DNA of 64,000 bases, from the IMG/VR virus record IMGVR_UViG_3300031466_000001, positions 148,289 to 212,288 of that record. The stretch is one strand, 5' to 3'. Within the stretch, counting starts at the first letter, position 1. Every line of letters starts with the position of its first letter. The notes beneath the pieces were generated by a model. It did no database searches. It was given only the letters and a program-made list of their open reading frames with translations, and had not been told where the DNA came from. Origin of the DNA: a virus (Duplodnaviria > Caudoviricetes). Of this stretch, positions 1-64,000 are shown piece after piece. The position numbers and the translations under genes were made by a program.

Positions 1-621
1 AAGATCATACCATGTATGAAATAAGTCCAAAAGTTTTTTAAACGCTTCTATATATGGTTCTAGTTCAGTTCTTTGTATAAATTTAGGCTCTGCTTCTCCT
101 TTATTTTTCAAAAGCAAAATAGCAACCTGATCAACTTGTTTACCTTGTGATTCAAGTATCATACAATAAGCTGCTAGTTGTAAGAACATGGTTGCATAAA
201 ATCTCTTAGAGGTTTTATAATCCAAAATCGTATATTTATCATTTATAAGTCCATAGAAATCACAAGTGCCACCAAATCTATCCGAAACTAAAATTTGCTC
301 AGTAAAAATAGGTTCTACTTTATTTTTCTTATACCATGAAAGAAATGAATCAAAATACCTAATTACTGTTTGCTTATCTGAATAATCACCAATCCATATG
401 TAATAGTATTTCATTACAAAAGCTCTGACTATACCATGAACTAATGTACCAATTCGTGATGTTTCTTCGAGTACATTATCTACATTTATACCCCTAAAGC
501 CCATAATATTGGCCCATTTAGTTAGAAAAGGTTTATTTAATATCTTCAAAATAGTTGTCACACTTGGAACCTCTATACCATCTTGATTAACATAGATGGT
601 ATGATCTTTACTATATTTCAT
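1..621 (-). CDS. PD-(D/E)XK exonuclease-like protein (Cas4/RecB-like phage nuclease), truncated at window edge
   Basis: Not in the ORF track because it runs off the edge. Manual translation from ATG at 621: MKYSKDHTIYVNQDGIEVPSVTTIL...GTLVH...FGGTCDFYG...ILDYKTS...LQLAAY, the typical PSVT / GTxxH / GxxD / DYKT / QLAAY motifs. Confidence 0.8.
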   Translation of the reverse strand, partial: MKYSKDHTIYVNQDGIEVPSVTTILKILNKPFLTKWANIMGFRGINVDNVLEETSRIGTLVHGIVRAFVMKYYYIWIGDYSDKQTVIRYFDSFLSWYKKNKVEPIFTEQILVSDRFGGTCDFYGLINDKYTILDYKTSKRFYATMFLQLAAYCMILESQGKQVDQVAILLLKNKGEAEPKFIQRTELEPYIEAFKKLLDLFHTWYDL

Positions 622-635
622 TCTACTCATCCTCT

Positions 636-776
636 TCAAACTGATCTACTTTTATCCTTATTATTATCTGTAGTATACGGGTTCGGATTTGTCTTTTTAC
701 AGTAGTAACAACCATAGCTCTTAACATATGGGTTATTTTTTAAACATCTTTCATTGATGAATGGATTCTTTACCAT
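636..776 (-). CDS. small hypothetical protein (46 aa, CxxC)
   Basis: Manual ORF MVKNPFINERCL...GCYYCKK... with a GAGGTG RBS; it fills the gap between two genes. Confidence 0.4.
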   Translation of the reverse strand: MVKNPFINERCLKNNPYVKSYGCYYCKKTNPNPYTTDNNKDKSRSV

Positions 777-790
777 TTTTGACACCTCAA

Positions 791-1250
791 TTATAGTATA
801 ACATTCAATATTCTCAACGACTTCTTCTTAACGTCTTCGTTAATTTTTTTAGTATGATCGCACCAAGCAAGATTTGTATATGTAAACTCACCCATATATT
901 GGTTATCGTCTATTATGACAAAATTCTTTACAATGTTTTTATTCTGATCCAACCATTGGCGTATTTCAATAGGTCGAATAGTTTTATCCATTTCTTGAAC
1001 TAAAATAGGCGTACAGCCTATAAATTTATCAACAAGTCCATATTTTCCCAATTCTTCTTTAATTGCCTCTATTGCCCATTCAAAATGGCGCCAATTGGAC
1101 GAAATAACTATCCTAGCATCAGCTTCATGTACTATTTCTTTCAAATATTTCATAGCATGTTGTTCGAATGTAATATATCCTCTCTTGTTGGGCGATAGCA
1201 TCATTTATCACCCCGTCTATATCCAAAAATATTATATTCAATCTATCCAT
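791..1250 (-). pseudogene. HAD-superfamily (HAD_SAK_2-like) hydrolase split by a +1 frameshift
   Basis: RBS GGTGGAG + ATG at 1250 gives MDRLNIIFLDIDGVIN (HAD motif I), which stops after 41 aa. The remainder (IVISSNWR...FVIIDD) is in the 791..1204 frame. An intact paralog lies at 31065..31529. Confidence 0.7.
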
Positions 1251-1384
1251 TTTCTCCACCGACTCTCTATGTCGACTCCATAAAGTAACCTTACAATAAA
1301 GTTGAGAATAAAATTTATTAGTAGAAATTTTAATATCAAAATCTTATAACCCATGTGGGAGAATTAATAACTACGGTCTTCTTT

Positions 1385-1396
1385 AACAATCTATTA
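1385..1396 (+). promoter_or_regulatory. putative late phage promoter AACA-N6-TA
   Basis: AACAatctatTA 30 bp upstream of 1427; the motif recurs upstream of structural genes (see findings). Confidence 0.5.
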
Positions 1397-1426
1397 ATAT
1401 TAATCTGAGAAAGGTGGCTTAAAAGG

Positions 1427-2377
1427 ATGGCGACAAAATCTGCCGAATCAACCTTTGTATACAGGAATCTCAATTCCGGTGATGCCCTTAGTTTGGCAGT
1501 CTTAAATATTATTCAAAACGGTATTCCTCTTACAAAAATTAATCTTGAAGAAGCATTTATCATTATCAATAAAAACTTCAAGTATCCTCTGAAACTTAAG
1601 GTTTTAGAAGCGGTTGAAGATGGTACTATTCGTCTTATCTACTCTCCAACAAAAACCAGAGTCCCGACATGTCTTCCGTTTTTCTTAACTAAAGATCAAA
1701 GTGGTAAAATTGTGGCCTTTGTCCTCGTTGACCTCTACGGAAGACTTAACCCGGATACGATGGTTGTAAATATTGATCCGAAAAAGCTTTATACTATTAT
1801 GGAGGCCGCTCTGTTAGCCATTACCTACCATCAAAGACATAGGGAAATTTCTAAACGTAACATTATCATCACCAATGGTGCCTTGATTTATTCTAACATG
1901 TTTGCTAGGGTCCTTAATAAGAAATATGCACTCAATGCAGACAAAAGTAGGTTACACAAAGTCCAGTTCCTTGCTTCTAAATTCTATATGCTTAACGTTC
2001 TTGGATTGGAAGACAATGATATTACTCTTAACTATGCTCTCAAAAGTGTACCAAACGGTAATGTTTTCCAACTGAGAGAAGTTAACTCTGCTTTTGATGA
2101 CAAAAACTATGAGGATCTGGGGACTTTTATTAAAGGTCTTACTGATCCTAATCTGAATCTTGGTCTCAAGGACCTTACAGTTAGAGGTTATCTTGAGGCA
2201 TTCATCACGATGTACGACGGATCTGCTTTATTTGCTCTCGAACTCTTCCCGTACTTTGTATACACAGTTAATTCCGTAATAAATGGTGCATACCTCAATA
2301 ATCAATATGTGCTTGAAGACATTGTTGATAAACATGGTGCTAAAATTTATGTCGATCTTATCGACTTTGTCCGCTAA
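1427..2377 (+). CDS. conserved jumbo-phage hypothetical protein (probably late/virion-associated)
   Basis: 316-aa ORF with RBS, late-type motif upstream and a terminator downstream. Confidence 0.7.
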   Translation: MATKSAESTFVYRNLNSGDALSLAVLNIIQNGIPLTKINLEEAFIIINKNFKYPLKLKVLEAVEDGTIRLIYSPTKTRVPTCLPFFLTKDQSGKIVAFVLVDLYGRLNPDTMVVNIDPKKLYTIMEAALLAITYHQRHREISKRNIIITNGALIYSNMFARVLNKKYALNADKSRLHKVQFLASKFYMLNVLGLEDNDITLNYALKSVPNGNVFQLREVNSAFDDKNYEDLGTFIKGLTDPNLNLGLKDLTVRGYLEAFITMYDGSALFALELFPYFVYTVNSVINGAYLNNQYVLEDIVDKHGAKIYVDLIDFVR

Positions 2378-2386
2378 ATAAAGGAA

Positions 2387-2445
2387 ATGTGCATAAGGAC
2401 AAGGGCTTAGAGTCATTATAGCCCGTCCTTATGCACATCTTTTTT
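2387..2445 (+). terminator. long intrinsic terminator
   Basis: ATGTGCATAAGGAC..GGGCT-loop-AGCCC GTCCTTATGCACAT followed by a T-run. Confidence 0.75.
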
Positions 2446-2621
2446 GTACATTTACGTAATAAAAAAAAGTATAACTATATTTTTCATTTTATTTTTTAAT
2501 AAGAAAGGGGAGGTTGAAAATGAAAAAATAATTATTTAGTCCCCCTATAATAAATAATTATTCCATGTAGCCCCCAGATTACCCTCGGGAGGTGCAGGAA
2601 TTAAAGTACATGTAATAATGA

Positions 2622-2978
2622 TTGAAGCCTATGGACATGTACAGAGAGAAAAAAATGTCGGAGGGGAGCGCGAGTGTTATGGTCGATCCATCAACTGTCG
2701 GGGGCTGGGCTGAACTCATCGACAAGTATGGTTTTGTCTTAATTTTTGCAATCGTAAGTGGTGTGATCAACCTTTATTTTGTAACTCAAATTATACGAGG
2801 AAAACTTGTTCCTTATAGTATCCATAAGAGAAGTCTAGAGGAAGCTGATAGACTTCAAAAATCCATGGAAAAAGAACGTGCTCAGTACATGTCTAAATTG
2901 TTAGAATTTATGGGCGGACTTAAGCCTCATAAGGGGGACCCAAACAATGATGGAAAATATAGTGAGAGGTCAAAATGA
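2622..2978 (+). CDS. single-TM membrane protein with coiled-coil C-terminus (lysis-cassette accessory)
   Basis: Hydrophobic FVLIFAIVSGVINLYFV segment; first gene of an overlapping operon that ends in the holin. True start may be downstream. Confidence 0.6.
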   Translation: MKPMDMYREKKMSEGSASVMVDPSTVGGWAELIDKYGFVLIFAIVSGVINLYFVTQIIRGKLVPYSIHKRSLEEADRLQKSMEKERAQYMSKLLEFMGGLKPHKGDPNNDGKYSERSK

Positions 2979-3165
2979 AAGTTTTCTCACTAGACTTCTA
3001 CTTAAATTCTCACCAGGACTGGCTAGGGAGAAACAAAAGGTAGATAGTATGTGTCATAAATCAGATATTATCATTAAGCAGTATTCTGAATTGAGTAAAG
3101 AAATTAGAGACGAGGTTGATAGAAACCACTTTTCGACATTGCTCAATTACGAAAAGAGAGCATAG
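2947..3165 (+). CDS. small hypothetical protein in lysis cassette
   Basis: 72-aa ORF overlapping the previous gene, AAGGGG RBS. Confidence 0.55.
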   Translation: MMENIVRGQNESFLTRLLLKFSPGLAREKQKVDSMCHKSDIIIKQYSELSKEIRDEVDRNHFSTLLNYEKRA

Positions 3166-3176
3166 TCATCTTCTAA

Positions 3177-3593
3177 ATGGGGGAGAAATACATGTTCCTA
3201 CTTATTCCTGAAGAATTTCTACCCCTAATGTTGTTAATCTACACCATAGAGTTTGCTCTAATAATTGCAGCATTAGTGTTTTTAATTGATCATCTAATAA
3301 TGAAATACAAAAAAGGTTTTATTAGTGTCTTTATGGGCACATTAGCAATTCATTTCATATCTTTGGGTATATCTACCCTATCTGCTTTTCTTATCAATAT
3401 TAGCGAGGAAAACAATTTTTCAGACAATATATTATTTCTTATCTGGTTACTGTTAATTTTATCGAACATTGTTATGAGTATAACTTTTCTTATTATGATC
3501 TTTTTCTTTATTACAAAAAGATTTGACATCTACATCACTAAATTGAGGAATGTAAATACATTAAAGGAGGATGAGAAGGATGTTGACAAATGA
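3177..3593 (+). CDS. 3-TM membrane protein (holin/antiholin-like)
   Basis: Three long hydrophobic helices and a charged C-terminal tail; overlaps the holin. Confidence 0.6.
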   Translation: MGEKYMFLLIPEEFLPLMLLIYTIEFALIIAALVFLIDHLIMKYKKGFISVFMGTLAIHFISLGISTLSAFLINISEENNFSDNILFLIWLLLILSNIVMSITFLIMIFFFITKRFDIYITKLRNVNTLKEDEKDVDK

Positions 3594-3873
3594 GTACAAC
3601 GATCTCATTACGCTGATCGCAGAGAATCCCGATCTTGCTCTGATCCCTATTGCTTTGCTCATCGGTAAAGCGGTAAAAATGAGCAAGATTAAGGACGAAT
3701 TTATTCCGATCATCGTACTCGTAATTTCTTCGATCATTGGGTTTTTGATCGGAGGAGCGGATACCATTGCTGCTATCAAAGGTCTTGTCGCTGGTTTTGT
3801 TGCAGTTGGCGGCACTAGTGCTCTCAAACAACTTAACAAAGCTTCTTCCAATAGAAAAAATAATTCTGGATAG
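3571..3873 (+). CDS. phage holin (Bacillota type); likely start ATG 3580
   Basis: Three TM segments, KIKDEFIPII...AIKGLVAGFVAVGG pattern, basic C-terminus, directly upstream of the endolysin. Confidence 0.75.
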   Translation: MRRMLTNEYNDLITLIAENPDLALIPIALLIGKAVKMSKIKDEFIPIIVLVISSIIGFLIGGADTIAAIKGLVAGFVAVGGTSALKQLNKASSNRKNNSG

Positions 3874-3973
3874 GAATAACACAATATAAGATGGATGGTC
3901 TCTGCTCTAATTGCGATCATCCATCTTATAAATAATTTTTTAACACATAATACTAAAAGAGGGAGGGATAAAA

Positions 3974-4999
3974 TTGGCAAATTATAAAGCAAAAGTTGCT
4001 TGGGATGCCGGACATCTTGAAGATACCTTCGAGGTGGAAGGTGGAAAAGGCGTTATTGTCAATGGTGAAAAATTTGAAGAACATTGGTTCAATCTTGCAG
4101 TAGCTAAGAAAGCTGCCGAACTTGGCAAATATAATGGTATTGAACCGGTGTTAACACATGAAGCTCTTGCTGGTAAATCTAAAGATAATCTAACGACTCG
4201 CACCAATAAAGCTAAATCTGAGAAAGTTGACCTCTTGTTCAGTATTCACGCTGATGCCAGCGGTAACGCAAATGCTAAAGGTCACTGGGTCTTCTACTGG
4301 CACGCTGATACCAAAGCCAAAAAGTTAGCTGAAATTTGGGATAAGTGGGCTGACAAACTTCTTCCCAATAACGACAGAAATACCGTAGCTTGTTCTCCTA
4401 ATTCGTGGGCAAACTTCCACATGTGTCGTGTTCCCGCTTCCTACGGTATTCCTGCAATCCTTATTGAACATGCATTTATGACAAACCTTGAAGATCTTGC
4501 TTATCTTAAAAGTGAGGAATTTCGTGATCTCTGTGCTGAAGCTGCAGTTCGTGCTGCTTGTGAGTATCTTGGTATTCCTTTTAGTAAACCTCCTGCATCT
4601 GCACCTACGAAACCTTTTGAAAAAGATCCGAGTGTCAAGTTCATTGACGTCCCCAAAGGTCATTGGGCAGTAAACGCTATCAAACTGGTTTCGGATGAAA
4701 GTATTATTAATGGTTTCACTGACGGGCGCTTCGGTATTGGTGAAGATGTGACCCGTGAACAACTGGCAGTTGTCATCTGCAATTTGATCACTAGTAGAAA
4801 GGTTAAGGTGATTAACATGGGTAAACCCACCAAATTCACGGATGTCCCCGACAATCACTGGGCAAAAACTTCTATTGACGTTGTAAGTGCTGCTGGTATC
4901 ATGGAGGGTTATCCCGACGGCCGTTTCGGTCTCGGCAATACCGTGAAACGCGAAGAACTTGCTGTGGTTGTTTCGAGACTTATTGATACTAAAAAATAA
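3974..4999 (+). CDS. endolysin: N-acetylmuramoyl-L-alanine amidase (Amidase_3) with two C-terminal SLH domains
   Basis: DAGH, E..N, SIHADA and PAILIEH zinc-amidase motifs; two FxDVPxxHWA...IxxGxxDGRFG...TREELAVV SLH repeats. Confidence 0.92.
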   Translation: MANYKAKVAWDAGHLEDTFEVEGGKGVIVNGEKFEEHWFNLAVAKKAAELGKYNGIEPVLTHEALAGKSKDNLTTRTNKAKSEKVDLLFSIHADASGNANAKGHWVFYWHADTKAKKLAEIWDKWADKLLPNNDRNTVACSPNSWANFHMCRVPASYGIPAILIEHAFMTNLEDLAYLKSEEFRDLCAEAAVRAACEYLGIPFSKPPASAPTKPFEKDPSVKFIDVPKGHWAVNAIKLVSDESIINGFTDGRFGIGEDVTREQLAVVICNLITSRKVKVINMGKPTKFTDVPDNHWAKTSIDVVSAAGIMEGYPDGRFGLGNTVKREELAVVVSRLIDTKK

Positions 5000-5000
5000 T

Positions 5001-5044
5001 AAAATAAAGGATATCGCCATAAGGTGATATCCTTTATTTTTTTC
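5001..5044 (+). terminator. intrinsic terminator
   Basis: AAAATAAAGGATATCGCC-ATAA-GGTGATATCCTTTATTTT followed by a T-run. Confidence 0.8.
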
Positions 5045-5077
5045 TAATCTTCTGTTTAGTAGAACTTTATAGTAAAT

Positions 5078-7750
5078 ATGTTTTATAGGAGGTCGGAAAA
5101 TATGAGCGGACAATATACTGGTCCAGATGAAATATTATATAAAGATGCAATGACATATGACACTTTTGAAGTAAAAGCTATGGAAGAAGCTCTCCATGAT
5201 CTGAAGATAAATGCATTTAAATATCTTTATGATGCACAGAAAGATCTGGCTGATGTGCATCGGTTTGATCTTAAGATGAGCGATCTGGTAAGGACAAAGG
5301 TAAAGAAAACTGATACCGGTTTCAATTCTTACGTAGGTTTCTTGAATAGAAATTTCATTACCGAAAAACAAAGACACGCTTTTAAACAATCTCAATTCTA
5401 CAACAGCGAAATTAGTATCCATGATACTGCAGCCAACCCAAGTTTATTTGCTTATACGTTTCTCGTGTTCATAAACGGGAAATTCTATGATAATATAAAG
5501 ATTTTTTGTGATGAAGATAAAACCTATCTAGTCTTCAATGTCATCACCAGTGGTACAGATGGAATACCTAAGGATCTTTTTGATAGTCTTCTTGCTGAAG
5601 ATGCCAACATTACCGTATTTTTTGTCCCCAACTGTGCTTACGGTATCTATACAACTAATAGATACGTTTTGCTTAAATATAAAGATAATCTTGCCTTGAA
5701 TAGATTCAATATTGAAAACAGCTTAGGTACTGAACAATCGTACCTGACTTTCATCAATGATAATGATCTTCTCTTCGAGGGTGTAGTAGTAAATACTGTA
5801 AAATCAGGAGATATGCTTAGATTTACTGATGAAAATATCAACGACTTCCAGAATAGATATGTGCATCTCAATATTTTTGGTTTTAGGCATTTACTTGATC
5901 AAATTGATTTACCGGGAACCCAAAAATTCTTCTCATTACCTGTAATGGATATGCCGATACCTGTTGAAAATATGATTATCTTTAAAAACACGCCTGATGG
6001 AAAGAAAGTATTCGCGCATGATATTGAAACAAAGATGTATTATCCCAACGTGTATGAAATTTTAAATAATGACGATGATGAAGATCTTACTATCTATGTT
6101 TTTTATTTCGATGACACTCCAGTATCCGGAGGTTATCCTAAATATAAAGATGAAATTGCTCTCTACCGGGCAACTATGAATCTGACAGCGGACGATTACC
6201 CACTTAACGTTCCGGAAATTATCAAAAATTATGATCCTGAGTCATTGATCTATGGTATTAAAGATTTTATCAATTCTGAAGACCATCCTAATCATTTGAC
6301 GTATAAAGTAAATAAACTTAAGGAATGGATTAGAAAAGATCCATCAAGAATGGTCTCATATCTTATAAAGCAAGTTAATACTTCCAATTCGTTCTACATT
6401 GATTGCTCGGATATAAATCTGGCTGAAAAATATAGGACGAATAACTACAGTGAAGTTAAATATGAATATGAAAAGAAAGAATTTAATGAGCCTAGGTATG
6501 TTTTTGTCCTTCGGAGATATTATAATATCGATGAAATTTATTATCGATTCTTTATTGATGGTAATAACTATTATCCTGATGAGGTTTATGTCGATGATTT
6601 TTATGAATACTATTATATTCCTATTACTCTTATTACCAACACAAGTCTTATTGAAGTTGAGAAATTTGAAACCTTTGATCTTCATCAGGATATAGTATTT
6701 GATGAAGTTGATGAGAAAAAAGAAGTCGATCTCAATAAGAATATTCAAATTTATGCAAGCGATATCTTCTTTGTTAATTCTGAAACACAAGAATTTATTG
6801 ATAAATCGAAATTTAAAATATCGTATGTAGACGTTTTTGAAATAGAATTACCTACAAATTCATTCAAAAAGATACCAACTAAATTTTATGTGACTCTATT
6901 AGATCCATCCCTTGAAGGAGTTAATATTACTGTAAGAGTCAAGCAGTTCTTCCAGATTAAACACTATAAAATTAATAATGAAGAAGATAAAGGTGAAGCG
7001 TTCAATCTTATAATTGCAGCAGAAAACGATAAATCTAATATTAGAGTGTTTAAGAATGGGCGTCTTCTTCCCAATAACTATATTCATTTCTATCCATCTC
7101 TCACTTACGGTGGAACCAGCGTCGTTTTACCTGGTATTACTAGAGAAATTGGGGAAGAATATGTAGTGGACTACACACCGTATAAATATGAAGTCGTTTA
7201 TAGTGCTAACACTATACCCAATACTGGACTTATTGATCTGAGCGGTCTCATTGATAAACCGTTTGATCTGAAATGGTTTGATGTCTACGTCAATGGCAGA
7301 AAATTAACTAAAGATAATATTGAGATTATTTCATCGACGATTATTCTTGTGAAAAATGTACAAAGTGTAAAGAATTTTTATATCTATCAAAAGAACAGAG
7401 GTGCAGAATATTTTACCTTCGATATAAGTACTAATCCCGGATTTGATAATTTTATTTGGACAACTATTGAAGATTTTCGAGATGCATTTATGGAAGGTAA
7501 ACCTCTTCTCGATGACATTGAGCAAGATATTATCAGTGATATCGTTGATATTATATCCATTGAAAGATCTGCGTTCTTTGAAGAATTTATAAAAGCTATT
7601 AAAATAATTAATCCTGATTTATATCAGATTCCTGATATATATAAGACCAGATATTCGTCTATCTTTCAAGGTAACGTCGCTGTCTTAAATCCTGATGATA
7701 GTGATCCAATGGCTACCGGTCTTAAAGTTTTCCCCGATGAGGATTTATAA
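5078..7750 (+). CDS. large virion structural protein (baseplate-associated); likely start ATG 5102
   Basis: 890 aa, beta-rich with repeated VF(I/K/V)NG(K/R) motifs typical of jumbo-phage baseplate proteins; upstream of the tail-fibre genes. Confidence 0.6.
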   Translation: MFYRRSENMSGQYTGPDEILYKDAMTYDTFEVKAMEEALHDLKINAFKYLYDAQKDLADVHRFDLKMSDLVRTKVKKTDTGFNSYVGFLNRNFITEKQRHAFKQSQFYNSEISIHDTAANPSLFAYTFLVFINGKFYDNIKIFCDEDKTYLVFNVITSGTDGIPKDLFDSLLAEDANITVFFVPNCAYGIYTTNRYVLLKYKDNLALNRFNIENSLGTEQSYLTFINDNDLLFEGVVVNTVKSGDMLRFTDENINDFQNRYVHLNIFGFRHLLDQIDLPGTQKFFSLPVMDMPIPVENMIIFKNTPDGKKVFAHDIETKMYYPNVYEILNNDDDEDLTIYVFYFDDTPVSGGYPKYKDEIALYRATMNLTADDYPLNVPEIIKNYDPESLIYGIKDFINSEDHPNHLTYKVNKLKEWIRKDPSRMVSYLIKQVNTSNSFYIDCSDINLAEKYRTNNYSEVKYEYEKKEFNEPRYVFVLRRYYNIDEIYYRFFIDGNNYYPDEVYVDDFYEYYYIPITLITNTSLIEVEKFETFDLHQDIVFDEVDEKKEVDLNKNIQIYASDIFFVNSETQEFIDKSKFKISYVDVFEIELPTNSFKKIPTKFYVTLLDPSLEGVNITVRVKQFFQIKHYKINNEEDKGEAFNLIIAAENDKSNIRVFKNGRLLPNNYIHFYPSLTYGGTSVVLPGITREIGEEYVVDYTPYKYEVVYSANTIPNTGLIDLSGLIDKPFDLKWFDVYVNGRKLTKDNIEIISSTIILVKNVQSVKNFYIYQKNRGAEYFTFDISTNPGFDNFIWTTIEDFRDAFMEGKPLLDDIEQDIISDIVDIISIERSAFFEEFIKAIKIINPDLYQIPDIYKTRYSSIFQGNVAVLNPDDSDPMATGLKVFPDEDL

Positions 7751-7825
7751 TAAAGAAATAAGAGATCCCCTATACAAGTCTTTTGTATGGGGGGTTCTCT
7801 TTTTTGAAAACATTATAATAAATTA

Positions 7826-8476
7826 TTGGATGTCTGTGTAAAGGAGGATACAGTCATGGCTGATATGAATAGGTTTGCTGTTTCTGCTCTTAGTAGAGAC
7901 AGAAAGGCAGAAGCATTGCCTGAAGAACTATTAGTTCATAAACCGACAGGTCAAATGCTGATTAAAAGACCGGATGGTCGTATTATATCATATGATAAAA
8001 TTTCACGTCTTAAAACTCATATAGATTTTTTAGAATCCAGTCATAGTATTATTGGTATCGATGGTGATCTCTGTCTGTTGGAATTGGATCACATAGAACT
8101 ACCGAATACTGTACAATATGAATCTAATATACTTGACAACCCTCTTACTTTAGGCGATTCACCTGTATCGAAAATTTTAATATCCATGGATATTGATTGT
8201 ATGGAATTTGTAAATGGGGAAGCTTTTATCTTAAGAGATCTTCCAAGCATCAGGTTCGAATTCGAATTTGTTGATGAAAATGATCAAACTCATTCTGTAA
8301 CTAAAACTGTACCTCTAAATAAACTATCGACAAATATTTTTAATGTATTGAATTACAGTCCTAATTCTACGCCTATGAATGCAACACTAAATGGTATTTA
8401 CATTGAAGAAAATCCTTCTAACGTTGGTAAGGTTTTGGAAAATATACTGCATAGTATATTAATTATTTTAGAATAA
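7826..8476 (+). CDS. hypothetical structural protein; likely start ATG 7856
   Basis: AAGGAGG RBS before 7856; late-type motif at 7809-7820. Confidence 0.65.
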   Translation: MDVCVKEDTVMADMNRFAVSALSRDRKAEALPEELLVHKPTGQMLIKRPDGRIISYDKISRLKTHIDFLESSHSIIGIDGDLCLLELDHIELPNTVQYESNILDNPLTLGDSPVSKILISMDIDCMEFVNGEAFILRDLPSIRFEFEFVDENDQTHSVTKTVPLNKLSTNIFNVLNYSPNSTPMNATLNGIYIEENPSNVGKVLENILHSILIILE

Positions 8477-8495
8477 AAAGGCGGGTGATTTTTAT

Positions 8496-8930
8496 ATGGC
8501 AACTTTAAGAAAATTAAAAAACTTCAGCGAAAATAACCTAACAACATTGGATAAAATTATCGCTATAACTCTCGGAGATTCCGATATAGATTGGTATGAT
8601 GAAACCAAAATTTATAATGCCGATGATTTAATTATTAGGGTAAATCCTTCTACTGGGAAGAAGGAGATTTTATCTTGTAAAAAATCCGGGGCGACTGGTC
8701 CATTTGATATTAATGATTGGCAAGTTGTAAACATGACCAATATTTCATCAACTAGCGTAATCCCAGTATCTGAAGAAGAACCTCCGAATCCAAAACCGAA
8801 TATGATTTGGTTTAAAAATATGGGGGAGTCACCAGATTTCGGTGACAACATTATAATAATTATAGGTAATGTTAGTCTCGACGGAACAACCGAATTTTGG
8901 TTTGATTCCAATAACAGAGACGGCGAATAG
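8496..8930 (+). CDS. tail-fibre-associated structural protein
   Basis: WYDETKIYNADD...GPFDINDW and VSEEEPPNPKPNMIWF modules typical of tail-fibre parts. Confidence 0.6.
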   Translation: MATLRKLKNFSENNLTTLDKIIAITLGDSDIDWYDETKIYNADDLIIRVNPSTGKKEILSCKKSGATGPFDINDWQVVNMTNISSTSVIPVSEEEPPNPKPNMIWFKNMGESPDFGDNIIIIIGNVSLDGTTEFWFDSNNRDGE

Positions 8931-8963
8931 AAAAACAGTAAAAGAAAGGGGGTAAGATGAGAA

Positions 8964-11117
8964 ATGAGCAGTAAAAACATTCAGATTCGTCACAAGAATG
9001 GTAGTGAATGGGATAATTTATACCCAAAAACAAAAGCGGAATTAGTAGAAGGTCTTGATGAGCAACTTGCCGGAAAGGTTGATAAAGAAGAAGGTAAAGG
9101 TCTTTCTACTGAAGATTATACTACAGAAGAAAAGAATAAACTTGCGGGCATTGAGGAAGGAGCCAACAAATACGTTCATCCAACTAGTGCTGGTAATAAA
9201 CATATTCCTTCTGGCGGTGCGCCTAACCAGGTACTTAAATATGGCGGTTCGTCAGGAACCGCAACATGGGGTGCTCTGACATCTGCAGATATTCCTACAT
9301 TGGCTCTTAGTAAGATTTCCGATGCAGGTACAGCAGCTTCCAGAGATATCGGTACTTCTGCTGGTAATGTGCCTGTATTGGATAGCAATGGTAAACTTGA
9401 TGTTAATGTCCTTCCTGCAATTGCTATTTCGGATACTTTCGTTGTCGGAAGCGAAGGAGAAATGCTGGGTCTTACTGCGGAAGTTGGTGATATCGCGGTA
9501 CGATCGGATATCAACAAAACATTCATTTTGAGAGCAGAACCTGCATCCGTAGTTGGCAACTGGCAAGAACTTTTGACTCCGACTTCCCCTGTACAATCTG
9601 TTGCAGGTAAAACCGGTGCAGTTACACTGGTTAAAGGTGACGTGGGACTCGGAAACGTCCAAAACTATGGAATAGCAACACAGGAAGAAGCAGAAGCCGG
9701 AACGTCCGATACCGCGTACATGACGCCGCTTAAAACAGCGCAGGCGATTGCTGCACTTGCACCCGCGCCGGATGCTTCGGAAGTTTCGCTTAGTTCACCG
9801 AATTTCACTTCTACCAACGTCCGGGATGGAATGGATGAACTTTTTCAATCTGTCAGTGATGGGAAAAATCAGATCGCTTCCGCCATCACTGACATGGGAC
9901 AGTCTGCTTCAGGAGGCGACACGTTTGCGCAGTTGTCAAGCAAAATTCGGGACATCTCCAAGGACGCGAACGCGGCTGTTGGGGATGTTTTGACCGGTAA
10001 GACGTTTTATCAGGGCGGAGTAAAGCGCACCGGCACGATGCCCAATAACGGATCGGTTTCCCAAACGCTGACATCACAAGGCGAAGAATACACGATCCCG
10101 GAGGGATACCACGACGGCACCGGCACGGTCACGACCGACATCGTGAATCTGTCCGCAGGAAATATCCGAGCCGGTGCGACGGTAGGCGGCGTTGATGGTA
10201 CGTTCACTAGCGACGCGACAGCCACGGCTGGTCAAATCTTGTCTGGCCGGACGGCGTATGTTAACGGCTCGAAGGTAACCGGCAGCATGATCAACAATGG
10301 AGCCGTCAGTCAAACCTTGACCACGCAGGGGGCGTCGTACACAATCCCGGCAGGTTATCACAATGGCAGCGGCACAGTCACGGCCAATATCACCAACTTG
10401 ACGGCGGCCAATATCAAGGCTGGTACGACGGTCGGCGGCGTATCTGGAACATTCACAAGCGACGCAACCGCAACAGCCGCACAAATCTTGTCTGGCCGGA
10501 CGGCGTATGTTAACGGCTCGAAGGTAACCGGCACGATGCCAGTCAAAACAAATGATTATGGCGCACCGCGTACAGGCCAAACTGGGCGTCTGTATGTGAC
10601 ACCGGAAGCAGGATACCATGACGGGACTGTAAGGGTCTATACGGACGACGCTAATTTTAATGCTGCCAATATCAAGTCTGGGGTTACGCTGTTCGGAATA
10701 ACCGGTACGTATGCGCCGATTTCCGTAGGTAGTACAACCCTGACATTTAACCGATCCGGCTCCGGTAACAATGTTACGTCGATTATCTATTATGCGAATT
10801 ACACGCCGCCCAAGACAAACTTTTTGGGGTCGTTCCAAATACCCGTTACGTTCACAATCGGGAACATTGAATATAAAGGAGACCCGTTTAACAGCATCAC
10901 GATCGGATATCCGACAAACCTAATCTTCGGCTATGGTTTGTACATTGTCGACCCGACCGTTAATGCAGAAATACAAATCAGCGCCATTTATAATAGTAGC
11001 ACTGGCCGTATTCAACTACAGATTGGTAACCCGTCCACAGCAAGTCCTAAAGCGTTGTTTACCAATATCAGCACCAATAGCTTTACAGCGGGTTTACGGT
11101 ATGTTTCATGGGAGTGA
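8964..11117 (+). CDS. chimeric tail fibre protein (phage N-terminus + GC-rich acquired C-terminus)
   Basis: LYPKT N-terminus, GKGLSTEDYTTEEKNKLAGIEEGAN, SVAGKTGAVTL, DATATAxQILSGRTAYVNGSKVTG and YTIPxGYHxGxG repeats; abrupt GC rise after about 9650. Confidence 0.85.
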   Translation: MSSKNIQIRHKNGSEWDNLYPKTKAELVEGLDEQLAGKVDKEEGKGLSTEDYTTEEKNKLAGIEEGANKYVHPTSAGNKHIPSGGAPNQVLKYGGSSGTATWGALTSADIPTLALSKISDAGTAASRDIGTSAGNVPVLDSNGKLDVNVLPAIAISDTFVVGSEGEMLGLTAEVGDIAVRSDINKTFILRAEPASVVGNWQELLTPTSPVQSVAGKTGAVTLVKGDVGLGNVQNYGIATQEEAEAGTSDTAYMTPLKTAQAIAALAPAPDASEVSLSSPNFTSTNVRDGMDELFQSVSDGKNQIASAITDMGQSASGGDTFAQLSSKIRDISKDANAAVGDVLTGKTFYQGGVKRTGTMPNNGSVSQTLTSQGEEYTIPEGYHDGTGTVTTDIVNLSAGNIRAGATVGGVDGTFTSDATATAGQILSGRTAYVNGSKVTGSMINNGAVSQTLTTQGASYTIPAGYHNGSGTVTANITNLTAANIKAGTTVGGVSGTFTSDATATAAQILSGRTAYVNGSKVTGTMPVKTNDYGAPRTGQTGRLYVTPEAGYHDGTVRVYTDDANFNAANIKSGVTLFGITGTYAPISVGSTTLTFNRSGSGNNVTSIIYYANYTPPKTNFLGSFQIPVTFTIGNIEYKGDPFNSITIGYPTNLIFGYGLYIVDPTVNAEIQISAIYNSSTGRIQLQIGNPSTASPKALFTNISTNSFTAGLRYVSWE
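9569..9643 (+). repeat. 75-bp perfect direct repeat, copy 1 (copy 2 at 11601..11675)
   Basis: ACTTTTGACTCCGACTTCCCCTGTACAATC...GGTTAAAGGTGACGT is identical at both sites, 2032 bp apart. Confidence 0.95.
10233..10533 (+). repeat. internal 249-bp (83-aa) tandem duplication with 52-bp identical cores
   Basis: CAAATCTTGTCTGGCCGGACGGCGTATGTTAACGGCTCGAAGGTAACCGGCA at 10233 and 10482. Confidence 0.9.
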
Positions 11118-11167
11118 AATCGTGATGACGAGAGAGGACTCATTATACAGATCGCATCGGCGGCCAA

Positions 11168-11212
11168 GCCGAGCAATATAAACAAATCACCGGATTTGAT
11201 TATGAAGCGTAA
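11168..11212 (+). pseudogene. 3-prime remnant of an XkdX-like gene (1)
   Basis: AEQYKQITGFDYEA* with no in-frame start (TGA at 11126); followed by a GC hairpin at 11212-11236. Confidence 0.6.
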
Positions 11213-11269
11213 GGCTCCGCCGAATAGGCGGGGCCTCATAATCTGCACAGTGTGGTACAATTAGACGCT

Positions 11270-11320
11270 ATGACGGCAGAAGAATATGAGCAGATTACGA
11301 GCGAGCCGTACACACCCTAA
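11270..11320 (+). pseudogene. 3-prime remnant of an XkdX-like gene (2)
   Basis: MTAEEYEQITSEPYTP* matches the XkdX C-terminal ITxEEYxxITGxxY pattern. Confidence 0.6.
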
Positions 11321-11342
11321 TTAGGCGCAGAGACGTGTAATT

Positions 11343-11369
11343 AGACCCTGCTTAATGCGGGGTCTTTTT
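11343..11369 (+). terminator. intrinsic terminator inside the cassette
   Basis: AGACCCTGC-TTAAT-GCGGGGTCT followed by TTTT. Confidence 0.75.
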
Positions 11370-11517
11370 GTTGACTTCGTAGTGACAAAAGGGAAATTTT
11401 ATACGATAATAGTGTTAAAGTACTCGTAAAGTACGATTACGTTACCGTCGCTGGAAGGGGTGGAAAAGTTCCGATGGACTTTACGAGCCTTGGAGAGTAC
11501 GGCGTAGGAATCGCGTC

Positions 11518-12195
11518 ATGACTTCTCCCGATGGTATAAACTGGACGATTCGTTCAACTCCGGCGGATAACAACTGGTATTCCGTCACTTATGGCAACGG
11601 ACTTTTGACTCCGACTTCCCCTGTACAATCTGTTGCAGGTAAAACCGGTGCAGTTACACTGGTTAAAGGTGACGTTGGTCTTGATAATGTTGAAAACTAC
11701 GGTATCGCTTCTCAAGCTGATGCTGAAGCCGGAACAGCAAATAATAAATACATGACCCCTGCGAGAGTTAAGCAAGCAATTGATGCGTTTGCTGCTCCTA
11801 AAGAGCATCAACATGTCGCTTCGGATATCACTCAAGATTCGACTCACCGTTTTGTAACTGATGCAGAAAAAGCTGCATGGAATGCAAAAGCAGACAAAAC
11901 GGTAGCTACTACCAGCAATAACGGCTTGATGTCGTCCGCTGATAAAGCAAAACTCGATGGAATCGAAGCTGGCGCCAATAAGTACGTACATCCGACTGGC
12001 GATGGTAATCTCCATGTGCCTCCAACTGGAACCAGCAACAACAATAAAGTGCTGAAAGCAGGGGCTACTGCTGGAAGCCTTTCCTGGGGTTATGTTAATT
12101 GGAATGAAGTAGATGGTAAACCTGTTAACCTTGCATCTATTGTGGTTTCTGGTACTGAACCTACAAATGCTGATTTCTGGTATCAGGAAATTTAA
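11518..12195 (+). CDS. displaced original C-terminal half of the tail fibre, fused to a foreign SPDGINWT repeat fragment
   Basis: From 11602 it continues the 8964 reading frame across the direct repeat (DNVENYGIAS...HRFVTDAEK...DKAKLDGIEAGANKYVHP...EPTNADFWYQEI); the first 28 aa are a foreign propeller-repeat remnant. Confidence 0.7.
   Translation: MTSPDGINWTIRSTPADNNWYSVTYGNGLLTPTSPVQSVAGKTGAVTLVKGDVGLDNVENYGIASQADAEAGTANNKYMTPARVKQAIDAFAAPKEHQHVASDITQDSTHRFVTDAEKAAWNAKADKTVATTSNNGLMSSADKAKLDGIEAGANKYVHPTGDGNLHVPPTGTSNNNKVLKAGATAGSLSWGYVNWNEVDGKPVNLASIVVSGTEPTNADFWYQEI
11601..11675 (+). repeat. 75-bp perfect direct repeat, copy 2
   Basis: Identical to 9569..9643. Confidence 0.95.
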
Positions 12196-12412
12196 TTTAA
12201 TCTATTTGTGAATAGTCTATAAATTAAATGAAAAAACACTTTTTGGGGTCGGATGGATTAAAAAGTCCATCCGACCGCCAAGTTTCTATTATAATATAGA
12301 CAGACAACTATATTTACCAAAATTTAAATGGAAAACAAAAATGTAATAAATATTTATTCTATCTGTATTTATAAGGAGAATTAACAAAATATAAAGAACG
12401 GAGGTATTTTAA

Positions 12413-13162
12413 ATGGCAAAAAATATACTACAGAAACAATACGTACCTGGTGTCGGATGGGTTGAGCTTCATCCAATTACTAAAGCGTCCAATATTATAG
12501 ATTCAAACGGTCTTAGTGTACAAGAGCATATTGATGCTAAAAATCCACATGGAACTGATAAAAGTGATGTAGGTCTTGGTAATGTTGAAAACTATGGTAT
12601 TGCATCTAAAACTGAAGCCGAAGCCGGAACTGCAAGTAACAAGTACATGACACCACAAAGAACTTCCCAGGCAATTGCAGCTTTGTCGCCTGTGAAGTCG
12701 GTTGCTGGTAAGACGGGTGCAGTGACTCTCGTAAAGGGAGATGTAGGTCTCGGAAACGTTGAGAACTATGGCATTGCATCTAAAACTGAAGCCGAAGAGG
12801 GAACTGCAAGTAATAAGTATATGACTCCTGAGAGAACATCTCAGGCGATTGCTGTTCAAGCCCAGGCTATTGCAGATGAAGTTGAAAACAGATCAAAAGA
12901 GTATGCTGATCTGTTGATGGAACAGAAGATTATTGAAATTCCTTCTAGGTCAGGTAAAGACGAGAATGGAATTTTCACGATCGTTGAATATTACAGACCA
13001 AATAATACATTAGCACGAAAAACCGAACTTAGCGGTGGGTCGTCTCCGAATTATACAACAAGAACCATAACCTTCTATGCAGAAGACGGTATGACTGTGA
13101 CAAAAACAGTCACAAGAACCTTAATTTATGATGAGGATGGAGATTTCCTGCGAGAAGAATAA
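12413..13162 (+). CDS. tail fibre/adaptor protein
   Basis: LHPITKA N-terminus, two DVGLGNVENYGIASKTEAExGTASNKYMTP modules, late-type motif at 12334-12345. Confidence 0.75.
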   Translation: MAKNILQKQYVPGVGWVELHPITKASNIIDSNGLSVQEHIDAKNPHGTDKSDVGLGNVENYGIASKTEAEAGTASNKYMTPQRTSQAIAALSPVKSVAGKTGAVTLVKGDVGLGNVENYGIASKTEAEEGTASNKYMTPERTSQAIAVQAQAIADEVENRSKEYADLLMEQKIIEIPSRSGKDENGIFTIVEYYRPNNTLARKTELSGGSSPNYTTRTITFYAEDGMTVTKTVTRTLIYDEDGDFLREE

Positions 13163-13203
13163 AAATAAGGGATAAGGTATTTAACCTTATCCTTTATTTT
13201 TTT
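13161..13203 (+). terminator. intrinsic terminator
   Basis: AAAATAAGGGATAAGGT-ATTTA-ACCTTATCCTTTATTTT followed by a T-run. Confidence 0.75.
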
Positions 13204-13444
13204 ACATTGAAATTCACTTCAAAAATATCATCCTAATTACAGTTATTTTTCCATCGTTAATAGAGATTAATAAAAATAAGAATTTCGTGACAAAAACAGA
13301 TACATAATAAGATAAAAAATATCCTTAAATGTCATATGATTAATTCTATTTCATCATAACCAAAAAATTGTGAGATCTCAAATCTCGGGAACTCAAATTG
13401 TAATTGAGTTTGTGAGTAAAATTATAGATTAATAAAAAATTGGG

Positions 13445-15583
13445 GTGAAAGAAGTGAACGATTTAATTTATCATGGGTTAATTGGGAAAAAAATTGATTC
13501 TGTAGAGGTGCTAAATAATGAATTTATTGCTACAGATGACAATGTGGAGCTGGCTAGTTCATATAATTTACCTAATACTGGACGCTCTGTCTCATTCTCT
13601 CCCGATGGTCAATATATAGCTGTAGGACATAGTGGTTCTCCTTATTTTACTCTATTAAAAAGAAATGGAGATAATGTAAAACTAGCTAGTAATTATATAT
13701 TACCTAGTACTGGCTATGGTGTATCATTCTCTCCCGATGGTCAATATATAGCTGTAGCACATACTGCTTCTCCTAATTTTACTTTACTAAAAAGAAATGG
13801 AGATAATGTAGAATTAGCTAGTACTTATACATTACCTGGCAATGGAAACTCTGTATCATTCTCTCCTGATGGTCAATATATAGCTGTAGGATATGATCTT
13901 TCTCCTCGTTTTACTTTACTAAAAAGAAATGGAGATAATGTAGAATTAGCTAGTAATTATATATTACCTGGTATTGGACGTTCTGTCTCATTCTCTCCCG
14001 ATGGTCAATATATAGCTGTAGGGCATTATGCTTCTCCTTATTTTACTCTATTAAAAAGAAATGGAGATACTGTAGAACTAGCTAGTACTTATACATTACC
14101 TAGTGATGGCTTAGGTGTATCATTCTCTCCTGATGGTCAATATATAGCTGTAGCACATAATGGTTCTCCTTATTTTACTTTACTAAAAAGAAATGGAGAT
14201 AATGTAGAATTAGCTAGTACTTATACACTATCTAACTATGGCTTTGGTGTATCATTCTCTCCCGATGGTCAATATATAGCTGTAGGATATTATGGTTCTC
14301 CTTATTTTACTTTACTAAAAAGAAATGGAGATAATGTAGAATTAGCTAGTACTTATACATTACCTGGCAATGGCACGGGTGTATCATTCTCTCCCGATGG
14401 TCAATATATAGCTGTAGGACATTTTAGTTCTCCTTATTTTACTCTATTAAAAAGAAATGGAGTACAAGAAGCCATCGAAATTAAAACTAAAGTAAATGTT
14501 ATTAAAGAAATTGATGGTCAGTTAAAAGAGGTTAAAAGTAATAAGATATTTAGAGATGTAAAAGAATTAGTTTATAAGAATAATTATGAAAAAGTACTAC
14601 TAGCTGATACTTATACATTACCCAATATCGCCACGGGTGTATCATTTTCTCCCGATGGTCAATATATAGCTGTAGGACATTATGATTCTCCTTATTTTAC
14701 TTTACTAAAAAGAAATGGAGATAATGTAGAATTAGCTAGTAATTATACATTAACTGGTAATGCTGGAGGTGTATCATTCTCTCCTGATGGTAAATATATA
14801 GCTGTAGCATATTATGGTTCTCCTTATTTTACTCTATTAAAAAGAAATGGAGATAATGTAGAACTAGCTAGTACTTATACATTACCTAGTTATGGCCATG
14901 GTGTATTATTCTCTCCCGATGGTCAATATATAGCTGTAGCACATTGGGGTTCTCCTCATTTTACTTTACTAAAAAGAAATGGAGATAATGTAGAACTAGC
15001 TAGTAATTATACATTACCTGATATTGGCTTGAGAGTATCATTCTCTCCCGATGGTCAATATATAGCTGTAGGACATTATGGTTCTCCTTATTTTACTCTA
15101 TTAAAAAGAAATGGAGATACTGTAGAACTAGCTAGTACTTATACATTACCTGGTGCTACCGAAAATGTATCATTCTCTCCCGATGGTCAATATATAGCTG
15201 TAGGATATTATGGTTCTCCTTATTTTACTCTATTAAAAAGAAATGGGGATACTGTAGAATTAGCTAGTAATTATACATTACCTAATATTGGATACTCTGC
15301 CCCATTCTCTCCCGATGGTCAATATATAGCTGTAGCACATAATGGTTCTCCTTATTTTACTTTACTAAAAAGAAATGGAGATAATGTAGAATTAGCTAGT
15401 ACTTATACATTACCTGGTGATGGCTATAGTGTATCATTCTCTCCTGATGGTCAATATATAGCTGTAGGACATAATGGTTCTCCTTATTTTACTTTACTAA
15501 AAGCAGGAGGAACTTTTTCAAAAACCCCTCCAATCTTTATTGAATATAGAGGTAAAAGATATAAGATGCGTACAATTAATTGA
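13445..15583 (+). CDS. double 7-bladed WD40-like beta-propeller protein A (putative receptor-binding protein)
   Basis: 14 copies (7 + linker + 7) of a 44-aa unit DNVELASTYTLPxxxxxVSFSPDGQYIAVxxxxSPxFTLLKRNG; in the tail-fibre module; late-type motif at 13295-13306. Confidence 0.85.
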   Translation: MKEVNDLIYHGLIGKKIDSVEVLNNEFIATDDNVELASSYNLPNTGRSVSFSPDGQYIAVGHSGSPYFTLLKRNGDNVKLASNYILPSTGYGVSFSPDGQYIAVAHTASPNFTLLKRNGDNVELASTYTLPGNGNSVSFSPDGQYIAVGYDLSPRFTLLKRNGDNVELASNYILPGIGRSVSFSPDGQYIAVGHYASPYFTLLKRNGDTVELASTYTLPSDGLGVSFSPDGQYIAVAHNGSPYFTLLKRNGDNVELASTYTLSNYGFGVSFSPDGQYIAVGYYGSPYFTLLKRNGDNVELASTYTLPGNGTGVSFSPDGQYIAVGHFSSPYFTLLKRNGVQEAIEIKTKVNVIKEIDGQLKEVKSNKIFRDVKELVYKNNYEKVLLADTYTLPNIATGVSFSPDGQYIAVGHYDSPYFTLLKRNGDNVELASNYTLTGNAGGVSFSPDGKYIAVAYYGSPYFTLLKRNGDNVELASTYTLPSYGHGVLFSPDGQYIAVAHWGSPHFTLLKRNGDNVELASNYTLPDIGLRVSFSPDGQYIAVGHYGSPYFTLLKRNGDTVELASTYTLPGATENVSFSPDGQYIAVGYYGSPYFTLLKRNGDTVELASNYTLPNIGYSAPFSPDGQYIAVAHNGSPYFTLLKRNGDNVELASTYTLPGDGYSVSFSPDGQYIAVGHNGSPYFTLLKAGGTFSKTPPIFIEYRGKRYKMRTIN
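13538..15502 (+). repeat. array of 14 near-identical 132-bp repeats
   Basis: TCATTCTCTCC(C/T)GATGGTCAATATATAGCTGTAG and AAAAGAAATGGAGATAATGTAGAA recur every 132 bp, interrupted once by a linker. Confidence 0.97.
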
Positions 15584-15879
15584 TATGGGGATTTAAAATA
15601 AAAGATTTATATTTACATGAAATAATAAAAAGACATGCTTCAGCAAAAATACTAAAAAAAAATAAATTCAATTATACTGATGATGGACTAAATCTTATAA
15701 GATCATATATTTCATCATATATTGTATATGATGTGTCATTTCCCCCTTTGGTCAATTTATTCACGGTTCGTGACACGCTTTTCACCTTATTAAAGGCTAG
15801 TGATATATTTAAATCAAACCCCTTCCCAACTATTGTCGAATGTAGAGGGAGAAAATATAGAGTTAGGGAAAAATCTTAA
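15580..15879 (+). CDS. collapsed/degenerate paralog of the propeller proteins (N- and C-caps with one decayed repeat)
   Basis: DLYLHEIIKRH...KILKKNKFNYTDD matches EELYFHELLRQ...NILNNKFIATDD; FTLLKA...TIVECRGRKYRV matches FTLLKA...IFIEYRGKRYKM. Confidence 0.65.
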   Translation: MIWGFKIKDLYLHEIIKRHASAKILKKNKFNYTDDGLNLIRSYISSYIVYDVSFPPLVNLFTVRDTLFTLLKASDIFKSNPFPTIVECRGRKYRVREKS

Positions 15880-15896
15880 TAAAGGAGGTAAGTAAT

Positions 15897-18020
15897 TTGG
15901 AAGAGCTTTATTTTCACGAATTGCTACGACAAGGCGTTTCAGTAAATATTCTAAATAATAAATTTATTGCTACAGATGACAATGTGGAGCCGGCTAGTTC
16001 ATATAAATTGCCTAACTATGGCTATAGTGTTTCATTCTCTCCCGATGGTCAATATATAGCTGTAGGACATGTTGGTTCTCCTCGTTTTACTTTACTAAAA
16101 AGAAATGGAGATAATGTAGAATTAGCTAGTACTTATACATTATCCGATACTGGACGCTCTATCTCATTCTCTCCCGATGGTCAATATATAGCTATAGGAC
16201 ATAGCGGTTCTCCTGGTTTTACTTTACTAAAAAGAAATGGAGATAATGTAGAACTAGCTACTAAATATACATTACCTGATGTTGGATATGGTACGGCATT
16301 CTCTCCCGATGGTCAATATATAGCTGTGGGACATAATGGTTCTCCTTATTTTACTCTATTAAAAAGAAATGGAGATAATGTAGAACTAGCTAGTACTTAT
16401 ACATTATCCGCTACTGGACGTTCTGTCTCATTCTCTCCCGATGGTCAATATATAGCTGTAGCACATGCTGGTTCTCCTCGTTTTACTTTACTAAAAAGAA
16501 ATGGAGATAATGTAGAACTAGCTAGTACTTATACATTACCTAGTGATAGCTTTGATGCATCATTCTCTCCTGATGGTCAATATATAGCTGTAGCACATTA
16601 TGTTTCTCCTCATTTTACTCTATTAAAAAGAAATGGAGATAATGTAGAACTAGCTAGTACTTATACATTACCTAGTACTGGCTTGGGTGTATCATTCTCT
16701 CCCGATGGTCGATATATAGCTGTAGCACATTATGGTTCTCCTTATTTTACTTTACTAAAAAGAAATGGAGATAATGTAGAACTAGCTAGTACTTATACAT
16801 TACCTAGTGTCGCCATGGATGTATCATTCTCTCCCGATGGTCAATATATAGCTGTAGGATATATTAATTCTCCTCCTTATTTTACTCTATTAAAAAGAAA
16901 TGGAGTACAAGAAGCCATCGAAATTAAAACTAAAGTAAATGTTATTAAAGAAATTGATGGTCAGTTAGAAGAGGTTAAAGGTAATAAGATATTTAGAGAT
17001 GTAAAAGAATTAGTTTATAAGAATAATTATGAAAAAGTATTACTAGCTAGTACTTATACATTACCTTTTACTAGCTTGGATGTATCATTCTCTCCCGATG
17101 GTCAATATATAGCTGTAGAACATAATAGTTCTCCTTATTTTACTTTACTAAAAAGAAATGGAGATAATGTAGAACTAGCTAGTACTTATACATTACCTGG
17201 TGGTGCCGAAGGTATATCATTCTCTCCCGATGGCAAATATATAGCTGTAGCACATTATGGTTCTCCTTATTTTACTTTACTAAAAAGAAATGGAGATAAT
17301 GTAGAATTAGCTAGTACTTATACATTATCTGACGGTGGCTATGGTGTATCATTCTCTCCCGATGGTCAATATATAGCTGTAGGACATCATGGTTCTCCTT
17401 ATTTTACTCTATTAAAAAGAAATGGAGATAATGTAGAACTAGCTAGTAATTATACATTACCTAGTAATGGCTTGGGTGTATCATTTTCTCCCGATGGTCA
17501 ATATATAGCTGTAGGATATAATGGTTTTCCTTATTTTACTTTACTAAAAAGAAATGGAGATAATGTAGAATTAGCTAGTACTTATACATTACCTGGTACT
17601 AGCTATGGTGTATCATTCTCTCCCGATGGTCAATATATAGCAGTGGGACATTTTGGTTCTCCTTATTTTACTCTATTAAAAAGAAATGGAGATAATGTAG
17701 AATTAGCTAGTACTTATACATTACCTGGTAATGCCGAAGATGTATCATTCTCTCCCGATGGTCAATATATAGCTGTAGGACATTGGGGTTCTCCTTGTTT
17801 TACTCTATTAAAAAGAAATGGAGATAATGTAGAACTAGCTAGTAATTATACATTACCTGGTACTAGCTATGGTGTATCATTCTCTCCCGATGGTCAATAT
17901 ATAGCAGTGGGACATAGCGATTCTCCTTATTTTACCCTATTAAAAGCAGGAGGAACTTTTTCATCACAAAATCCTATTATTATAAAATATAGAGATGTCG
18001 AATACGAACTTGTGTGGTAA
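15897..18020 (+). CDS. double 7-bladed WD40-like beta-propeller protein B (putative receptor-binding protein)
   Basis: Same 14-repeat architecture and near-identical inter-propeller linker as protein A; AAGGAGG RBS, TTG start. Confidence 0.85.
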   Translation: MEELYFHELLRQGVSVNILNNKFIATDDNVEPASSYKLPNYGYSVSFSPDGQYIAVGHVGSPRFTLLKRNGDNVELASTYTLSDTGRSISFSPDGQYIAIGHSGSPGFTLLKRNGDNVELATKYTLPDVGYGTAFSPDGQYIAVGHNGSPYFTLLKRNGDNVELASTYTLSATGRSVSFSPDGQYIAVAHAGSPRFTLLKRNGDNVELASTYTLPSDSFDASFSPDGQYIAVAHYVSPHFTLLKRNGDNVELASTYTLPSTGLGVSFSPDGRYIAVAHYGSPYFTLLKRNGDNVELASTYTLPSVAMDVSFSPDGQYIAVGYINSPPYFTLLKRNGVQEAIEIKTKVNVIKEIDGQLEEVKGNKIFRDVKELVYKNNYEKVLLASTYTLPFTSLDVSFSPDGQYIAVEHNSSPYFTLLKRNGDNVELASTYTLPGGAEGISFSPDGKYIAVAHYGSPYFTLLKRNGDNVELASTYTLSDGGYGVSFSPDGQYIAVGHHGSPYFTLLKRNGDNVELASNYTLPSNGLGVSFSPDGQYIAVGYNGFPYFTLLKRNGDNVELASTYTLPGTSYGVSFSPDGQYIAVGHFGSPYFTLLKRNGDNVELASTYTLPGNAEDVSFSPDGQYIAVGHWGSPCFTLLKRNGDNVELASNYTLPGTSYGVSFSPDGQYIAVGHSDSPYFTLLKAGGTFSSQNPIIIKYRDVEYELVW
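15978..17945 (+). repeat. array of 14 near-identical 132-bp repeats
   Basis: As in gene A; repeat 7 carries a one-codon insertion (SPPYF). Confidence 0.97.
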
Positions 18021-18097
18021 AAAAATACTACATCTACATTTTAATAAATAAATTATAAAAAAACATCTATTAAAATCTAAATGGGAGGTATACATTT

Positions 18098-18397
18098 ATG
18101 CCAATCGTAAGTGGTGAACAAATCGCCCCTGATAAAATCCGGGTGAGGTCGATAACTTATACAACGAACACTCCACCGAACGACAATTGGTATTCGGTTC
18201 CATCAGTACCCGAATGGCCAGAGGTTGAAATCGGGAAGCGACCTGAGATGTATTTTAATCCACAGACAAAGGAGTTCAGCTTTGAGATTGTTGATGCTCC
18301 TTTGACTCCGGAACAAGAAAAAGATCTCGAAATTCAACGTCTGAACCAGCTTCTTGACGATGCTACAAGCTTATTATTAGAAAACGAGGTGTTGTAA
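18098..18397 (+). CDS. tail-fibre accessory/chaperone-like protein
   Basis: PEWPEVEIGKRPEMYFNPQTKEFSFE...PLTPEQE coiled-coil pattern typical of small genes after Bacillota phage fibres; GGGAGG RBS. Confidence 0.65.
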   Translation: MPIVSGEQIAPDKIRVRSITYTTNTPPNDNWYSVPSVPEWPEVEIGKRPEMYFNPQTKEFSFEIVDAPLTPEQEKDLEIQRLNQLLDDATSLLLENEVL

Positions 18398-18398
18398 T

Positions 18399-18530
18399 AT
18401 GAGCGGAATTGATCAAAGAAAGCTTAATCTTTACAAGTGGATGCTGGAAAAGGGTAAAATTCAGTACAACGAAATTCCAGAGAATTATCGTAGCCAGATC
18501 AATCCTCCGCAGGAACAGTCTGAGGAGTAA
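18399..18530 (+). CDS. small tail-associated protein (CD1375/XkdX-like, 43 aa)
   Basis: Manual ORF MSGIDQRKLNLYKWMLEKGKIQYNEIPENYRSQI..., GAGGTG RBS, ends just before the terminator. Confidence 0.65.
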   Translation: MSGIDQRKLNLYKWMLEKGKIQYNEIPENYRSQINPPQEQSEE

Positions 18531-18535
18531 TAAAC

Positions 18536-18569
18536 AAACGCTGCAAGGAACTATCCTTGCAGCGTTTTT
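18536..18569. terminator. bidirectional terminator between the tail module and ppk
   Basis: AAACGCTGCAAGGA-ACTA-TCCTTGCAGCGTTT followed by TT. Confidence 0.75.
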
Positions 18570-18606
18570 ACTGCTTTTTTCACAAAAAAATAAAGAGCAA
18601 GAGGTG

Positions 18607-20736
18607 TTATTTCCTCTTGCTCTTCAGAGACATAATCGGCATACTGCGTAATTTGAAACTCTTGACAGCCTGCTCCATAAAATACTCTTGGACATTGAAT
18701 GGAACAGGACTTTTCAAAAGTTCGTACTGATTGTCTTTATTGAGAATGTAGGTGTTGAATGTGTCGCGGAAATACATTTTCAAAATAGACAAGAGTTTAT
18801 TTCTGGAATTTTCGTCCGTAATCGGAACCAGAAGTTCAACCCGTCTGTCCAAATTCCGCGTCAACATATCAGCACTTGAAATGAAAATATCTGACTTTCC
18901 ATTATTGTAGAAGAAGTAAATTCTACTATGCTCTAGAAATCTACCAACAACACTCTTGATGCTGATGTTCGAATTGATTTTCTTCATCGAGCATATACCT
19001 CTACAGATAATGGATATCTTGACACCCTGCTCAGAGGCCTCATACAGCTTCTTGATAATACCCAGATCAGAAAGGGAGTTAAGCTTCAACGTAATGAAAG
19101 CTTGTCTACCCTTTTGAGCATTCTCGATCTCTCGATCGATAAGCTGATACAATCTCAATCTCAGATTGTACGGAGCATAGAAAATTTTGCTCACTTCGTC
19201 TCTGGGATCGGAGAAACCTGACAAGACATTAAATATCGTCAACAGGTCATCCGCTATTTTGCTGCTGGATGTGAAGTAGGAAATATCGGTATAGATTGAC
19301 GCAGTCTTGTCGTTGTAATTTCCTGTACCGATATGGCAATACGTTTTGAGATTTTTCTTTCCTTTCCTCACAACCAATATAAATTTACAATGTGTTTTCA
19401 ACTCCTCAATACCATAGATCAATTTACAGCCGGATACTTTTAGTTTTTCTATCAACGACATATTTCTATTCTCATCAAACCTTGCTTTAATTTCGAGAAG
19501 AACACTTACCTGCTTTCCTCTTTCAGCAGCCCTACACAACGCCTCGACAATCGGGGACTCCGCAGAAGATACTCTATACAGAGTCAATTTGATTGCCAAG
19601 ACATCATTATCCTCGGCCGCATGTTCGAGGAATTTGATAACCGGTGTGAACGACTCGTAAGGGTGATGAAGAATGAGATCGCCGTTGTCGATAGCAGTAA
19701 ACATATCGTGCTCGCCGATCAGATCTTCTGGATACTGAGGGTTGAACGGGTCGTACTCGTAAGCCGCATTTCTTATCGGCTTACTTAAGAGAAACGACAT
19801 GTCTACGATGTTTTCACATTTAAACACTTGCCTCTTGTCAATGTCGAAGATTTTGGTCAGAAGTTTGAGGGTTTCCTTAGGAACATCACTGTCGATATCC
19901 ATGAAGATGGGTTTACTAAACTCCCGTTTAATGAGAGTTTCCCTCATTCGGTCGACAATATAAATATCCCGTCTTCCCTCAATTTCAATATCCGCCTCAC
20001 GAATGATTCTCATACATCCCCTATAGATGATACTCTTGTTGATAAATACCTTGTGGAGAAAATTAAAGATAATATCCTCCAACAAGATATATCGTTCTTC
20101 ATCGCTCTCGTCAGTCTCAATCTTGTACAAACGATCAAGACCATGGAGTGGGATGATGGACATTACATTCAGATTTGGATTTTTCTTGTCCCCTAGAGAA
20201 GCTATTATGCATAGCTGCTTAGATTTAATAAGGGGAAATTCTTTGGTTGAGTCAAAGGTGATCGGGGTCAGCAACGGATAAATGTTTCTTTCGAAAAGCT
20301 TTCTTACATAATCAACTTCCTTTTCACTGAGATGCTTGAACTTACAAATCGTGAAATTGTTTTTACGCAGTTTCTTTCTCAGTTTTTCAAAGCTTTCTTG
20401 CTGGATTTCTTTGAAAGAAATAATTTCCCGGAGCAAGAGTTCATATTCTTGCTCCGGGAGAAGACCAGCAATATCCGTTTCTGTATACCCCAATCTGAGT
20501 TTATTAAGGATAGATGAAAATCTAACCATAATAAACTCATCCAGGTTCGATTCCGTGATACCCAAGAACTTAAGTCTCTCCAAAAGAGGAACCTCAGTTC
20601 TCATAGTTTGATGGAGAACCCTTTTATTGAACTCCATCCAACTCAATTCACGATTCATATAGAATCCTGGATTATTAAACTTTGACCTAATCCTATCTCT
20701 TTCAACGTCGAAGAGATCACTAAGATTGTTAGTCAT
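18607..20736 (-). CDS. ppk1: polyphosphate kinase 1
   Basis: NRELSWxxFNxRVL, NLDEFxMVR, LHHPYESF (autophosphorylated His), ELKARFDE-like, HIGTGNYN, GRFLEHSRI, SADMLTRNLDRRVE; full length, 709 aa. Confidence 0.95.
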   Translation of the reverse strand: MTNNLSDLFDVERDRIRSKFNNPGFYMNRELSWMEFNKRVLHQTMRTEVPLLERLKFLGITESNLDEFIMVRFSSILNKLRLGYTETDIAGLLPEQEYELLLREIISFKEIQQESFEKLRKKLRKNNFTICKFKHLSEKEVDYVRKLFERNIYPLLTPITFDSTKEFPLIKSKQLCIIASLGDKKNPNLNVMSIIPLHGLDRLYKIETDESDEERYILLEDIIFNFLHKVFINKSIIYRGCMRIIREADIEIEGRRDIYIVDRMRETLIKREFSKPIFMDIDSDVPKETLKLLTKIFDIDKRQVFKCENIVDMSFLLSKPIRNAAYEYDPFNPQYPEDLIGEHDMFTAIDNGDLILHHPYESFTPVIKFLEHAAEDNDVLAIKLTLYRVSSAESPIVEALCRAAERGKQVSVLLEIKARFDENRNMSLIEKLKVSGCKLIYGIEELKTHCKFILVVRKGKKNLKTYCHIGTGNYNDKTASIYTDISYFTSSSKIADDLLTIFNVLSGFSDPRDEVSKIFYAPYNLRLRLYQLIDREIENAQKGRQAFITLKLNSLSDLGIIKKLYEASEQGVKISIICRGICSMKKINSNISIKSVVGRFLEHSRIYFFYNNGKSDIFISSADMLTRNLDRRVELLVPITDENSRNKLLSILKMYFRDTFNTYILNKDNQYELLKSPVPFNVQEYFMEQAVKSFKLRSMPIMSLKSKRK

Positions 20737-20775
20737 TATTTTTTACCTCCACAAGGTTCGAATCTTATTACGCTA

Positions 20776-20785
20776 ATAATATATA
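20776..20785 (-). promoter_or_regulatory. putative early phage promoter TATATATTAT
   Basis: One of 12 exact copies, all upstream of - strand operons (see findings). Confidence 0.6.
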
Positions 20786-20808
20786 TTTTAACCTACTTTT
20801 ATTATTTA

Positions 20809-21438
20809 TTACCAATATGCTATTTCATTTCTCCACTCAGGAAATTCTTCGGTTAAAATTCTTTCTGCCTCCATACATAATCCTTCGTAGAGTTTATCCA
20901 TCATTGTGTCCCAATTAAATACCAATGTTTGTACTTCATCATATGGAAGAATTTTCGCTATATCAATCTCAAAAGACGTCTCAATTGACTTTTTACCAGC
21001 ATCAGTAAAATGCATAATGACTCTAGGGATAGCACCATCTTTCCGTATAATTTCCAACTGATAATTAAACCTTTTAAGAAATTTTATGCTGTTTTCTTTT
21101 GTGTTGATTTCAGCCCTAATTCTTCCAAAAGCATCAACCAATTCCTCAGTATGTTTACCAGTTTTAACATGAATCCATCTTTCAGGTAATAGCACTTCGG
21201 CAGTCTTATTATTTAAGGAAAGCACTTTAAAATCGTTCATTATTAATATAGTAAAAAATCTCTCATTTGCTGGTTGACTAGGAATTACAGTTTTAAAGTT
21301 CAATATATGCCTATTCTCCATTCTATTGAAAGCAATCTCATAACTGCCCAATATTTTAAGAGTTTCTTCTTTCATAGTTTTTATACCTCCAATTTCCATT
21401 TGGAAAAATAAAAAAAAAATAGATATGTATTCACTCAT
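20809..21438 (-). CDS. hypothetical protein (paralog of 21456..22010); likely start 21375
   Basis: Shares LPxxW...DxxGRxR and the C-terminal (F/Y)PxWxNxxxYW with its neighbour. Confidence 0.7.
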   Translation of the reverse strand: MSEYISIFFLFFQMEIGGIKTMKEETLKILGSYEIAFNRMENRHILNFKTVIPSQPANERFFTILIMNDFKVLSLNNKTAEVLLPERWIHVKTGKHTEELVDAFGRIRAEINTKENSIKFLKRFNYQLEIIRKDGAIPRVIMHFTDAGKKSIETSFEIDIAKILPYDEVQTLVFNWDTMMDKLYEGLCMEAERILTEEFPEWRNEIAYW

Positions 21439-21455
21439 ACATATCTAACTAATTA

Positions 21456-22010
21456 TTATTTCCAATATTTTAATGGATTTTTCCAATTGGGATATTTTAC
21501 ATTCATTATACCCTCCGCGTGTATCTTAAGGGAATTCATGAAATTTGCTCCTCTGTTGGCATTAATATTATACGAATATGCTTTAAAATTGATAAGATCA
21601 TTAAGGGAAATAGACTCTAAGCAAGTATTGTTATCACAATTTATACTAATGATTTTCATCATAATATTAGTAGGTTCCACTGTTTTTCTATCTTTATCAT
21701 AAGTGTAATCTACTATGATTCTATAGCTATAGTATGGTAAAATCTTTACCTGACGTCTTTTATGCTCAATGAGTAATCTCGGTCTACCTTCATTATCTAA
21801 AATACAATCCTCATAATCAGTGATTTTGCTATATGTCCACCCGTCGGGAAGACCCAAATATACACCCAAGTTATATTTACCAAGTACATTAAAACCATTG
21901 TCGATGATAAATTTATCAAATGACCCAGAATCTACGACCATTTCATCTGAGCCAAATATTATGTAGTTAGGTATATTTATCCTTTGTTCGTCTCCTGATA
22001 AAGTATTCAT
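21456..22010 (-). CDS. hypothetical protein (paralog of 20809..21438)
   Basis: LPDGW...DNEGRPR...YPNWKNPLKYW; GGAG RBS. Confidence 0.7.
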   Translation of the reverse strand: MNTLSGDEQRINIPNYIIFGSDEMVVDSGSFDKFIIDNGFNVLGKYNLGVYLGLPDGWTYSKITDYEDCILDNEGRPRLLIEHKRRQVKILPYYSYRIIVDYTYDKDRKTVEPTNIMMKIISINCDNNTCLESISLNDLINFKAYSYNINANRGANFMNSLKIHAEGIMNVKYPNWKNPLKYWK

Positions 22011-22109
22011 GAAGCGCTATCTCCTTCCGGAAAATACCCTATTAGTTTTCTGTAATTTAAAAAATAAAAATATACGTGCTAGCTTATGGACGCGCTAGCA
22101 CGTATATTT

Positions 22110-23387
22110 TTATTTTTCTTCGTCGATCTTGTGAATCCTGGCAATTAAATCATTGATAAGGAAAAGATTAATATACATCAACATCCTATAGGTAGACACT
22201 GTGTTAGTCTTATTTACAGTAAGGATGAGATTTTCGTAATCAAAACTGTAGTCGGTTTCATTATCAAGAACATCATTATCTTTGAAAACAAAAACTTTTA
22301 TAAGTGAATCCATAGAAATACCTTGTTTAAGATAATATTTAATGCAATTCTTAATTCCATCATTGATTAAATGTGAAACATCCAACGTGTCGGGAGTTCT
22401 ATTTGTCGAAACCTTAAATAGTGGTGCAATATAGAGCTCCCACCCCGCAGGAGGTTCGACTAGATTGTAAAGATTATTTATAGTGAAAATGGGAATGATC
22501 TTATTGTCGTTCTCAATATCGAATTCAATTTGCTCAATAATATCCTTTCTTTCAGTAAAGAAATAATACAAACCGGATGTATTGAATTCAGTGGTAACGG
22601 TGAAATTAATTGCATAGGAGTCGGCAACAAATCCCCTCTTAGATCCATCATCCATAGAAAGACCGGTGAACATAGCATCGACTGTAGCAGGATAATATCT
22701 GAAAAACTCATCATTTCCTGTAGAATTCTTCATCTTATAGGTAAGAGGATATAAAGAGCATTTATTGAAATAGTCCAAAATGGATTTAATATCATCTCTA
22801 TCTATTCCGGCAACACATGCCACACCTTTGATCAAATTTCTATGGATGTTACTTTCGAGAAATGTATTTATATAGAATGGATGCTCATGCCTTATCACGT
22901 TTTTCAAATAAAAATATTGATTAATTTGTTCCATTTGCTGTTCAACTATAATTGTACAATCAAAATTCATTCTCATACGATTCATTAAGAATTTAATATG
23001 AGTATTATTGTCTTTATCTTCAAAGAATGGTTGCAGGTTTCCATAATCCAAGTCAATATAATTATCGGTTATTCTAGATGTAAGGAGGGTTCCTGCAAGA
23101 AAAGCATCATCATTAGATTCAATTCTAGGTCTTACAATAAGCATTGGTTTTCTTCTCTTAATAAATTCTTTATTGGTGTTATCGAAAATATTGAAATATC
23201 TAAACGCTGCTGTCGAGGATATGTTCACCGTATTGAAATAGTTCTTAGGAAATAATTTTTTAATATATTCCGTTATAAAAGCGGTCATATTGCCGAATGT
23301 ATGAGCAAGTGACATGTGAGCTACCGCTATCTCCATTTCGATCACTCCTTTTAAATATTGTTTTTGTGAGTTAAAAGAAAAAAACAA
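22110..23387 (-). CDS. conserved jumbo-phage protein, probably virion structural; likely start 23336
   Basis: Long ORF, AAGGAGTG RBS before MEIAVAH. Confidence 0.65.
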   Translation of the reverse strand: MFFSFNSQKQYLKGVIEMEIAVAHMSLAHTFGNMTAFITEYIKKLFPKNYFNTVNISSTAAFRYFNIFDNTNKEFIKRRKPMLIVRPRIESNDDAFLAGTLLTSRITDNYIDLDYGNLQPFFEDKDNNTHIKFLMNRMRMNFDCTIIVEQQMEQINQYFYLKNVIRHEHPFYINTFLESNIHRNLIKGVACVAGIDRDDIKSILDYFNKCSLYPLTYKMKNSTGNDEFFRYYPATVDAMFTGLSMDDGSKRGFVADSYAINFTVTTEFNTSGLYYFFTERKDIIEQIEFDIENDNKIIPIFTINNLYNLVEPPAGWELYIAPLFKVSTNRTPDTLDVSHLINDGIKNCIKYYLKQGISMDSLIKVFVFKDNDVLDNETDYSFDYENLILTVNKTNTVSTYRMLMYINLFLINDLIARIHKIDEEK

Positions 23388-23417
23388 ACCTTACCCATCA
23401 GGTAAGGTTTGTTTATC

Positions 23418-23978
23418 TTATTTAAAGAATTGAACGATACCTTTCTCTGTCATAATGCCTCCAATACGCATACCAAAGTGATCCTTTTTCATGATGACCA
23501 CTTCAAATCCAGCCTCTTCCAGCGTCTGTAAAGCTTTAGGATGAGCCAATCCCTGATAAGTGAAAATTGCTTCGCAGCATAAGTCATTCAATTCACCATC
23601 AGGATCTTCGATGAGATTGGCTTTGGAGACGATATTATCATCTGTTTCAATTTCTTTCAGCCGCCTGATAAGATTTTGGACTTTTTCGGCTTTATAATAC
23701 AATAGTTCTATAGCGAGATTGAATGGGACTCTAGCTATAGCCCTAACACCGATTGAATACAAATATCTGAAAATTTCTTCTCGTTGGGTCGAAGTTGTAT
23801 CGAACGTTTTGTTAACATGAATGCCACCATAGAAGATAGAATCTAAATTTTCTCTGCGATGGCTTTGCAATTCTTCGAGAACGAATATTCCATTCTCATC
23901 ATTATATTCAATGAGTATAAAAGCTCCCTTAAAACGATCTTTATAATAAATAGGTTTTTCAATTTTAATAATTCCCAT
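23418..23978 (-). CDS. hypothetical protein
   Basis: 186 aa, AGGAGG RBS, early motif at 24025-24034. Confidence 0.7.
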   Translation of the reverse strand: MGIIKIEKPIYYKDRFKGAFILIEYNDENGIFVLEELQSHRRENLDSIFYGGIHVNKTFDTTSTQREEIFRYLYSIGVRAIARVPFNLAIELLYYKAEKVQNLIRRLKEIETDDNIVSKANLIEDPDGELNDLCCEAIFTYQGLAHPKALQTLEEAGFEVVIMKKDHFGMRIGGIMTEKGIVQFFK

Positions 23979-24065
23979 GAAGATTTTCCTCCTAAGAATT
24001 TATTTATTATTGATATTCACGTTTATAATATATATTTTTATAAACTAAATTTACAAAAAAACACT

Positions 24066-24097
24066 AAAAAAATCACTAACGCTTCAACGTTAGTGAT
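24066..24097 (-). terminator. intrinsic terminator downstream of the putative ncRNA
   Basis: Minus strand: ATCACTAACG-TTGAAG-CGTTAGTGAT followed by a T-run. Confidence 0.8.
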
Positions 24098-24110
24098 CAA
24101 AGTTTTAATC

Positions 24111-24304
24111 GACCAGGCGGCCACCGGAAACCGTCCATCGCGCCCGTCTATGCGCACGAGGTCGCAGCAAAAATAGCCGTCAGGAAAGCGGGTCGCAGGG
24201 CAGCGACCGATCCCCGCTAACCCAGACAGCTCCGGGAAGTGCCGCAATACCGCATGAGGGCTTCGCTCGGCCATCCGCCGAAACACCCGGTGACCGTCCT
24301 GGTT
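24111..24304 (-). ncRNA. structured rod-like ncRNA, ~194 nt (6S-RNA-like size; family unassigned)
   Basis: 65% GC island (117/180 nt counted over 24121-24300). Nested stems ACCAGG(A)CGGUCACCGG/CCGGUGGCCGCCUGGU, GCCC/GGGC, AUGCG/CGCAU, GCGGCA/UGCUGC, GCUGUC/GACGGC, AGCG/CGCU, GGUCGC/GCGACC. Internal G-U pairs favour the minus strand; a terminator follows. Confidence 0.7.
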
Positions 24305-24316
24305 ACTAAATAGTTC

Positions 24317-24358
24317 CATAAATAATAAAAAAATTATATAATTTTTTTATTATTTATG
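24317..24358. repeat. 42-bp perfect AT-rich palindrome
   Basis: CATAAATAATAAAAAAATTATATAATTTTTTTATTATTTATG is its own reverse complement. Confidence 0.9.
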
Positions 24359-24881
24359 AAGTTTTTTGTGCTTGATATTTTCTATAATAGTCATCTTTAG
24401 TATACAGGGTATCCATAAACTTTCCATCTCTCCAAAACTCAACACCTTCGCATCCGGTTCTACTTTCATAGATATCGAAAGCACTATCGATATCCGGGCC
24501 ATTATATAAAACAACAGCCTCACCACGCGAAGATCTGAAGACAAGGAAGAGATCGTTTGCTTTAACATCCATTTTTGTTTTGAGGAACTCTTTTGCCATC
24601 ATATCACGTGCATCCAGTATCTGCTTCTTGATCCTGAATGCATAAAAATCTTTGTCATCGTAAAGATTAATAAATTTTGTGCGTTCTCTTTCTTCTTTAT
24701 TTTGCATCAGATCGATATAGACAATCGAATCCGTATCGATCACAAACCACTTGTCATTGGGATATTTGAATCTGAGATACAGGGACCAGAACTCATTGTG
24801 GCTCTGATCATGAAGATAGCAAACTTTCCTCGTCTTGGAGTAAAGGGCATAGATTTTATACATGTTTGCCATGTTTATCAT
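24354..24881 (-). CDS. hypothetical protein
   Basis: C-terminal YNGxD...A...W.xxK domain shared with 24902..25621. Confidence 0.7.
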   Translation of the reverse strand: MINMANMYKIYALYSKTRKVCYLHDQSHNEFWSLYLRFKYPNDKWFVIDTDSIVYIDLMQNKEERERTKFINLYDDKDFYAFRIKKQILDARDMMAKEFLKTKMDVKANDLFLVFRSSRGEAVVLYNGPDIDSAFDIYESRTGCEGVEFWRDGKFMDTLYTKDDYYRKYQAQKTS

Positions 24882-24901
24882 CTTCCCTTCATTAAAAATA
24901 G

Positions 24902-25621
24902 TTAATTATTATTAAATTTATCTTTGAATTCTTTTATGCTGTTAAGATTAAATGAAGAATGTAATTTATCTGCTACCCAAACATCCAACTGGGGTTTTTC
25001 TTTCTTATGACGATTAAATGCTTTAAGTGCCTTTTCTGAATCAACACCGTTGTACACCGTGGTCATTACGAGATTGGGCATAATTGTAACTTGAAAGATT
25101 GGGGCCATTTTATTACCAAACAAATTAGTTCCGGGAATTATTTTGAAGTTATTGATATCCTTAAGACTAAGCGTATAAACCGTCTCACGTTTATCAATAA
25201 CCTCAATCGTGCCAGGATAATCTTTGGGTACTTTATAACGCTTTTTCAACCACCTGAGATTTTCTTCAACCAATTCCTCTCTGGTATTAAACACTAACCC
25301 ATAAAAGTTTATAACGAGCCAGTTTTGTCCCTCTCCCTTTGCAAACAATTCTGCCGCACTAGGAGGAAGCCCTAAGGCTTCTCCTATTGCCATATTCATA
25401 TCGAAAGCTCTACCTTTCTTTCGACCTTCTCTCATCTTATTTTCAAACTCGATCATCATATCACGAGTTTGAAAAAAGATCATGAATCCCCTATCCAACT
25501 TGATAAAAGGAAAGCCTTTCTCTCTTAAACTGTTAACAAATTCTTTCTCATTATTCTTGAATATAATTGCTGGCTTAAAACCGTCAAGAAAGAATTTAAG
25601 TGAGGCATATTGTGGCTGCAT
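24902..25621 (-). CDS. hypothetical protein
   Basis: 239 aa, AAGGAG RBS. Confidence 0.7.
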   Translation of the reverse strand: MQPQYASLKFFLDGFKPAIIFKNNEKEFVNSLREKGFPFIKLDRGFMIFFQTRDMMIEFENKMREGRKKGRAFDMNMAIGEALGLPPSAAELFAKGEGQNWLVINFYGLVFNTREELVEENLRWLKKRYKVPKDYPGTIEVIDKRETVYTLSLKDINNFKIIPGTNLFGNKMAPIFQVTIMPNLVMTTVYNGVDSEKALKAFNRHKKEKPQLDVWVADKLHSSFNLNSIKEFKDKFNNN

Positions 25622-25645
25622 ATAAATCGGCTCCTTATTTATTAA

Positions 25646-25867
25646 TTAATTAATTACTTTTTCTTCAATAATAACACCATATTTATCCAGAACTTCCTTC
25701 ACACCATTGACAGAAAACAGTTCTTCGATAAATAATTTGGCCGTATTATGCATATCTTCCAATGTACCGGTTGCAGGTAATTTCAAATTAATATTGCCAA
25801 TTCCAATAACGATGTAGCCAGGCTCTGTATTAATTGAAAGGATTTTCTCTTCAGTAGCTTCCATCAT
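25646..25867 (-). CDS. hypothetical protein
   Basis: 73 aa, in series with its neighbours. Confidence 0.55.
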   Translation of the reverse strand: MMEATEEKILSINTEPGYIVIGIGNINLKLPATGTLEDMHNTAKLFIEELFSVNGVKEVLDKYGVIIEEKVIN

Positions 25868-25971
25868 GTCTTACCACCCATAGTTTTTATTTTTTACCAT
25901 ATTGTACCTGTAAAAATTAATTGAAAAAATGATGATGAGAAGTAGAGTTTTCTCTACTTCTCATCATCATT

Positions 25972-27351
25972 TTATTCATCGTCGTCGTCATCATCGTAAC
26001 CGTACGCGCCGGAGTGGGTCTCTTCAGGAGAAGACATACGATATTTATTGACAAACCTCATTGCAGAGTCGGAACGATTCTTAAACATTTTCAAATGTGC
26101 TTCTCTACTAGAGATTAAGATCTCCCTTGCTTTCTCAAGAGCCTCTTCTATAGTCAACTCTTGATTACCGGCCAAAATATATCGGACTGTCGTCATGAGC
26201 TCTTTCAGAGATGCCATAGGGAAACCTTCGCTATATTTCACGAAAAGTTCAACCACACCATCATCGCTGTCTGGAATGTTATCATTTTTGAAAGTTTTGT
26301 ATTCAGCGAGGATGTCCCCGATTTTACGGCTTTCAAAGTAATATCTCCGGGTTAATTCCGACGGATTGTCGATCTTATAAGTACGGTCGAAACGACCGGA
26401 CCTATTCATAAATGCTGGGTCAATTTTATCAGGGTAATTAGTAGTTCCGATGAAGAATATGCCAGATTTAACTTCAATACCGTCAAGAATATTCAGTAAT
26501 TCGGATCGATTACGTTCATTGACAAACGAATCAAAGTCTTCGATGATAATGATTGCTTTCTTTCCATCTAACGCTTTCACTAAAGAAGACAAAATCTTCG
26601 GAAGATTTCTAACTCGAGTAATAACAATTTTAGTGATTTTGGGCAAGCGTCTAATGATTTCACGAATAGTTGCGCTCTTCCCATTACCAGGGTCGCCATA
26701 GAGGATGATTCCTCGCTTATATGGAATCTGCATTTTTTCATAAATTCTCTTAGTTTCGTCCCTGAAAAAGATCTCAATATCATTCATGACTTCACTAAGA
26801 GGGGAGTTTTCCTCAAATACAAGATTTTCATCCGCTACTTTTTTCTTAATTGCAGCAACTGGTCTAATGGGCTCATCGTCATTATCAGTAATTTCGATAT
26901 ACTCACCAGCACTACACTTGAAATCGATATCCTTAAATAAGTTCTTGGTTGAATCTTGCCTAAGAAGTTTCTTGATATTTTTAGAAAATTTCCTAAGATA
27001 ATCTGTATCTACTAAAAACACACAATAGATCGAAAAGTTCTTAGTTGTATAGAAGAGAATTGAATTTATCTTTTTGGATACTGCAATACGATGAAAGTTA
27101 TCGAAATTGATCGACATGTCAAAAATGTTAACTTCGCTAGGCTGTGGAAGCGTATCGGCATATTTATAAACGTTACCTATATCCTTAAATTTGAATTTTT
27201 TCATAATTTCTTTCATTATTTCTTCTCGATGAACATAAAATTCAATTCTTTGATATTCGCCTTTTTCAAGACAAACTTCATATTCAGGATGTACCTCGTT
27301 CACCAACTTGAGTAACGACTGTTCCATTGAATAACTGAAATCAGATGCCAT
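25972..27351 (-). CDS. AAA+ ATPase (BCS1-like clade)
   Basis: IPYKRGIILYGDPGNGKS (Walker A), IIIIEDFD (Walker B), LLNILDG, TTNYPDKIDPA, RSGRFD (second region of homology). Confidence 0.9.
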   Translation of the reverse strand: MASDFSYSMEQSLLKLVNEVHPEYEVCLEKGEYQRIEFYVHREEIMKEIMKKFKFKDIGNVYKYADTLPQPSEVNIFDMSINFDNFHRIAVSKKINSILFYTTKNFSIYCVFLVDTDYLRKFSKNIKKLLRQDSTKNLFKDIDFKCSAGEYIEITDNDDEPIRPVAAIKKKVADENLVFEENSPLSEVMNDIEIFFRDETKRIYEKMQIPYKRGIILYGDPGNGKSATIREIIRRLPKITKIVITRVRNLPKILSSLVKALDGKKAIIIIEDFDSFVNERNRSELLNILDGIEVKSGIFFIGTTNYPDKIDPAFMNRSGRFDRTYKIDNPSELTRRYYFESRKIGDILAEYKTFKNDNIPDSDDGVVELFVKYSEGFPMASLKELMTTVRYILAGNQELTIEEALEKAREILISSREAHLKMFKNRSDSAMRFVNKYRMSSPEETHSGAYGYDDDDDDE

Positions 27352-27371
27352 TGTACTATATCCTCCTATGT

Positions 27372-27803
27372 TTATTCTGGTCTTTTTTCGCCCACCAACA
27401 TTTGTAGAGCAATGGAATATTTATTTAATCTTTTCAGATCTTTTTCAGTAATTTCTTTCAAACGCTTAGTAATCATATTGTCTTCAATATCAAAAATTTT
27501 TATTTTAGTAGCTAATTCGTTGGTTTTCACTCTCATAATAAAGTCATCGTAAGATTCGTTAGGTCTTCTCGTGAGACAATCAATTGCGTTAATAACTTCC
27601 TCAGAAAAACCATATTCTCTGAGATTATCAATGGTTATATTAGTATCTTCAACGACATCATGTAAAAGAGCAACGATTCTTTCTTCATCAGTATCACATT
27701 TTGTCATAACTCTAATTGGATGGAGAATATATTGCTCTCCACCTTTATCAACCTGTCCTTTATGAGCATTTGCTGCTATTATAAGAGCTTCCGTCAAGTC
27801 CAT
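27372..27803 (-). CDS. HD-domain hydrolase, RelA/SpoT small alarmone hydrolase (Mesh1-like) type
   Basis: AHKGQVDKGGEQYILHP, ALLHDVVEDT, KIFDIEDN. Confidence 0.8.
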   Translation of the reverse strand: MDLTEALIIAANAHKGQVDKGGEQYILHPIRVMTKCDTDEERIVALLHDVVEDTNITIDNLREYGFSEEVINAIDCLTRRPNESYDDFIMRVKTNELATKIKIFDIEDNMITKRLKEITEKDLKRLNKYSIALQMLVGEKRPE

Positions 27804-27860
27804 TTTTTTCTCCCTTCAAAATAATAGGATAAAAAAGAGGATAAGAGAAAACTCTTATCC

Positions 27861-29276
27861 TCAAATATTATTGAACTCGTAAAGACCAATCAATTGGTCT
27901 TTAAGAAGATTGAATTCATTGTTAAACAACCCGTCGTTCCTAGAAATGAACATATTAAGTCTCGGATTAAATGCCCTGAACGCCTTTTTCAGTTCTTTCG
28001 TTTTCAGTGACACAATATTGAGAACGTCACCATCGAAGTCCGCGTTCAAGACAGTGAGAACTTGAATCGGAATCGACATGGTATAATCCTCTTCGTGTGC
28101 ACGTTTAATGTCAATAACTTTCATACAGAGTACCGATCCATAGTTAATGGTTGGATTCCGGTTAATGATCATAGCCGGTTTCCATTTCTTAACGATGTAC
28201 ATCATCACTTCATAGATCTTAGGGTCGAAGTTTATTGTTGCCTTATACCATTCCTCATATGCTTCGTTATGAGTAATTCTCTCCATTTTGGCCAGAAGAG
28301 CAATTATCTCATATTTGTACAATTCGAGGAACGTTAAATACCCCAGACGAATTTCATCTGCTCTCAAAGTTGGATCGGGGATAACAACGTTTCTTGCAGA
28401 AAAGTTGATTCGACCACCAAGAAGCTGATACCTGATATGCCCATCTTTTTGGTTAACTTGATTGAATACAAGTTGCCAAAGTTCATTAACTTTCTTTTGA
28501 ATTACAGACAAGGTTACAGCTTCTCCGAGTTTTTCTTTCTTTTTCCTCTGACGAGTCGTCAGGAGAGACTCATCATGAAGAAGTCTACTTAATGCAAAGA
28601 TCGTTTCATATTTTCTATCAAAGCTACTAAAGAAGAAGTTTTCACCTCTAAACGAGACCGGTCGAAGAACCGACGAGTATACCGGGATACAAGATGCAAA
28701 AACTTTGTCCTTATCCCTCATAATCTCATCGAAAAGTTCCGTTTGTTTATTCTTCTTCTTTTCGTAGAAATAATCCATAATCTCTTCGAATCTTTCACGA
28801 AACTCGATCAACCCAATACCTTTAAATGGACTTTTTCCTTTCTTGCTAATAATTTCACCATCTCTGGTGATTTCTTTGTCGTATTCAATGATTTCACTGA
28901 AAGCTTTATCGCCAATGGCGACTTTAAGCATTCTATAGAACAACGGTTGAATAATAGCATAATCGCCGAGTTTAATCCAACCGGTAACTTTCATATTCAC
29001 GTCACGAAAGATTACTTTATGTCCACAAATTTTACATACCTCGCCTTCGTATACACGACCTTTAAGTTCCTTACATCTACAGCTATATCTTTCCGAGAAT
29101 GCATCTTCGTCTTCCCAATCGGTCGCAAACCTAGGCGATTGAATACCATTGAATGATTTTTCTTCTTTATTTTTTATGAATGCGTAATCCGTAACTTCAA
29201 AACCGTTTCCGGTAATAAAACTAATTTCACATTGTTCATCCCAACTAATTTTCTTCAATTGTACAGTTTTACCCAT
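27861..29276 (-). CDS. phage multisubunit RNA polymerase beta-prime N-terminal subunit (catalytic; probably non-virion RNAP)
   Basis: CxC...CxxC zinc finger, LLGGRINFSARNVV, INRNPT, catalytic NADFDGD; early motif at 29353-29362. Confidence 0.92.
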   Translation of the reverse strand: MGKTVQLKKISWDEQCEISFITGNGFEVTDYAFIKNKEEKSFNGIQSPRFATDWEDEDAFSERYSCRCKELKGRVYEGEVCKICGHKVIFRDVNMKVTGWIKLGDYAIIQPLFYRMLKVAIGDKAFSEIIEYDKEITRDGEIISKKGKSPFKGIGLIEFRERFEEIMDYFYEKKKNKQTELFDEIMRDKDKVFASCIPVYSSVLRPVSFRGENFFFSSFDRKYETIFALSRLLHDESLLTTRQRKKKEKLGEAVTLSVIQKKVNELWQLVFNQVNQKDGHIRYQLLGGRINFSARNVVIPDPTLRADEIRLGYLTFLELYKYEIIALLAKMERITHNEAYEEWYKATINFDPKIYEVMMYIVKKWKPAMIINRNPTINYGSVLCMKVIDIKRAHEEDYTMSIPIQVLTVLNADFDGDVLNIVSLKTKELKKAFRAFNPRLNMFISRNDGLFNNEFNLLKDQLIGLYEFNNI

Positions 29277-29411
29277 CTAACCATTCCTCCCTCTGACACA
29301 TCTCTTAATGTACAGTTAAGCAGGTTTTATTATTTAATTTCTAGACCTTGAAATAATATATAAACGATTAAAAGATAAAAAAAGTTAGGGGGGTGGTTTG
29401 TCCCACCCCAC

Positions 29412-29954
29412 CTAGAAAATAAGACCTTCGTTAACAGGTTTTTCCGAATCAAAGAGAAAATTAGCTAGATCACTGGGGATTTTTTCTCTACGACCGAAAA
29501 ACCTTCTATCGCTATCGAGATCTTTGATGAAATATCTGTTACACGTCCAAACATGTCCACAACTATCTATAACGGTAACCCAGAAAAGACTTTTAGAATC
29601 GACAATGATAACGTACTTCAATATCTTCTCTCTATGAAACCGCAGGAATTCATCATGGATCTCATATAATTGACGTGGTTTGAAACCAAATATTTTCCAA
29701 CGCTTAAGTAGAGATATGTATTTTTCCTTCAGAAACTCCGGATCGGGTTGAAGATGTTTGACGGAACATACAAAAACCTCTCCGGTTTCCAATGATTCGA
29801 CTCTTGCCATTGGTCCATTTATAGATCCGGTAAGGATATTTTTAACCACCACGGTTTTGGTTCCTTCATGTACGCCTCTGAGATTATTTCCAACATCCCA
29901 GTGATACACTTTATACTTTTCGATTTTAAGAAGCTTTTCGAAATTCATTACCAT
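29412..29954 (-). CDS. hypothetical protein (paralog of 30056..30634)
   Basis: LLKIEKYKVYHWDV...HEGTK...ETGEVFVC...DPEFLKEKY is shared with its neighbour; early motif at 29993. Confidence 0.75.
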   Translation of the reverse strand: MVMNFEKLLKIEKYKVYHWDVGNNLRGVHEGTKTVVVKNILTGSINGPMARVESLETGEVFVCSVKHLQPDPEFLKEKYISLLKRWKIFGFKPRQLYEIHDEFLRFHREKILKYVIIVDSKSLFWVTVIDSCGHVWTCNRYFIKDLDSDRRFFGRREKIPSDLANFLFDSEKPVNEGLIF

Positions 29955-30055
29955 TCACCCTCCAATGTTGCTATTATTTATTGACTATAATGATAATATA
30001 TAAACATATGTGACGAAAAAACAAAAAAAATGTGGGGTTGAATCCCCCCCACATT

Positions 30056-30634
30056 TTAATCTTTAAGAATGAGATCATATTCGTAATCGTCGGGCTCGGG
30101 AATGTGGTCTACTTCTTCCTTCAAAGCGTCCAAATGTTGCTCAACAGACCATTTATCTTCCAGGCCCTTTATGTTTAAGACATTGATATAATCAACAATT
30201 CCGTCGTTATTAATAGCTTTAACAAGATTTCGTTGTTCCGGTGTTGGATCGGGAACGAGCACATATTTAGACCTTTTCCCTATACTTACCGTCCTTAGTA
30301 AATCCGACAGTTCATAAATATATGATGGTTTTACCCTAGTGCGTTTCCAATAACGCATAGTGGCCCGATATTTCTTTTTCAAAATTTCTGGATCTTGCTG
30401 AAGCCATGCCGGATCACATTCAAATACTTCCCCAGTTTCAATAGATTTCACTTCTGCCAGGGGATATTCTCTATAGGGTCGTTCAACGAAACCAAGGAGT
30501 TTGACCTTTTTAGTCCCTCTATGAAGGGAGTGCAGAATTTTTCTAACGTCCCAATAATAAATTTTCCCTTCCTCGACTTTGAGAAGATTTTTACAGTTCA
30601 TTTTTTTGATACCTCCTAATTTATTTACTATCAA
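30056..30634 (-). CDS. hypothetical protein (paralog of 29412..29954); likely start 30601
   Basis: LLKVEEGKIYYWDV...HRGTK...ETGEVFEC...DPEILKKKY; early motif at 30639. Confidence 0.75.
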   Translation of the reverse strand: MIVNKLGGIKKMNCKNLLKVEEGKIYYWDVRKILHSLHRGTKKVKLLGFVERPYREYPLAEVKSIETGEVFECDPAWLQQDPEILKKKYRATMRYWKRTRVKPSYIYELSDLLRTVSIGKRSKYVLVPDPTPEQRNLVKAINNDGIVDYINVLNIKGLEDKWSVEQHLDALKEEVDHIPEPDDYEYDLILKD

Positions 30635-30712
30635 ATTAATAATATATAATCATATCTTCCGAATTGACTGCGATTATAAAAAAAATAAATGAGTGAGAGA
30701 TCTCTCACTCAT

Positions 30713-30970
30713 TTACTTAAAGAATACCGTGACTCCTTTATCATAATCTTTTATGATTATTTGTACCTCTGTTACGAGATGCTTTAAACTTGCCAACCCA
30801 CTCCGCACTTCAACAACCGCATCATAATCCCTCATTTCTTCTTCTGTTATTTCCTTCTTTTCTTCTTCGTTATCAGGATCAATAATTTTAATGTTTAAAT
30901 TATGAATATTTTCTTCAATATTTACGATTCCATTTCTAACAGATATGATTATCCTTTCCATATCTTTCAA
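30713..30970 (-). CDS. small protein with an internal duplication
   Basis: IIISVRNGIV...IKIIDPD and VVEVRSGLA...IIIKDYD; early motif at 31001. Confidence 0.65.
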   Translation of the reverse strand: MKDMERIIISVRNGIVNIEENIHNLNIKIIDPDNEEEKKEITEEEMRDYDAVVEVRSGLASLKHLVTEVQIIIKDYDKGVTVFFK

Positions 30971-31064
30971 CCCCTTATTTTTCCATTTACGATTAGTTTA
31001 ATAATATATACTCATATCTTGAAATATAAAAACCAAATTAAAAAAATGTAAACGAGCGAGAAAA

Positions 31065-31529
31065 CTAACTTCTCGCTCGTTTATTCAAAATGCGCCTTAT
31101 TTTCCATGTGTATTTTTCTGTCAATCCCGTTTTTCTATCACACTTTACAAGATTTTCTTTAACCAAGCCCAAATCGAAGTCGTCATCGTCGATTACAACA
31201 TAGCCCGTTATAAGTACCATTTTAGTAATTGTTTCGAGGAAAGCCTTGATTTCAAGATCCCGTCGACCCAACTCATCAGTTTTTCCAATTATTCTATCAG
31301 CAATAACGTTGTTGTAGTGTCTGAATATGTTTCTAAGCTCCTCCACGGTACGACCTATTCTCCAAGAAGAACTCACTATAATCCACGCATTATTTTCAAC
31401 AAGAATATTTCTTAGAGTTCTAATTGCTCTTGGAGACATTTCAAGACCAAAATGTACTTCTGGATCGGATGGGTATGGATGATCTTCACAATTCATTACT
31501 CCGTCTATGTCCAAAAATATAAGTTTCAT
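31065..31529 (-). CDS. HAD-superfamily hydrolase (HAD_SAK_2-like)
   Basis: IFLDIDGVMN, IIVSSSWR, YVVIDD, GLT. Confidence 0.85.
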   Translation of the reverse strand: MKLIFLDIDGVMNCEDHPYPSDPEVHFGLEMSPRAIRTLRNILVENNAWIIVSSSWRIGRTVEELRNIFRHYNNVIADRIIGKTDELGRRDLEIKAFLETITKMVLITGYVVIDDDDFDLGLVKENLVKCDRKTGLTEKYTWKIRRILNKRARS

Positions 31530-31553
31530 TTTTTATCATCTCCTTATCATTTT

Positions 31554-32093
31554 TTATTTCTTTTTCTGAATTTTTCTCCACATGGTCTTATTTGAATATT
31601 TCTTCTTGCCAGTAATTTCCTTTCCAAACCATTCCGGAGCAATAAAATTTTTCATTTCAATAAGATTTCTGAATTCGACTTCTACAACTATAGTGTTAAA
31701 ATCACGATACTCGTCAATTTCCAAAAGATAGTCATCCATTTCAAGAGTTGTGCGCTTTTTGACTAATGGTTTAAAACCACTAGACTTCAGCAATTTATTA
31801 TAAATTTCTTTACTGATTTCTATTTCGTTTTCTACACGATAACCCGATTCTATATCTTTCTTGACTGTAAGGACAAATTTATCTTTAGGAGCAGATTCGT
31901 TTTTCGGAAAAAGATTTGTAATATGACGAATTCTAACTTCTTCATCTTTAGTAATAGCTATATAGCTTTGCTTAATCCTTTCCACAGAGACTTTTTGAAT
32001 ATTCCCTTTTTCAATTATCTTCTTAGGGAACCTTTCCAAAAGAAATTTCCTTTCAATCTCGAAACTCATACACCAATCACTTCCTTTACTCAA
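31554..32093 (-). CDS. CYTH / triphosphate-tunnel metalloenzyme
   Basis: EIERKFL, QSY, RIR, LTVK, ENE, KKR, EID, VEVEF, PEWFGKEITG..YSN. Confidence 0.88.
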   Translation of the reverse strand: MSKGSDWCMSFEIERKFLLERFPKKIIEKGNIQKVSVERIKQSYIAITKDEEVRIRHITNLFPKNESAPKDKFVLTVKKDIESGYRVENEIEISKEIYNKLLKSSGFKPLVKKRTTLEMDDYLLEIDEYRDFNTIVVEVEFRNLIEMKNFIAPEWFGKEITGKKKYSNKTMWRKIQKKK

Positions 32094-32167
32094 ATAAATG
32101 ATTTATTTTTTACTTAAAAAAATAATATATAATCGTAAACTTATAAAAAAATAAAGAAGGCCTGTGA

Positions 32168-33031
32168 TTACCACAGGCCTTCTTTTTCCCATTTTTCAAT
32201 GTTCTTGGCCAAAATAGCCTGAACTTCCTTGGGACATTTTTTGATTTTCGACACACTAATCATATCGCTTGCGCCGACAAGGTTCGGATTTTCTTTCGTA
32301 TCAGCGTAGTCGACGAACCATACATGTGCATCTCTTGGCCAAATCGGCATAAACTCGAAATGACTCTCGATGCTCCTGATGGTCATGATAAAACCTTGTC
32401 GCACATCTTGACTGAAATTGAGACCTTCAAGAATGTCGATCCACGGCCCTCTATTCAATCGACACTTCTCCACTTTTTGGATGGCGTCTTTGAGTTCGTC
32501 CGTAAGGACGATATCCTCATAGCCGGCACCCTCAATCCATTTCGAAGGAACGAAAACTTTTTCCACTGGCTTGGTGTATTTGAAGAACCCGTAAAGATTG
32601 GCATCGTTGATACCGAACTTATTTCCATACGAGGTTCCCCACACCAAAAGTCCTTTTGCGGAATGGTAGTAGAGAATAGCTTCCTCGATAGAGGGCTTAC
32701 AATAATCACTCTCGATAATGTAATCGTATCTGAGAGCTTCTTTGAAACCTTCGACCTGCAAGATTTTCTTGAAGTTCTCCCAGGACGTGCCGGTACGCGT
32801 ATCACCGATCGAAGCCAACACACGCTCTTTAATTTCGTTGACATATGCAGAAACTCCCAGGAGTTTCATTTTTTCGGGATCGGTGAACTCGCCGAATGAT
32901 TTCTTGACCATTTCCTCGGTAATTTCCATCGGATCGATGTTCATAACATCTCTTACGAAATTCAAATATGCTTCGCTCAGCGTCTTTGCCATATTTAATT
33001 CATCTCCTTGGTAATTATTTACTATAATCAT
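32168..33031 (-). CDS. hypothetical protein; likely start 32992
   Basis: Long ORF, AAGGAG RBS, early motif at 33036. Confidence 0.7.
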   Translation of the reverse strand: MIIVNNYQGDELNMAKTLSEAYLNFVRDVMNIDPMEITEEMVKKSFGEFTDPEKMKLLGVSAYVNEIKERVLASIGDTRTGTSWENFKKILQVEGFKEALRYDYIIESDYCKPSIEEAILYYHSAKGLLVWGTSYGNKFGINDANLYGFFKYTKPVEKVFVPSKWIEGAGYEDIVLTDELKDAIQKVEKCRLNRGPWIDILEGLNFSQDVRQGFIMTIRSIESHFEFMPIWPRDAHVWFVDYADTKENPNLVGASDMISVSKIKKCPKEVQAILAKNIEKWEKEGLW

Positions 33032-33097
33032 GGATATAATATATAAATATAAGTTAGAAATTTTCTAAAATAAAATTATCGCGGAATCTGACCATCA

Positions 33098-34021
33098 CTA
33101 GATTTTACTTAGATCTAATTTGATATCAAAAATACTTTCCAAAGGAAAACCTGCTCGTTTTTCCCTTCCTCCACCGCCAAGTGTCGCGGCAATTTCATTA
33201 AGTTTGATATCGTCTTTCATTGTACGAATGGAAGCTCTTCCAGTACTTAAAGAGCAAACCATTGCGATATCAATATCACTATTATACTTACAAATTTGAG
33301 ATGCGATCGTAGAAATATGTTGTTCGGCAAAAACAACACCAATGCGATAGCCGGATCTGCTTGTGTAAGTTTTCATTTCCCGTCTTTTACCATCTACATA
33401 TCTTCTTATTCTGAACTTTTCTTCTTTAAGAAGAATTTTTTCTTCAGATGTCCATTCCGTTTCAATATTTTCAGTAAATCTTTCAATGAACCTTTCCTTC
33501 CCTTTAATAGACAAAAGAAGGTTAAGTTCATTGGCCTTCTCATTATGAAGACGCATCCATTCAAATGTGTCCCATTGACGAACTAATTCAGAAAATGCTA
33601 CTATCTCGTCTTCTTTATCTATGAAACCTTGTTCTAATAAATAATCAGACCACAAGGAAGTGCCACATGTTTTAACCATGCGTCCTTTAACTTCCTTTTC
33701 CTTTGATACAAATGCCCATGTATATTGGTTAAGCCACATTGCACGCTCATGATGGTCGAGAAGTATAAATTTCGTATTAGGTAATTCTTTATCTGCTTTT
33801 TCTATGAGTTTTGCTGTATTTTCATCAACGCTTATATCAGTTATAACAACCATGCTATAAGAAAAGTAACCTCGTAGAAGCGATCCGACGAAATCAGAAA
33901 CTCGCCTATTGATATTCTCATAATCACATAGATCATACGAGACTGAGGGAAAAGTTCTTTGGGAAATTACTACTGCTCCTATCCCATCAGTATCTATATG
34001 AGAAAAATGTTTGATAATCAT
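33098..34021 (-). CDS. DHH/DHHA1 phosphoesterase (NrnB-like oligoribonuclease)
   Basis: SHIDTDG, ITD, LLDHH, CGT, SIR, LGGGGR..AG (the GGGH histidine is replaced by R). Confidence 0.85.
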   Translation of the reverse strand: MIIKHFSHIDTDGIGAVVISQRTFPSVSYDLCDYENINRRVSDFVGSLLRGYFSYSMVVITDISVDENTAKLIEKADKELPNTKFILLDHHERAMWLNQYTWAFVSKEKEVKGRMVKTCGTSLWSDYLLEQGFIDKEDEIVAFSELVRQWDTFEWMRLHNEKANELNLLLSIKGKERFIERFTENIETEWTSEEKILLKEEKFRIRRYVDGKRREMKTYTSRSGYRIGVVFAEQHISTIASQICKYNSDIDIAMVCSLSTGRASIRTMKDDIKLNEIAATLGGGGREKRAGFPLESIFDIKLDLSKI

Positions 34022-34038
34022 TACAATACCACCCCAAT

Positions 34039-34557
34039 TTATTCATTATCGGTCTGACTCCTTGGTTTAAAAATTCTCTCCGATTCATTGTCGTTATTAA
34101 ATCTACGAACGGTATTTTCAATAACGCACATAAGTGCATGTGGAATGTTGAATCGTTTAGAGTTATGAATAAGACTAGCATAAATATCCCCGTCAACATG
34201 CCTTTTAACTGCGGCCATCCAGTCAGCTACCATCTCGATAAGATCCAAAAGATCCATATCTTGAACACCGTTCTCATAATGCTCGGGATGATGGCTATTG
34301 GAAGCATAATGATTTTCAAGGGCCGGTTTCAATTCTTCCAAGAGTGTTTTATATTCAGGAGAACCATAGGTTGTATTTCTAAGACGCGAAATAACCCTAT
34401 CAAAATACGGCGCTTCTTTTTCACTGAATTTAGAAAAATCATGAACGACGGCACGTTTGGTTAATTCAGAAATGAAATGTGCCATATTTTCGCCTACTGC
34501 CTTCTTATGGTCGAGAGTTTGCAAAATATGTTCCGTGGTCATATGACATACCTCCAA
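34039..34557 (-). CDS. HD-like protein (DUF5662-type)
   Basis: H...HDFSKF...HY..NSHHPEH...MDLLDLIEMVADW. Confidence 0.7.
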   Translation of the reverse strand: MEVCHMTTEHILQTLDHKKAVGENMAHFISELTKRAVVHDFSKFSEKEAPYFDRVISRLRNTTYGSPEYKTLLEELKPALENHYASNSHHPEHYENGVQDMDLLDLIEMVADWMAAVKRHVDGDIYASLIHNSKRFNIPHALMCVIENTVRRFNNDNESERIFKPRSQTDNE

Positions 34558-34655
34558 AAAAAATAATAATTTAATGGTTTGTTTTTAAGCAAATAAATAT
34601 ACACTAGCAGGCATTAACGACCTGCTAGTGTATATTTTCTTATATAATTCAGTTT

Positions 34656-36008
34656 TCAATCTTCGTAATCAGCCGGAGAGATAGAAAATCCAATGGGAGC
34701 CGCTCTGTTAATGTGATGCATAAAATCACCCTTCTTTTGGCTCGCATCAACCTTTTCAATCTCTTTCATGACTTTCGATATATCTACTGAACCAGTTTGA
34801 TATTTATAAAGTGCGCAGGAAATAAAGATTTCATTGAGAGTTGCCATGGGCATACCTTTGGTTCTAGAAATGATTTCTTCAAGTTGCTCTTCAGTTATAA
34901 TATCGAGAATATTCCTATCGATAAGATATTGTCTTCTAATTTCAGCAGAAGGTTGTTTAATTTCATAAGATCTATCAAAACGACCAGCTCGGTTCATCAA
35001 ACCCGGATCAATTTTATCCGGATAGTTTGTTGTTCCGATAATAAATACCCCTTCATTTACAGAAATGCCGTCAAGCATATTGAGAAAAGTCGATCTGCAG
35101 CTTTGGGGCATAGAATCAATGTCTTCGATTATCAAAAGAGAAGATAACGCGCTTTGTTTGATTTCTGAGAATATCAAGTAGATTGATTCACTGGTTGTGT
35201 ATTCGGTTACCTGCCAATAGTAAATCGGAACTTTACCAGCAATCGATTTAATCAATGAACGTATTAACGTAGTTTTCCCATTACCAGGTCTACCATAGAG
35301 AAGTATTCCACGACGATACGGGATGTTATATTTTTGATAGAAATCTTTTCCTTCGTGGTCAAAAAATTGATTCACAAACATGAAAATTTGTTCTTTCAAA
35401 TCATCGTCGAGATAAATTCTTTCATCTCTGATAGCTGTATCAACTATTTCATTTCTACGCTCCATTCCGGACCGGGTATCCATAATAAAGCGAATATGAC
35501 GCAATTTCTTTTCTCTTAGTGCTTGCATAGAATGTAATATGTAACTTTTAACATTAGCAGCATTTTCTCCGAAGAACAACGTATATTCTTCCATCCTACC
35601 ATTACCTATAATATATACAAACGTTGCAATAAATACGTTAAACTTTTCATGATACATTAATGTATTTGAAAAATTGACATCTGCACCATGAGATCCTTCT
35701 TGGGCACCCTCTAAGCTATATACAACTAAATCAATACCTTTATTAATTTCTTCATGAGAAATATCTAACGGAATACTGATCACATCACTTATGATTGCAA
35801 CTCTCTTCAGTTCCCCATTCTTAATCTGATCAGATATTACGTCCAAACACTCATAGAAAGTTGTATATAATTTTACATCGGTTCCAAAAGTGTTTTTAAT
35901 ATATTCTCGAATTTTCCTCACATGAAAAGTATATTCGATACTTCTAGGAATATCTACTTTTGTAAGACCTTCTGTTTCTACCACAACGTTACTTTCAAAT
36001 TTTTCCAT
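34656..36008 (-). CDS. AAA+ ATPase (paralog of 25972..27351)
   Basis: IPYRRGILLYGRPGNGKT, LIIEDID, FLNMLDG, TTNYPDKIDPGLMNRAGRFD; early motif at 36049. Confidence 0.9.
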   Translation of the reverse strand: MEKFESNVVVETEGLTKVDIPRSIEYTFHVRKIREYIKNTFGTDVKLYTTFYECLDVISDQIKNGELKRVAIISDVISIPLDISHEEINKGIDLVVYSLEGAQEGSHGADVNFSNTLMYHEKFNVFIATFVYIIGNGRMEEYTLFFGENAANVKSYILHSMQALREKKLRHIRFIMDTRSGMERRNEIVDTAIRDERIYLDDDLKEQIFMFVNQFFDHEGKDFYQKYNIPYRRGILLYGRPGNGKTTLIRSLIKSIAGKVPIYYWQVTEYTTSESIYLIFSEIKQSALSSLLIIEDIDSMPQSCRSTFLNMLDGISVNEGVFIIGTTNYPDKIDPGLMNRAGRFDRSYEIKQPSAEIRRQYLIDRNILDIITEEQLEEIISRTKGMPMATLNEIFISCALYKYQTGSVDISKVMKEIEKVDASQKKGDFMHHINRAAPIGFSISPADYED

Positions 36009-36114
36009 TCTCTCTTAACTCTCCTCTCTTATTAATTATTCGGTAAAAATAATATATAAAAAACTCCAGTGGAGTTTATATCCACTGGAGTCTTGTTTAT
36101 TCTAATTTTGAAAA

Positions 36115-36681
36115 TTAAGAATCGAAAAGCGGCTTAAAGCATTGATATACCTTACAGTCATGCTGTGGTGTAGGGCAACCTGAACCAGGAGATGGTGTGG
36201 GGCAATCTGGTTCATAAGGGGTTGGGCAGCCGTCAACCGGTGTGATTGGTGTAGGACAACCACAGTCACCAGGGTCATCCGGTTCACAATCAGTATATCT
36301 TGTAATGATATCATGGCTGAAAATATCATTAATATGTAAACCTGTTCTAAATCTAAAATTCGGTGACTGGATGGGAGAATTCATAAGTGTATATATCCTT
36401 AGGGTTTCAACACTAATGTCAGCCATGAAACCGTCATATTTACCTTTGGAAAGAATATCTGCCTCAGTATACCAAGCCACGGTACATCCTGCAAGATTAT
36501 TTAAATGAAATGCTCGTTCACGTGTTGCAAAAATAGGAATACCAGTTTGCCTTGCAACTTCTACAAACGCCATATCTCTACTCATATGGTTAACATCTTT
36601 ATCAATCAAAATAAGTTTTCCGCTATCAAGATTATCTATAATTATCATTTTAATAGAATTCTTACTTGGTTGGATTAACAT
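36115..36681 (-). CDS. hypothetical protein with a Cys/Pro-rich CPTP-repeat tail
   Basis: Four CPTP units; GGAAGGA RBS; directly downstream of the RNAP subunit. Confidence 0.65.
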   Translation of the reverse strand: MLIQPSKNSIKMIIIDNLDSGKLILIDKDVNHMSRDMAFVEVARQTGIPIFATRERAFHLNNLAGCTVAWYTEADILSKGKYDGFMADISVETLRIYTLMNSPIQSPNFRFRTGLHINDIFSHDIITRYTDCEPDDPGDCGCPTPITPVDGCPTPYEPDCPTPSPGSGCPTPQHDCKVYQCFKPLFDS

Positions 36682-36699
36682 TCCTCATCCTTCCCTTCC

Positions 36700-37920
36700 T
36701 CAAAGAATCAACGTTTCAGGTTTAACTTCGGTAATTTTAGCCGTACTATTATGGAATTTTTTCATTGAAAGATTGAGCAAGGATGATGAAACCCGTGCTG
36801 CTGTAAGGCCGATATTGTCAATTTTAAGTTTATCATACATTGCCCCTGCACATACCCGACAAAGCTTTTTGCTTACGCAATACAACGGGGAACGCATTTT
36901 GACAATTTGTCCAACGAATTTATTCATGTTGGATTCATCAAGGAGGACAAGTTTACCATTCTGAATAATATAACGATACAAGAAATCATTAATATTTTTA
37001 TCTGTAAGAAGAACGGTCATATATCCTTTACTACCACAATCGCTACCTGGTTTATCAAGTACAACAGCCTGTAGAGCAGCAATGATTTGCTTACTGAAAT
37101 AACCCGAGACAGCAGTTCCGATAGCTTTAGGATATGCACCTGTAATAATCGCATTCGCATAAACTGGAAGATCTTCTTTCTTAATACCTTCCATAAGATT
37201 AGTTTCAACAATATCAAATTCACCAGTGGAAGGATTAAATACTGGTCCCTTCATAACACTGATATTTTTAAAGTTGTTATCAAAGGAACCGCGAGCACCA
37301 GATTTATACAAATCAAGACCATGGTCCCCTTCCAACTCTTTAGCTGCAACATCTAGAAGTTCTTTTTCGATTTTAACAGCAGTAATAACATCACCCTTTT
37401 TGAGTTTATCTTTATTTTCCTTAATAAGTTCATCCCGTCTTTTGATAACTTTGGGATGTGGTTTCAGTGTACCCATAGTGAAAGAGCCACTAATTACAGA
37501 GTGAAATTGCATTCCGAGCCATTGGGTTCGATTGAGATAATCGACCATTGAAGGGACGTCAATTTCATCGTTCAAGAGAGCTTTAGCAAGCTTATCTTCG
37601 ATTTTATTCACCGCGGCAGAATTAAGTGGAGTGTTAATATATCCAAGAACTTTTTGGAATTTTTCCTCCACGATAAGTTTATTATAAATAAACAAACCTG
37701 CGTTTGTTGTAACCTTAGTTGTATTAAAATATTCTCCGGGATTGAGGTCAAATTCATCGCTGGTTTTCATACGGGGAGGAATAATCTTAAATTTTCCATT
37801 TTCAACAACTGATCTTGATGCAAATAGTGAAAGAAGTAGAGAAAATGTTATATCTTCTCTTTTTAAAGAGAGTAAATATTCTTTATCTTTTTGGGATAAT
37901 TTTCTACCCATCCTAATCAC
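36700..37920 (-). CDS. phage multisubunit RNA polymerase beta-prime C-terminal subunit (probably virion RNAP)
   Basis: SGARGS, bridge-helix-like TAVSGYFSKQ, DCGS, MRSPLYC...CRVCAG zinc site, IGL...LSMKKFH trigger-loop region; late motif at 37938-37949. Confidence 0.88.
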   Translation of the reverse strand: MIRMGRKLSQKDKEYLLSLKREDITFSLLLSLFASRSVVENGKFKIIPPRMKTSDEFDLNPGEYFNTTKVTTNAGLFIYNKLIVEEKFQKVLGYINTPLNSAAVNKIEDKLAKALLNDEIDVPSMVDYLNRTQWLGMQFHSVISGSFTMGTLKPHPKVIKRRDELIKENKDKLKKGDVITAVKIEKELLDVAAKELEGDHGLDLYKSGARGSFDNNFKNISVMKGPVFNPSTGEFDIVETNLMEGIKKEDLPVYANAIITGAYPKAIGTAVSGYFSKQIIAALQAVVLDKPGSDCGSKGYMTVLLTDKNINDFLYRYIIQNGKLVLLDESNMNKFVGQIVKMRSPLYCVSKKLCRVCAGAMYDKLKIDNIGLTAARVSSSLLNLSMKKFHNSTAKITEVKPETLIL

Positions 37921-37993
37921 CTCTAGCCGTTATTAATTATAAATCTGTTGTTATAACCAAAAAAAAGAAGACCCCCTTGCGATTATCTATATA

Positions 37994-38464
37994 TTAATGA
38001 AAAACTTTATTTAGGCTTCTGAAGAAAGCCCTATCTATTCTCTTCTCCGGAAGAATATCGTTTGTCGAAACGATGACACGCCTAAGGTTGAATATACTAC
38101 CTGCAATTTTTATTCTGTCTATCATAGTTTGCATAGGCAAACCAACAAAAATTTCCGTCCATACAAGTTCTTTCTCTTTAAAAAATACATATCCAGCTTT
38201 TGTTTTTATAGAACTGTCTTCGAATTTAGCGTGGGAAACAAGAACGGCTGCGGGCTCCACCTTAAGATACCATTCGACAAAATTGATGAGGAACAGCGAA
38301 TCAGACTTATGATGATACAAAAACTGTAGATCACAAAGCAGATTTGAACAAGAGTTGACTGCGATGTTCGTATTTGTGTAAAGCGTCTTTTTAGCTCGTC
38401 CTCCACAAAACGCACAAGAATTAACAGCTTTACCGTAATTGCTTATTGTTTGTAATACTGCCAT
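37994..38464 (-). CDS. Zn-finger hypothetical protein (paralog of 38492..39025)
   Basis: CAFCGGRA...CSNLLCDL. Confidence 0.65.
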   Translation of the reverse strand: MAVLQTISNYGKAVNSCAFCGGRAKKTLYTNTNIAVNSCSNLLCDLQFLYHHKSDSLFLINFVEWYLKVEPAAVLVSHAKFEDSSIKTKAGYVFFKEKELVWTEIFVGLPMQTMIDRIKIAGSIFNLRRVIVSTNDILPEKRIDRAFFRSLNKVFH

Positions 38465-38491
38465 TTTTTATTCACTCCTTATATTTTTTTA

Positions 38492-39025
38492 TTAATAGAT
38501 CAATCGTTCAATTACTTCCCTCGGTATATATGACATGAGAACTCTGTCGAGTATAATGATTTTTCGCCCTTTTATATCAAATTCCTTGAATAAGCGTTTA
38601 GTTAGTTCATCGATCGTTGTGTCCACAAGAATCGTTGTCCATATGTAACCTCCTTTATCGGAAGGGACAATGAACCCTGCTTTAGTTAACTCTTTAATTC
38701 CACTTTGCTTATATCGCATTTTTCCAATCAAAATACCAGCAGGTTGCACTCCGAGTTCTTTCTCCAAAATGCCTATGATCCTACTATTCGGGTGGCTAAT
38801 ATAATTATGAAGTAGCTCGCATTTGATACTATCACAAATACTTTTTTCACATTTAACCACAGAAATATCACCGCAAAAATATGTGGCTTGCTTACCGCAT
38901 ATAACACATTTAAACCTAGAGTGGTATTTGCAAACTATATTTCCTTTAAGAGCGTCATTAAAACAAACTGAGCCTTGTGAATCAACAAATATACATTTTT
39001 GCTCCAAAAAAACACACCTCGCCAA
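38492..39025 (-). CDS. Cys-rich Zn-finger hypothetical protein
   Basis: CVICGKQA...CDSIKCEL plus an extra N-terminal Cys cluster. Confidence 0.65.
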   Translation of the reverse strand: MARCVFLEQKCIFVDSQGSVCFNDALKGNIVCKYHSRFKCVICGKQATYFCGDISVVKCEKSICDSIKCELLHNYISHPNSRIIGILEKELGVQPAGILIGKMRYKQSGIKELTKAGFIVPSDKGGYIWTTILVDTTIDELTKRLFKEFDIKGRKIIILDRVLMSYIPREVIERLIY

Positions 39026-39254
39026 AAACCGGTATTATTTCTTTCAATTGAACTTGGACATATGACACAAATAATAAATAAAATTTTATTAATTAACCCT
39101 TTATTTATTAACTCTGTCATATATCCAAGCATTATAATTATTTGAATTATCCATATTTATTATACCTCTCTATTTTATAATTTTTAATTATAAATACTTT
39201 ATTCGTTATAATGATAAAATAAAGGCGGGTGTTAAAAAGGTTTCACCTCCTTAA

Positions 39255-39614
39255 TTAAATAACGAACGAAAACATTTTCGGACTTAAAACCGAAAAGTCA
39301 AAATACCTTTGACTGAGATTTGAGCGTTTGATGAAATTTACACACCCGCCTTTAATCTTTTTTACAGCCTTACGGATTTTGTCTTCGAGAGTAATTCCCA
39401 AGAGACGTTCAAAGAAATTTGGTGCTTCGACGATTACTTTATATCGTTCGGTGCAAATGTCGGCTCCAGGAAGTTCCCGGTACAAAGAAGCAAAGACTAC
39501 TACTCCACCTTCAAGTTCTTCAAACTCTTGAATATTGAACCGTGCATAAAATTCCTCATTAATGATAACATGGCCTGCATCTTCATTGACACACCGCATT
39601 ATCGCGTTATACAC
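39255..39614 (-). CDS. hypothetical protein
   Basis: GAGGTG RBS, GTG start. Confidence 0.65.
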   Translation of the reverse strand: MYNAIMRCVNEDAGHVIINEEFYARFNIQEFEELEGGVVVFASLYRELPGADICTERYKVIVEAPNFFERLLGITLEDKIRKAVKKIKGGCVNFIKRSNLSQRYFDFSVLSPKMFSFVI

Positions 39615-39626
39615 ATTATCACCTCT

Positions 39627-40241
39627 TTATTCTGTTTTCTTAGATTTATAGTGCTTCTCGATCAATAAGGCCGTTTCGATGAAATCCTTATTGATTGTTA
39701 AGATAACCTCCTTGTTATTGGTTATATTGAAATTCTTGACAAGAATATCCAAATCGAGTTTAGCTGCCTTATCGATCAATTCGCTGGTTTCGTCAATGTA
39801 ATCTCCATTAAACAGCTCAGGATTGACCTTGACAACGAACCTAGTTTCCAGAACTCCGCTTTCATTCCGAATGATGAATTGAATTTTTACGGGATCTTCA
39901 AATTCCCCTTTATCGATGATCTTGACTTTAGGTTTGCTCAGAAGTTTCTTTATTTTGTTATACAAAATTCGCACATCCTTGGTAGTGCGAATGAGAGGCT
40001 GAACGAAAAGCGGAGTTATGATATACATTCCAGATTGTGATAATTCTTTCTTGTAAACGAAGTTACCGGACAGGCTTTTCCTTGTTACAGTAACTTTGGA
40101 ATTTCCTCGTTCGCGGGAGAAGATGAGGATTCCATTAACGGCATTATACTCCTTATCGAAGTATAACCTTTCATTTTTGCCGTTGGTGCGGTTGAAGATG
40201 GAACCGCTTTTGGTGAGAAAAATAAACATATTATTTTTCAT
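39627..40241 (-). CDS. hypothetical protein
   Basis: 204 aa; early motif at 40335. Confidence 0.65.
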   Translation of the reverse strand: MKNNMFIFLTKSGSIFNRTNGKNERLYFDKEYNAVNGILIFSRERGNSKVTVTRKSLSGNFVYKKELSQSGMYIITPLFVQPLIRTTKDVRILYNKIKKLLSKPKVKIIDKGEFEDPVKIQFIIRNESGVLETRFVVKVNPELFNGDYIDETSELIDKAAKLDLDILVKNFNITNNKEVILTINKDFIETALLIEKHYKSKKTE

Positions 40242-40429
40242 AAACTTTTGAATCCCCTAAGCCTTGGTAAAAGGAGATTCTTATGTCCACTCCCCTCTTT
40301 ATAATTATTAATTTTTTTTGATTGATTCACGATTATAATATATAATTTTCGCTGCTAAAATTACTAAAAAACATAAAAAAATGGCATAGATGGTGAGTTT
40401 TCAATCACCATCTATGCCATTATTTACCA

Positions 40430-41341
40430 TTAGGAAGTATAAATACGGTATACGATCGTCAGATCTTTGTTGGCGGTAAGCATTTCGTTGTTGATATTGA
40501 TCTTCGAGAACATTTTTACTTGCTTATAGTCCTCACTACCATCAGCAAGTTCACCTTTTACACCTGTAAACAGGCCGATGGAGTTAATCCGCGCTTTTTC
40601 GATTTCGCCAATATTTTCAAAATATTCGCGACAATCGAGTTTCGAGATCTTCAAAATCATTTCTACGAATGTTTCGATCGGGTCTGTGCGAGAGGTGTTA
40701 TGAACATCCGGTTCAACTTCGGTTCCATCCTCGTCACCTTCGCCATCAGCCCAGAGGACTTTAATTACCGGATCTGTTTCAAACCTCTTCAGGAAGTAAG
40801 AGATTTTACCGTCACCTTCAGTGCGACGGAACCAATACTTGTCAACATCCGCAGCATCCAACGGTTGATCCGTTTGACGGAACGGAATCATGTCGTCGAT
40901 TTCACGATCAACAAAACGTACATCGTGCACTGAAGTAATCGTATCGCCAGCGCCACCAATACCAACACCGAAGAGGCATACACCATTTCCTTTGGGATAT
41001 GTTTCAGTAATCGGCGGACCGTCGGTAGCAATACCCATGATATCGTTGAGATACGCTACAGTAAGCGGAGAAATAACGTTGAATACTTTCTCCAGAACGA
41101 AGAGAGCTCCGCCAAGGACGATCATGTTTTGATCATCGAACCGTTTCTCTTCGAACAAAACTTCACCCAGTTCATTCTGTCCAAGATAGCCATAACCGCC
41201 GATAACACGCGTCTTAAAAACAGATTTTCCGCTTCTGGCAATTTGATTTCCGATAACCTTATCATAGGAGTTAAGGGTATCATTAAGCGTTAAAATTTTC
41301 GGTTTACTCATTCGTACATTCCACCCTTTCGATATTTTCAT
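40430..41341 (-). CDS. virion structural protein (baseplate/tail-associated); likely start 41311
   Basis: NMIVLGG, FGVGIGGAG, IPFR, INSIGLF, MFSKIN...YRIY pattern of baseplate/tail-collar-like proteins; late motif at 41342-41353. Confidence 0.6.
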   Translation of the reverse strand: MKISKGWNVRMSKPKILTLNDTLNSYDKVIGNQIARSGKSVFKTRVIGGYGYLGQNELGEVLFEEKRFDDQNMIVLGGALFVLEKVFNVISPLTVAYLNDIMGIATDGPPITETYPKGNGVCLFGVGIGGAGDTITSVHDVRFVDREIDDMIPFRQTDQPLDAADVDKYWFRRTEGDGKISYFLKRFETDPVIKVLWADGEGDEDGTEVEPDVHNTSRTDPIETFVEMILKISKLDCREYFENIGEIEKARINSIGLFTGVKGELADGSEDYKQVKMFSKININNEMLTANKDLTIVYRIYTS

Positions 41342-41354
41342 TATTAATATGTTT

Positions 41355-44285
41355 TTAGATTTCTCTTTGTATTATGATTTTGTCGCGCATATTTAACTGT
41401 GTTTTGTTAATAATCTGTTTGTTTAATGAATGTATAATTGATTTGTATCTAAATGTAAAATCATCTATCAGCTTTTTATATGCGGTAATGGATTTAAGTT
41501 TATCGTGTGTATTGAATGATTTGTCTTTACTGGTGAATGTAGCACTGAAACCTTGTTTTTCATAAAAACTTAAAATATCTCTAAATTCATCGCTAGTAAT
41601 TATTTGATAAAGTTCATCTGCAATAACTTTGATTGATTCGTCTTTGAATAAAAAGTCCGATGTACTGCTCCTAAGTTTATCATAGATATTAAAGTCTTTA
41701 TCCTTCAATGTAAACGATTCGCTGAATTTATATTTATCGGCAACATCTAAATCTTCGCTAAATTTATTCTCTACACTTAAACTGTGTAAATCATCATTAA
41801 GTACTTTCAACGTCGAGTCTTTTAATGTGAACCCTACATTCATAGATTTAATTATATCAAAAAAAGTCATCGGGTCTTTGTGCAAAATAGTACAGAGAAA
41901 TTCTTGTCTTTCGTATGGGGATAAGATATCTTTTAAAAACATAGTGACAAATAATCCGATATTATCGTTCAATTTAAGAAGATTTTTAAATTGTGATCTA
42001 ACTTCTATATCATCTAAACCATCTTCCAACAATTGTTGGTCGGAGAGTTTAATATTAGAAGTCATATGAATAAAATCAAGTAATTCTAAGAAATCTTTTT
42101 CGCTCAATCCGGCACCAACCTTAACGCTATCTGCATATTTCATAATGAGACCTGTATCTGTTTGTGCAAAAGTTTTGGTCATCGATTTGATCTTACCGAT
42201 AACTCTAATCATATTGAAATATCTGCTATCAAGAAGATAAAGAATATTAAAGGATGTTAAGTCTGTGGTATAAGATTTAAAGAATCTTATCAATGTAACT
42301 GCTGCATTTAATAGCAAGCTATTAGATTCGTTGATAATATAGAGATATTTGAGGTCTGTTACCAATTGATTTAACCTGAAAAGAATATGCTCTACATATT
42401 CACCTATTAAATCAGTTTCAACTTCTTCTACAAATTGGGCCATCATATGATCTCTATCCCACAAATATTCGATAAAAGTCTCAGCAACTTCTCCGTCACT
42501 TTTTCTAAACAAGTTTTCCATATGTTGAGTTACCATCAAAGTATCATATAATTTACGATAAGCATGATACTCTTCTATTGTCTGAACTGAACTTAGTTTT
42601 TCGACAAGAAAATCGTTAAGATCTCGGATATTGGCATAGATTCTATTCACGTCTGCAGGAGTACTAATAGTTAGATTTTCCAAATATTTATTAATTTCAG
42701 AGTGGTCGAGATATTTATTGTTTCTGATTTCATTCCTAATAATACGAAAATCTAAGTTAAAATTAAAGCCCATAACTGTGAGGGTTTTGCTAGGAGTATG
42801 AATAATATTACCGGCCATATTTGTTTTCTTGGCTATGAGAGCACACAAAAGAACAGTTATATCGAAAAGATTTATATCCTTATCTTCGAACATTCGTGGG
42901 AGTTTAATAGTCACAGTATTTAATTCGTCTTTTTTATCGATGAGCATATTGAAAATATAAGATATTTCAAAAAGCATTTCCGTTAATTTGTACATGACAT
43001 TCATGCTTAAGTATTTGGATTCGATAAAGTTAAATTCGCTCTCGTAGATAGTTTTCTTAAGCTCATCGTCTTCGTCCCACCAATAAGGGTCTTCAATAAC
43101 AACCTGGGTGTAATCCAGGATATTAGTATTATCTGACAAAGCTAAGGCGAGATTCCTTTCTCGCAGTTCTACAGATTGGAAGAAGAGTTTATACATAGTT
43201 TCATAATCGGGAACAATTTTAACACCATCTTCGGTGACGATTTCTTTGGTTGCGAAAATAGGATTACCTTGGTCATCAAATCTATGCTCTTTAAACAAAA
43301 AGTATTTATAGATCTTTATGTTATCTAATCCAAGGAGTGAGCAGATATCATAAAGGACTTTATCTGTACCCTTATAACGCAAAAGAGTATTAAGGTTGCG
43401 AATGAGAATTCTCTGATAGTCAATGGGTAGATTTTGAATAAACGGAACTCTATACGCATCAAAAATCATTTTAATAGAAGCAAGGTCATAGAAATCGTAT
43501 TCAATACCATATTTGAAGGTGTTTGAAATAAGTCTTTGGATGGTCATAACCATTATCATCATTGCGATAAAATTATCATAGTACTCATACTGCTTACCAA
43601 AGTTTCTATTATAAATAACTGACATATAGTATTCCCGACATTGGTTATACGTGGTATTGAAATCCTCATTAAACGCATCAGGAATATCATTCGTCATACG
43701 CAGAATGGTGAAATTCTTGGCCGAACGAGCAAAAACGATACTTATCGCATTTTTACCCAAATAATTAAGATATTTCTTAGTTGGGTTGGCTTCAATGATT
43801 GGTTTTAAATACCCGTTAGATTCCAATAAGCTAATTTCTTCATTAGTATATTCATGAATTGGCGTATTAGGATTGAGGCCGAGTTCAATGCAGATATCTG
43901 TATCTACATAAATAAAATTGATATCTTCGATATCTGGCTTACCGTTGAGCATCCTATAATAATTATTCTTTTCGACATAAGAATCGACAATAATTTTTCT
44001 CTGCTCTTCAACAACTCGATCTCGCAAAGATCTAGGGATTAAGTATTTATCATTGACATATTTGATCGCCAAGTCTATATCAGACACACCGGCATTAATA
44101 ATAGCCTGAAGATCAAATCTCTGATATGTGTTAAAAGAATCCATTTTCTGGGCTGCGTAAAGATAAAGGTCGGATTCTCTTTTAGAATCAACTGTCTCAA
44201 ACTGTCTTGCCTTATTTTCATATTTAACCGTAATGCTATTGATAATCTTTCTAAGATCTCTAAATATGGAATCGATTAATTGCAT
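41355..44285 (-). CDS. large baseplate-wedge-like structural protein
   Basis: YVEKNNYYRMLNG and LLRYKGT..VL..I..LLG (baseplate wedge KGT motif); low-complexity repeated C-terminus. Confidence 0.6.
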   Translation of the reverse strand: MQLIDSIFRDLRKIINSITVKYENKARQFETVDSKRESDLYLYAAQKMDSFNTYQRFDLQAIINAGVSDIDLAIKYVNDKYLIPRSLRDRVVEEQRKIIVDSYVEKNNYYRMLNGKPDIEDINFIYVDTDICIELGLNPNTPIHEYTNEEISLLESNGYLKPIIEANPTKKYLNYLGKNAISIVFARSAKNFTILRMTNDIPDAFNEDFNTTYNQCREYYMSVIYNRNFGKQYEYYDNFIAMMIMVMTIQRLISNTFKYGIEYDFYDLASIKMIFDAYRVPFIQNLPIDYQRILIRNLNTLLRYKGTDKVLYDICSLLGLDNIKIYKYFLFKEHRFDDQGNPIFATKEIVTEDGVKIVPDYETMYKLFFQSVELRERNLALALSDNTNILDYTQVVIEDPYWWDEDDELKKTIYESEFNFIESKYLSMNVMYKLTEMLFEISYIFNMLIDKKDELNTVTIKLPRMFEDKDINLFDITVLLCALIAKKTNMAGNIIHTPSKTLTVMGFNFNLDFRIIRNEIRNNKYLDHSEINKYLENLTISTPADVNRIYANIRDLNDFLVEKLSSVQTIEEYHAYRKLYDTLMVTQHMENLFRKSDGEVAETFIEYLWDRDHMMAQFVEEVETDLIGEYVEHILFRLNQLVTDLKYLYIINESNSLLLNAAVTLIRFFKSYTTDLTSFNILYLLDSRYFNMIRVIGKIKSMTKTFAQTDTGLIMKYADSVKVGAGLSEKDFLELLDFIHMTSNIKLSDQQLLEDGLDDIEVRSQFKNLLKLNDNIGLFVTMFLKDILSPYERQEFLCTILHKDPMTFFDIIKSMNVGFTLKDSTLKVLNDDLHSLSVENKFSEDLDVADKYKFSESFTLKDKDFNIYDKLRSSTSDFLFKDESIKVIADELYQIITSDEFRDILSFYEKQGFSATFTSKDKSFNTHDKLKSITAYKKLIDDFTFRYKSIIHSLNKQIINKTQLNMRDKIIIQREI

Positions 44286-44372
44286 GAAATCATCTCCTTC
44301 CTAAATACTACTAAAACATTATATTAACCTAATGTAGAATAAATATTTTTACTGTAAGGGGGACGATGAAAC

Positions 44373-45014
44373 ATGTTTGACAATATCCCAAACATAAATT
44401 TTAAGAAAACAAGCAGAAATCCCACGATCGACTCAGCCGATAGTAACTACGAGCTCCCCTTCTATAAAGATATTGATTATTTTTCCAATATAGATAATTT
44501 TGTCAACTTTATTAATGCTACCAAGAGAATGGTCAGAAGATCTAAAGATTATGATATGTACAAAGCTTATATTATAAATGAAGTTGGCCTCGAAAGATGT
44601 CAGGTTCTTTCTAATGTTGAGGGTGATGACAACGTCGATATTGAAATGCATCATGGACCCATTCTTACACTTTTCGACGTGTTGCAAATAATGGCCGACC
44701 ATCTCCTGAATAACGGAGAAAAATTAACCACATTCGATCTCGCCGATCTGTGCTTGGAAGAGCACTTTAATAATAATATCCAGGTTGTTATGTTATCTAA
44801 AACTGTTCATGAGCAGGTACATGAAGGAAACATTTTCATCAACTTTAAACAAGGTTTTGGTGATATTAATACGTTTCTCCGTAAATATAAAGACGGAATA
44901 AGTAAAGAACACATCAATAAAATTCAAGCATATATTGATAAATCAAAACAATATGACAGTTTTGATAATGGCGTTCTCAAACTTTCCGGTTTTGTTAAAA
45001 ACTGGAATGAATAA
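44373..45014 (+). CDS. HNH-like conserved phage protein (paralog of 54614..55282)
   Basis: C...IEMHH..TLFD...LSKTVHEQVH.G.IFI; late motif at 44315-44326. Confidence 0.55.
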   Translation: MFDNIPNINFKKTSRNPTIDSADSNYELPFYKDIDYFSNIDNFVNFINATKRMVRRSKDYDMYKAYIINEVGLERCQVLSNVEGDDNVDIEMHHGPILTLFDVLQIMADHLLNNGEKLTTFDLADLCLEEHFNNNIQVVMLSKTVHEQVHEGNIFINFKQGFGDINTFLRKYKDGISKEHINKIQAYIDKSKQYDSFDNGVLKLSGFVKNWNE

Positions 45015-45026
45015 AAAAGAAAGGGT

Positions 45027-45416
45027 TTGGTGAGCACCCATATGGAAAGAATTTACATTCTCACAGCATTATTTATTTTATTTGCAATTTTAGGTTTATT
45101 TATTCTTCGTCCACAGAGACAAAAGGAAAGTCCTACCATGGAGTATGAGCTTCTGATGGCTATTCTCGAAACAACTATTCAGAGAGAAATTAAAGTGAAA
45201 ATGGATGATTACACCCTCCGGGGTGTTAAATTCCCCTCTGATTACATGGAAGAAGTGCGTGAAGTCTGTCAGCGTATTGTAAGAGGAATCAGTCCTTTTA
45301 TGTGGGAAGAACTTGAATTCTTTCACCCTAGAAAATACATTTTAGACAAGATAAATAAGGATGTACAACAATTCTTTATCACTTTCATTCGTGAGAATAA
45401 GCCTATAACAAGATAA
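45027..45416 (+). CDS. membrane-anchored hypothetical protein
   Basis: N-terminal TM segment IYILTALFILFAILGLFIL. Confidence 0.65.
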   Translation: MVSTHMERIYILTALFILFAILGLFILRPQRQKESPTMEYELLMAILETTIQREIKVKMDDYTLRGVKFPSDYMEEVREVCQRIVRGISPFMWEELEFFHPRKYILDKINKDVQQFFITFIRENKPITR

Positions 45417-45457
45417 AAAAAATAAATGCCTAACCATATGGTTAGGCATTTATCTTT

Positions 45458-45985
45458 TTAGTACGTAAGCATGAATGAATCCATGACGTCATTGAATTTT
45501 CGAGCAATGACGTGAATGTTAGACGGAATCATGACCTGATACGTTTCCATTTCCAGGTCACGATCAGTCAGACTGCGCACCGGTCTAGCCCGGATTCCAT
45601 ACTCCTTATGCAGGAAAGTGAAGATATAGGAGATCGTCTTTCTGTCGTCCCACCGGCGAGAATGGAAATTCGGTTTACAATTGAACCGATCTCCATATTC
45701 GTTTATGTGTTCCCAGTTTTGACGAACAGAAATGAAGAATTCGATGAACGTCTTGGCAAGAGCTGCATTGTTTTTGAAGAGCTCGTTCTCGATACCGATA
45801 AGTGAATATTGTGTATCAACTTCATTCATGGCCGGCTCTGTGTACATACCGACATCCTTAATTTCAACCCTGTTGTCGACCGCAAAATCGAAAATCTTGC
45901 GATCAATGTTACTCTCATACGCCCTACTGCCAACCACCGTAGGGTCTTTTGCGATGACGAGAAAGACTTTGGTTGCCATTTTCAA
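45458..45985 (-). CDS. hypothetical protein
   Basis: AAGGAG RBS, early motif at 46024, palindromic terminator at 45423-45452. Confidence 0.7.
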   Translation of the reverse strand: MKMATKVFLVIAKDPTVVGSRAYESNIDRKIFDFAVDNRVEIKDVGMYTEPAMNEVDTQYSLIGIENELFKNNAALAKTFIEFFISVRQNWEHINEYGDRFNCKPNFHSRRWDDRKTISYIFTFLHKEYGIRARPVRSLTDRDLEMETYQVMIPSNIHVIARKFNDVMDSFMLTY

Positions 45986-46047
45986 ATCGCTCCTTATTTA
46001 TTTTATAAATAATATTCGGTTTTATAATATATATTTCAATTTCCAAT

Positions 46048-46803
46048 CTATACCAAAATACTTATGAGTGGTATTAAATATCTATTGAAATTGTAATTAA
46101 TATTTATTTTATTAATGTCTCTTACATCCATTGCTCCAATACTTTCGTTGAAAAGACTCTCGTTAAGTCTAAAAAGAGACTGTCCATTCAGTTCCCGATA
46201 GAAGCCCAAATCGAGAGTCTTATTCTTATATTCTTCAATAAAACTCCTTAGAAGGGTAATAACTTTCTTTCTCGATGATATCTCATTCATTTTAAAGAAA
46301 TTGTGTAGAAAATCAAGCATGTATGGTTTATGGAGTTCCAATAATTCATCTTTTATTCCTTTAACATGAATGTCATGATTTTTATTATAATAAAATTCAT
46401 ATTTATTCAAATAATAATACGAAGTGTAAAAATTCTTCTCAACGAATTTAATGTTATCAAACTCTGTGTTACTACAACGTTTCAGGGAAATTACTGCGTC
46501 TTTCTTGATAGATAAAACATCGTCTGACTCTAAGCTATTACTTTCAAAAAACCAACGTCGCACTTCAACGAATTTCTCATTAAGAGCTTTACCAAATTCT
46601 TTATCGGCTTTAATATATAAACCTATCTGGATGGCTCTATGTTGTTTAGATAGGCGATCCAAATATTTTATTCTTTCCTCACTCAATAACTTAAAACGCT
46701 TCACAAGGTTAAATCCTGCTTCCTGTATATCATATTCGATTATTTCATTCGATATCAAATATGGAATATCTTTATTTAAATAATTATGTTTTTTATATAA
46801 CAT
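46048..46803 (-). CDS. putative divergent family-B DNA polymerase palm-domain subunit
   Basis: IIEYDIQEAG (motif A-like), SIKKDAV (motif C-like), VKGI; the small size implies a split or minimal polymerase. Confidence 0.45.
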   Translation of the reverse strand: MLYKKHNYLNKDIPYLISNEIIEYDIQEAGFNLVKRFKLLSEERIKYLDRLSKQHRAIQIGLYIKADKEFGKALNEKFVEVRRWFFESNSLESDDVLSIKKDAVISLKRCSNTEFDNIKFVEKNFYTSYYYLNKYEFYYNKNHDIHVKGIKDELLELHKPYMLDFLHNFFKMNEISSRKKVITLLRSFIEEYKNKTLDLGFYRELNGQSLFRLNESLFNESIGAMDVRDINKININYNFNRYLIPLISILV

Positions 46804-46820
46804 TGGGAATCCTCTCCCGC

Positions 46821-47354
46821 TTAAGAAGTAGATGTCGCCACACCGCCATTTATAAAATTATCTAATATGTTAGTCACAAATTTCATATAATCCTCTCGGA
46901 ATTTATAATCTCTCGAATGGAGATCCGTATCAAAGATTCTAACAGACCTCTCCTCCATATAAAGTTGATAATTCTTAGGTTTCATTTCCGTTATTAAAAA
47001 TATTCTGCCTTTATATGTATAGAAAGGTATAGAATCCCTCAAGACAAAATATTCTCTTGAAGGTCTTAAGAAACCAATGACCCTAGCCTTATCCTCTACA
47101 GTAATAAGTTCATTTTGAATATATCTAAGAAATTTGAATATAAAAAGAGTTTTATTATTTAAAAATTCCGCTTTTATAATGATATTTTCTTTAGTCGCTT
47201 CCATTTCTCTCAATTTAATATTCTCTTCCCTTGTTAATAACTGCGTCAATTCAATAAACCTACCCAATGTATATTTATCTTTATCAGGATACACATTTAT
47301 CATAAAAAAAGGATTTATCATATTAATTGAATCTTTAATAGGTTCATTTTTCAT
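46821..47354 (-). CDS. hypothetical protein (paralog of 47400..47924)
   Basis: PxFxIxxxPxKDKY...YTYKGxIF...DTD...Y.F..DY shared with its neighbour. Confidence 0.7.
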   Translation of the reverse strand: MKNEPIKDSINMINPFFMINVYPDKDKYTLGRFIELTQLLTREENIKLREMEATKENIIIKAEFLNNKTLFIFKFLRYIQNELITVEDKARVIGFLRPSREYFVLRDSIPFYTYKGRIFLITEMKPKNYQLYMEERSVRIFDTDLHSRDYKFREDYMKFVTNILDNFINGGVATSTS

Positions 47355-47399
47355 GAAAAAATTCCTCCTGTGATGATGGATAATTATTAATTTTTACCA

Positions 47400-47924
47400 T
47401 TACTTATTTTTCTCCACTGAGTCTATAAATTCATTAAATATTTTCGGAATGTAATCTTTATAATCATCCTCAAAAATATATTCTTTCATACGATTATCTG
47501 TGTCCCAAATTTCAACTCGTTGTGTTTTAAACAAAGAATGATCAGATCTTTCTTTCTTCACTATAAATATTTTTCCTTTATAAGTATAAAAATAAATTAC
47601 ATCTCCTGAATACATGTAGCTTTCAGGCAGTAAAAGACCAATAAATTTAGCTGCTTCTTCCGATAATAAGAACTGATCCTGGATAAAATTAAGAACTTTA
47701 AACAGAGATTCAATTTCTTTAATTAAAGTGCCCTCTACAATCATATCATCTTGGCTAGTATCAACCCTATTTGAACCAATACCGCTTTCTGTTTTCAATA
47801 AATCAATTAATTTTGTCACATTTCTTTGGTTATATTTATCCTTACTCGGGAAAAATTTAATAAAGAACGAAGGAAACGATCTGTTCTCTGTAGATGGTTC
47901 GAAATTATACTTCATAAATAACAC
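47400..47924 (-). CDS. hypothetical protein (paralog of 46821..47354)
   Basis: Same shared motifs; late motif at 47945-47956. Confidence 0.7.
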   Translation of the reverse strand: MLFMKYNFEPSTENRSFPSFFIKFFPSKDKYNQRNVTKLIDLLKTESGIGSNRVDTSQDDMIVEGTLIKEIESLFKVLNFIQDQFLLSEEAAKFIGLLLPESYMYSGDVIYFYTYKGKIFIVKKERSDHSLFKTQRVEIWDTDNRMKEYIFEDDYKDYIPKIFNEFIDSVEKNK

Positions 47925-48139
47925 ACTCCTTCTACATTCCTTATTAGTCGATTGTTTTTTGAACCGTTAAATTCAAATATTGCGTATAAATAATATCTAT
48001 TTCTTTTGTATTTTAATTAACAGTAAAATAAGGGTGCTCACCCACCTTAGAATCGTGTAGGGACCTTAAATAGGACCTACACGGTTTTTAATTTTTTACA
48101 AAAAAATAAACCTTCGTAAAGAAGGTCTATGTATAGATA

Positions 48140-48655
48140 CTAATCCGCTATCCATTCAATATTCTTTACTCTCATTTCCATTTCAAAATGTATCCTAAAA
48201 ATATCCTCCTGAGTTAAGTTCAGTCTTTCCATATTTTCTTCTAGTATTTGTGCGGTCTCTCTAAGTGCCAGTATAGCATTTTCAAAACCTATAATCTTAG
48301 CCGCAACAGCATCTGCTTCCAACTCGTCTCTAGATACTCGTCCTTCGATTCTTGCTTTTTCTCTCTCGTCTCTAATATAACTATCATCGACATGACCTAA
48401 CGTATTATGCGCTAATTCATGAAAGATAACAAACCTTAAGAAATTTTCCGAATAAAGATTGGAGAATTCTTCATCGATAAAGACACCCATGGAAAGTGCA
48501 AAGAAAGGATTATTGAATAACTTTAAAGAAGGACCTACAAATACGGGAGCTGAATAATTACTATATTCCTTAAACTTCTCAGAATTGATGATCGCTATAT
48601 CATATTTAGAACCTAAAACTTTCTCATATGTTTTTTGCATCATTAACACCTCCAA
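48140..48655 (-). CDS. HExxH zinc metallopeptidase-like protein
   Basis: FVIFHELAHNTLGH...ELEADAVA. Confidence 0.75.
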   Translation of the reverse strand: MEVLMMQKTYEKVLGSKYDIAIINSEKFKEYSNYSAPVFVGPSLKLFNNPFFALSMGVFIDEEFSNLYSENFLRFVIFHELAHNTLGHVDDSYIRDEREKARIEGRVSRDELEADAVAAKIIGFENAILALRETAQILEENMERLNLTQEDIFRIHFEMEMRVKNIEWIAD

Positions 48656-48764
48656 AATTTTATTTATTATCGTATATCAAATTTATAATGTGTAATCGTC
48701 TATTCAAAAAAGACGAAAAAAATAAGAGTCGTAGTATATACTACGACTCTTATTTTCCATTCGA

Positions 48765-49436
48765 TCAGGATGCAATTTTCTTGAGGATCTTTTTGATGAG
48801 TTTCTTCTTGCCCATATCCTCATCAACCTTGATCCTCTTATCGGCAGCAATCTTTCGAAGCTCTTTTCTACTGAGCTTCTCAAGTTTCTTCCGAATTTTA
48901 TCTTTGTCGATATCAGCATTGAGCTGAACACCGTGGCGTTCCATGGATTCGAACTTACGACCGAGAATCTTAGTCACTTCATCTTTGTTCTTGATGCTTC
49001 CAGCTTTCTCAGGTCCTTTTTCCAGGTACTTATCCCACGAATACGTCTTAAGTTGATACGTTGCTTCAATGTATTCACAGAGAAGCTTGACGTATTTTCT
49101 TTCCCATTCCGACTTCGAGCACAGAATGACAACCTTCATGTCATATACGACAGCTGCTTTGACCATAACCGAGATAAACGCCTCGACTTCCGGATCTTGC
49201 AGCTGATTCATATATGCCTTCTTATAAGGTTTACTTTCCCCACTCACATAAAGGCTGATTACTGACGGAGTTGGAATGAGACGAGGGAAGCTCATGATGT
49301 TTTTCGGTTTATTCTCAATGTCTTTGATCTTGATGTCTTCGCTAATGAGAATAAACTGATACTCGTCGGTATTCTTCACATTCGGAAGAAACTCTTTAAA
49401 GAACTTCTTCGAGTTCATTCTGATAATTACACCCAT
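48765..49436 (-). CDS. hypothetical protein with C-terminal Rho-N/SAP-like helical motif
   Basis: LEKLSRKELRKIAADKRIK...KKKLIKKIL; overlaps the end of the kinase gene. Confidence 0.65.
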   Translation of the reverse strand: MGVIIRMNSKKFFKEFLPNVKNTDEYQFILISEDIKIKDIENKPKNIMSFPRLIPTPSVISLYVSGESKPYKKAYMNQLQDPEVEAFISVMVKAAVVYDMKVVILCSKSEWERKYVKLLCEYIEATYQLKTYSWDKYLEKGPEKAGSIKNKDEVTKILGRKFESMERHGVQLNADIDKDKIRKKLEKLSRKELRKIAADKRIKVDEDMGKKKLIKKILKKIAS

Positions 49437-51097
49437 TGGTTTTTACCTCCACGATTGAATTTATTGTTAAGTCTATCACGATCTGCTCGCTCTTGAAGAT
49501 CTTCATACTCGTCTTCATATTTGTTTTGAGACTCGTCGTCTTGTTCGTCAGTTAAACCACCAAGAGCTTGAAGTTCCCGACGAAGTTTTTCTGCCTCATC
49601 TTCTTCATCGGATTGAACCTCCTCCGAGGGATCTTCCTGGGGTTCAGTATCCTCATTTTCAGATGCCGGCTCGGAAGAATCCACATCTTCCTCTTCCGTG
49701 GTCTCAGCTTGCTCTTCTTCAGGCGTTTCGTCAACAGTTACATCTTCGTCACCACCATCTTTGTTTTCAGTCGCAACAGGTGCCGATTCATTTTGCACTT
49801 CTTCAGACGATTCATCCTTTTTCGGCTCCTCTACAGCTACGACTTTCGTCTCCTCAGTGCTCTGAACGGTAACATTCCCGTCGCTAATCTGGGTAGTTTT
49901 CGTATGTTCGACCACTACCGTCGGCACAGGTTCAGTTTGTTTACCACTCTTTGCGGAGGAGATTTTCTTAAGGTCTTCCATTGCGCGCTCATATGCGTCT
50001 TCAGGGTCAACATGAAATTGCTGCCGGTATCGAGGACCCTGGTTTTGGTTACCATGTGGTGGCTTCCGTTCTTGTTGTTTTTGCTCTTCCACCAGCTTCT
50101 TCAATTTCACTTTGTCAGTTATTTCTACACTGTTTCGATAAACCTTTACTTGATACTGGTTTCCATTTTCCGCCGGTCGGTTAATGGTGGGAGTATCAAC
50201 GCGTCTCATACTCTTCAAGAGTTCGAGGGTGTTGTCGTATGCGTCTCCTTCTCTCCCGGAATTGAATTCGCCAGGTCTTCCTTGGTTCATCTCTTCTTCC
50301 TCCTCTACATCGTCTTTGGGAGTGAAATACTTGGAGGGCTTTTCCTCCCTCCTGGTGGTAGTTTCACTCGCCGTTTCAAACTCTCCGACTTCACTTGTGA
50401 GTTTGAAACTCATTTCCTTTGCTATAATGTTTTCTTGCATTTCTTGTTCAAATGGTATCATTCTCCTTAGGTCTTCAAATTTATACTTTTTGCCGCACTT
50501 CGGACAAACCATTTCATAGAAATTGACATCGTAATCGAGAATGGTCTGATCGTTACGGCAAATAATCTGCTCTGGATTCACCCTATAAATATGGGCGAAG
50601 TCCAGAATCACAAGCTTACCGTCATCTCTATACCCCCAGTTAAGAAAGTTCTTCGTAACGGCACCCACGTCTCCCAACAAATAGGTTTCCGCAAGTACCG
50701 CCAAGATCTGTCTCACCTCATCAATCCGTTCAATGAATTCTTCCCGAGAGATTACCGTCACATATTCATGAACAGAAATGAGGTCATTAGTTTCATAAGT
50801 TTTAACTACAAATGGCTGAAGCTCTTTGGATAATTTAAACTCGTTTACATTATCACGTTTACCTTGTTGGTCAAACGCAATTTTGAAAACGAAGTTGTCG
50901 ATAAGGATCGCCATCCGGTTTGTACCTGGACCAAGCTCGGCATGATCAATACCATGCTTGTTCAGAACATTGAGAATCATGTCTGCTTTGACATTGTTGT
51001 TCCCAATTGTTCTGTCCATACAAATCCGGTCGAGATCCACCAATGCTTCAGGAGTAAAATATTGGTGTATTCTACTACGAAGTCTTTTGGTTGGCAT
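49427..51097 (-). CDS. protein-kinase-like protein with Zn ribbon and long acidic disordered tail
   Basis: LGPGTNR (Gly loop), VFKIA, N..E, GDVG...NWG (catalytic loop), VILDFA; CPKCG; E/D-rich C-terminus. Confidence 0.7.
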   Translation of the reverse strand: MPTKRLRSRIHQYFTPEALVDLDRICMDRTIGNNNVKADMILNVLNKHGIDHAELGPGTNRMAILIDNFVFKIAFDQQGKRDNVNEFKLSKELQPFVVKTYETNDLISVHEYVTVISREEFIERIDEVRQILAVLAETYLLGDVGAVTKNFLNWGYRDDGKLVILDFAHIYRVNPEQIICRNDQTILDYDVNFYEMVCPKCGKKYKFEDLRRMIPFEQEMQENIIAKEMSFKLTSEVGEFETASETTTRREEKPSKYFTPKDDVEEEEEMNQGRPGEFNSGREGDAYDNTLELLKSMRRVDTPTINRPAENGNQYQVKVYRNSVEITDKVKLKKLVEEQKQQERKPPHGNQNQGPRYRQQFHVDPEDAYERAMEDLKKISSAKSGKQTEPVPTVVVEHTKTTQISDGNVTVQSTEETKVVAVEEPKKDESSEEVQNESAPVATENKDGGDEDVTVDETPEEEQAETTEEEDVDSSEPASENEDTEPQEDPSEEVQSDEEDEAEKLRRELQALGGLTDEQDDESQNKYEDEYEDLQERADRDRLNNKFNRGGKNQWV

Positions 51098-51125
51098 CTA
51101 TCTCACCTTTTCTTAGTTTTATTTT

Positions 51126-52109
51126 TTATTTAAAGATGTCTGCAACTGTAAACGATTCCATTTCAGCCTGGAAGTCTTCGAAGCTATCATAACCTCCATC
51201 TGTCATCAGTTGGACAATCAGATTATCCTGATTATATGCGTCTTTCTTCTTCTTTTTCTTTTTCTTCTTTTCATCTTTAAAGATCTTCGAAATTCTCTTG
51301 CTAACACCAGCTTTACGCATGAGTTTAACAGAATTCCAGCCGAGCTTACCAAGCTCTCTATAGATGGAAACTTCGTCCATCGATTCTTTATTCATATATT
51401 GACCACGGAAGAATACAACCTCACGTTCTTCTTCTCTGGTATCACGAAGTTTCTTAGCAAACGTACCGTCGCAATAATCCGACAAAGAGAAGACAGTATC
51501 ATCACTTTCTTTCTTGTAATTTCCGCTATTTTTGGTCCGGAAATATTCTTCCAAGAATTCAATACTATTCGAAATATTTTTCAAAGAAATTTTACGAGAC
51601 GACTTAATCTCACCTTTTCTGATGAGTTTCTTAACAATTTTCTTTTTCTTTTTATCAACGTTTTTACTTCCGAAAACCCGAACAACGCCTTCTTTATTTT
51701 TTTCATTCTCAGGAACGTATAAATTCTCGATCTTATCGAGTGTTTCTTCATTGATATCGTAACTTCTCCGCTTACTGATGATAATATTGTTTTTCAATGA
51801 AAATTTATTGAGTTCGTTAAGTTTGAGTCCCGGTTTAGGCGGAATAAACTCTGTAACCTGATTATATTTAATTTTCAATTTAAGAATTTCAACGCCACCA
51901 TACTTCTTTGCCAACAACGACATGTATTCATTATAGATGGTAACTGCTTTGAGAAAATCTGTGATGTCCTTATATCTTCTGCGAATCCTTCTAGCTTCCC
52001 GTTCAAGTTCGCTGGAAGGTTCGTCGTTGAATCTATGATAGTTATCACCGAAATCTTGCACATATACTTCGAGTAATGCGCTTTTAGCAGTTCCGAAATT
52101 AATCTGCAT
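51126..52109 (-). CDS. Lys-rich conserved phage protein
   Basis: 327 aa with poly-K tracts; first gene of the operon after the early motif at 52149. Confidence 0.7.
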   Translation of the reverse strand: MQINFGTAKSALLEVYVQDFGDNYHRFNDEPSSELEREARRIRRRYKDITDFLKAVTIYNEYMSLLAKKYGGVEILKLKIKYNQVTEFIPPKPGLKLNELNKFSLKNNIIISKRRSYDINEETLDKIENLYVPENEKNKEGVVRVFGSKNVDKKKKKIVKKLIRKGEIKSSRKISLKNISNSIEFLEEYFRTKNSGNYKKESDDTVFSLSDYCDGTFAKKLRDTREEEREVVFFRGQYMNKESMDEVSIYRELGKLGWNSVKLMRKAGVSKRISKIFKDEKKKKKKKKKDAYNQDNLIVQLMTDGGYDSFEDFQAEMESFTVADIFK

Positions 52110-52246
52110 TTATTTTTCCTCCTCATTAATACGATTTTCGATGTAGTTATAATATATATTCTATTTTTAAATAAAAAATGTTAGAGTGATATTTACTAAA
52201 AAATATCACTCTAACATTTGTCTTTATTTTTTATTCTTGTTTCTAT

Positions 52247-53068
52247 TTAGGAGGTTAGAACGTCAATCGCCCAGCTATCGAGCTCATCTTTTAGACGGTC
52301 CACCTCGGAGAGATCAAAGCAGAAAACATCATGTTTCTCAGGCTCCCCAGATTTGATCTTACTGATGAAATCTTCGTTTATCTCGTTTACATCTATTTGG
52401 TAAATAAGCCCTATATGTTCGAGATCTGTGAATGTTTTTGTTTTAAGCAGACCAAAAGTTGGGTACTCAGGAATGGATTTGAGGATTTTGTCTTTGATCG
52501 AACTATCCTCAAACATAAGTTCTTCTTCGATCTCTCTCTTAATAGACAGACGCAAATAATTTATTTCGGGATTAAAATAGATCTCAGGACTGAATTCGAC
52601 GTGTCCTTGGATCAATGTGATCTTTTTTGCTATACGATTATTTTCATTAGTTTTAAGCATAATCACTTTCTTCCCGTCAGTAATAAATGCGCCTACGACA
52701 ATCTGTCTGTATCTAACATCATATTCAGCGTCACAGCGCTGAATAAATCGTACAAAAGGATCTTGTGTATAAAGCAATTTATTACTAAAAACAAAGTTTC
52801 CGTCATGAGCCAGTTCTTGTTCTTTTGAGTTTACATTCAAAGTAAAGACGGGCCAATCCGAATCCTCTGTGTAAATTATGTCAGATGCCAGACAGAGAAG
52901 ATATTTTGAATATTTTTCTTTGTCGAACCTGAGAAGAGAGTTTCTCAGCTCATATTTGATATAGTTATAGCTATCGGAATCTACTGGGTGTTTACGGAGT
53001 TCAGACTCAAGATCCCGAATCCTCTCCAATGTTACGGGACTCTCCCGATCCATATAATTTTCGGACAT
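52247..53068 (-). CDS. NUDIX-family hydrolase
   Basis: R..AE.D..YRQI...QGHVE...REIEEEL...HIGL...DSW. Confidence 0.7.
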   Translation of the reverse strand: MSENYMDRESPVTLERIRDLESELRKHPVDSDSYNYIKYELRNSLLRFDKEKYSKYLLCLASDIIYTEDSDWPVFTLNVNSKEQELAHDGNFVFSNKLLYTQDPFVRFIQRCDAEYDVRYRQIVVGAFITDGKKVIMLKTNENNRIAKKITLIQGHVEFSPEIYFNPEINYLRLSIKREIEEELMFEDSSIKDKILKSIPEYPTFGLLKTKTFTDLEHIGLIYQIDVNEINEDFISKIKSGEPEKHDVFCFDLSEVDRLKDELDSWAIDVLTS

Positions 53069-53101
53069 TTAAAAGCTCCTTTCCGTTTCTACTTCCCCAT
53101 A

Positions 53102-53746
53102 TTAATTTGTTTTTTGAGATTTATTTTTTAATTTATATTCTTCATATGCTTCTTTAACACCTTTATCACAGAGCGAGTTTTGAAGGATGATAAACGCAAA
53201 TTCTTCATCGCTAACCTTACAATTATTAAATTTTTCAAATTTTTTCTTAACTTGTTTCATATTTTTACTAGAAACATGTGAGTTTACATGAAAGAATTCA
53301 ACCTTGATCTTTTTCTCTTTCTTCAACCACTCTATATATGCAAAAGATTTCAATATCTCTTCTTGATTGATAACTGGCTCATTGTTCGAATTATACAAAA
53401 TACCATTTTTCGCTCTCCTTATCCAACCATATATCCATTTAGTTAAGGAATTATAATAAAGCATCGAATCGGTAAAAACTTTTACTTGATATTCTCCTTT
53501 ATATAATTCACTTTCTTTGATTTTTTGAACAACCCATTCCAAACCTTTTCTAATAGCATTGATTTCTGAGAAATTTCCTGTCGCATTTACATTGACATTT
53601 TTCTCCTCATATGCCAACTCAGGCTTAGAATTATCTATAACATGCAACACACGAACTGATGTTACAGAATCGAATTTAGGTGGTTTTTCTTGGGTTCGAA
53701 ATTGGCCACCATCAGTAAATATGAGAAACTTTATCATCATAGTCAC
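53102..53746 (-). CDS. rnhA: ribonuclease HI
   Basis: IFTDGG, TGNFSEINA, FTDS, W...W, VINQE, HVNSH, N...D. Confidence 0.85.
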   Translation of the reverse strand: MTMMIKFLIFTDGGQFRTQEKPPKFDSVTSVRVLHVIDNSKPELAYEEKNVNVNATGNFSEINAIRKGLEWVVQKIKESELYKGEYQVKVFTDSMLYYNSLTKWIYGWIRRAKNGILYNSNNEPVINQEEILKSFAYIEWLKKEKKIKVEFFHVNSHVSSKNMKQVKKKFEKFNNCKVSDEEFAFIILQNSLCDKGVKEAYEEYKLKNKSQKTN

Positions 53747-53747
53747 C

Positions 53748-54062
53748 TCATTCTTCTATGCATGTTATGTATTCGGGTGGTATAACATCAATCGCAATTA
53801 ATTCATCATCATATACTCCCTGAATAAGTGGGAAATCATCCGGTAGAGTTACCTTTAAAATTACAGTTTCCTCATCTTCGCCAAAGAAATCTTCGTCCAT
53901 CCAACTACCCAAAGCATCTTCTAATGCTTCAATTGTTTTAAATAAATAAACTCCTTTCGGATCATTTACACGTATGGTATTTTTACCAATTTGTGGAATA
54001 AGCCCTTGTTTCATTATGGATTCTTTATTTTCTGCTTTTGTTATATGATAACAATAACGCAT
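53748..54062 (-). CDS. small ADP-ribosyltransferase-fold protein (KptA/Tpt1-like)
   Basis: YHIT...ESIMKQGLIP...GVYL...VILKV...E...IPPEYI. Confidence 0.6.
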   Translation of the reverse strand: MRYCYHITKAENKESIMKQGLIPQIGKNTIRVNDPKGVYLFKTIEALEDALGSWMDEDFFGEDEETVILKVTLPDDFPLIQGVYDDELIAIDVIPPEYITCIEE

Positions 54063-54064
54063 TT

Positions 54065-54190
54065 TTACATCACCTTACCTAAAAGTTGCTCAAAAAAATG
54101 AACTATAATATAAGGCGGCCGCCTTGCCATCTGGTTTGACCTCCTTCATCCCATTGGGCTTGTATACATTCGTTGTATACAGGCCGCCTT
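54065..54190 (-). promoter_or_regulatory. structured leader with a 21-aa uORF upstream of the ART-like gene
   Basis: AAGGCGGCC...GGCCGCCTT outer stem, TGTATACA hairpin, AAGGAGGT RBS, ORF 54065..54130 MARRPPYIIVHFFEQLLGKVM*. Confidence 0.45.
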
Positions 54191-54247
54191 TTTATTCTAT
54201 AAATAAAAAATATACCGTATACCTTCATTGAGGTATACGGTATATTT

Positions 54248-54586
54248 TTATTGTCTTTTTACCGAAATGACATCAAATTTATACTCATTAAATCCGTTAA
54301 ACAACGAATCATCAACTTCAAGTAAAAGGGAGTTACGAATTCTTCCTTTGATATATGCATCATTGTCATATCTAAACTCTTTTTTCACAGCTTCGGTAAG
54401 CTGGTCTTTGAAGTTTTTCATTGCCGCATAAGGTACAAATTCTCCGGTCTCGCGGCCAGCAAAGTCGTAATCTTCTAGTTTAAGTTCGGGAAAACCAATA
54501 ACAATACAGCTTATTTTCTTCGTTTCATCATTTCTCCCAATTAGTACCCTAAACGAAAAGATAGTTGGTTTATCATAGAACATCAT
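54248..54586 (-). CDS. hypothetical protein
   Basis: GGAGGG RBS; followed by a terminator at 54206-54249. Confidence 0.65.
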   Translation of the reverse strand: MMFYDKPTIFSFRVLIGRNDETKKISCIVIGFPELKLEDYDFAGRETGEFVPYAAMKNFKDQLTEAVKKEFRYDNDAYIKGRIRNSLLLEVDDSLFNGFNEYKFDVISVKRQ

Positions 54587-54613
54587 ACCCTCCGCCGTCC
54601 TCTCCCAAGATCA

Positions 54614-55282
54614 TTATTTAGTAACAATTTCGTCTAGAGTTTCTGGAAGAATGAATCCATCGACCTCAAGATAAGTATATTTCGTTTCAATAATACTCAT
54701 ATCTTGTTTTTCAATTTCTTTCGACATTTTAAGTTTAATTTGGAGCATTTCCTTGAGATCGTCAGAGATATATTCATCATATTCCTCGATGAATTGAATG
54801 AAATTTCCTCTGACGTTTTGAAGCGGGATAAAAAGTTTACCAGAATGTACCAATTGATGAACAGTGGTTGACAAGGGAATAAGACCGACCTTGTTCTGAT
54901 AATGAAGTTTCATAACTTCTTTCGCAATCTTGAGCGGTCTGATCGGATTTCCCTCACGAATCCATTTTTCAAGCACAATTTGGGTAATATCATAAAGGGT
55001 AAAAGGTTCGTGATGAATCTCAATGGACACTTTACCTTTACCGTTTTTTACCACACCTTGAAAGAATGAGCATTGTGTCATGTCAATATATTCACGCAGG
55101 TAACCAGTATAGTCTTTATTTTCAAGAGATGAGCGAACATCCCGCTCGATGCTTTTGATTAACTTAACTTTATCTTTATCAGATGTAATGACAACATTTC
55201 GACTTGTCGGGGGAATATTTTCTATTCTTTTTACCTCTATTTTACTATCATTGGTGTAAGATTCAATCTTAGGTAATCGCAT
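54614..55282 (-). CDS. HNH-like conserved phage protein (paralog of 44373..45014)
   Basis: C...IEIHH.PFTLYD...LSTTVHQLVH.G.LFI. Confidence 0.55.
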   Translation of the reverse strand: MRLPKIESYTNDSKIEVKRIENIPPTSRNVVITSDKDKVKLIKSIERDVRSSLENKDYTGYLREYIDMTQCSFFQGVVKNGKGKVSIEIHHEPFTLYDITQIVLEKWIREGNPIRPLKIAKEVMKLHYQNKVGLIPLSTTVHQLVHSGKLFIPLQNVRGNFIQFIEEYDEYISDDLKEMLQIKLKMSKEIEKQDMSIIETKYTYLEVDGFILPETLDEIVTK

Positions 55283-55332
55283 TTTTTAACCCCCTCTACT
55301 GAAGTTTTAATTCATAGTGTTACATGACGGAT

Positions 55333-55581
55333 TTAGATTTCCACAAGCATATTTTCTACAACGTTTTCAACCTTTTCCTCAATATCTTCATTGTCATGAT
55401 CGTATTCAGGAATATTTGAAACCAATTTCTTGATTTCAGGATCGTTTTCCGCACCGATCACAGCAATATCGGGGTCATTGAGAAAAATATCTTTAACGTC
55501 TACCGAATTTTCAAGTACAGAATCATTCACAGATTCCTGTTCTTTATATTTATGAATAGATTTTTTAAGATCGTTAAACAT
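55333..55581 (-). CDS. small acidic hypothetical protein
   Basis: 82 aa, AAGGGAG RBS. Confidence 0.65.
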   Translation of the reverse strand: MFNDLKKSIHKYKEQESVNDSVLENSVDVKDIFLNDPDIAVIGAENDPEIKKLVSNIPEYDHDNEDIEEKVENVVENMLVEI

Positions 55582-55609
55582 ACCAATCTCCCCTTATGAG
55601 GTTTTTACA

Positions 55610-56056
55610 TTAATGTTTTAGGACGACGTAGTTGATTATCTCTTTCATATCAAAATACTCATCGGGGGTAACGCATGATTCTCCATCTTCATCCAAATCT
55701 TCAAGTATCCTCTGTATAAAAATAAAAAACTGAGCTAAAATCTTTCTCTCCTTTTTACCAAATTTAATATATTTCGCCATTTTCTTTATTTCGCTATAAA
55801 ATAAACCCAATTCTTCAATCCTACCTAAAGCTATTGCTTTAGCCTCATCCAACTCATAGTCGAATAGGGCCATCTTATACAAAGGATTCCATCTCAATTC
55901 ACGATCTTCAATATCCTCCACCCCGGTTGTATCTATATCCGACACTTTACAAATGTCATAGTTCTTAAATCCTCTTGATTTCAAAAATGACTTTAATATC
56001 TTCTTTTTCCTAGCGTAACCAACAAAATTATTATTTCGAAAGATCAAATAGATCAT
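55610..56056 (-). CDS. hypothetical protein, paralog family X (1/4)
   Basis: N-terminal beta hairpin then K..LK.F...R...Y.I.KV; acidic C-terminus. Confidence 0.65.
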   Translation of the reverse strand: MIYLIFRNNNFVGYARKKKILKSFLKSRGFKNYDICKVSDIDTTGVEDIEDRELRWNPLYKMALFDYELDEAKAIALGRIEELGLFYSEIKKMAKYIKFGKKERKILAQFFIFIQRILEDLDEDGESCVTPDEYFDMKEIINYVVLKH

Positions 56057-56538
56057 TCGCTCACATTCCTTCCAATTATTTTAAATGCCATTTTTCCAAG
56101 ATTGAAGAAAATATCCTCAGGTGAATCTTCATCGGGAGCTATTTCATATTCGAATCTATTGGAATATTCATTGAGATGATGAATGACCATGGAAATAAAT
56201 TCCAATACTGTTGTATATTCATCATCCTTCAGTTTCAAAAATGGTAATATTCCCTCAAAAAGATTTTTTAGTGTAGAATTTATATCCAAGATCATTTGAT
56301 CAAATGATATACTAAAGTATTCGAACTCATCTGGGAACATTACTACTCCCGAGACAAGTACTGCATTTATGTCTATTTCTCTTAAATATTCTTCTATTTC
56401 ATCAGCATCAACTTTCTCAATTTTGTATTGTTTCATATCTCTTTGCTTCTTGAAACATTTTAAAATTTCTTTATTTGGTATAATCCCTATAAGGGAGTAA
56501 TCTTGGTCTATATCAAGTACTGCATATACTTTTCCCAT
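56053..56538 (-). CDS. hypothetical protein, paralog family X (2/4)
   Basis: FKKQRDMKQYKIEKV...GVVMFPDEFEY. Confidence 0.7.
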   Translation of the reverse strand: MGKVYAVLDIDQDYSLIGIIPNKEILKCFKKQRDMKQYKIEKVDADEIEEYLREIDINAVLVSGVVMFPDEFEYFSISFDQMILDINSTLKNLFEGILPFLKLKDDEYTTVLEFISMVIHHLNEYSNRFEYEIAPDEDSPEDIFFNLGKMAFKIIGRNVSE

Positions 56539-56552
56539 AATTTTACCTCCTT

Positions 56553-57026
56553 TTATGGGTCAAATACTCCAAGGGCAGGTTCTATAATTTTATCCATTTT
56601 GAAAAATCTATCGTTAACCATTTGGTATTCGAATATGTTACATTCCATAGATTTTTCACTATATTCTTTTTGATGCATGACGACTATCTCAATGAAATCC
56701 ATCAAAATAGTCATCTCATTTTTATCTAATTTAATGATAGGCAGTATCTCATTGATCAACTTGAGAATCAAGCTTTCCAAATTACTTATATTATCGACTA
56801 GATTTTCTATGATGTATTCATTTTCATCGGAGAATACAACATAACCATTCATCAATTCAGCAGAATAACCTTTTTTAATTAGCTCTTTGATTATTTTCGG
56901 ATCGTCAACTGATTCTATTCTATATCCCGCCATGTCTCTCTGTGTTTTAAATAACTTATGTTCATCCTTTGAAAGTATGGCACGTATAATGCCATCGTTA
57001 TTTAATACAACATAATGCTCTTTCAT
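56553..57026 (-). CDS. hypothetical protein, paralog family X (3/4)
   Basis: FKTQRDMAGYRIESV...GYVVFSDENEY...ILPIIKLD. Confidence 0.7.
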   Translation of the reverse strand: MKEHYVVLNNDGIIRAILSKDEHKLFKTQRDMAGYRIESVDDPKIIKELIKKGYSAELMNGYVVFSDENEYIIENLVDNISNLESLILKLINEILPIIKLDKNEMTILMDFIEIVVMHQKEYSEKSMECNIFEYQMVNDRFFKMDKIIEPALGVFDP

Positions 57027-57265
57027 TCATCGTCACCACTATTATTGAGAAGTTTTCCTAAACGTATCACTTCTTTTACTTCTTCTTTACTTTTAGCTTT
57101 ACGAAGTGCTTTAGCTTTCTTTTTCAAAATCTTTATAGCTTTCTCAGCAAGTTCTTGTTTCTCAGGTGATAATCTAAGATAGCCGACATAGTTTTCAAGT
57201 TCATCAGACACAAAGGTTAAATTTTTAGAAAATTTATCGACAGTTTCACGCACTTCTTTTTTCAT
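57023..57265 (-). CDS. small basic helical protein
   Basis: GGAGGT RBS; near-match early motif at 57296. Confidence 0.65.
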   Translation of the reverse strand: MKKEVRETVDKFSKNLTFVSDELENYVGYLRLSPEKQELAEKAIKILKKKAKALRKAKSKEEVKEVIRLGKLLNNSGDDE

Positions 57266-57346
57266 TTAAATTACCTCCTCAAATTGTCTTTATTAATGAT
57301 ATATAAACAATAAAAAATTAAAAAAAGAGAGCTATAAGAACTCTCT

Positions 57347-57892
57347 TTATTCAAGAACTAAAGAAAGTCTTTCAAAATACTTTCTCGTAGAGGAAATCAT
57401 CTTTATAATACGGAGATTCGTGAAGAAATCAAAATCTTCATTAGTTTCAATCTTTTGTTTCTTGTTACCATAGTTGTCGTTGAAATAATTAATGATGTCG
57501 CCTAATGAAACTATTACAGGTAAGAAAAGATCAATCGCCCGTTTTAATTTGAAAACTGTATCTTCAGAAATAAGTAATGTGAGTTCCCTCATATTCAAAT
57601 TTTTGGATAACTCCATAATTAAAGTGGCTACCAAATTCTTAGTATATATTAAATCAATACATTTTCTGAATTTCTTCATTTGACTATTTATTACCGTAAT
57701 TTTTTCATTCAATTTTTCATCGATGGGAAGATTATGTCTTTTCGCGTAAGTATAAAAGGAACCCATAAATATAGGATCTCGTTCATCATCAGAATATTCA
57801 ATTCCGTATGTCAGTATGGTAGATAGAACCATGAGTGTTTCCGTTCTCGGAAATCCAATCATCTTAGAAATCTTGGCTTTACTTTTTTTCAT
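57347..57892 (-). CDS. hypothetical protein (paralog of 57991..58554)
   Basis: P..ET...LSTIL.Y...LLISED....LKRAI.L.LPV..L.DII.Y. Confidence 0.7.
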   Translation of the reverse strand: MKKSKAKISKMIGFPRTETLMVLSTILTYGIEYSDDERDPIFMGSFYTYAKRHNLPIDEKLNEKITVINSQMKKFRKCIDLIYTKNLVATLIMELSKNLNMRELTLLISEDTVFKLKRAIDLFLPVIVSLGDIINYFNDNYGNKKQKIETNEDFDFFTNLRIIKMISSTRKYFERLSLVLE

Positions 57893-57990
57893 TGTACTAC
57901 CTCCAAGTATTTTTATTTCTTAATCAAAGTAATTATATATAAATAAAAAAAATAAGAAAATGCCTTTGTAGACATTTTCTTTTTTATAGT

Positions 57991-58554
57991 TCAAAAGACT
58001 TTTAACATCTTTTTCACAGCATCGTTAGTGGTCGCTATCATTTCCAAAGCATAAAACTGTTTTGAAAATTCTTCGTCTGGTATATGTGTAACTTCTGGTG
58101 TAAATAAGTTTACAACTTTTCTGAATTTACCCTTTATATATTTAACCACATCTTCCAGAGCATCAAGTACTGGGATGAGGAGTGTTATCGATTTCTTTAT
58201 ATATACAGACTCTTCTTCTGTTATAAAAATAATTGATTCTTTTACGTTTTCCATTGCTAAAAGTTGGTTGAATATGTGCTCCATTCGTATATTGGGGAAA
58301 TGTTTATTTATATTTCTATTGAAGCGACGTAAGGCTTTTTGAAGATTTTCATATTTATCACAATATTCTTTCTCTTCGAATAAACCACTTTTTTCAGAGA
58401 ATTTTTTCAATAACCTGAAATTTATTATGTTTTTGAGATCATATCTCTTAGTCACATCATTAGCAAACGCCAATAAAGTAGTCATTGCTACCGTTGTATC
58501 GAGAGGTGGGACTTTAAATTCTTTCAAAGCAATATTATTATTTGTCATATTCAC
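57991..58554 (-). CDS. hypothetical protein (paralog of 57347..57892)
   Basis: P..DT...MTTLL.F...IFITEE...IKKSI.L.IPV..L.DVV.Y. Confidence 0.7.
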   Translation of the reverse strand: MNMTNNNIALKEFKVPPLDTTVAMTTLLAFANDVTKRYDLKNIINFRLLKKFSEKSGLFEEKEYCDKYENLQKALRRFNRNINKHFPNIRMEHIFNQLLAMENVKESIIFITEEESVYIKKSITLLIPVLDALEDVVKYIKGKFRKVVNLFTPEVTHIPDEEFSKQFYALEMIATTNDAVKKMLKVF

Positions 58555-58623
58555 AAGCCTCCCTATTTAATAAAATGAAAAGAAAAAACAATGAGGGATT
58601 TTTTATCCCTCATTGTTTTCACA

Positions 58624-59655
58624 TTAGAATTTAAGATCTTCCAAGACCTTGATGAACTCCTGCTCTTTCTCGTTCAGCGGAAAAGTAGCATATCCGTATG
58701 AGTTTTTGTAGATTGGACGAATTTCACCTTTGACATTTACTACAACAAAGAAACTTTGATTATGATACGTAATTGCTTTTTTCAAAATCGTGCTAGCCAT
58801 TTCCCTAGTGATGTTCGACTCCTCAATATAGTCGTTGAGCTCATGTTGTTGAAGAACACTAAGAGGAGCTCCATCAACGAAAATTACTTCCTCATCAGAC
58901 AATTTCTTACTGTAGAAACAGCGAAGGAAGATGTTCTCCACCCGTTTGTCTACACCATTAACATTGGTAAGACCTTCGGGCGAATTTTTGTTGAGGATAA
59001 GCCTCTTACCTTCATCATTGAAAGAAATAAGCTCACCCTCTTCATTACGGTGAAACAAGCGGTTAGTGACAACCCGTCCCGGATTGAAGCAGTATTTAGG
59101 AGTGGTGAAGTCATCGGTCTTCTTTCTGCTGACAAGAAGTGAATGTCTGACTGCTTCCCGCAATTCACGAAGATTTTCCTTCACACTATGATGTGTGGTT
59201 AATACAAGACGATCAATCAATCTAACGTTGATAGAAATTTCCGTGTTGATACAGAATCTAACATTAGGAGAAACTTCGATAACTTTAAATACATTCACAA
59301 CATGTCGATTAATGTTCGACCTCCGTCCCGAACTAACCTCGGGAAACGTGTGAATAATGTAGTTACCGACTTCGATGAGAACTTTAGCCAAGCAGTTTTC
59401 GGGGAAGTTATCCCTGACGCAGTCGTTGGTAGCAACTGCAAACTGCTTCTGACCTTTTCGGTTAGTCATAATCAAGACATTTTTTCCAGGTTCACAATAT
59501 TCGTAAAAGTACAGCTGTCGGTCGTTTCCATGGAAGCCGTCAGTGATTAAACTGTTAGAGATGTTAAATACATCACCAACTTGAAGTTTGTCTTTCTCGA
59601 TCCCCGGAAATACAAGGGAGTTATTTTCTACTCTATAGAAACGATCGATATTCAT
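58624..59655 (-). CDS. hypothetical protein
   Basis: 343 aa, GAGG RBS, terminator at 58585-58619. Confidence 0.7.
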   Translation of the reverse strand: MNIDRFYRVENNSLVFPGIEKDKLQVGDVFNISNSLITDGFHGNDRQLYFYEYCEPGKNVLIMTNRKGQKQFAVATNDCVRDNFPENCLAKVLIEVGNYIIHTFPEVSSGRRSNINRHVVNVFKVIEVSPNVRFCINTEISINVRLIDRLVLTTHHSVKENLRELREAVRHSLLVSRKKTDDFTTPKYCFNPGRVVTNRLFHRNEEGELISFNDEGKRLILNKNSPEGLTNVNGVDKRVENIFLRCFYSKKLSDEEVIFVDGAPLSVLQQHELNDYIEESNITREMASTILKKAITYHNQSFFVVVNVKGEIRPIYKNSYGYATFPLNEKEQEFIKVLEDLKF

Positions 59656-59684
59656 ATCGCTGTTCCTCTCTTTCTCTTTATTGC

Positions 59685-60410
59685 TTATTTTAGTATTTTT
59701 TGGATTTCCGCGAAAATATCTTCTGAGATGTCTTCTCTAGTTCTCATATTTCCATCGGAATTTACGCAATTTATGGGAACCCATTTACAATATGGAACAA
59801 TTTTTTTGTTGTTTTCATAGACCATTCGTAAATGGGTGTAATTTTCATGGATGTCGTAATTGTCGTTACCGTTATACCTTTGGCTTATATTTTTTAATGC
59901 CACTTCTGGAGTCACGTCCAAATAAAAGACTACAGTTGGTTTTGGCAAACCTAGAGTACTATACTCAAAATCTTCGATCCAATCAACAAGTCTATATTTT
60001 TCTTCAACGTTTTCAATATTCGAGGTTTGGTGGAGGATATTAGACGTGGTATAACGATCACAAATTATGAAAGCCCCATTCATATAGTCTTCATAAAGAG
60101 TTGTTCCACTGGTACGTGTTTTGAAGAGCGTTGATACCCTATCTACTGCATAGAATGTACAGATTTGTTTCAAAAACGTCATTCTATCGATGATTTCTTT
60201 ACTTCTACCGAAATTTCCATTGAGATAGCTTTTAACAAGGGCAGACGACGAGTCGTCGTAGTTAGGAAAGGAGACTAACGTGGAAATGACATTTGATTGT
60301 TGTAATTTACTCTGCAAAAGTTCCGATTGTGTTCTTTTAGATGCTCCGTCCATTCCTTCAATGACAACTAAAATTCCTTGGTTCACATTTCCCATTTTTC
60401 TAACCCCCAA
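59685..60410 (-). CDS. tmk: thymidylate (dTMP/dUMP) kinase
   Basis: IEGMDGASKRTQ P-loop, SFPNY, ICDRY..SN, LPKPT.VFYLDV, DIHE. Confidence 0.9.
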   Translation of the reverse strand: MGVRKMGNVNQGILVVIEGMDGASKRTQSELLQSKLQQSNVISTLVSFPNYDDSSSALVKSYLNGNFGRSKEIIDRMTFLKQICTFYAVDRVSTLFKTRTSGTTLYEDYMNGAFIICDRYTTSNILHQTSNIENVEEKYRLVDWIEDFEYSTLGLPKPTVVFYLDVTPEVALKNISQRYNGNDNYDIHENYTHLRMVYENNKKIVPYCKWVPINCVNSDGNMRTREDISEDIFAEIQKILK

Positions 60411-60815
60411 TAAATAGCATTTATTATTAGTTTATAGAGAAATAACTTAGTAGAGGGGTAGAAAATCCACCCCTCTACCAAGTCATCAATTAATCAAATC
60501 ATTTCAGCGACTTCAGGAATTCATTGAATTTTTCTTTGTTAGAGATGATACATTCAAGTTTGCGTATATCGATCTCCTTCTTTTTCATATCCCATTTTAT
60601 ACCTCCTTTTCATTTTGAATATTTTCCGTTCTCTGTAGGATGAATATATTATTCATCTATATTCAGATTAATAATATATGTTTATTATGATCGACTCTCC
60701 GCAAAATTCGTAAAATGCCTATAATTAGTTCATAGAAAAAAAATAAGCGATGTCTGATTAAAAGACATCGCTTAATCATTGCTTACATGCACCCATTATA
60801 AATTAAGTGCAAGCG

Positions 60816-61205
60816 TTAAAGTAATCTTCCTTCTTCTTGTATCCCTATTTCTTTTATCTCAATTTTATTATTTTCTTTAAGAGTTGAAATAATACCTTGG
60901 GCAATATGACCAACAGTTATTTTCGCCAATTGCCCATCTCTGGTTTTACCCGGTAATGCAAATGAAATTCTAGTGAGATTTTTTACCTCTTTGTTATTAA
61001 TTGCGGGCTCAAAATCGACTTCAACTCCATAGTAGATCGAATTAAACCCCGGTGGAAGACCATTCTCTTCTTCAATACTCGGGGTTTTCATCTCAAGAGT
61101 TGCAGTAACATCTATGATTTGATTATTTTCCGTAATTAAGTAGAGTTTAAAAATACGCTTCCAAGATCCATTGTTATTTACCATAGCTGAGTCCTCCCAA
61201 TTCAT
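60816..61205 (-). CDS. hypothetical protein
   Basis: Overlaps the upstream stop; GGGAGG RBS before MVNN. Confidence 0.6.
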   Translation of the reverse strand: MNWEDSAMVNNNGSWKRIFKLYLITENNQIIDVTATLEMKTPSIEEENGLPPGFNSIYYGVEVDFEPAINNKEVKNLTRISFALPGKTRDGQLAKITVGHIAQGIISTLKENNKIEIKEIGIQEEGRLL

Positions 61206-61717
61206 TCTTCATCGGTATTAATTATGATCTTTAACACTTTAGAAGCTGTGTTCATTGTCTCCTTAAAGAGCTCAGAAATACTTGTTCGCTTTCTAAGGAA
61301 ATTTATAAGCTCGTGAAGCTTTATGCTCTTTTTGAGGTTTTTTACTTCTCTATTAGGGTGTAGTATCGAGTGAGCCTTTAGAAGAACCTTTTTCTCTTTT
61401 TTACCCATTGAGTAATACTTAATATAGTGCTCCAGATCACTCAATGTTGTTAAAATTCTTGCCCTTTCTTCTTCGATTGTGGAACTAACCACGAGCCATT
61501 CAGATTGAGTAAACACCTTATCGAGTTCATCATCATGGATAAGGTATTCGTCCTCATAATTAATAGCAAACTTTTCAGCTTCTTTCCCTTTAACTTTGAA
61601 ATAGGAATATTCATCAAGGGAAAGTTCATTTTGCAAAATATAATTAATGACAGATTCCTCGTCCTCAGATATTGCTATTACTTTAACATCATCCTTTACT
61701 AAAACCCATAACTTCAT
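61202..61717 (-). CDS. hypothetical protein, paralog family X (4/4)
   Basis: LWVLV...IAI...Y.Y.KV...KY..MGKKEKKVL resembles 55610 (KYIKFGKKERKIL). Confidence 0.6.
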   Translation of the reverse strand: MKLWVLVKDDVKVIAISEDEESVINYILQNELSLDEYSYFKVKGKEAEKFAINYEDEYLIHDDELDKVFTQSEWLVVSSTIEEERARILTTLSDLEHYIKYYSMGKKEKKVLLKAHSILHPNREVKNLKKSIKLHELINFLRKRTSISELFKETMNTASKVLKIIINTDEE

Positions 61718-61808
61718 TATATTAACAACTCCTTATTCATCTGCTTAAATATCTGTATACTTAGTTATCAAAAACAAAAAATAAAGGGAATGGTAACAAC
61801 CATTCCCT

Positions 61809-62411
61809 TTATTTATGAACATCGTTTATCTTTATTCCTGAATCTTTACTGGGAGGAAACCACCATTCTCCTTTTTTACATATATCTTTCGCATCAAATA
61901 GATAAACTGGTTGTTTCTGTTTTCTACTATAGCACATAGTATTGTAAGTACCAGACCTTGATTTATTGAAATCCCAAAATGCTAATGTTAGATCACTATT
62001 ATCTACCATATATTGATTTCTTTCTATAAAGAGTTTAGGATTAATTTGTTCATCACTTAATCTTATTACGGTAGTGGCAACTTTGTCTATGATGAATTTA
62101 TATTGCGCTTTTTCCTCTCTGGTAAAAAATCTATCCTGGTTTCTACCTGGAATAACACAATATAGATCAATTTCTCTGTTAGGATTTCTCTCACGATACT
62201 TATGAATAGCTATTCCAAAAAGTAAATCTATTCCTGAACTCATTCCGATATAAACTTTTTTGATCTGAGAATTTTTTTCTAGAAATCTTACCATTACTGC
62301 GATCAATTGTTTGATAACGGTGCTGGAATACACTTTGTCAGTATACCCAGCACCGAATAATTTTTCCGCTCTTAAGCCAGTAATACATAAGGCCAATTCA
62401 TTGTTTACCAT
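61809..62411 (-). CDS. YspA-like SLOG-superfamily protein
   Basis: CITGLR, GMSSGID, VIP...Q, RNQYMVDNSD..LAFWD...SGT.NT..Y. Confidence 0.8.
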   Translation of the reverse strand: MVNNELALCITGLRAEKLFGAGYTDKVYSSTVIKQLIAVMVRFLEKNSQIKKVYIGMSSGIDLLFGIAIHKYRERNPNREIDLYCVIPGRNQDRFFTREEKAQYKFIIDKVATTVIRLSDEQINPKLFIERNQYMVDNSDLTLAFWDFNKSRSGTYNTMCYSRKQKQPVYLFDAKDICKKGEWWFPPSKDSGIKINDVHK

Positions 62412-62425
62412 GGGTATTCATCCAT

Positions 62426-63145
62426 TCAATTCAAGTTATTTCCTTTTTTATTATCTTTTTTAAAGATGAGTATGTTAAGATCCTTTCCCATCAGTGGAAT
62501 ATCTTTCATAAAATCCTGATGAAATAGAAAGGGATTCTTCTTTTCATTGAAAAAGAAAGAGGATATATCAGCCTGTTCTTTTTCACCTTCATTTCCTGAT
62601 TCATTTCCATCTTCACTGATAAGACGAATCCATTTAATTTTATCCCTAGAAACAATTCTTTCACGTACTTCGAGCACTTTATTTATCAGATTCATAATTA
62701 CCTTTTTACTCATTTCAGCATCGCTATTAGCAGATACTTGGATATCAATATTTCTGAGTTCGTCGAAAAGATCATATAATGTACACAATACGGTTGCAAG
62801 TTCCTGAATTTGCGAGCGATAAATTTTAAGAATATTTTCCCGTACTTCTTGAAGAAGTTCATCGGCCGCTTCTTTGATATAATCACTTTCAGGTTTATTT
62901 AATTTTTCGTACCTGATACCAGTGAGAAGTTCACTCACCATGGACAGATTTCCTACGGCGAATCCATAGTTAAATGCCTCTACTGGATGCATTTCAGAAA
63001 CATCTACGTTACCATGTTCGATTTCTTGGTTACTAATTTCATTAAAGAGTTCGGTTTTTAATTTAATAAGGTTGGCTCGGAGTTCATTATGAGAAAAATG
63101 ATTAATAATATCACGTGCATTTTCAATATACTTATTTCTATTCAT
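62426..63145 (-). CDS. hypothetical protein
   Basis: 239-aa helical ORF, AAGGGAG RBS. Confidence 0.65.
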   Translation of the reverse strand: MNRNKYIENARDIINHFSHNELRANLIKLKTELFNEISNQEIEHGNVDVSEMHPVEAFNYGFAVGNLSMVSELLTGIRYEKLNKPESDYIKEAADELLQEVRENILKIYRSQIQELATVLCTLYDLFDELRNIDIQVSANSDAEMSKKVIMNLINKVLEVRERIVSRDKIKWIRLISEDGNESGNEGEKEQADISSFFFNEKKNPFLFHQDFMKDIPLMGKDLNILIFKKDNKKGNNLN

Positions 63146-63148
63146 GGT

Positions 63149-63382
63149 TTATTTCTCCCTTTCATCCAAATTAATCTTTTTAGATTCCACATGATAGATA
63201 TAGAAACTGGTGCCTATAACGATAAGTGAACCCAAAATAATGATCACGAAATTAACAATGATAGCATAAGGGTCTATTGTAGCAAATGCTTCAAAAATAT
63301 TTCTACTCCCATTAAAAACAAGAAGTGCTCCTAAAAGATACCACATCAGAACCATAGTAGTATTATTTTTATTCATGTTCAT
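63149..63382 (-). CDS. 2-TM membrane protein
   Basis: Two hydrophobic helices; GGAGG RBS. Confidence 0.65.
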   Translation of the reverse strand: MNMNKNNTTMVLMWYLLGALLVFNGSRNIFEAFATIDPYAIIVNFVIIILGSLIVIGTSFYIYHVESKKINLDEREK

Positions 63383-63560
63383 TATCCTCCATTTATTGAT
63401 TTTTATTAATTTTACTGTAAATTGATAATTAAATAGTAATTATTTCATATAAACCTCCGTCCTTTGTTAATATTTACCTTAATATGATATATAAATTAAA
63501 AAAATAACAGATATCCTTCGGGATATCTGTCTAATTTCAGCAAAAATAAGTGAGTTTGTA

Positions 63561-63923
63561 TTATTTTATACGAAATGGAAGATCGACTATAATATTTATC
63601 AAAAGTGCGCGCAAATCTTCTAAGTCTTCAGACTCTAAATTTTCTCGGAGAATATAGATTTCATATTCGATTTGAGCCATAAAATCCTCATTTTCAGGAA
63701 TTTCGATTTTACTTATATCCAGTATAGTTTTACGTCCTTTTCTTTCGAACCAGTCGATGAATAGATTTAGATCATCATTATTTTTTCTCTTAGCCTTATC
63801 AATAATTTCATCCAGATTTAATGAACTTTCGACGTCCAAATATTTGGCCAACGCTTGAGTATAGAGATAAAAAAGTTCATAGATGATTTTTGGTTTATTA
63901 CCAAACAAGATGCTGATATTCAT
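63561..63923 (-). CDS. hypothetical protein
   Basis: 120 aa, AGGGGG RBS. Confidence 0.6.
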   Translation of the reverse strand: MNISILFGNKPKIIYELFYLYTQALAKYLDVESSLNLDEIIDKAKRKNNDDLNLFIDWFERKGRKTILDISKIEIPENEDFMAQIEYEIYILRENLESEDLEDLRALLINIIVDLPFRIK

Positions 63924-64000
63924 TTCAAATCCCCCTATTAAATAAAAATATTAATTTTATTATATTAATATTAATTATTATAATTTATATGAATAATGTA

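What the first reader, a model, noticed from the sequence alone, without database searches (positions are those of the whole stretch)
13445..18020. Hypervariable beta-propeller repeat arrays: a candidate RT-independent receptor-diversification system in the phage tail module
Seen: two tandem genes each have 14 (7+7) copies of a 132-bp unit. The scaffold is almost invariant even at synonymous sites, yet nearly every copy differs at the same two short patches: the five residues after YTL(P/S/T) and the 3-4 residues after YIAV plus the residue after SP (e.g. PNTGRS/PSTGYG/PGNGNS/PDIGLR/PGATEN/PFTSLD; HSG/HTA/YDL/HWG/YIN/HHG; Y/N/R/H/G/C). Repeats 12 and 14 of gene B share a private tract including the synonymous GCAGTG variant, a footprint of intragenic conversion. 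Repeat 9 carries the same Q>K change in both genes and the linkers are nearly identical, pointing to whole-gene duplication. Established: in WD40 propellers these positions correspond to the D-A and B-C loops of the top binding face, and homogenised repeats with diversified top-face codons characterise Podospora HET-E/HET-D (HNWD) immune receptors. Inference: 28 interchangeable blades form a combinatorial library reshuffled by recombination, giving variable host-receptor-binding surfaces.
Basis: partly seen in the sequence, partly recalled or inferred. Interest (0 to 1): 0.88.

Follow-up and report, generated by a model that had tools for sequence, protein, structure and literature searches.

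The report
Strain-variable repeat propeller genes in phage
A giant phage carries two neighbouring genes, each built from 14 near-identical repeats that fold into two seven-bladed rings; only the loops on one face of each ring vary, and these loops differ completely between otherwise 99%-identical phages, which points to a recombination-driven, fast-changing binding surface, probably for host attachment.

Summary

- **Architecture.** Genes A (13445-15583) and B (15897-18020) each hold 7+7 copies of a 132-bp blade.
- **Where the variation sits.** It is confined to codons 11-16 and to codons 28-31 plus 34 of the blade. On an AlphaFold model these are the D-A and B-C loops, which lie on one face.
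- **Family.** The blades are WD40-type. The closest solved relative is the Nostoc WRAP propeller 2ymu.
- **Selection.** Variable codons give omega about 1.8-2.0; scaffold codons give 0.25-0.4.
- **Concerted evolution.** Blades and linker are homogenised between A and B (linker 96-100% identical) while the gene ends have diverged (62-68%).
- **Strain-level turnover.** In other samples the same phage is 99.2-99.7% identical over about 12 kb next to gene B, yet it carries completely different gene-B loops. Divergence stops exactly at the last blade.
- **Horizontal exchange.** The window's gene B is 2123/2124 nt identical in an otherwise unrelated 207-kb phage.
- **Short-tract reassortment.** Identical 21-nt loop cassettes recur with different partners.
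- **No DGR.** No reverse transcriptase or template repeat was found.

This is HNWD-like concerted evolution plus diversifying selection and inter-phage recombination.

A receptor-binding role is inferred only from fibre/adhesin neighbours and from fusions to tail proteins. It was not tested.

The parts
13445..15583 (+). Gene A: N-cap (33 aa), 7 blades, 42-aa linker, 7 blades, C-cap; 712 aa (P0001)
   Evidence: ORF, translation, blade register. Pfam WD40/PD40/beta-propeller hits. AF2 model: two 7-blade propellers with pLDDT >90.
13544..14467 (+). Gene A blades 1-7 (132 bp each)
14468..14593 (+). Gene A inter-propeller linker, homogenised with the linkers of all A and B alleles
   Evidence: 128-132 of 132 nt identical across nine genes; low pLDDT in the model.
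14594..15517 (+). Gene A blades 8-14
15580..15879 (+). orf99a: collapsed paralog with N-cap, one decayed blade and C-cap (P0123); overlaps the stop of gene A
   Evidence: BLASTP against gene B: 2e-8 (N-cap + blade) and 9e-5 (blade + C-cap); alignments. It is 100% identical in the unrelated phage G001.
15897..18020 (+). Gene B: same architecture as A, 707 aa (P0002); one-codon insertion in blade 7
   Evidence: It is 2123/2124 nt identical to L001 4851-6974.
15984..16910 (+). Gene B blades 1-7
16911..17036 (+). Gene B linker
17037..17960 (+). Gene B blades 8-14; in near-identical phage genomes from other samples, the 3-5 terminal blades of this half that were assembled all carry different loop patches
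18098..18397 (+). orf99b: small ORF of unknown function that travels with the cassette
   Evidence: 97% identical in G001 and 97.7-98.7% in L012-L014; only weak PHROG hits to families of unknown function.
13170..13192 (+). Hairpin plus T-run after the upstream fibre-like gene; gene A starts a new unit
8964..13162 (+). Context: three tail-fibre-like ORFs (8964-11117, 11518-12195, 12413-13162)
   Evidence: PHROG tail fibre / minor tail / virion structural families, E 1e-16 to 1e-48.

Best explanation
Genes A and B encode double seven-bladed WD40/WRAP-type propellers. Their blades evolve in concert while two loops per blade, both on the same face, are kept maximally diverse.

Shown:
1. Blades and linker are homogenised within and between the two genes.
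2. The D-A and B-C loop codons carry an excess of non-synonymous change.
3. Arrays differ completely between phage genomes that are about 99% identical alongside, with the break exactly at the array edge.
4. The same array occurs in an unrelated jumbo phage.
5. Short loop cassettes are reassorted.

Inferred mechanism. The near-identical scaffold, linker and caps act as homology arms. Ordinary homologous recombination (gene conversion within and between the paralogs, and exchange between co-infecting phages) moves blades and loop patches around. Point mutation supplies new patches, and selection favours novel binding faces. No reverse transcriptase is involved.

Inferred function. The variable face is a ligand-binding surface, and the proteins are host-adhesion or receptor-binding modules of the phage fibre apparatus. 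The host is probably an S-layer-bearing Gram-positive bacterium.
For: **Fold and family**
- The AF2 model has mean pLDDT 84.9 and shows two 7-blade propellers.
- The best PDB match is 2ymu, the Nostoc WRAP: Foldseek 6e-35, phmmer 1.4e-69.
- Patch 1 is the D-A loop plus the start of strand A. Patch 2 is the B-C loop. The conserved SPDGQ and NGD motifs are the A-B and C-D loops on the opposite face.

**Selection**
- NG86: variable codons omega 1.8 (bootstrap 1.47-2.30), scaffold 0.25; pN(variable)/pS(scaffold) = 2.5.
- Tree-based counts: omega 2.0, p = 2.5e-8. Codons 12, 28, 30, 31 and 34 are individually significant.

**Concerted evolution**
- Linkers are 128-132/132 identical across all A and B alleles. 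A-versus-B N-caps are 67/99 and C-caps 52/84.

**Strain-level turnover**
- L012, L013 and L014 carry an identical PPK protein.
- They are 99.2-99.7% identical to the window over about 12 kb and 97-100% identical in the C-cap.
- Their gene-B blades are only 86-95% identical, and all their loop patches differ.
- gA versus 8A: flanks are 96-98% identical and caps pS is 0.017, but in-register variable-codon pN is 0.32.
- Variable sites carry no positional signal between alleles (p 0.15-0.8).

**Exchange between phages**
- The cassette at window 13455-18481 aligns with L001 at 94.75%, and gene B is 2123/2124 identical.
- Across 33 kb of the rest of the window, the only DNA match to that phage was 580 bp at 66%.

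**Reassortment**
- Identical 21-nt patch-1 cassettes (GTSYG x5, STGLG x3, STGYG x3) sit with different patch-2 sequences and scaffold haplotypes.
- 16 of 28 four-gamete incompatibilities.

**Function**
- Fibre-like genes lie upstream in the window.
- Neighbours or fusion partners in relatives include YadA-head, LamG, F5/8C and cadherin-like domains.
- Blades 67% identical are fused to a beta-helix in a gene between the tape-measure and Dit/Tal genes.
- The same blade family shows the same variable positions in proteins fused to Ig, fn3 and LamG domains.
Against: - No direct evidence places the proteins in the virion or shows that they bind anything.
- They have no recognised fibre-anchoring domain; the N-cap is only 33 aa and is modelled with low confidence.
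- Several variable codons (11, 13, 14, 15, 16) show omega near 1, so part of the variability may be relaxed constraint.
- The dN/dS estimates ignore recombination and treat paralogous blades as a population.
- All comparison sequences are metagenome assemblies. Repeat order, and the short variants (4-blade B in L007, 6-blade A/B hybrid in L012), could be assembly collapses. Seven of ten contigs of this phage break at or inside the array.
- In-situ turnover cannot be separated from import of alleles from other phages.
Confidence: 0.6

Rival explanations
1. The evolutionary dynamics are the same, but the proteins are not virion receptor-binders. They act inside the infected cell as variable binders of host proteins, for example as decoys or inhibitors of host immune sensors. 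The arms race is then with host defence, not host surface.
For: The closest solved and sequence relatives are sensor propellers of bacterial STAND/NLR-like proteins (2ymu WRAP, cyanobacterial AAA/NB-ARC-WD40 proteins). The top face of WD40 domains typically binds proteins or peptides (PMC1805685). The genes have no recognisable fibre-anchor domain, and they form a separate transcription unit after a terminator.
Against: In four independent phage contexts the genes sit beside or are fused to adhesin or fibre domains: YadA head, LamG, F5/8C, cadherin-like and beta-helix, the last inside a tail module. A PHROG annotated 'virion structural protein' shares the blades.
Confidence: 0.17
2. This is an ordinary recently amplified propeller. 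The loops are simply unconstrained and drift, the scaffold is similar because amplification was recent, and the differences between samples are assembly artefacts. There is no diversification process of biological note.
For: Highly repetitive propellers are common in all kingdoms, including viruses (PMC9218822). About half of the variable codons have omega near 1. Short-read assemblies break at or collapse the array.
Against: Non-synonymous divergence at variable codons is 2.5 times the synonymous divergence of the scaffold, and pooled omega is 2. The linker is identical between paralogs whose ends are 62-68% identical, which needs ongoing conversion rather than recency. Gene B was assembled identically (2123/2124 nt) in two different genomes. 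The divergence boundary between strains coincides with the last blade to within one blade. The allele-specific patches are real sequences that assembly cannot invent.
Confidence: 0.12
3. A dedicated mutagenic mechanism (a diversity-generating retroelement or another targeted hypermutator) writes the variable codons.
For: Variation is concentrated in first and second codon positions of short patches. Synonymous divergence is also higher in the patches than in the scaffold (0.25 against 0.15).
Against: There is no RVT_1 in two complete relatives that carry the arrays. No RT was found among the window ORFs of 250 aa or more. The 64-kb window holds no extra blade copy that could serve as a template. 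Variable sites are not restricted to one base. Identical patch cassettes are shared between genomes, which indicates inheritance and exchange rather than de novo writing. Only 64 kb of the window's own genome could be examined.
Confidence: 0.03

Closest known systems
Podospora anserina HNWD / HET-D, HET-E WD-repeat domains (Paoletti, Saupe & Clave 2007, PMC1805685; Chevanne 2010, PMC2873952)
   Same: The WD40-type repeats are homogenised within and between paralogs. Diversifying selection acts on residue pairs in the d-a loop and the b-c turn, on the top face. Many distinct residue combinations occur (55 among 69 repeats there; 83 patch-1 peptides among 104 blades here). Repeats are reshuffled.
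   Different: There is no NACHT/HET domain and the genes are not NLRs. They are phage genes next to fibre genes. There is no RIP. The variable patches are larger (about 8-11 codons per blade against 4). Arrays have a fixed 7+7 layout with a conserved linker, and whole arrays move between unrelated phages.
WRAP, the WD40-family recently amplified propeller of Nostoc punctiforme Npun_R6612 (PDB 2ymu; PMC6805158, PMC9218822)
   Same: It is the best sequence and fold match (34% identity, 14 blades forming two 7-bladed propellers). The blades are near-identical, and its few variable residues align with patch 1 here.
   Different: WRAP is the C-terminal sensor of a STAND ATPase. It has almost no variation and no synonymous differences. 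The phage blades are 44 aa rather than 41, lack the GH and WD dipeptides, stand alone between short caps and are heavily diversified.
T-even phage gp38/gp37 adhesins with conserved glycine-rich motifs flanking hypervariable segments (recalled from memory, not checked here)
   Same: Both are phage host-recognition proteins. Short conserved motifs serve as recombination points that reshuffle hypervariable loops between phages, without a reverse transcriptase.
   Different: The fold is different. There is no tandem-repeat array, no concerted evolution and no paralog pair.
Diversity-generating retroelements (Bordetella phage BPP-1 Mtd)
   Same: In both, phage-encoded variation is confined to a few surface codons of a stable scaffold.
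   Different: DGRs need an RT, a template repeat and adenine-specific mutagenesis. None was found here.

Membership tests
WD40 / WRAP-type beta-propeller | Tandem blades of about 40-44 aa, each a four-stranded antiparallel sheet, closing into a ring | tested here: met
   The AF2 model shows four strands per 44-aa unit and two 7-blade domains with pLDDT >90. All 50 listed Foldseek hits are WD40-type double propellers, with 2ymu first.
WD40 / WRAP-type beta-propeller | Significant sequence similarity to WD40/WRAP repeats | tested here: met
   phmmer against 2ymu gives 1.4e-69 and WRAP-T designs reach 1e-50. Pfam WD40 7e-33 and PD40 5e-42.
WD40 / WRAP-type beta-propeller | GH and WD dipeptide signatures | tested here: not met
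   The blades read ..TLP.. and ..FTLLK.. where WRAP has GH and LWN. This is a divergent subfamily.
WRAP / bacterial NLR-like sensors | Propeller is the C-terminal sensor of a STAND NTPase | tested here: not met
   Pfam finds only propeller families in P0001 and P0002, with 33-aa and about 25-aa caps.
HNWD-type highly internally conserved repeats | Concerted evolution of repeats within and between paralogs | tested here: met
   Linker and scaffold are 92-100% identical between A and B, while N- and C-caps are 62-68% identical. Scaffold polymorphisms form a mosaic.
HNWD-type highly internally conserved repeats | Positive diversifying selection at d-a and b-c loop codons | tested here: met
   omega 1.8-2.0 pooled; codons 12, 28, 30, 31 and 34 are individually significant. 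Loop assignment. Compared with PMC1805685.
HNWD-type highly internally conserved repeats | Repeat-number polymorphism | tested here: inconclusive
   A 4-blade B in L007, a 6-blade A/B hybrid in L012 and one-blade relics (orf99a, L008 5125-5352) were seen. The first two come from short-read metagenome assemblies and may be collapses.
HNWD-type highly internally conserved repeats | N-terminal HET or other effector domain plus a NACHT NTPase | tested here: not met
   No such domains were found.
Diversity-generating retroelement target | Reverse transcriptase and template repeat near the variable repeat | tested here: not met
   No RVT_1 in G001 or G002, with positive controls ringing. None among window ORFs of 250 aa or more. 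No blade copy outside the genes in 64 kb. The rest of the window's genome is not available.
Phage receptor-binding / fibre protein | Encoded among tail-fibre or baseplate genes | tested here: met
   Fibre-like ORFs lie upstream in the window. Fibre, LamG and YadA neighbours occur in G001, G002 and L007. The homolog P0003 sits between the TMP and Dit/Tal genes.
Phage receptor-binding / fibre protein | Present in the virion and required for adsorption | not testable with these tools
   This needs proteomics, cryo-EM or genetics. The only hint is a PHROG labelled 'virion structural protein' that shares the blades.

The most novel reading that the evidence does not exclude
This would be a phage-borne counterpart of fungal HNWD immune-receptor repeats, and of bacterial antigenic-variation cassettes. 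A homogenised propeller scaffold serves as a built-in recombination substrate, so that loop patches, blades and whole arrays are swapped within a genome, between paralogs and between unrelated co-infecting jumbo phages. Near-clonal phage populations then carry different receptor-binding faces without any reverse transcriptase. The blade family with the same variable positions, fused to beta-helix, Ig, fn3 and LamG modules in other contigs, would make this a widespread and so far undescribed mode of host-range diversification.
Probability: 0.4. Interest if true: 0.82.

Novelty: new variant of a known kind. Interest (0 to 1): 0.66.

Why it matters
Three RT-independent routes to phage host-range change are well known: module swapping, invertible fibre segments and hypervariable segments in T-even adhesins. 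DGRs are the known targeted route.

Here a tandem-repeat propeller shows the same signature as fungal allorecognition receptors, namely concerted evolution plus diversifying selection on the binding-face loops. The natural allelic series is also unusually clean:
- complete loop turnover between phages 99% identical next door;
- a sharp boundary at the array edge;
- an identical array shared by unrelated phages.

If the proteins are receptor binders, this gives a tractable, sequence-readable model for three questions: how phages track variable host surfaces, how repeat scaffolds promote recombination, and how much strain-level host-range diversity short-read metagenomics hides, since most assemblies break at this locus. 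The consensus-like scaffold with defined variable positions is also a natural template for binder design.

Tried and rejected
- **Own genome.** No whole genome is held for the window. A 30-mer from the window's RNAP gene found no IMG/VR contig, so the rest of this phage could not be searched for an RT.
- **GenBank phages.** megablast of the region against GenBank phages found nothing. tblastn found only distant propellers at 25-35% identity.
- **DGR hypothesis.** Rejected.
- **Closed-library hypothesis.** The idea that arrays are reshuffles of a small fixed blade library was rejected. No blade is identical between alleles (minimum 5 of 120 nt), and there are 83 distinct patch-1 peptides among 104 blades.
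- **Whole-blade shuffling only.** Not sufficient, because scaffold sites keep a weak positional signal while variable sites keep none.
- **Crude omega count.** A hand count of distinct codons against distinct residues, from the table, gave omega about 1 for the variable codons. The pairwise and tree-based estimates are preferred, but the discrepancy is noted.
- **orf99a versus orf99b.** They are not paralogs of each other.
- **Promoter and terminator scan.** It added only the upstream terminator; most promoter-like hits are repeats of the blade sequence.
- **Literature.** Searches for phage or jumbo-phage WD40 repeat diversification found no description of this. The library is limited to open-access papers.
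- **Unused jobs.** No complex prediction was run, because no specific partner is proposed. The second structure job, the representative-protein search and the Atlas search were also not used.

Full report
**Setting**

The window is part of a jumbo phage. It encodes a split RNA-polymerase beta-prime fragment (27861-29276, minus strand) whose best matches are phiR1-37, Bacillus phage BpSp and other jumbo phages. It also encodes two AAA ATPases, a polyphosphate kinase 1 (18607-20736, minus strand) and an Amidase_3 + SLH endolysin (3974-4999). No genome is held for it.

Upstream of the finding lie three ORFs with PHROG tail-fibre, minor-tail or virion-structural hits (8964-11117, 11518-12195, 12413-13162). 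A hairpin terminator at 13170-13192 closes that unit.

**The observation**

TRF finds two arrays of period 132. Gene A (13445-15583, 712 aa) and gene B (15897-18020, 707 aa) share one layout:
- a short N-cap;
- seven 44-aa blades;
- a 42-aa linker;
- seven more blades;
- a C-cap of about 25 aa.

Aligning the 28 blades at the DNA level shows variation confined to codons 11-16 and to codons 28-31 plus 34.

The scaffold is not strictly invariant at synonymous sites. A handful of dimorphic sites (codons 3, 20, 37, 38 and others) are distributed as a mosaic, and 16 of 28 site pairs fail the four-gamete test.

**Fold and family**

An AlphaFold2 model built on an 11-sequence alignment (mean pLDDT 84.9) gives two seven-bladed propellers with pLDDT above 90. 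The termini and linker are disordered.

Within each blade the strands and loops map as follows:

| Element | Codons | Note |
|---|---|---|
| Strand A | 13-18 | start is variable (patch 1) |
| A-B loop | 19-23 | conserved SPDGQ |
| Strand B | 24-29 | |
| B-C loop | 30-33 | patch 2, with the first residue of strand C |
| Strand C | 34-41 | |
| C-D loop | 42-43 | part of the conserved NGD motif |
| Strand D | 44-8 | runs into the next unit |
| D-A loop | 9-12 | patch 1 |

In an antiparallel meander alternate loops lie on opposite faces. Both variable patches therefore share one face, the conventional WD40 'top'. I could not measure this on coordinates.

The best solved match is 2ymu, the Nostoc 'highly repetitive propeller' WRAP (Foldseek 6e-35, 34% identity; phmmer 1.4e-69). 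Its few variable residues align with patch 1.

Paoletti et al. (PMC1805685) place the HET-E selected codons in the same two loops.

**Selection**

| Method | Variable codons | Scaffold |
|---|---|---|
| Nei-Gojobori, pairwise | pN 0.39, pS 0.25, omega 1.8 (blade bootstrap 1.47-2.30) | pN 0.04, pS 0.15, omega 0.25 |
| Parsimony counts on a FastTree of 104 non-redundant blades from five genomes | 384 non-synonymous, 59 synonymous, omega 2.0, p = 2.5e-8 | omega 0.4 |

Codons 12, 28, 30, 31 and 34 are individually significant. Codons 11 and 13-16 change very often but at omega near 1.

Both methods ignore recombination, so the values are indicative. Non-synonymous divergence in the patches is 2.5 times the synonymous divergence of the scaffold.

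**Relatives and the natural allelic series**

A protein-guided scan and a scan for a 26-nt linker word found the same genes in several other records.

*G001* (IMG/VR 3300025530_000275, 207 kb)
- The 5-kb cassette is collinear with the window at 94.75%.
- The rest of that genome is essentially unalignable to the window: 580 bp at 66% in 33 kb tested.
- Gene B is 2123/2124 nt identical, and orf99a and the intergenic regions are 100% identical.
- Gene A differs at every loop patch, and its N-cap is only 73% identical.

*Further alleles from the linker scan*
- L008: a 210-kb ENA contig.
- L007: a 40-kb contig.
- L010: a 2.6-kb contig.

*Allele comparisons*
- Between G001 and L008 the flanks are 96-98% identical and the caps and linker have pS 0.017. 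In-register blades are as different as random blade pairs: variable-codon pN 0.32, scaffold pS 0.13.
- Window B against L010 behaves the same way.
- Permutation shows no positional signal at variable sites in any allele pair (p 0.15-0.8) and only a weak one at scaffold sites.

*Same-phage contigs*

The most direct test came from the neighbouring PPK gene. Ten contigs from independent samples encode the identical PPK protein. Three of them reach into gene B.
- They are 99.2-99.7% identical to the window across about 12 kb.
- Identity is 100%, 100% and 97% in the B C-cap.
- It drops to 86-95% in the blades. Every loop patch differs from the window, and there are at least three alleles.
- The boundary falls at the end of the last blade.

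**How the diversity is made**

The linker is 128-132/132 identical across all nine A and B genes. A-versus-B caps are 62-68% identical. So blades plus linker are continually homogenised between paralogs.

Identical 21-nt patch-1 cassettes, using the same codons, recur in different genes, positions and phages. They sit with different patch-2 sequences and scaffold haplotypes. This shows short-tract exchange with breakpoints in the conserved scaffold.

The pool is large. There are 83 distinct patch-1 and 60 distinct patch-2 peptides among 104 blades, and no blade is shared between alleles. Mutation must therefore feed it.

No RVT_1 is present in two complete relatives. No RT was found among the window's larger ORFs, and no extra blade copy lies in the 64 kb. 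Variable sites are not base-specific. A DGR is therefore very unlikely.

I conclude that homologous recombination, within a genome and between co-infecting phages, acts on a homogenised scaffold together with diversifying selection. I see no evidence for a dedicated mechanism.

**Array instability**

orf99a (15580-15879) is a collapsed paralog: N-cap, one decayed blade and C-cap. A second such relic follows gene B in L008.

L007 has a 4-blade B, and L012 has a 6-blade gene with the A N-cap and the B C-cap. These two could be real deletions by unequal recombination, or they could be assembly collapses.

Seven of the ten contigs of this phage end at or inside the array. This shows how poorly short reads handle the locus. 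In favour of assembly accuracy, gene B was assembled identically in two different genomes.

**Function**

Nothing here tests binding or virion location. The context is consistent across phages:
- fibre-like genes upstream in the window;
- a YadA-head protein upstream in G001;
- LamG and F5/8C fibre-like giants immediately upstream in G002, where the blades are old and diverged but the 7+7 layout and C-cap motif persist;
- a G001 gene with four cadherin-like domains followed by seven blades, and an L007 protein that combines a diverged propeller with a LamG-like domain;
- a protein whose blades are 67% identical to these, fused to a beta-helix and encoded between the tape-measure and Dit/Tal genes.

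The same blade family recurs in proteins fused to Ig, fn3 and LamG domains. Each has its own homogenised scaffold and the same variable positions.

I therefore favour a host-adhesion or receptor-binding role at about 55-60%. An intracellular binder or decoy role is the main alternative, because the nearest relatives are immune-sensor propellers.

**Comparison and novelty**

Recently amplified propellers are known in all kingdoms, including viruses (PMC9218822). The combination of concerted evolution and selection on top-face codons is known from fungal HNWD genes (PMC1805685).

What I did not find described is this pattern in phage genes. Nor did I find described strain-level allele turnover with a sharp array boundary, or exchange of whole arrays between unrelated jumbo phages. 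I class it as a new variant of a known kind.

The earlier scan notes on this genome flag the same stretch and the 'empty' paralog. I reached both independently and confirmed the latter.

Noticed in passing
window 15580-15879: This 99-aa ORF is a collapsed propeller gene (N-cap, one decayed blade, C-cap). It is 100% identical in the unrelated phage G001. A second one-blade relic follows gene B in L008 (5125-5352).
   Followed up: yes
window 18607-20736 (-): Full-length polyphosphate kinase 1 lies in the phage, convergent with the propeller cassette. Homologs at 60-77% identity sit on many 200-270-kb contigs, so PPK1 seems common in this jumbo-phage group. Named relatives come from compost and from Herbinix.
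   Followed up: partly
L012 (reverse complement) 2147-3103: In one 133-kb assembly of the same phage the two genes are replaced by a single 6-blade gene with the A N-cap and the B C-cap. This is either a 2.9-kb deletion by recombination between blades or an assembly collapse.
   Followed up: partly
L007 12552-13253: A gene-B allele has only four blades and no linker, too few for a closed seven-bladed ring. It is either real or an assembly collapse.
   Followed up: no
L003 7874-10945: The relative G001 has a third propeller gene: an N-terminal region, four cadherin-like domains and seven blades. It stops right after FTLLKAG and so lacks the C-cap. Sequence similar to the orf99a region follows it.
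   Followed up: partly
window 10001-12000: GC rises to 49% against about 33-35% elsewhere, inside and after the 717-aa fibre-like gene. Earlier scan notes call this a foreign fibre cassette; it was not examined here.
   Followed up: no
window 3974-4999: The endolysin has Amidase_3 plus two SLH domains, which implies a host with an S-layer or pyruvylated secondary cell-wall polymer.
   Followed up: no
window 30009-31001 vs L014: One contig of the same phage (L014) joins window 30009 directly to 31001. This is a roughly 1-kb presence/absence difference between strains.
   Followed up: no
P0017 (614 aa): A homolog has the same blade type and variable positions, followed by fn3-like repeats and a C-terminal hydrophobic anchor with a basic tail. 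The family therefore also occurs in cell-surface proteins of cellular organisms.
   Followed up: no

Follow-up and report, generated by a model that had tools for sequence, protein, structure and literature searches.

The 64-kb stretch of DNA analysed here (the window; mean 35% GC) derives from an uncultured, giant (jumbo), compost-derived phage. It contains a gene for a split multisubunit RNA polymerase beta' subunit (27861–29276), the best matches of which (~30–35% identity) are in Yersinia phage phiR1-37 and the AR9/PBS1-type jumbo phages of Bacillus, Listeria and Staphylococcus. The early promoters of AR9 have the consensus AAATATATATTAT-(6N)-G (PMC5312081), and the early-promoter core TATATTAT is present 19 times on the minus strand of the window versus 4 times on the plus strand, mostly 30–60 nt ahead of minus-strand gene starts (minus-strand sites at 20783, 24032, 29360, 30000, 30646, 31008, 32129, 33043, 36056, 40342, 46031 and 52156, among others). 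The match to the full consensus at 24037–24018 suggests a virion polymerase of the same specificity, despite the beta' subunit being only ~30–35% identical, and the AR9 late motif AACA-(6N)-TA/G is located ahead of several other genes. Because of the beta' matches and the AR9-type early and late promoter motifs, the phage is, judged from its sequence, a distant and uncultured AR9-like jumbo phage. The original prediction supposed a phage with RNA polymerases of its own, and the split multisubunit polymerase genes and AR9-type early promoters agree with this.

A gene for an HD-domain phosphohydrolase (Pfam HD_4; PHROG 990) comes immediately behind the beta' gene and that gene's terminator (27372–27803, minus strand). 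The beta' gene of phiR1-37 is contiguous with one small gene and the structural gene g272 (g272–g274 compared with window coordinates 22110–27803), whereas here ~3.9 kb separates the HD-domain gene from the g272 homologue. This span contains an AAA ATPase gene, genes for proteins of 73, 239, 175 and 186 aa, and the GC-rich element that is the subject of this report; the additional ~3.9 kb relative to phiR1-37 suggests that the element sits in a lineage-specific insertion zone.

Minus-strand terminators are located around the element at 27862–27837, 25971–25928, 24098–24071 and 23414–23382, and from their positions the element appears to close a three-gene unit with gene starts at 25867, 25621 and 24881. 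The structure at 25928–25971, a perfect 20-bp hairpin flanked on each side by T-runs, resembles a strong and possibly bidirectional terminator following the AAA ATPase gene. The exact early promoter of the 186-aa gene (24037–24018) follows the terminator of the element within 60 nt; since that gene has its own promoter downstream of the terminator, the element is not its leader. Further along the window, a full-length polyphosphate kinase 1 gene with all four domains (18607–20736, minus strand) lies behind the early-type promoter at 20783; its matches in genomes from a pattern-based scan are 31–38% identical, are spread across several phyla and give no host signal. The features of the locus are as follows.

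24354–24881 (minus strand), upstream gene (175 aa), third and last in the three-gene unit
24317–24358 (no strand), perfect 42-bp palindrome made up of A and T, on the upstream-gene side of the GC block
24112–24303 (minus strand), GC-rich core of the candidate RNA from closing stem 5' arm to 3' arm, as delimited by composition, folds, strand asymmetry and G-U counts
24286–24310 (minus strand), 5' arm of closing stem P1 (sub-helices 24310–24305, 24303–24298 and 24296–24286; pair probabilities 0.92–1.00)
24267–24281 (minus strand), predicted side hairpin P2 (CGGC, GGAUG loop, GCCG), common to both folds
24162–24247 (minus strand), predicted long apical arm P4 (helices of 8, 7, 3, 6 and 4 bp with internal loops between them), common to both folds
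24135–24161 (minus strand), predicted hairpin P5 in fold A, or 3' strand of helix P3' with 24261–24251 in fold B
24104–24128 (minus strand), 3' arm of closing stem P1 (sub-helices 24128–24118, 24117–24112 and 24109–24104)
24064–24098 (minus strand), intrinsic terminator (12-bp stem, 4-nt loop, U7) ending the transcription unit
24038–24319 (minus strand), 93-aa ORF overlapping the element, not a gene (split by the T4 allele, no Shine-Dalgarno sequence, no homologue)
24018–24037 (minus strand), exact AR9-type early promoter serving the downstream 186-aa gene (23418–23978)

The GC block is 192 nt long and 65.6% GC, and the spacers adjoining it are 7% and 21% GC; the 65% GC island in an AT-rich intergenic region that was originally described is thus present. 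Read on the minus strand, it has 36% G, 30% C, 22% U and 12% A, and it is the sole non-coding block reaching 56% GC per 100 nt within the 64-kb window. Elsewhere, a ~1 kb block of 57–65% GC (9667–10653) is contained within a 717-aa ORF (8964–11117) in the fibre-gene region, the rest of which has a very different composition.

The minus strand of the block folds better than its shuffled counterparts. A 261-nt minus-strand RNA has a predicted energy of -116.5 kcal/mol (z -4.7), with none of 200 shuffles as good, while the plus strand folds worse (-91 kcal/mol, z -3.7); for the 211-nt core, dinucleotide shuffles give z -3.9 for the minus and -1.8 for the plus strand. In a control set of 134 windows of natural 66% GC DNA the mean z is -0.46 (sd 1.45) and five windows are at z -3 or below, such that the fold is unusual rather than extreme, in roughly the top 3–4% of natural GC-rich windows. 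The helices include 7–11 G-U pairs and zero A-C mismatches, which argues for selection on a minus-strand RNA and not on a DNA palindrome.

The ends of the block are complementary over 22–23 bp (24310–24286 with 24128–24104; pair probabilities 0.92–1.0), and two near-equal folds are predicted for the RNA that they enclose. Fold A, the optimum at 37 C (-100.6 kcal/mol), has the closing stem and a multiway junction with two further hairpins. Fold B (-96.9 kcal/mol at 37 C) is a rod with one side hairpin in which 24261–24251 pair with 24154–24142, and consists of a 22-bp closing stem, a 24/13-nt bubble containing the side hairpin, and an apical arm of ~39 bp. Their 37 C energies are 3.7 kcal/mol apart, and fold B is the better at 55 C and above; the 22–23-bp closing stem, the side hairpin with its GGAUG loop (24281–24267) and the apical arm (24247–24162) are common to both. 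Of the single long, irregular minus-strand hairpin first proposed, the strand and the G-U-containing structure beyond shuffles therefore hold, but not the single fixed rod, which is one of two near-equal folds and gives way to a multibranch optimum at 37 C.

The high GC content would keep the element folded at compost temperatures, with predicted energies of -54 kcal/mol at 65 C and -38 kcal/mol at 76 C. The palindrome as RNA, by comparison, is a 21-bp A-U hairpin predicted at -17 kcal/mol at 37 C, about -5 kcal/mol at 65 C and ~0 at 76 C, and the terminator alone is at -6.8 to -3.5 kcal/mol over 65–76 C. The GC content of structural RNAs goes up with growth temperature (PMC8827189).

The palindrome (24317–24358) has TATAAT at its centre, is the longest in the window and extends over the stop codon of the 175-aa gene upstream. 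Both it and the clean terminator reported on the far side of the block are present as first described, the latter as a hairpin followed by U7 at 24098–24071 that is formed in the minus-strand orientation only. The suggestion that TATAAT marks a promoter for the element fares differently. A sigma-70-like match of 10/12 is found within the palindrome (24360–24333), but such matches are no commoner in the region than in shuffles (65 found versus 64.8 expected), so TATAAT is not evidence of a promoter. Neither type of AR9 promoter was found before the element: the late motif AACA-N6-TA/G is absent, and relative to the early consensus the site has 3 mismatches in 13, where single mismatches inactivate AR9 early promoters (PMC5312081). 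With no phage promoter of its own, the element is most likely the 3' end of the three-gene transcript. The homopolymer arms of the palindrome (24333 and 24348) vary among copies of the region as A7/T7, A7/T6 and A6/T6; the symmetric indel was considered as strict co-variation and dropped, the pattern being one of stepwise homopolymer variation in which symmetry is frequent yet not constant.

The 93-aa ORF noted in the original prediction is open on the minus strand at 24038–24319, a span that includes the terminator. In most of the ~20 copies recovered (see below) it is divided into 56 and 35 aa by a T5/T4 length polymorphism at 24173, and the change that breaks it also opens a 71-aa frame on the plus strand. 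There is no Shine-Dalgarno sequence for the 93-aa ORF, and translated searches with either frame found no homologues outside this phage and no Pfam matches. The ORF was rejected as a gene on the grounds of the common 1-nt indel and the lack of a ribosome-binding site and a homologue; as far as its reading frames tell, the block does not code for protein.

Approximately 20 contigs containing the element region were recovered from JGI, ENA and Logan assemblies by way of the flanking 175-aa and 186-aa proteins. In a large protein collection each of these proteins is found only in its own cluster at 90% identity or more, and it was these clusters that supplied the contigs. All ~20 copies are at least 98% identical across the region and represent one phage species; one of the source samples is 76 C compost. 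Five haplotypes of the element are distinguished by four variable sites.

24291, A/G, within the 5' arm of P1; the A-U pair here is G-U in most of the other copies
24152, C/T, changing C-G to U-G; the pair is kept in both folds
24111, C/T, in a 2-nt bulge of the P1 3' arm
24173, T5/T4, in an internal loop of apical arm P4

All four polymorphisms are structure-neutral, for which the chance is estimated at about one in eight. Variation within the element (1.9 per 100 nt) is not lower than in the flanks, and among the five haplotypes, at 98% identity or more, there are two one-sided pair-keeping changes and no compensatory double change.

The element is single-copy in the window, and searches for relatives elsewhere returned none. 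Blastn against phage records and plasmids found no match, and thus no sequence relation to any phage record, and megablast of 9 kb of context found none among phages. Exact and degenerate pattern scans of viral contigs and genomes, which are insensitive, found no copies. Eight pattern matches in metagenomes were rejected as chance: these soil contigs (65–68% GC) share only a 20-mer with the element, within one conserved and probably membrane-protein-coding sequence, and have the 16-mer GATGGACGGTTTCCGG in common, with 18–20 identical bases in most. Even a 41-bit pattern can evidently gather chance hits from an abundant conserved gene. A covariance model of the element (R1), a weak probe given its near-identical input sequences, had no match in the window beyond the element itself and none in phiR1-37, BpSp, LPJP1, SA1 or AR9.

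The flanking proteins have no relatives among viral contigs, and searches of Pfam, PHROG, PADLOC and NCBIfam yielded no informative match to either. The 175-aa protein belongs to a small family with 15 representatives at E 0.001 or below in HMMER searches (29–49% identity to the query), and neither a GC island nor an R1 match is found alongside these remote homologues; immediately downstream of the gene for the closest (44% identity) lies a convergent gene and no island. The AF2 model of the 175-aa protein has a pLDDT of 89.6 and no fold match in the PDB (best Foldseek E 0.13; best VIA Z 4.1 over 53 residues, rmsd 2.6), and that of the 186-aa protein (pLDDT 37) is too poor for use.

Known RNA families do not account for the element. 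Rfam 15 gives no match at the gathering score anywhere in the full 64-kb window. At E 10 or below with permissive filters, the 501-nt region 23950–24450 has 11 matches listed, all partial and at chance level, and among these are none to 6S, SRP, RNase P, packaging RNA, Y-like RNAs or riboswitches. The Infernal/Rfam comparison proposed for the original 6S suggestion (RF00013), and for SRP, thus comes out negative at both thresholds among the matches listed. A tRNA/tmRNA scan found nothing and there are no tandem repeats in the element. Several specific roles were rejected: a riboswitch or cis leader of the 186-aa gene, given the absence of an Rfam match and the gene's own early promoter past the terminator; a type III toxin-antitoxin RNA (ToxI-like), for which tandem repeats of ~36 nt ahead of a terminator and a ToxN-type toxin gene would be expected, and the 186-aa protein matches no Pfam, PADLOC, PHROG or NCBIfam family; and a CsrA-type sponge or a Shine-Dalgarno-targeting sRNA, the GGA motifs and C-rich loops respectively occurring, by hand counts, at about the frequencies expected from composition. 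As for features of mobile elements, inverted ends are present, there is no clear target-site duplication, and there is a single copy in the window.

The block is rather likely to be a functional RNA, and a structured non-coding RNA of the minus strand is probably the best reading of the evidence. The strand and structure follow from the strand-biased fold z, the G-U pairs and the minus-only terminator, and the non-coding nature from an ORF that a common indel interrupts and for which searches gave no homologue. The counterweight to a probable RNA is that the copies are all at least 98% identical and that searches of five related jumbo phages and of phage and plasmid collections, together with the pattern scans, gave no homologue.

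Several alternatives nonetheless merit consideration. The element may instead act in cis as a 3' untranslated element, whose structure and terminator would shield the three-gene mRNA from 3' exonucleases when hot and insulate the next early promoter from read-through. Its position, with the last stop codon immediately on one side, the terminator on the other and no promoter of its own, the exact early promoter within 60 nt downstream, and the weakness of the terminator alone at 65–76 C (-6.8 to -3.5 kcal/mol, versus -54 to -38 kcal/mol for the element) are all consistent with this. However, no other unit in the window has such an element, the others ending in plain hairpin terminators, and ~190 nt with several arms far exceeds what 3' protection needs; a purely cis role is somewhat unlikely. 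That the block is left over from foreign GC-rich DNA, or is a miniature inverted-repeat element, and lacks any RNA function is unlikely to a slightly greater degree. The closing stem would then correspond to terminal inverted repeats, and the ends do form an inverted repeat of roughly 17 bp with one mismatch and one indel; the element is also single-copy, confined to one phage species and absent beside the nearest homologue of the 175-aa gene, and the second GC-rich block, apparently foreign and within a tail-fibre-like gene of the same genome, adds a little. Against such an origin, the interior folds beyond its ends, strand-specifically and with 7–11 G-U pairs and no A-C mismatch, a clear target-site duplication is not visible, the translations match nothing known, and limited tests found no second copy or source. 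That 3–4% of natural GC-rich windows fold about equally well counts against a functional RNA.

The 6S-like decoy of the original prediction, in which a rod mimicking an open promoter would occupy host sigma-A RNA polymerase and aid host shut-off while the phage polymerases work, is improbable. Fold B would supply a loosely fitting shape (22-bp stem, 24/13-nt bubble and ~39-bp apical arm, ~190–210 nt in total) and is the preferred one from 55 C upwards, the phage has multisubunit polymerases of its own, and infection by AR9 decreases host mRNA levels (PMC5312081). Rfam 6S is nevertheless absent among the matches listed at E 10 or below, the 37 C optimum is multibranched without an open bubble, and the bubble of fold B is off-centre with both of its strands able to form hairpins. 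The element also has neither its own promoter nor homologues, and the literature searched contains no report of a phage-encoded 6S mimic. The fallback offered in the original prediction, a new class of non-coding RNA, fits better than 6S. Least probable by far is that a small protein is encoded here, by the 93-aa minus-strand ORF or, in some copies, by the 71-aa plus-strand ORF. A frame is open across the island on each strand and gene callers gave products of 93, 89 or 56 aa in some contigs, but GC-rich DNA is expected to hold open frames, and the T5/T4 site breaks the minus ORF in one allele and the plus ORF in the other, both alleles being common. Moreover, there is no ribosome-binding site, the minus ORF crosses the terminator, and homologues and Pfam matches are lacking.

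Among known systems, the candidate RNA resembles 6S RNA (RF00013; B. subtilis 6S-1/6S-2, E. coli SsrS) in its size of ~190 nt, in being untranslated and predicted to be stable, and in that a closing stem, an internal bubble and a long, irregular apical stem are combined in one of the two folds predicted for it. It differs in lacking a covariance-model match at the thresholds used, in a bubble that is off-centre and largely self-paired, and in being phage-encoded at the 3' end of an mRNA unit, where 6S is a cellular gene. In 2002 Klein, Misulovin and Eddy reportedly identified structured non-coding RNA candidates by looking for intergenic regions of high GC content in the genomes of thermophiles or in AT-rich genomes, and later intergenic screens have set GC content against length. 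The element is like such candidates as a sharp, non-coding, well-folding GC-rich island in an AT-rich genome with at least one hot source habitat; these normally have many diverged homologues and covariation, whereas the element is an orphan of a single phage species.

The predicted RNA is also similar to the stable small RNAs of phages, such as the phi29 packaging RNA (RF00044) and the non-coding RNAs annotated in jumbo phage PA5oct (PMC7318152), as a discrete structured RNA of ~100–200 nt in a virulent phage. Unlike the phi29 packaging RNA, it has no Rfam match and its phage is AR9-like, not phi29-like. It shares inverted-repeat ends, a location between stop codon and terminator and the capacity to form a long hairpin if transcribed with miniature inverted-repeat and REP/ERIC-type repeats, but is single-copy, had no family elsewhere in the searches made, and has strand-specific G-U pairing and a branched interior.

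A structured non-coding RNA could arise at this locus as follows. Transcription from upstream of 25867 through the three genes most likely yields the element as the 3' end of their transcript, although read-through from further upstream may also contribute. The 21-bp all-A/U hairpin before the element would be a natural cleavage site for a double-strand-specific RNase, and cleavage there could free a stable RNA of ~240 nt. We infer that the released RNA would act in trans by binding, titrating or scaffolding a protein, for which host RNA polymerase is one of several candidate partners. This fuller account, of a lineage-specific, heat-stable structured non-coding RNA with a trans-acting, protein-binding role, could equally prove right or wrong. 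A narrower version is unlikely, if a shade less so than the 6S-like decoy as originally conceived: a heat-stable decoy RNA cut from the mRNA 3' end that would tie up some host protein, whether sigma-A RNA polymerase, as 6S does, or a different host or defence factor that binds nucleic acids. If true, such an RNA would represent a new class among those that phages use to take over their hosts.

The element is currently a well-formed orphan candidate, and its value is chiefly as a cheap and well-defined target for transcript mapping, probing and pull-down. If real, it would be an RNA from a little-known branch of the AR9-like jumbo phages that is associated with thermophiles, and if also trans-acting it would join the short list of structured phage RNAs that take part in host takeover.
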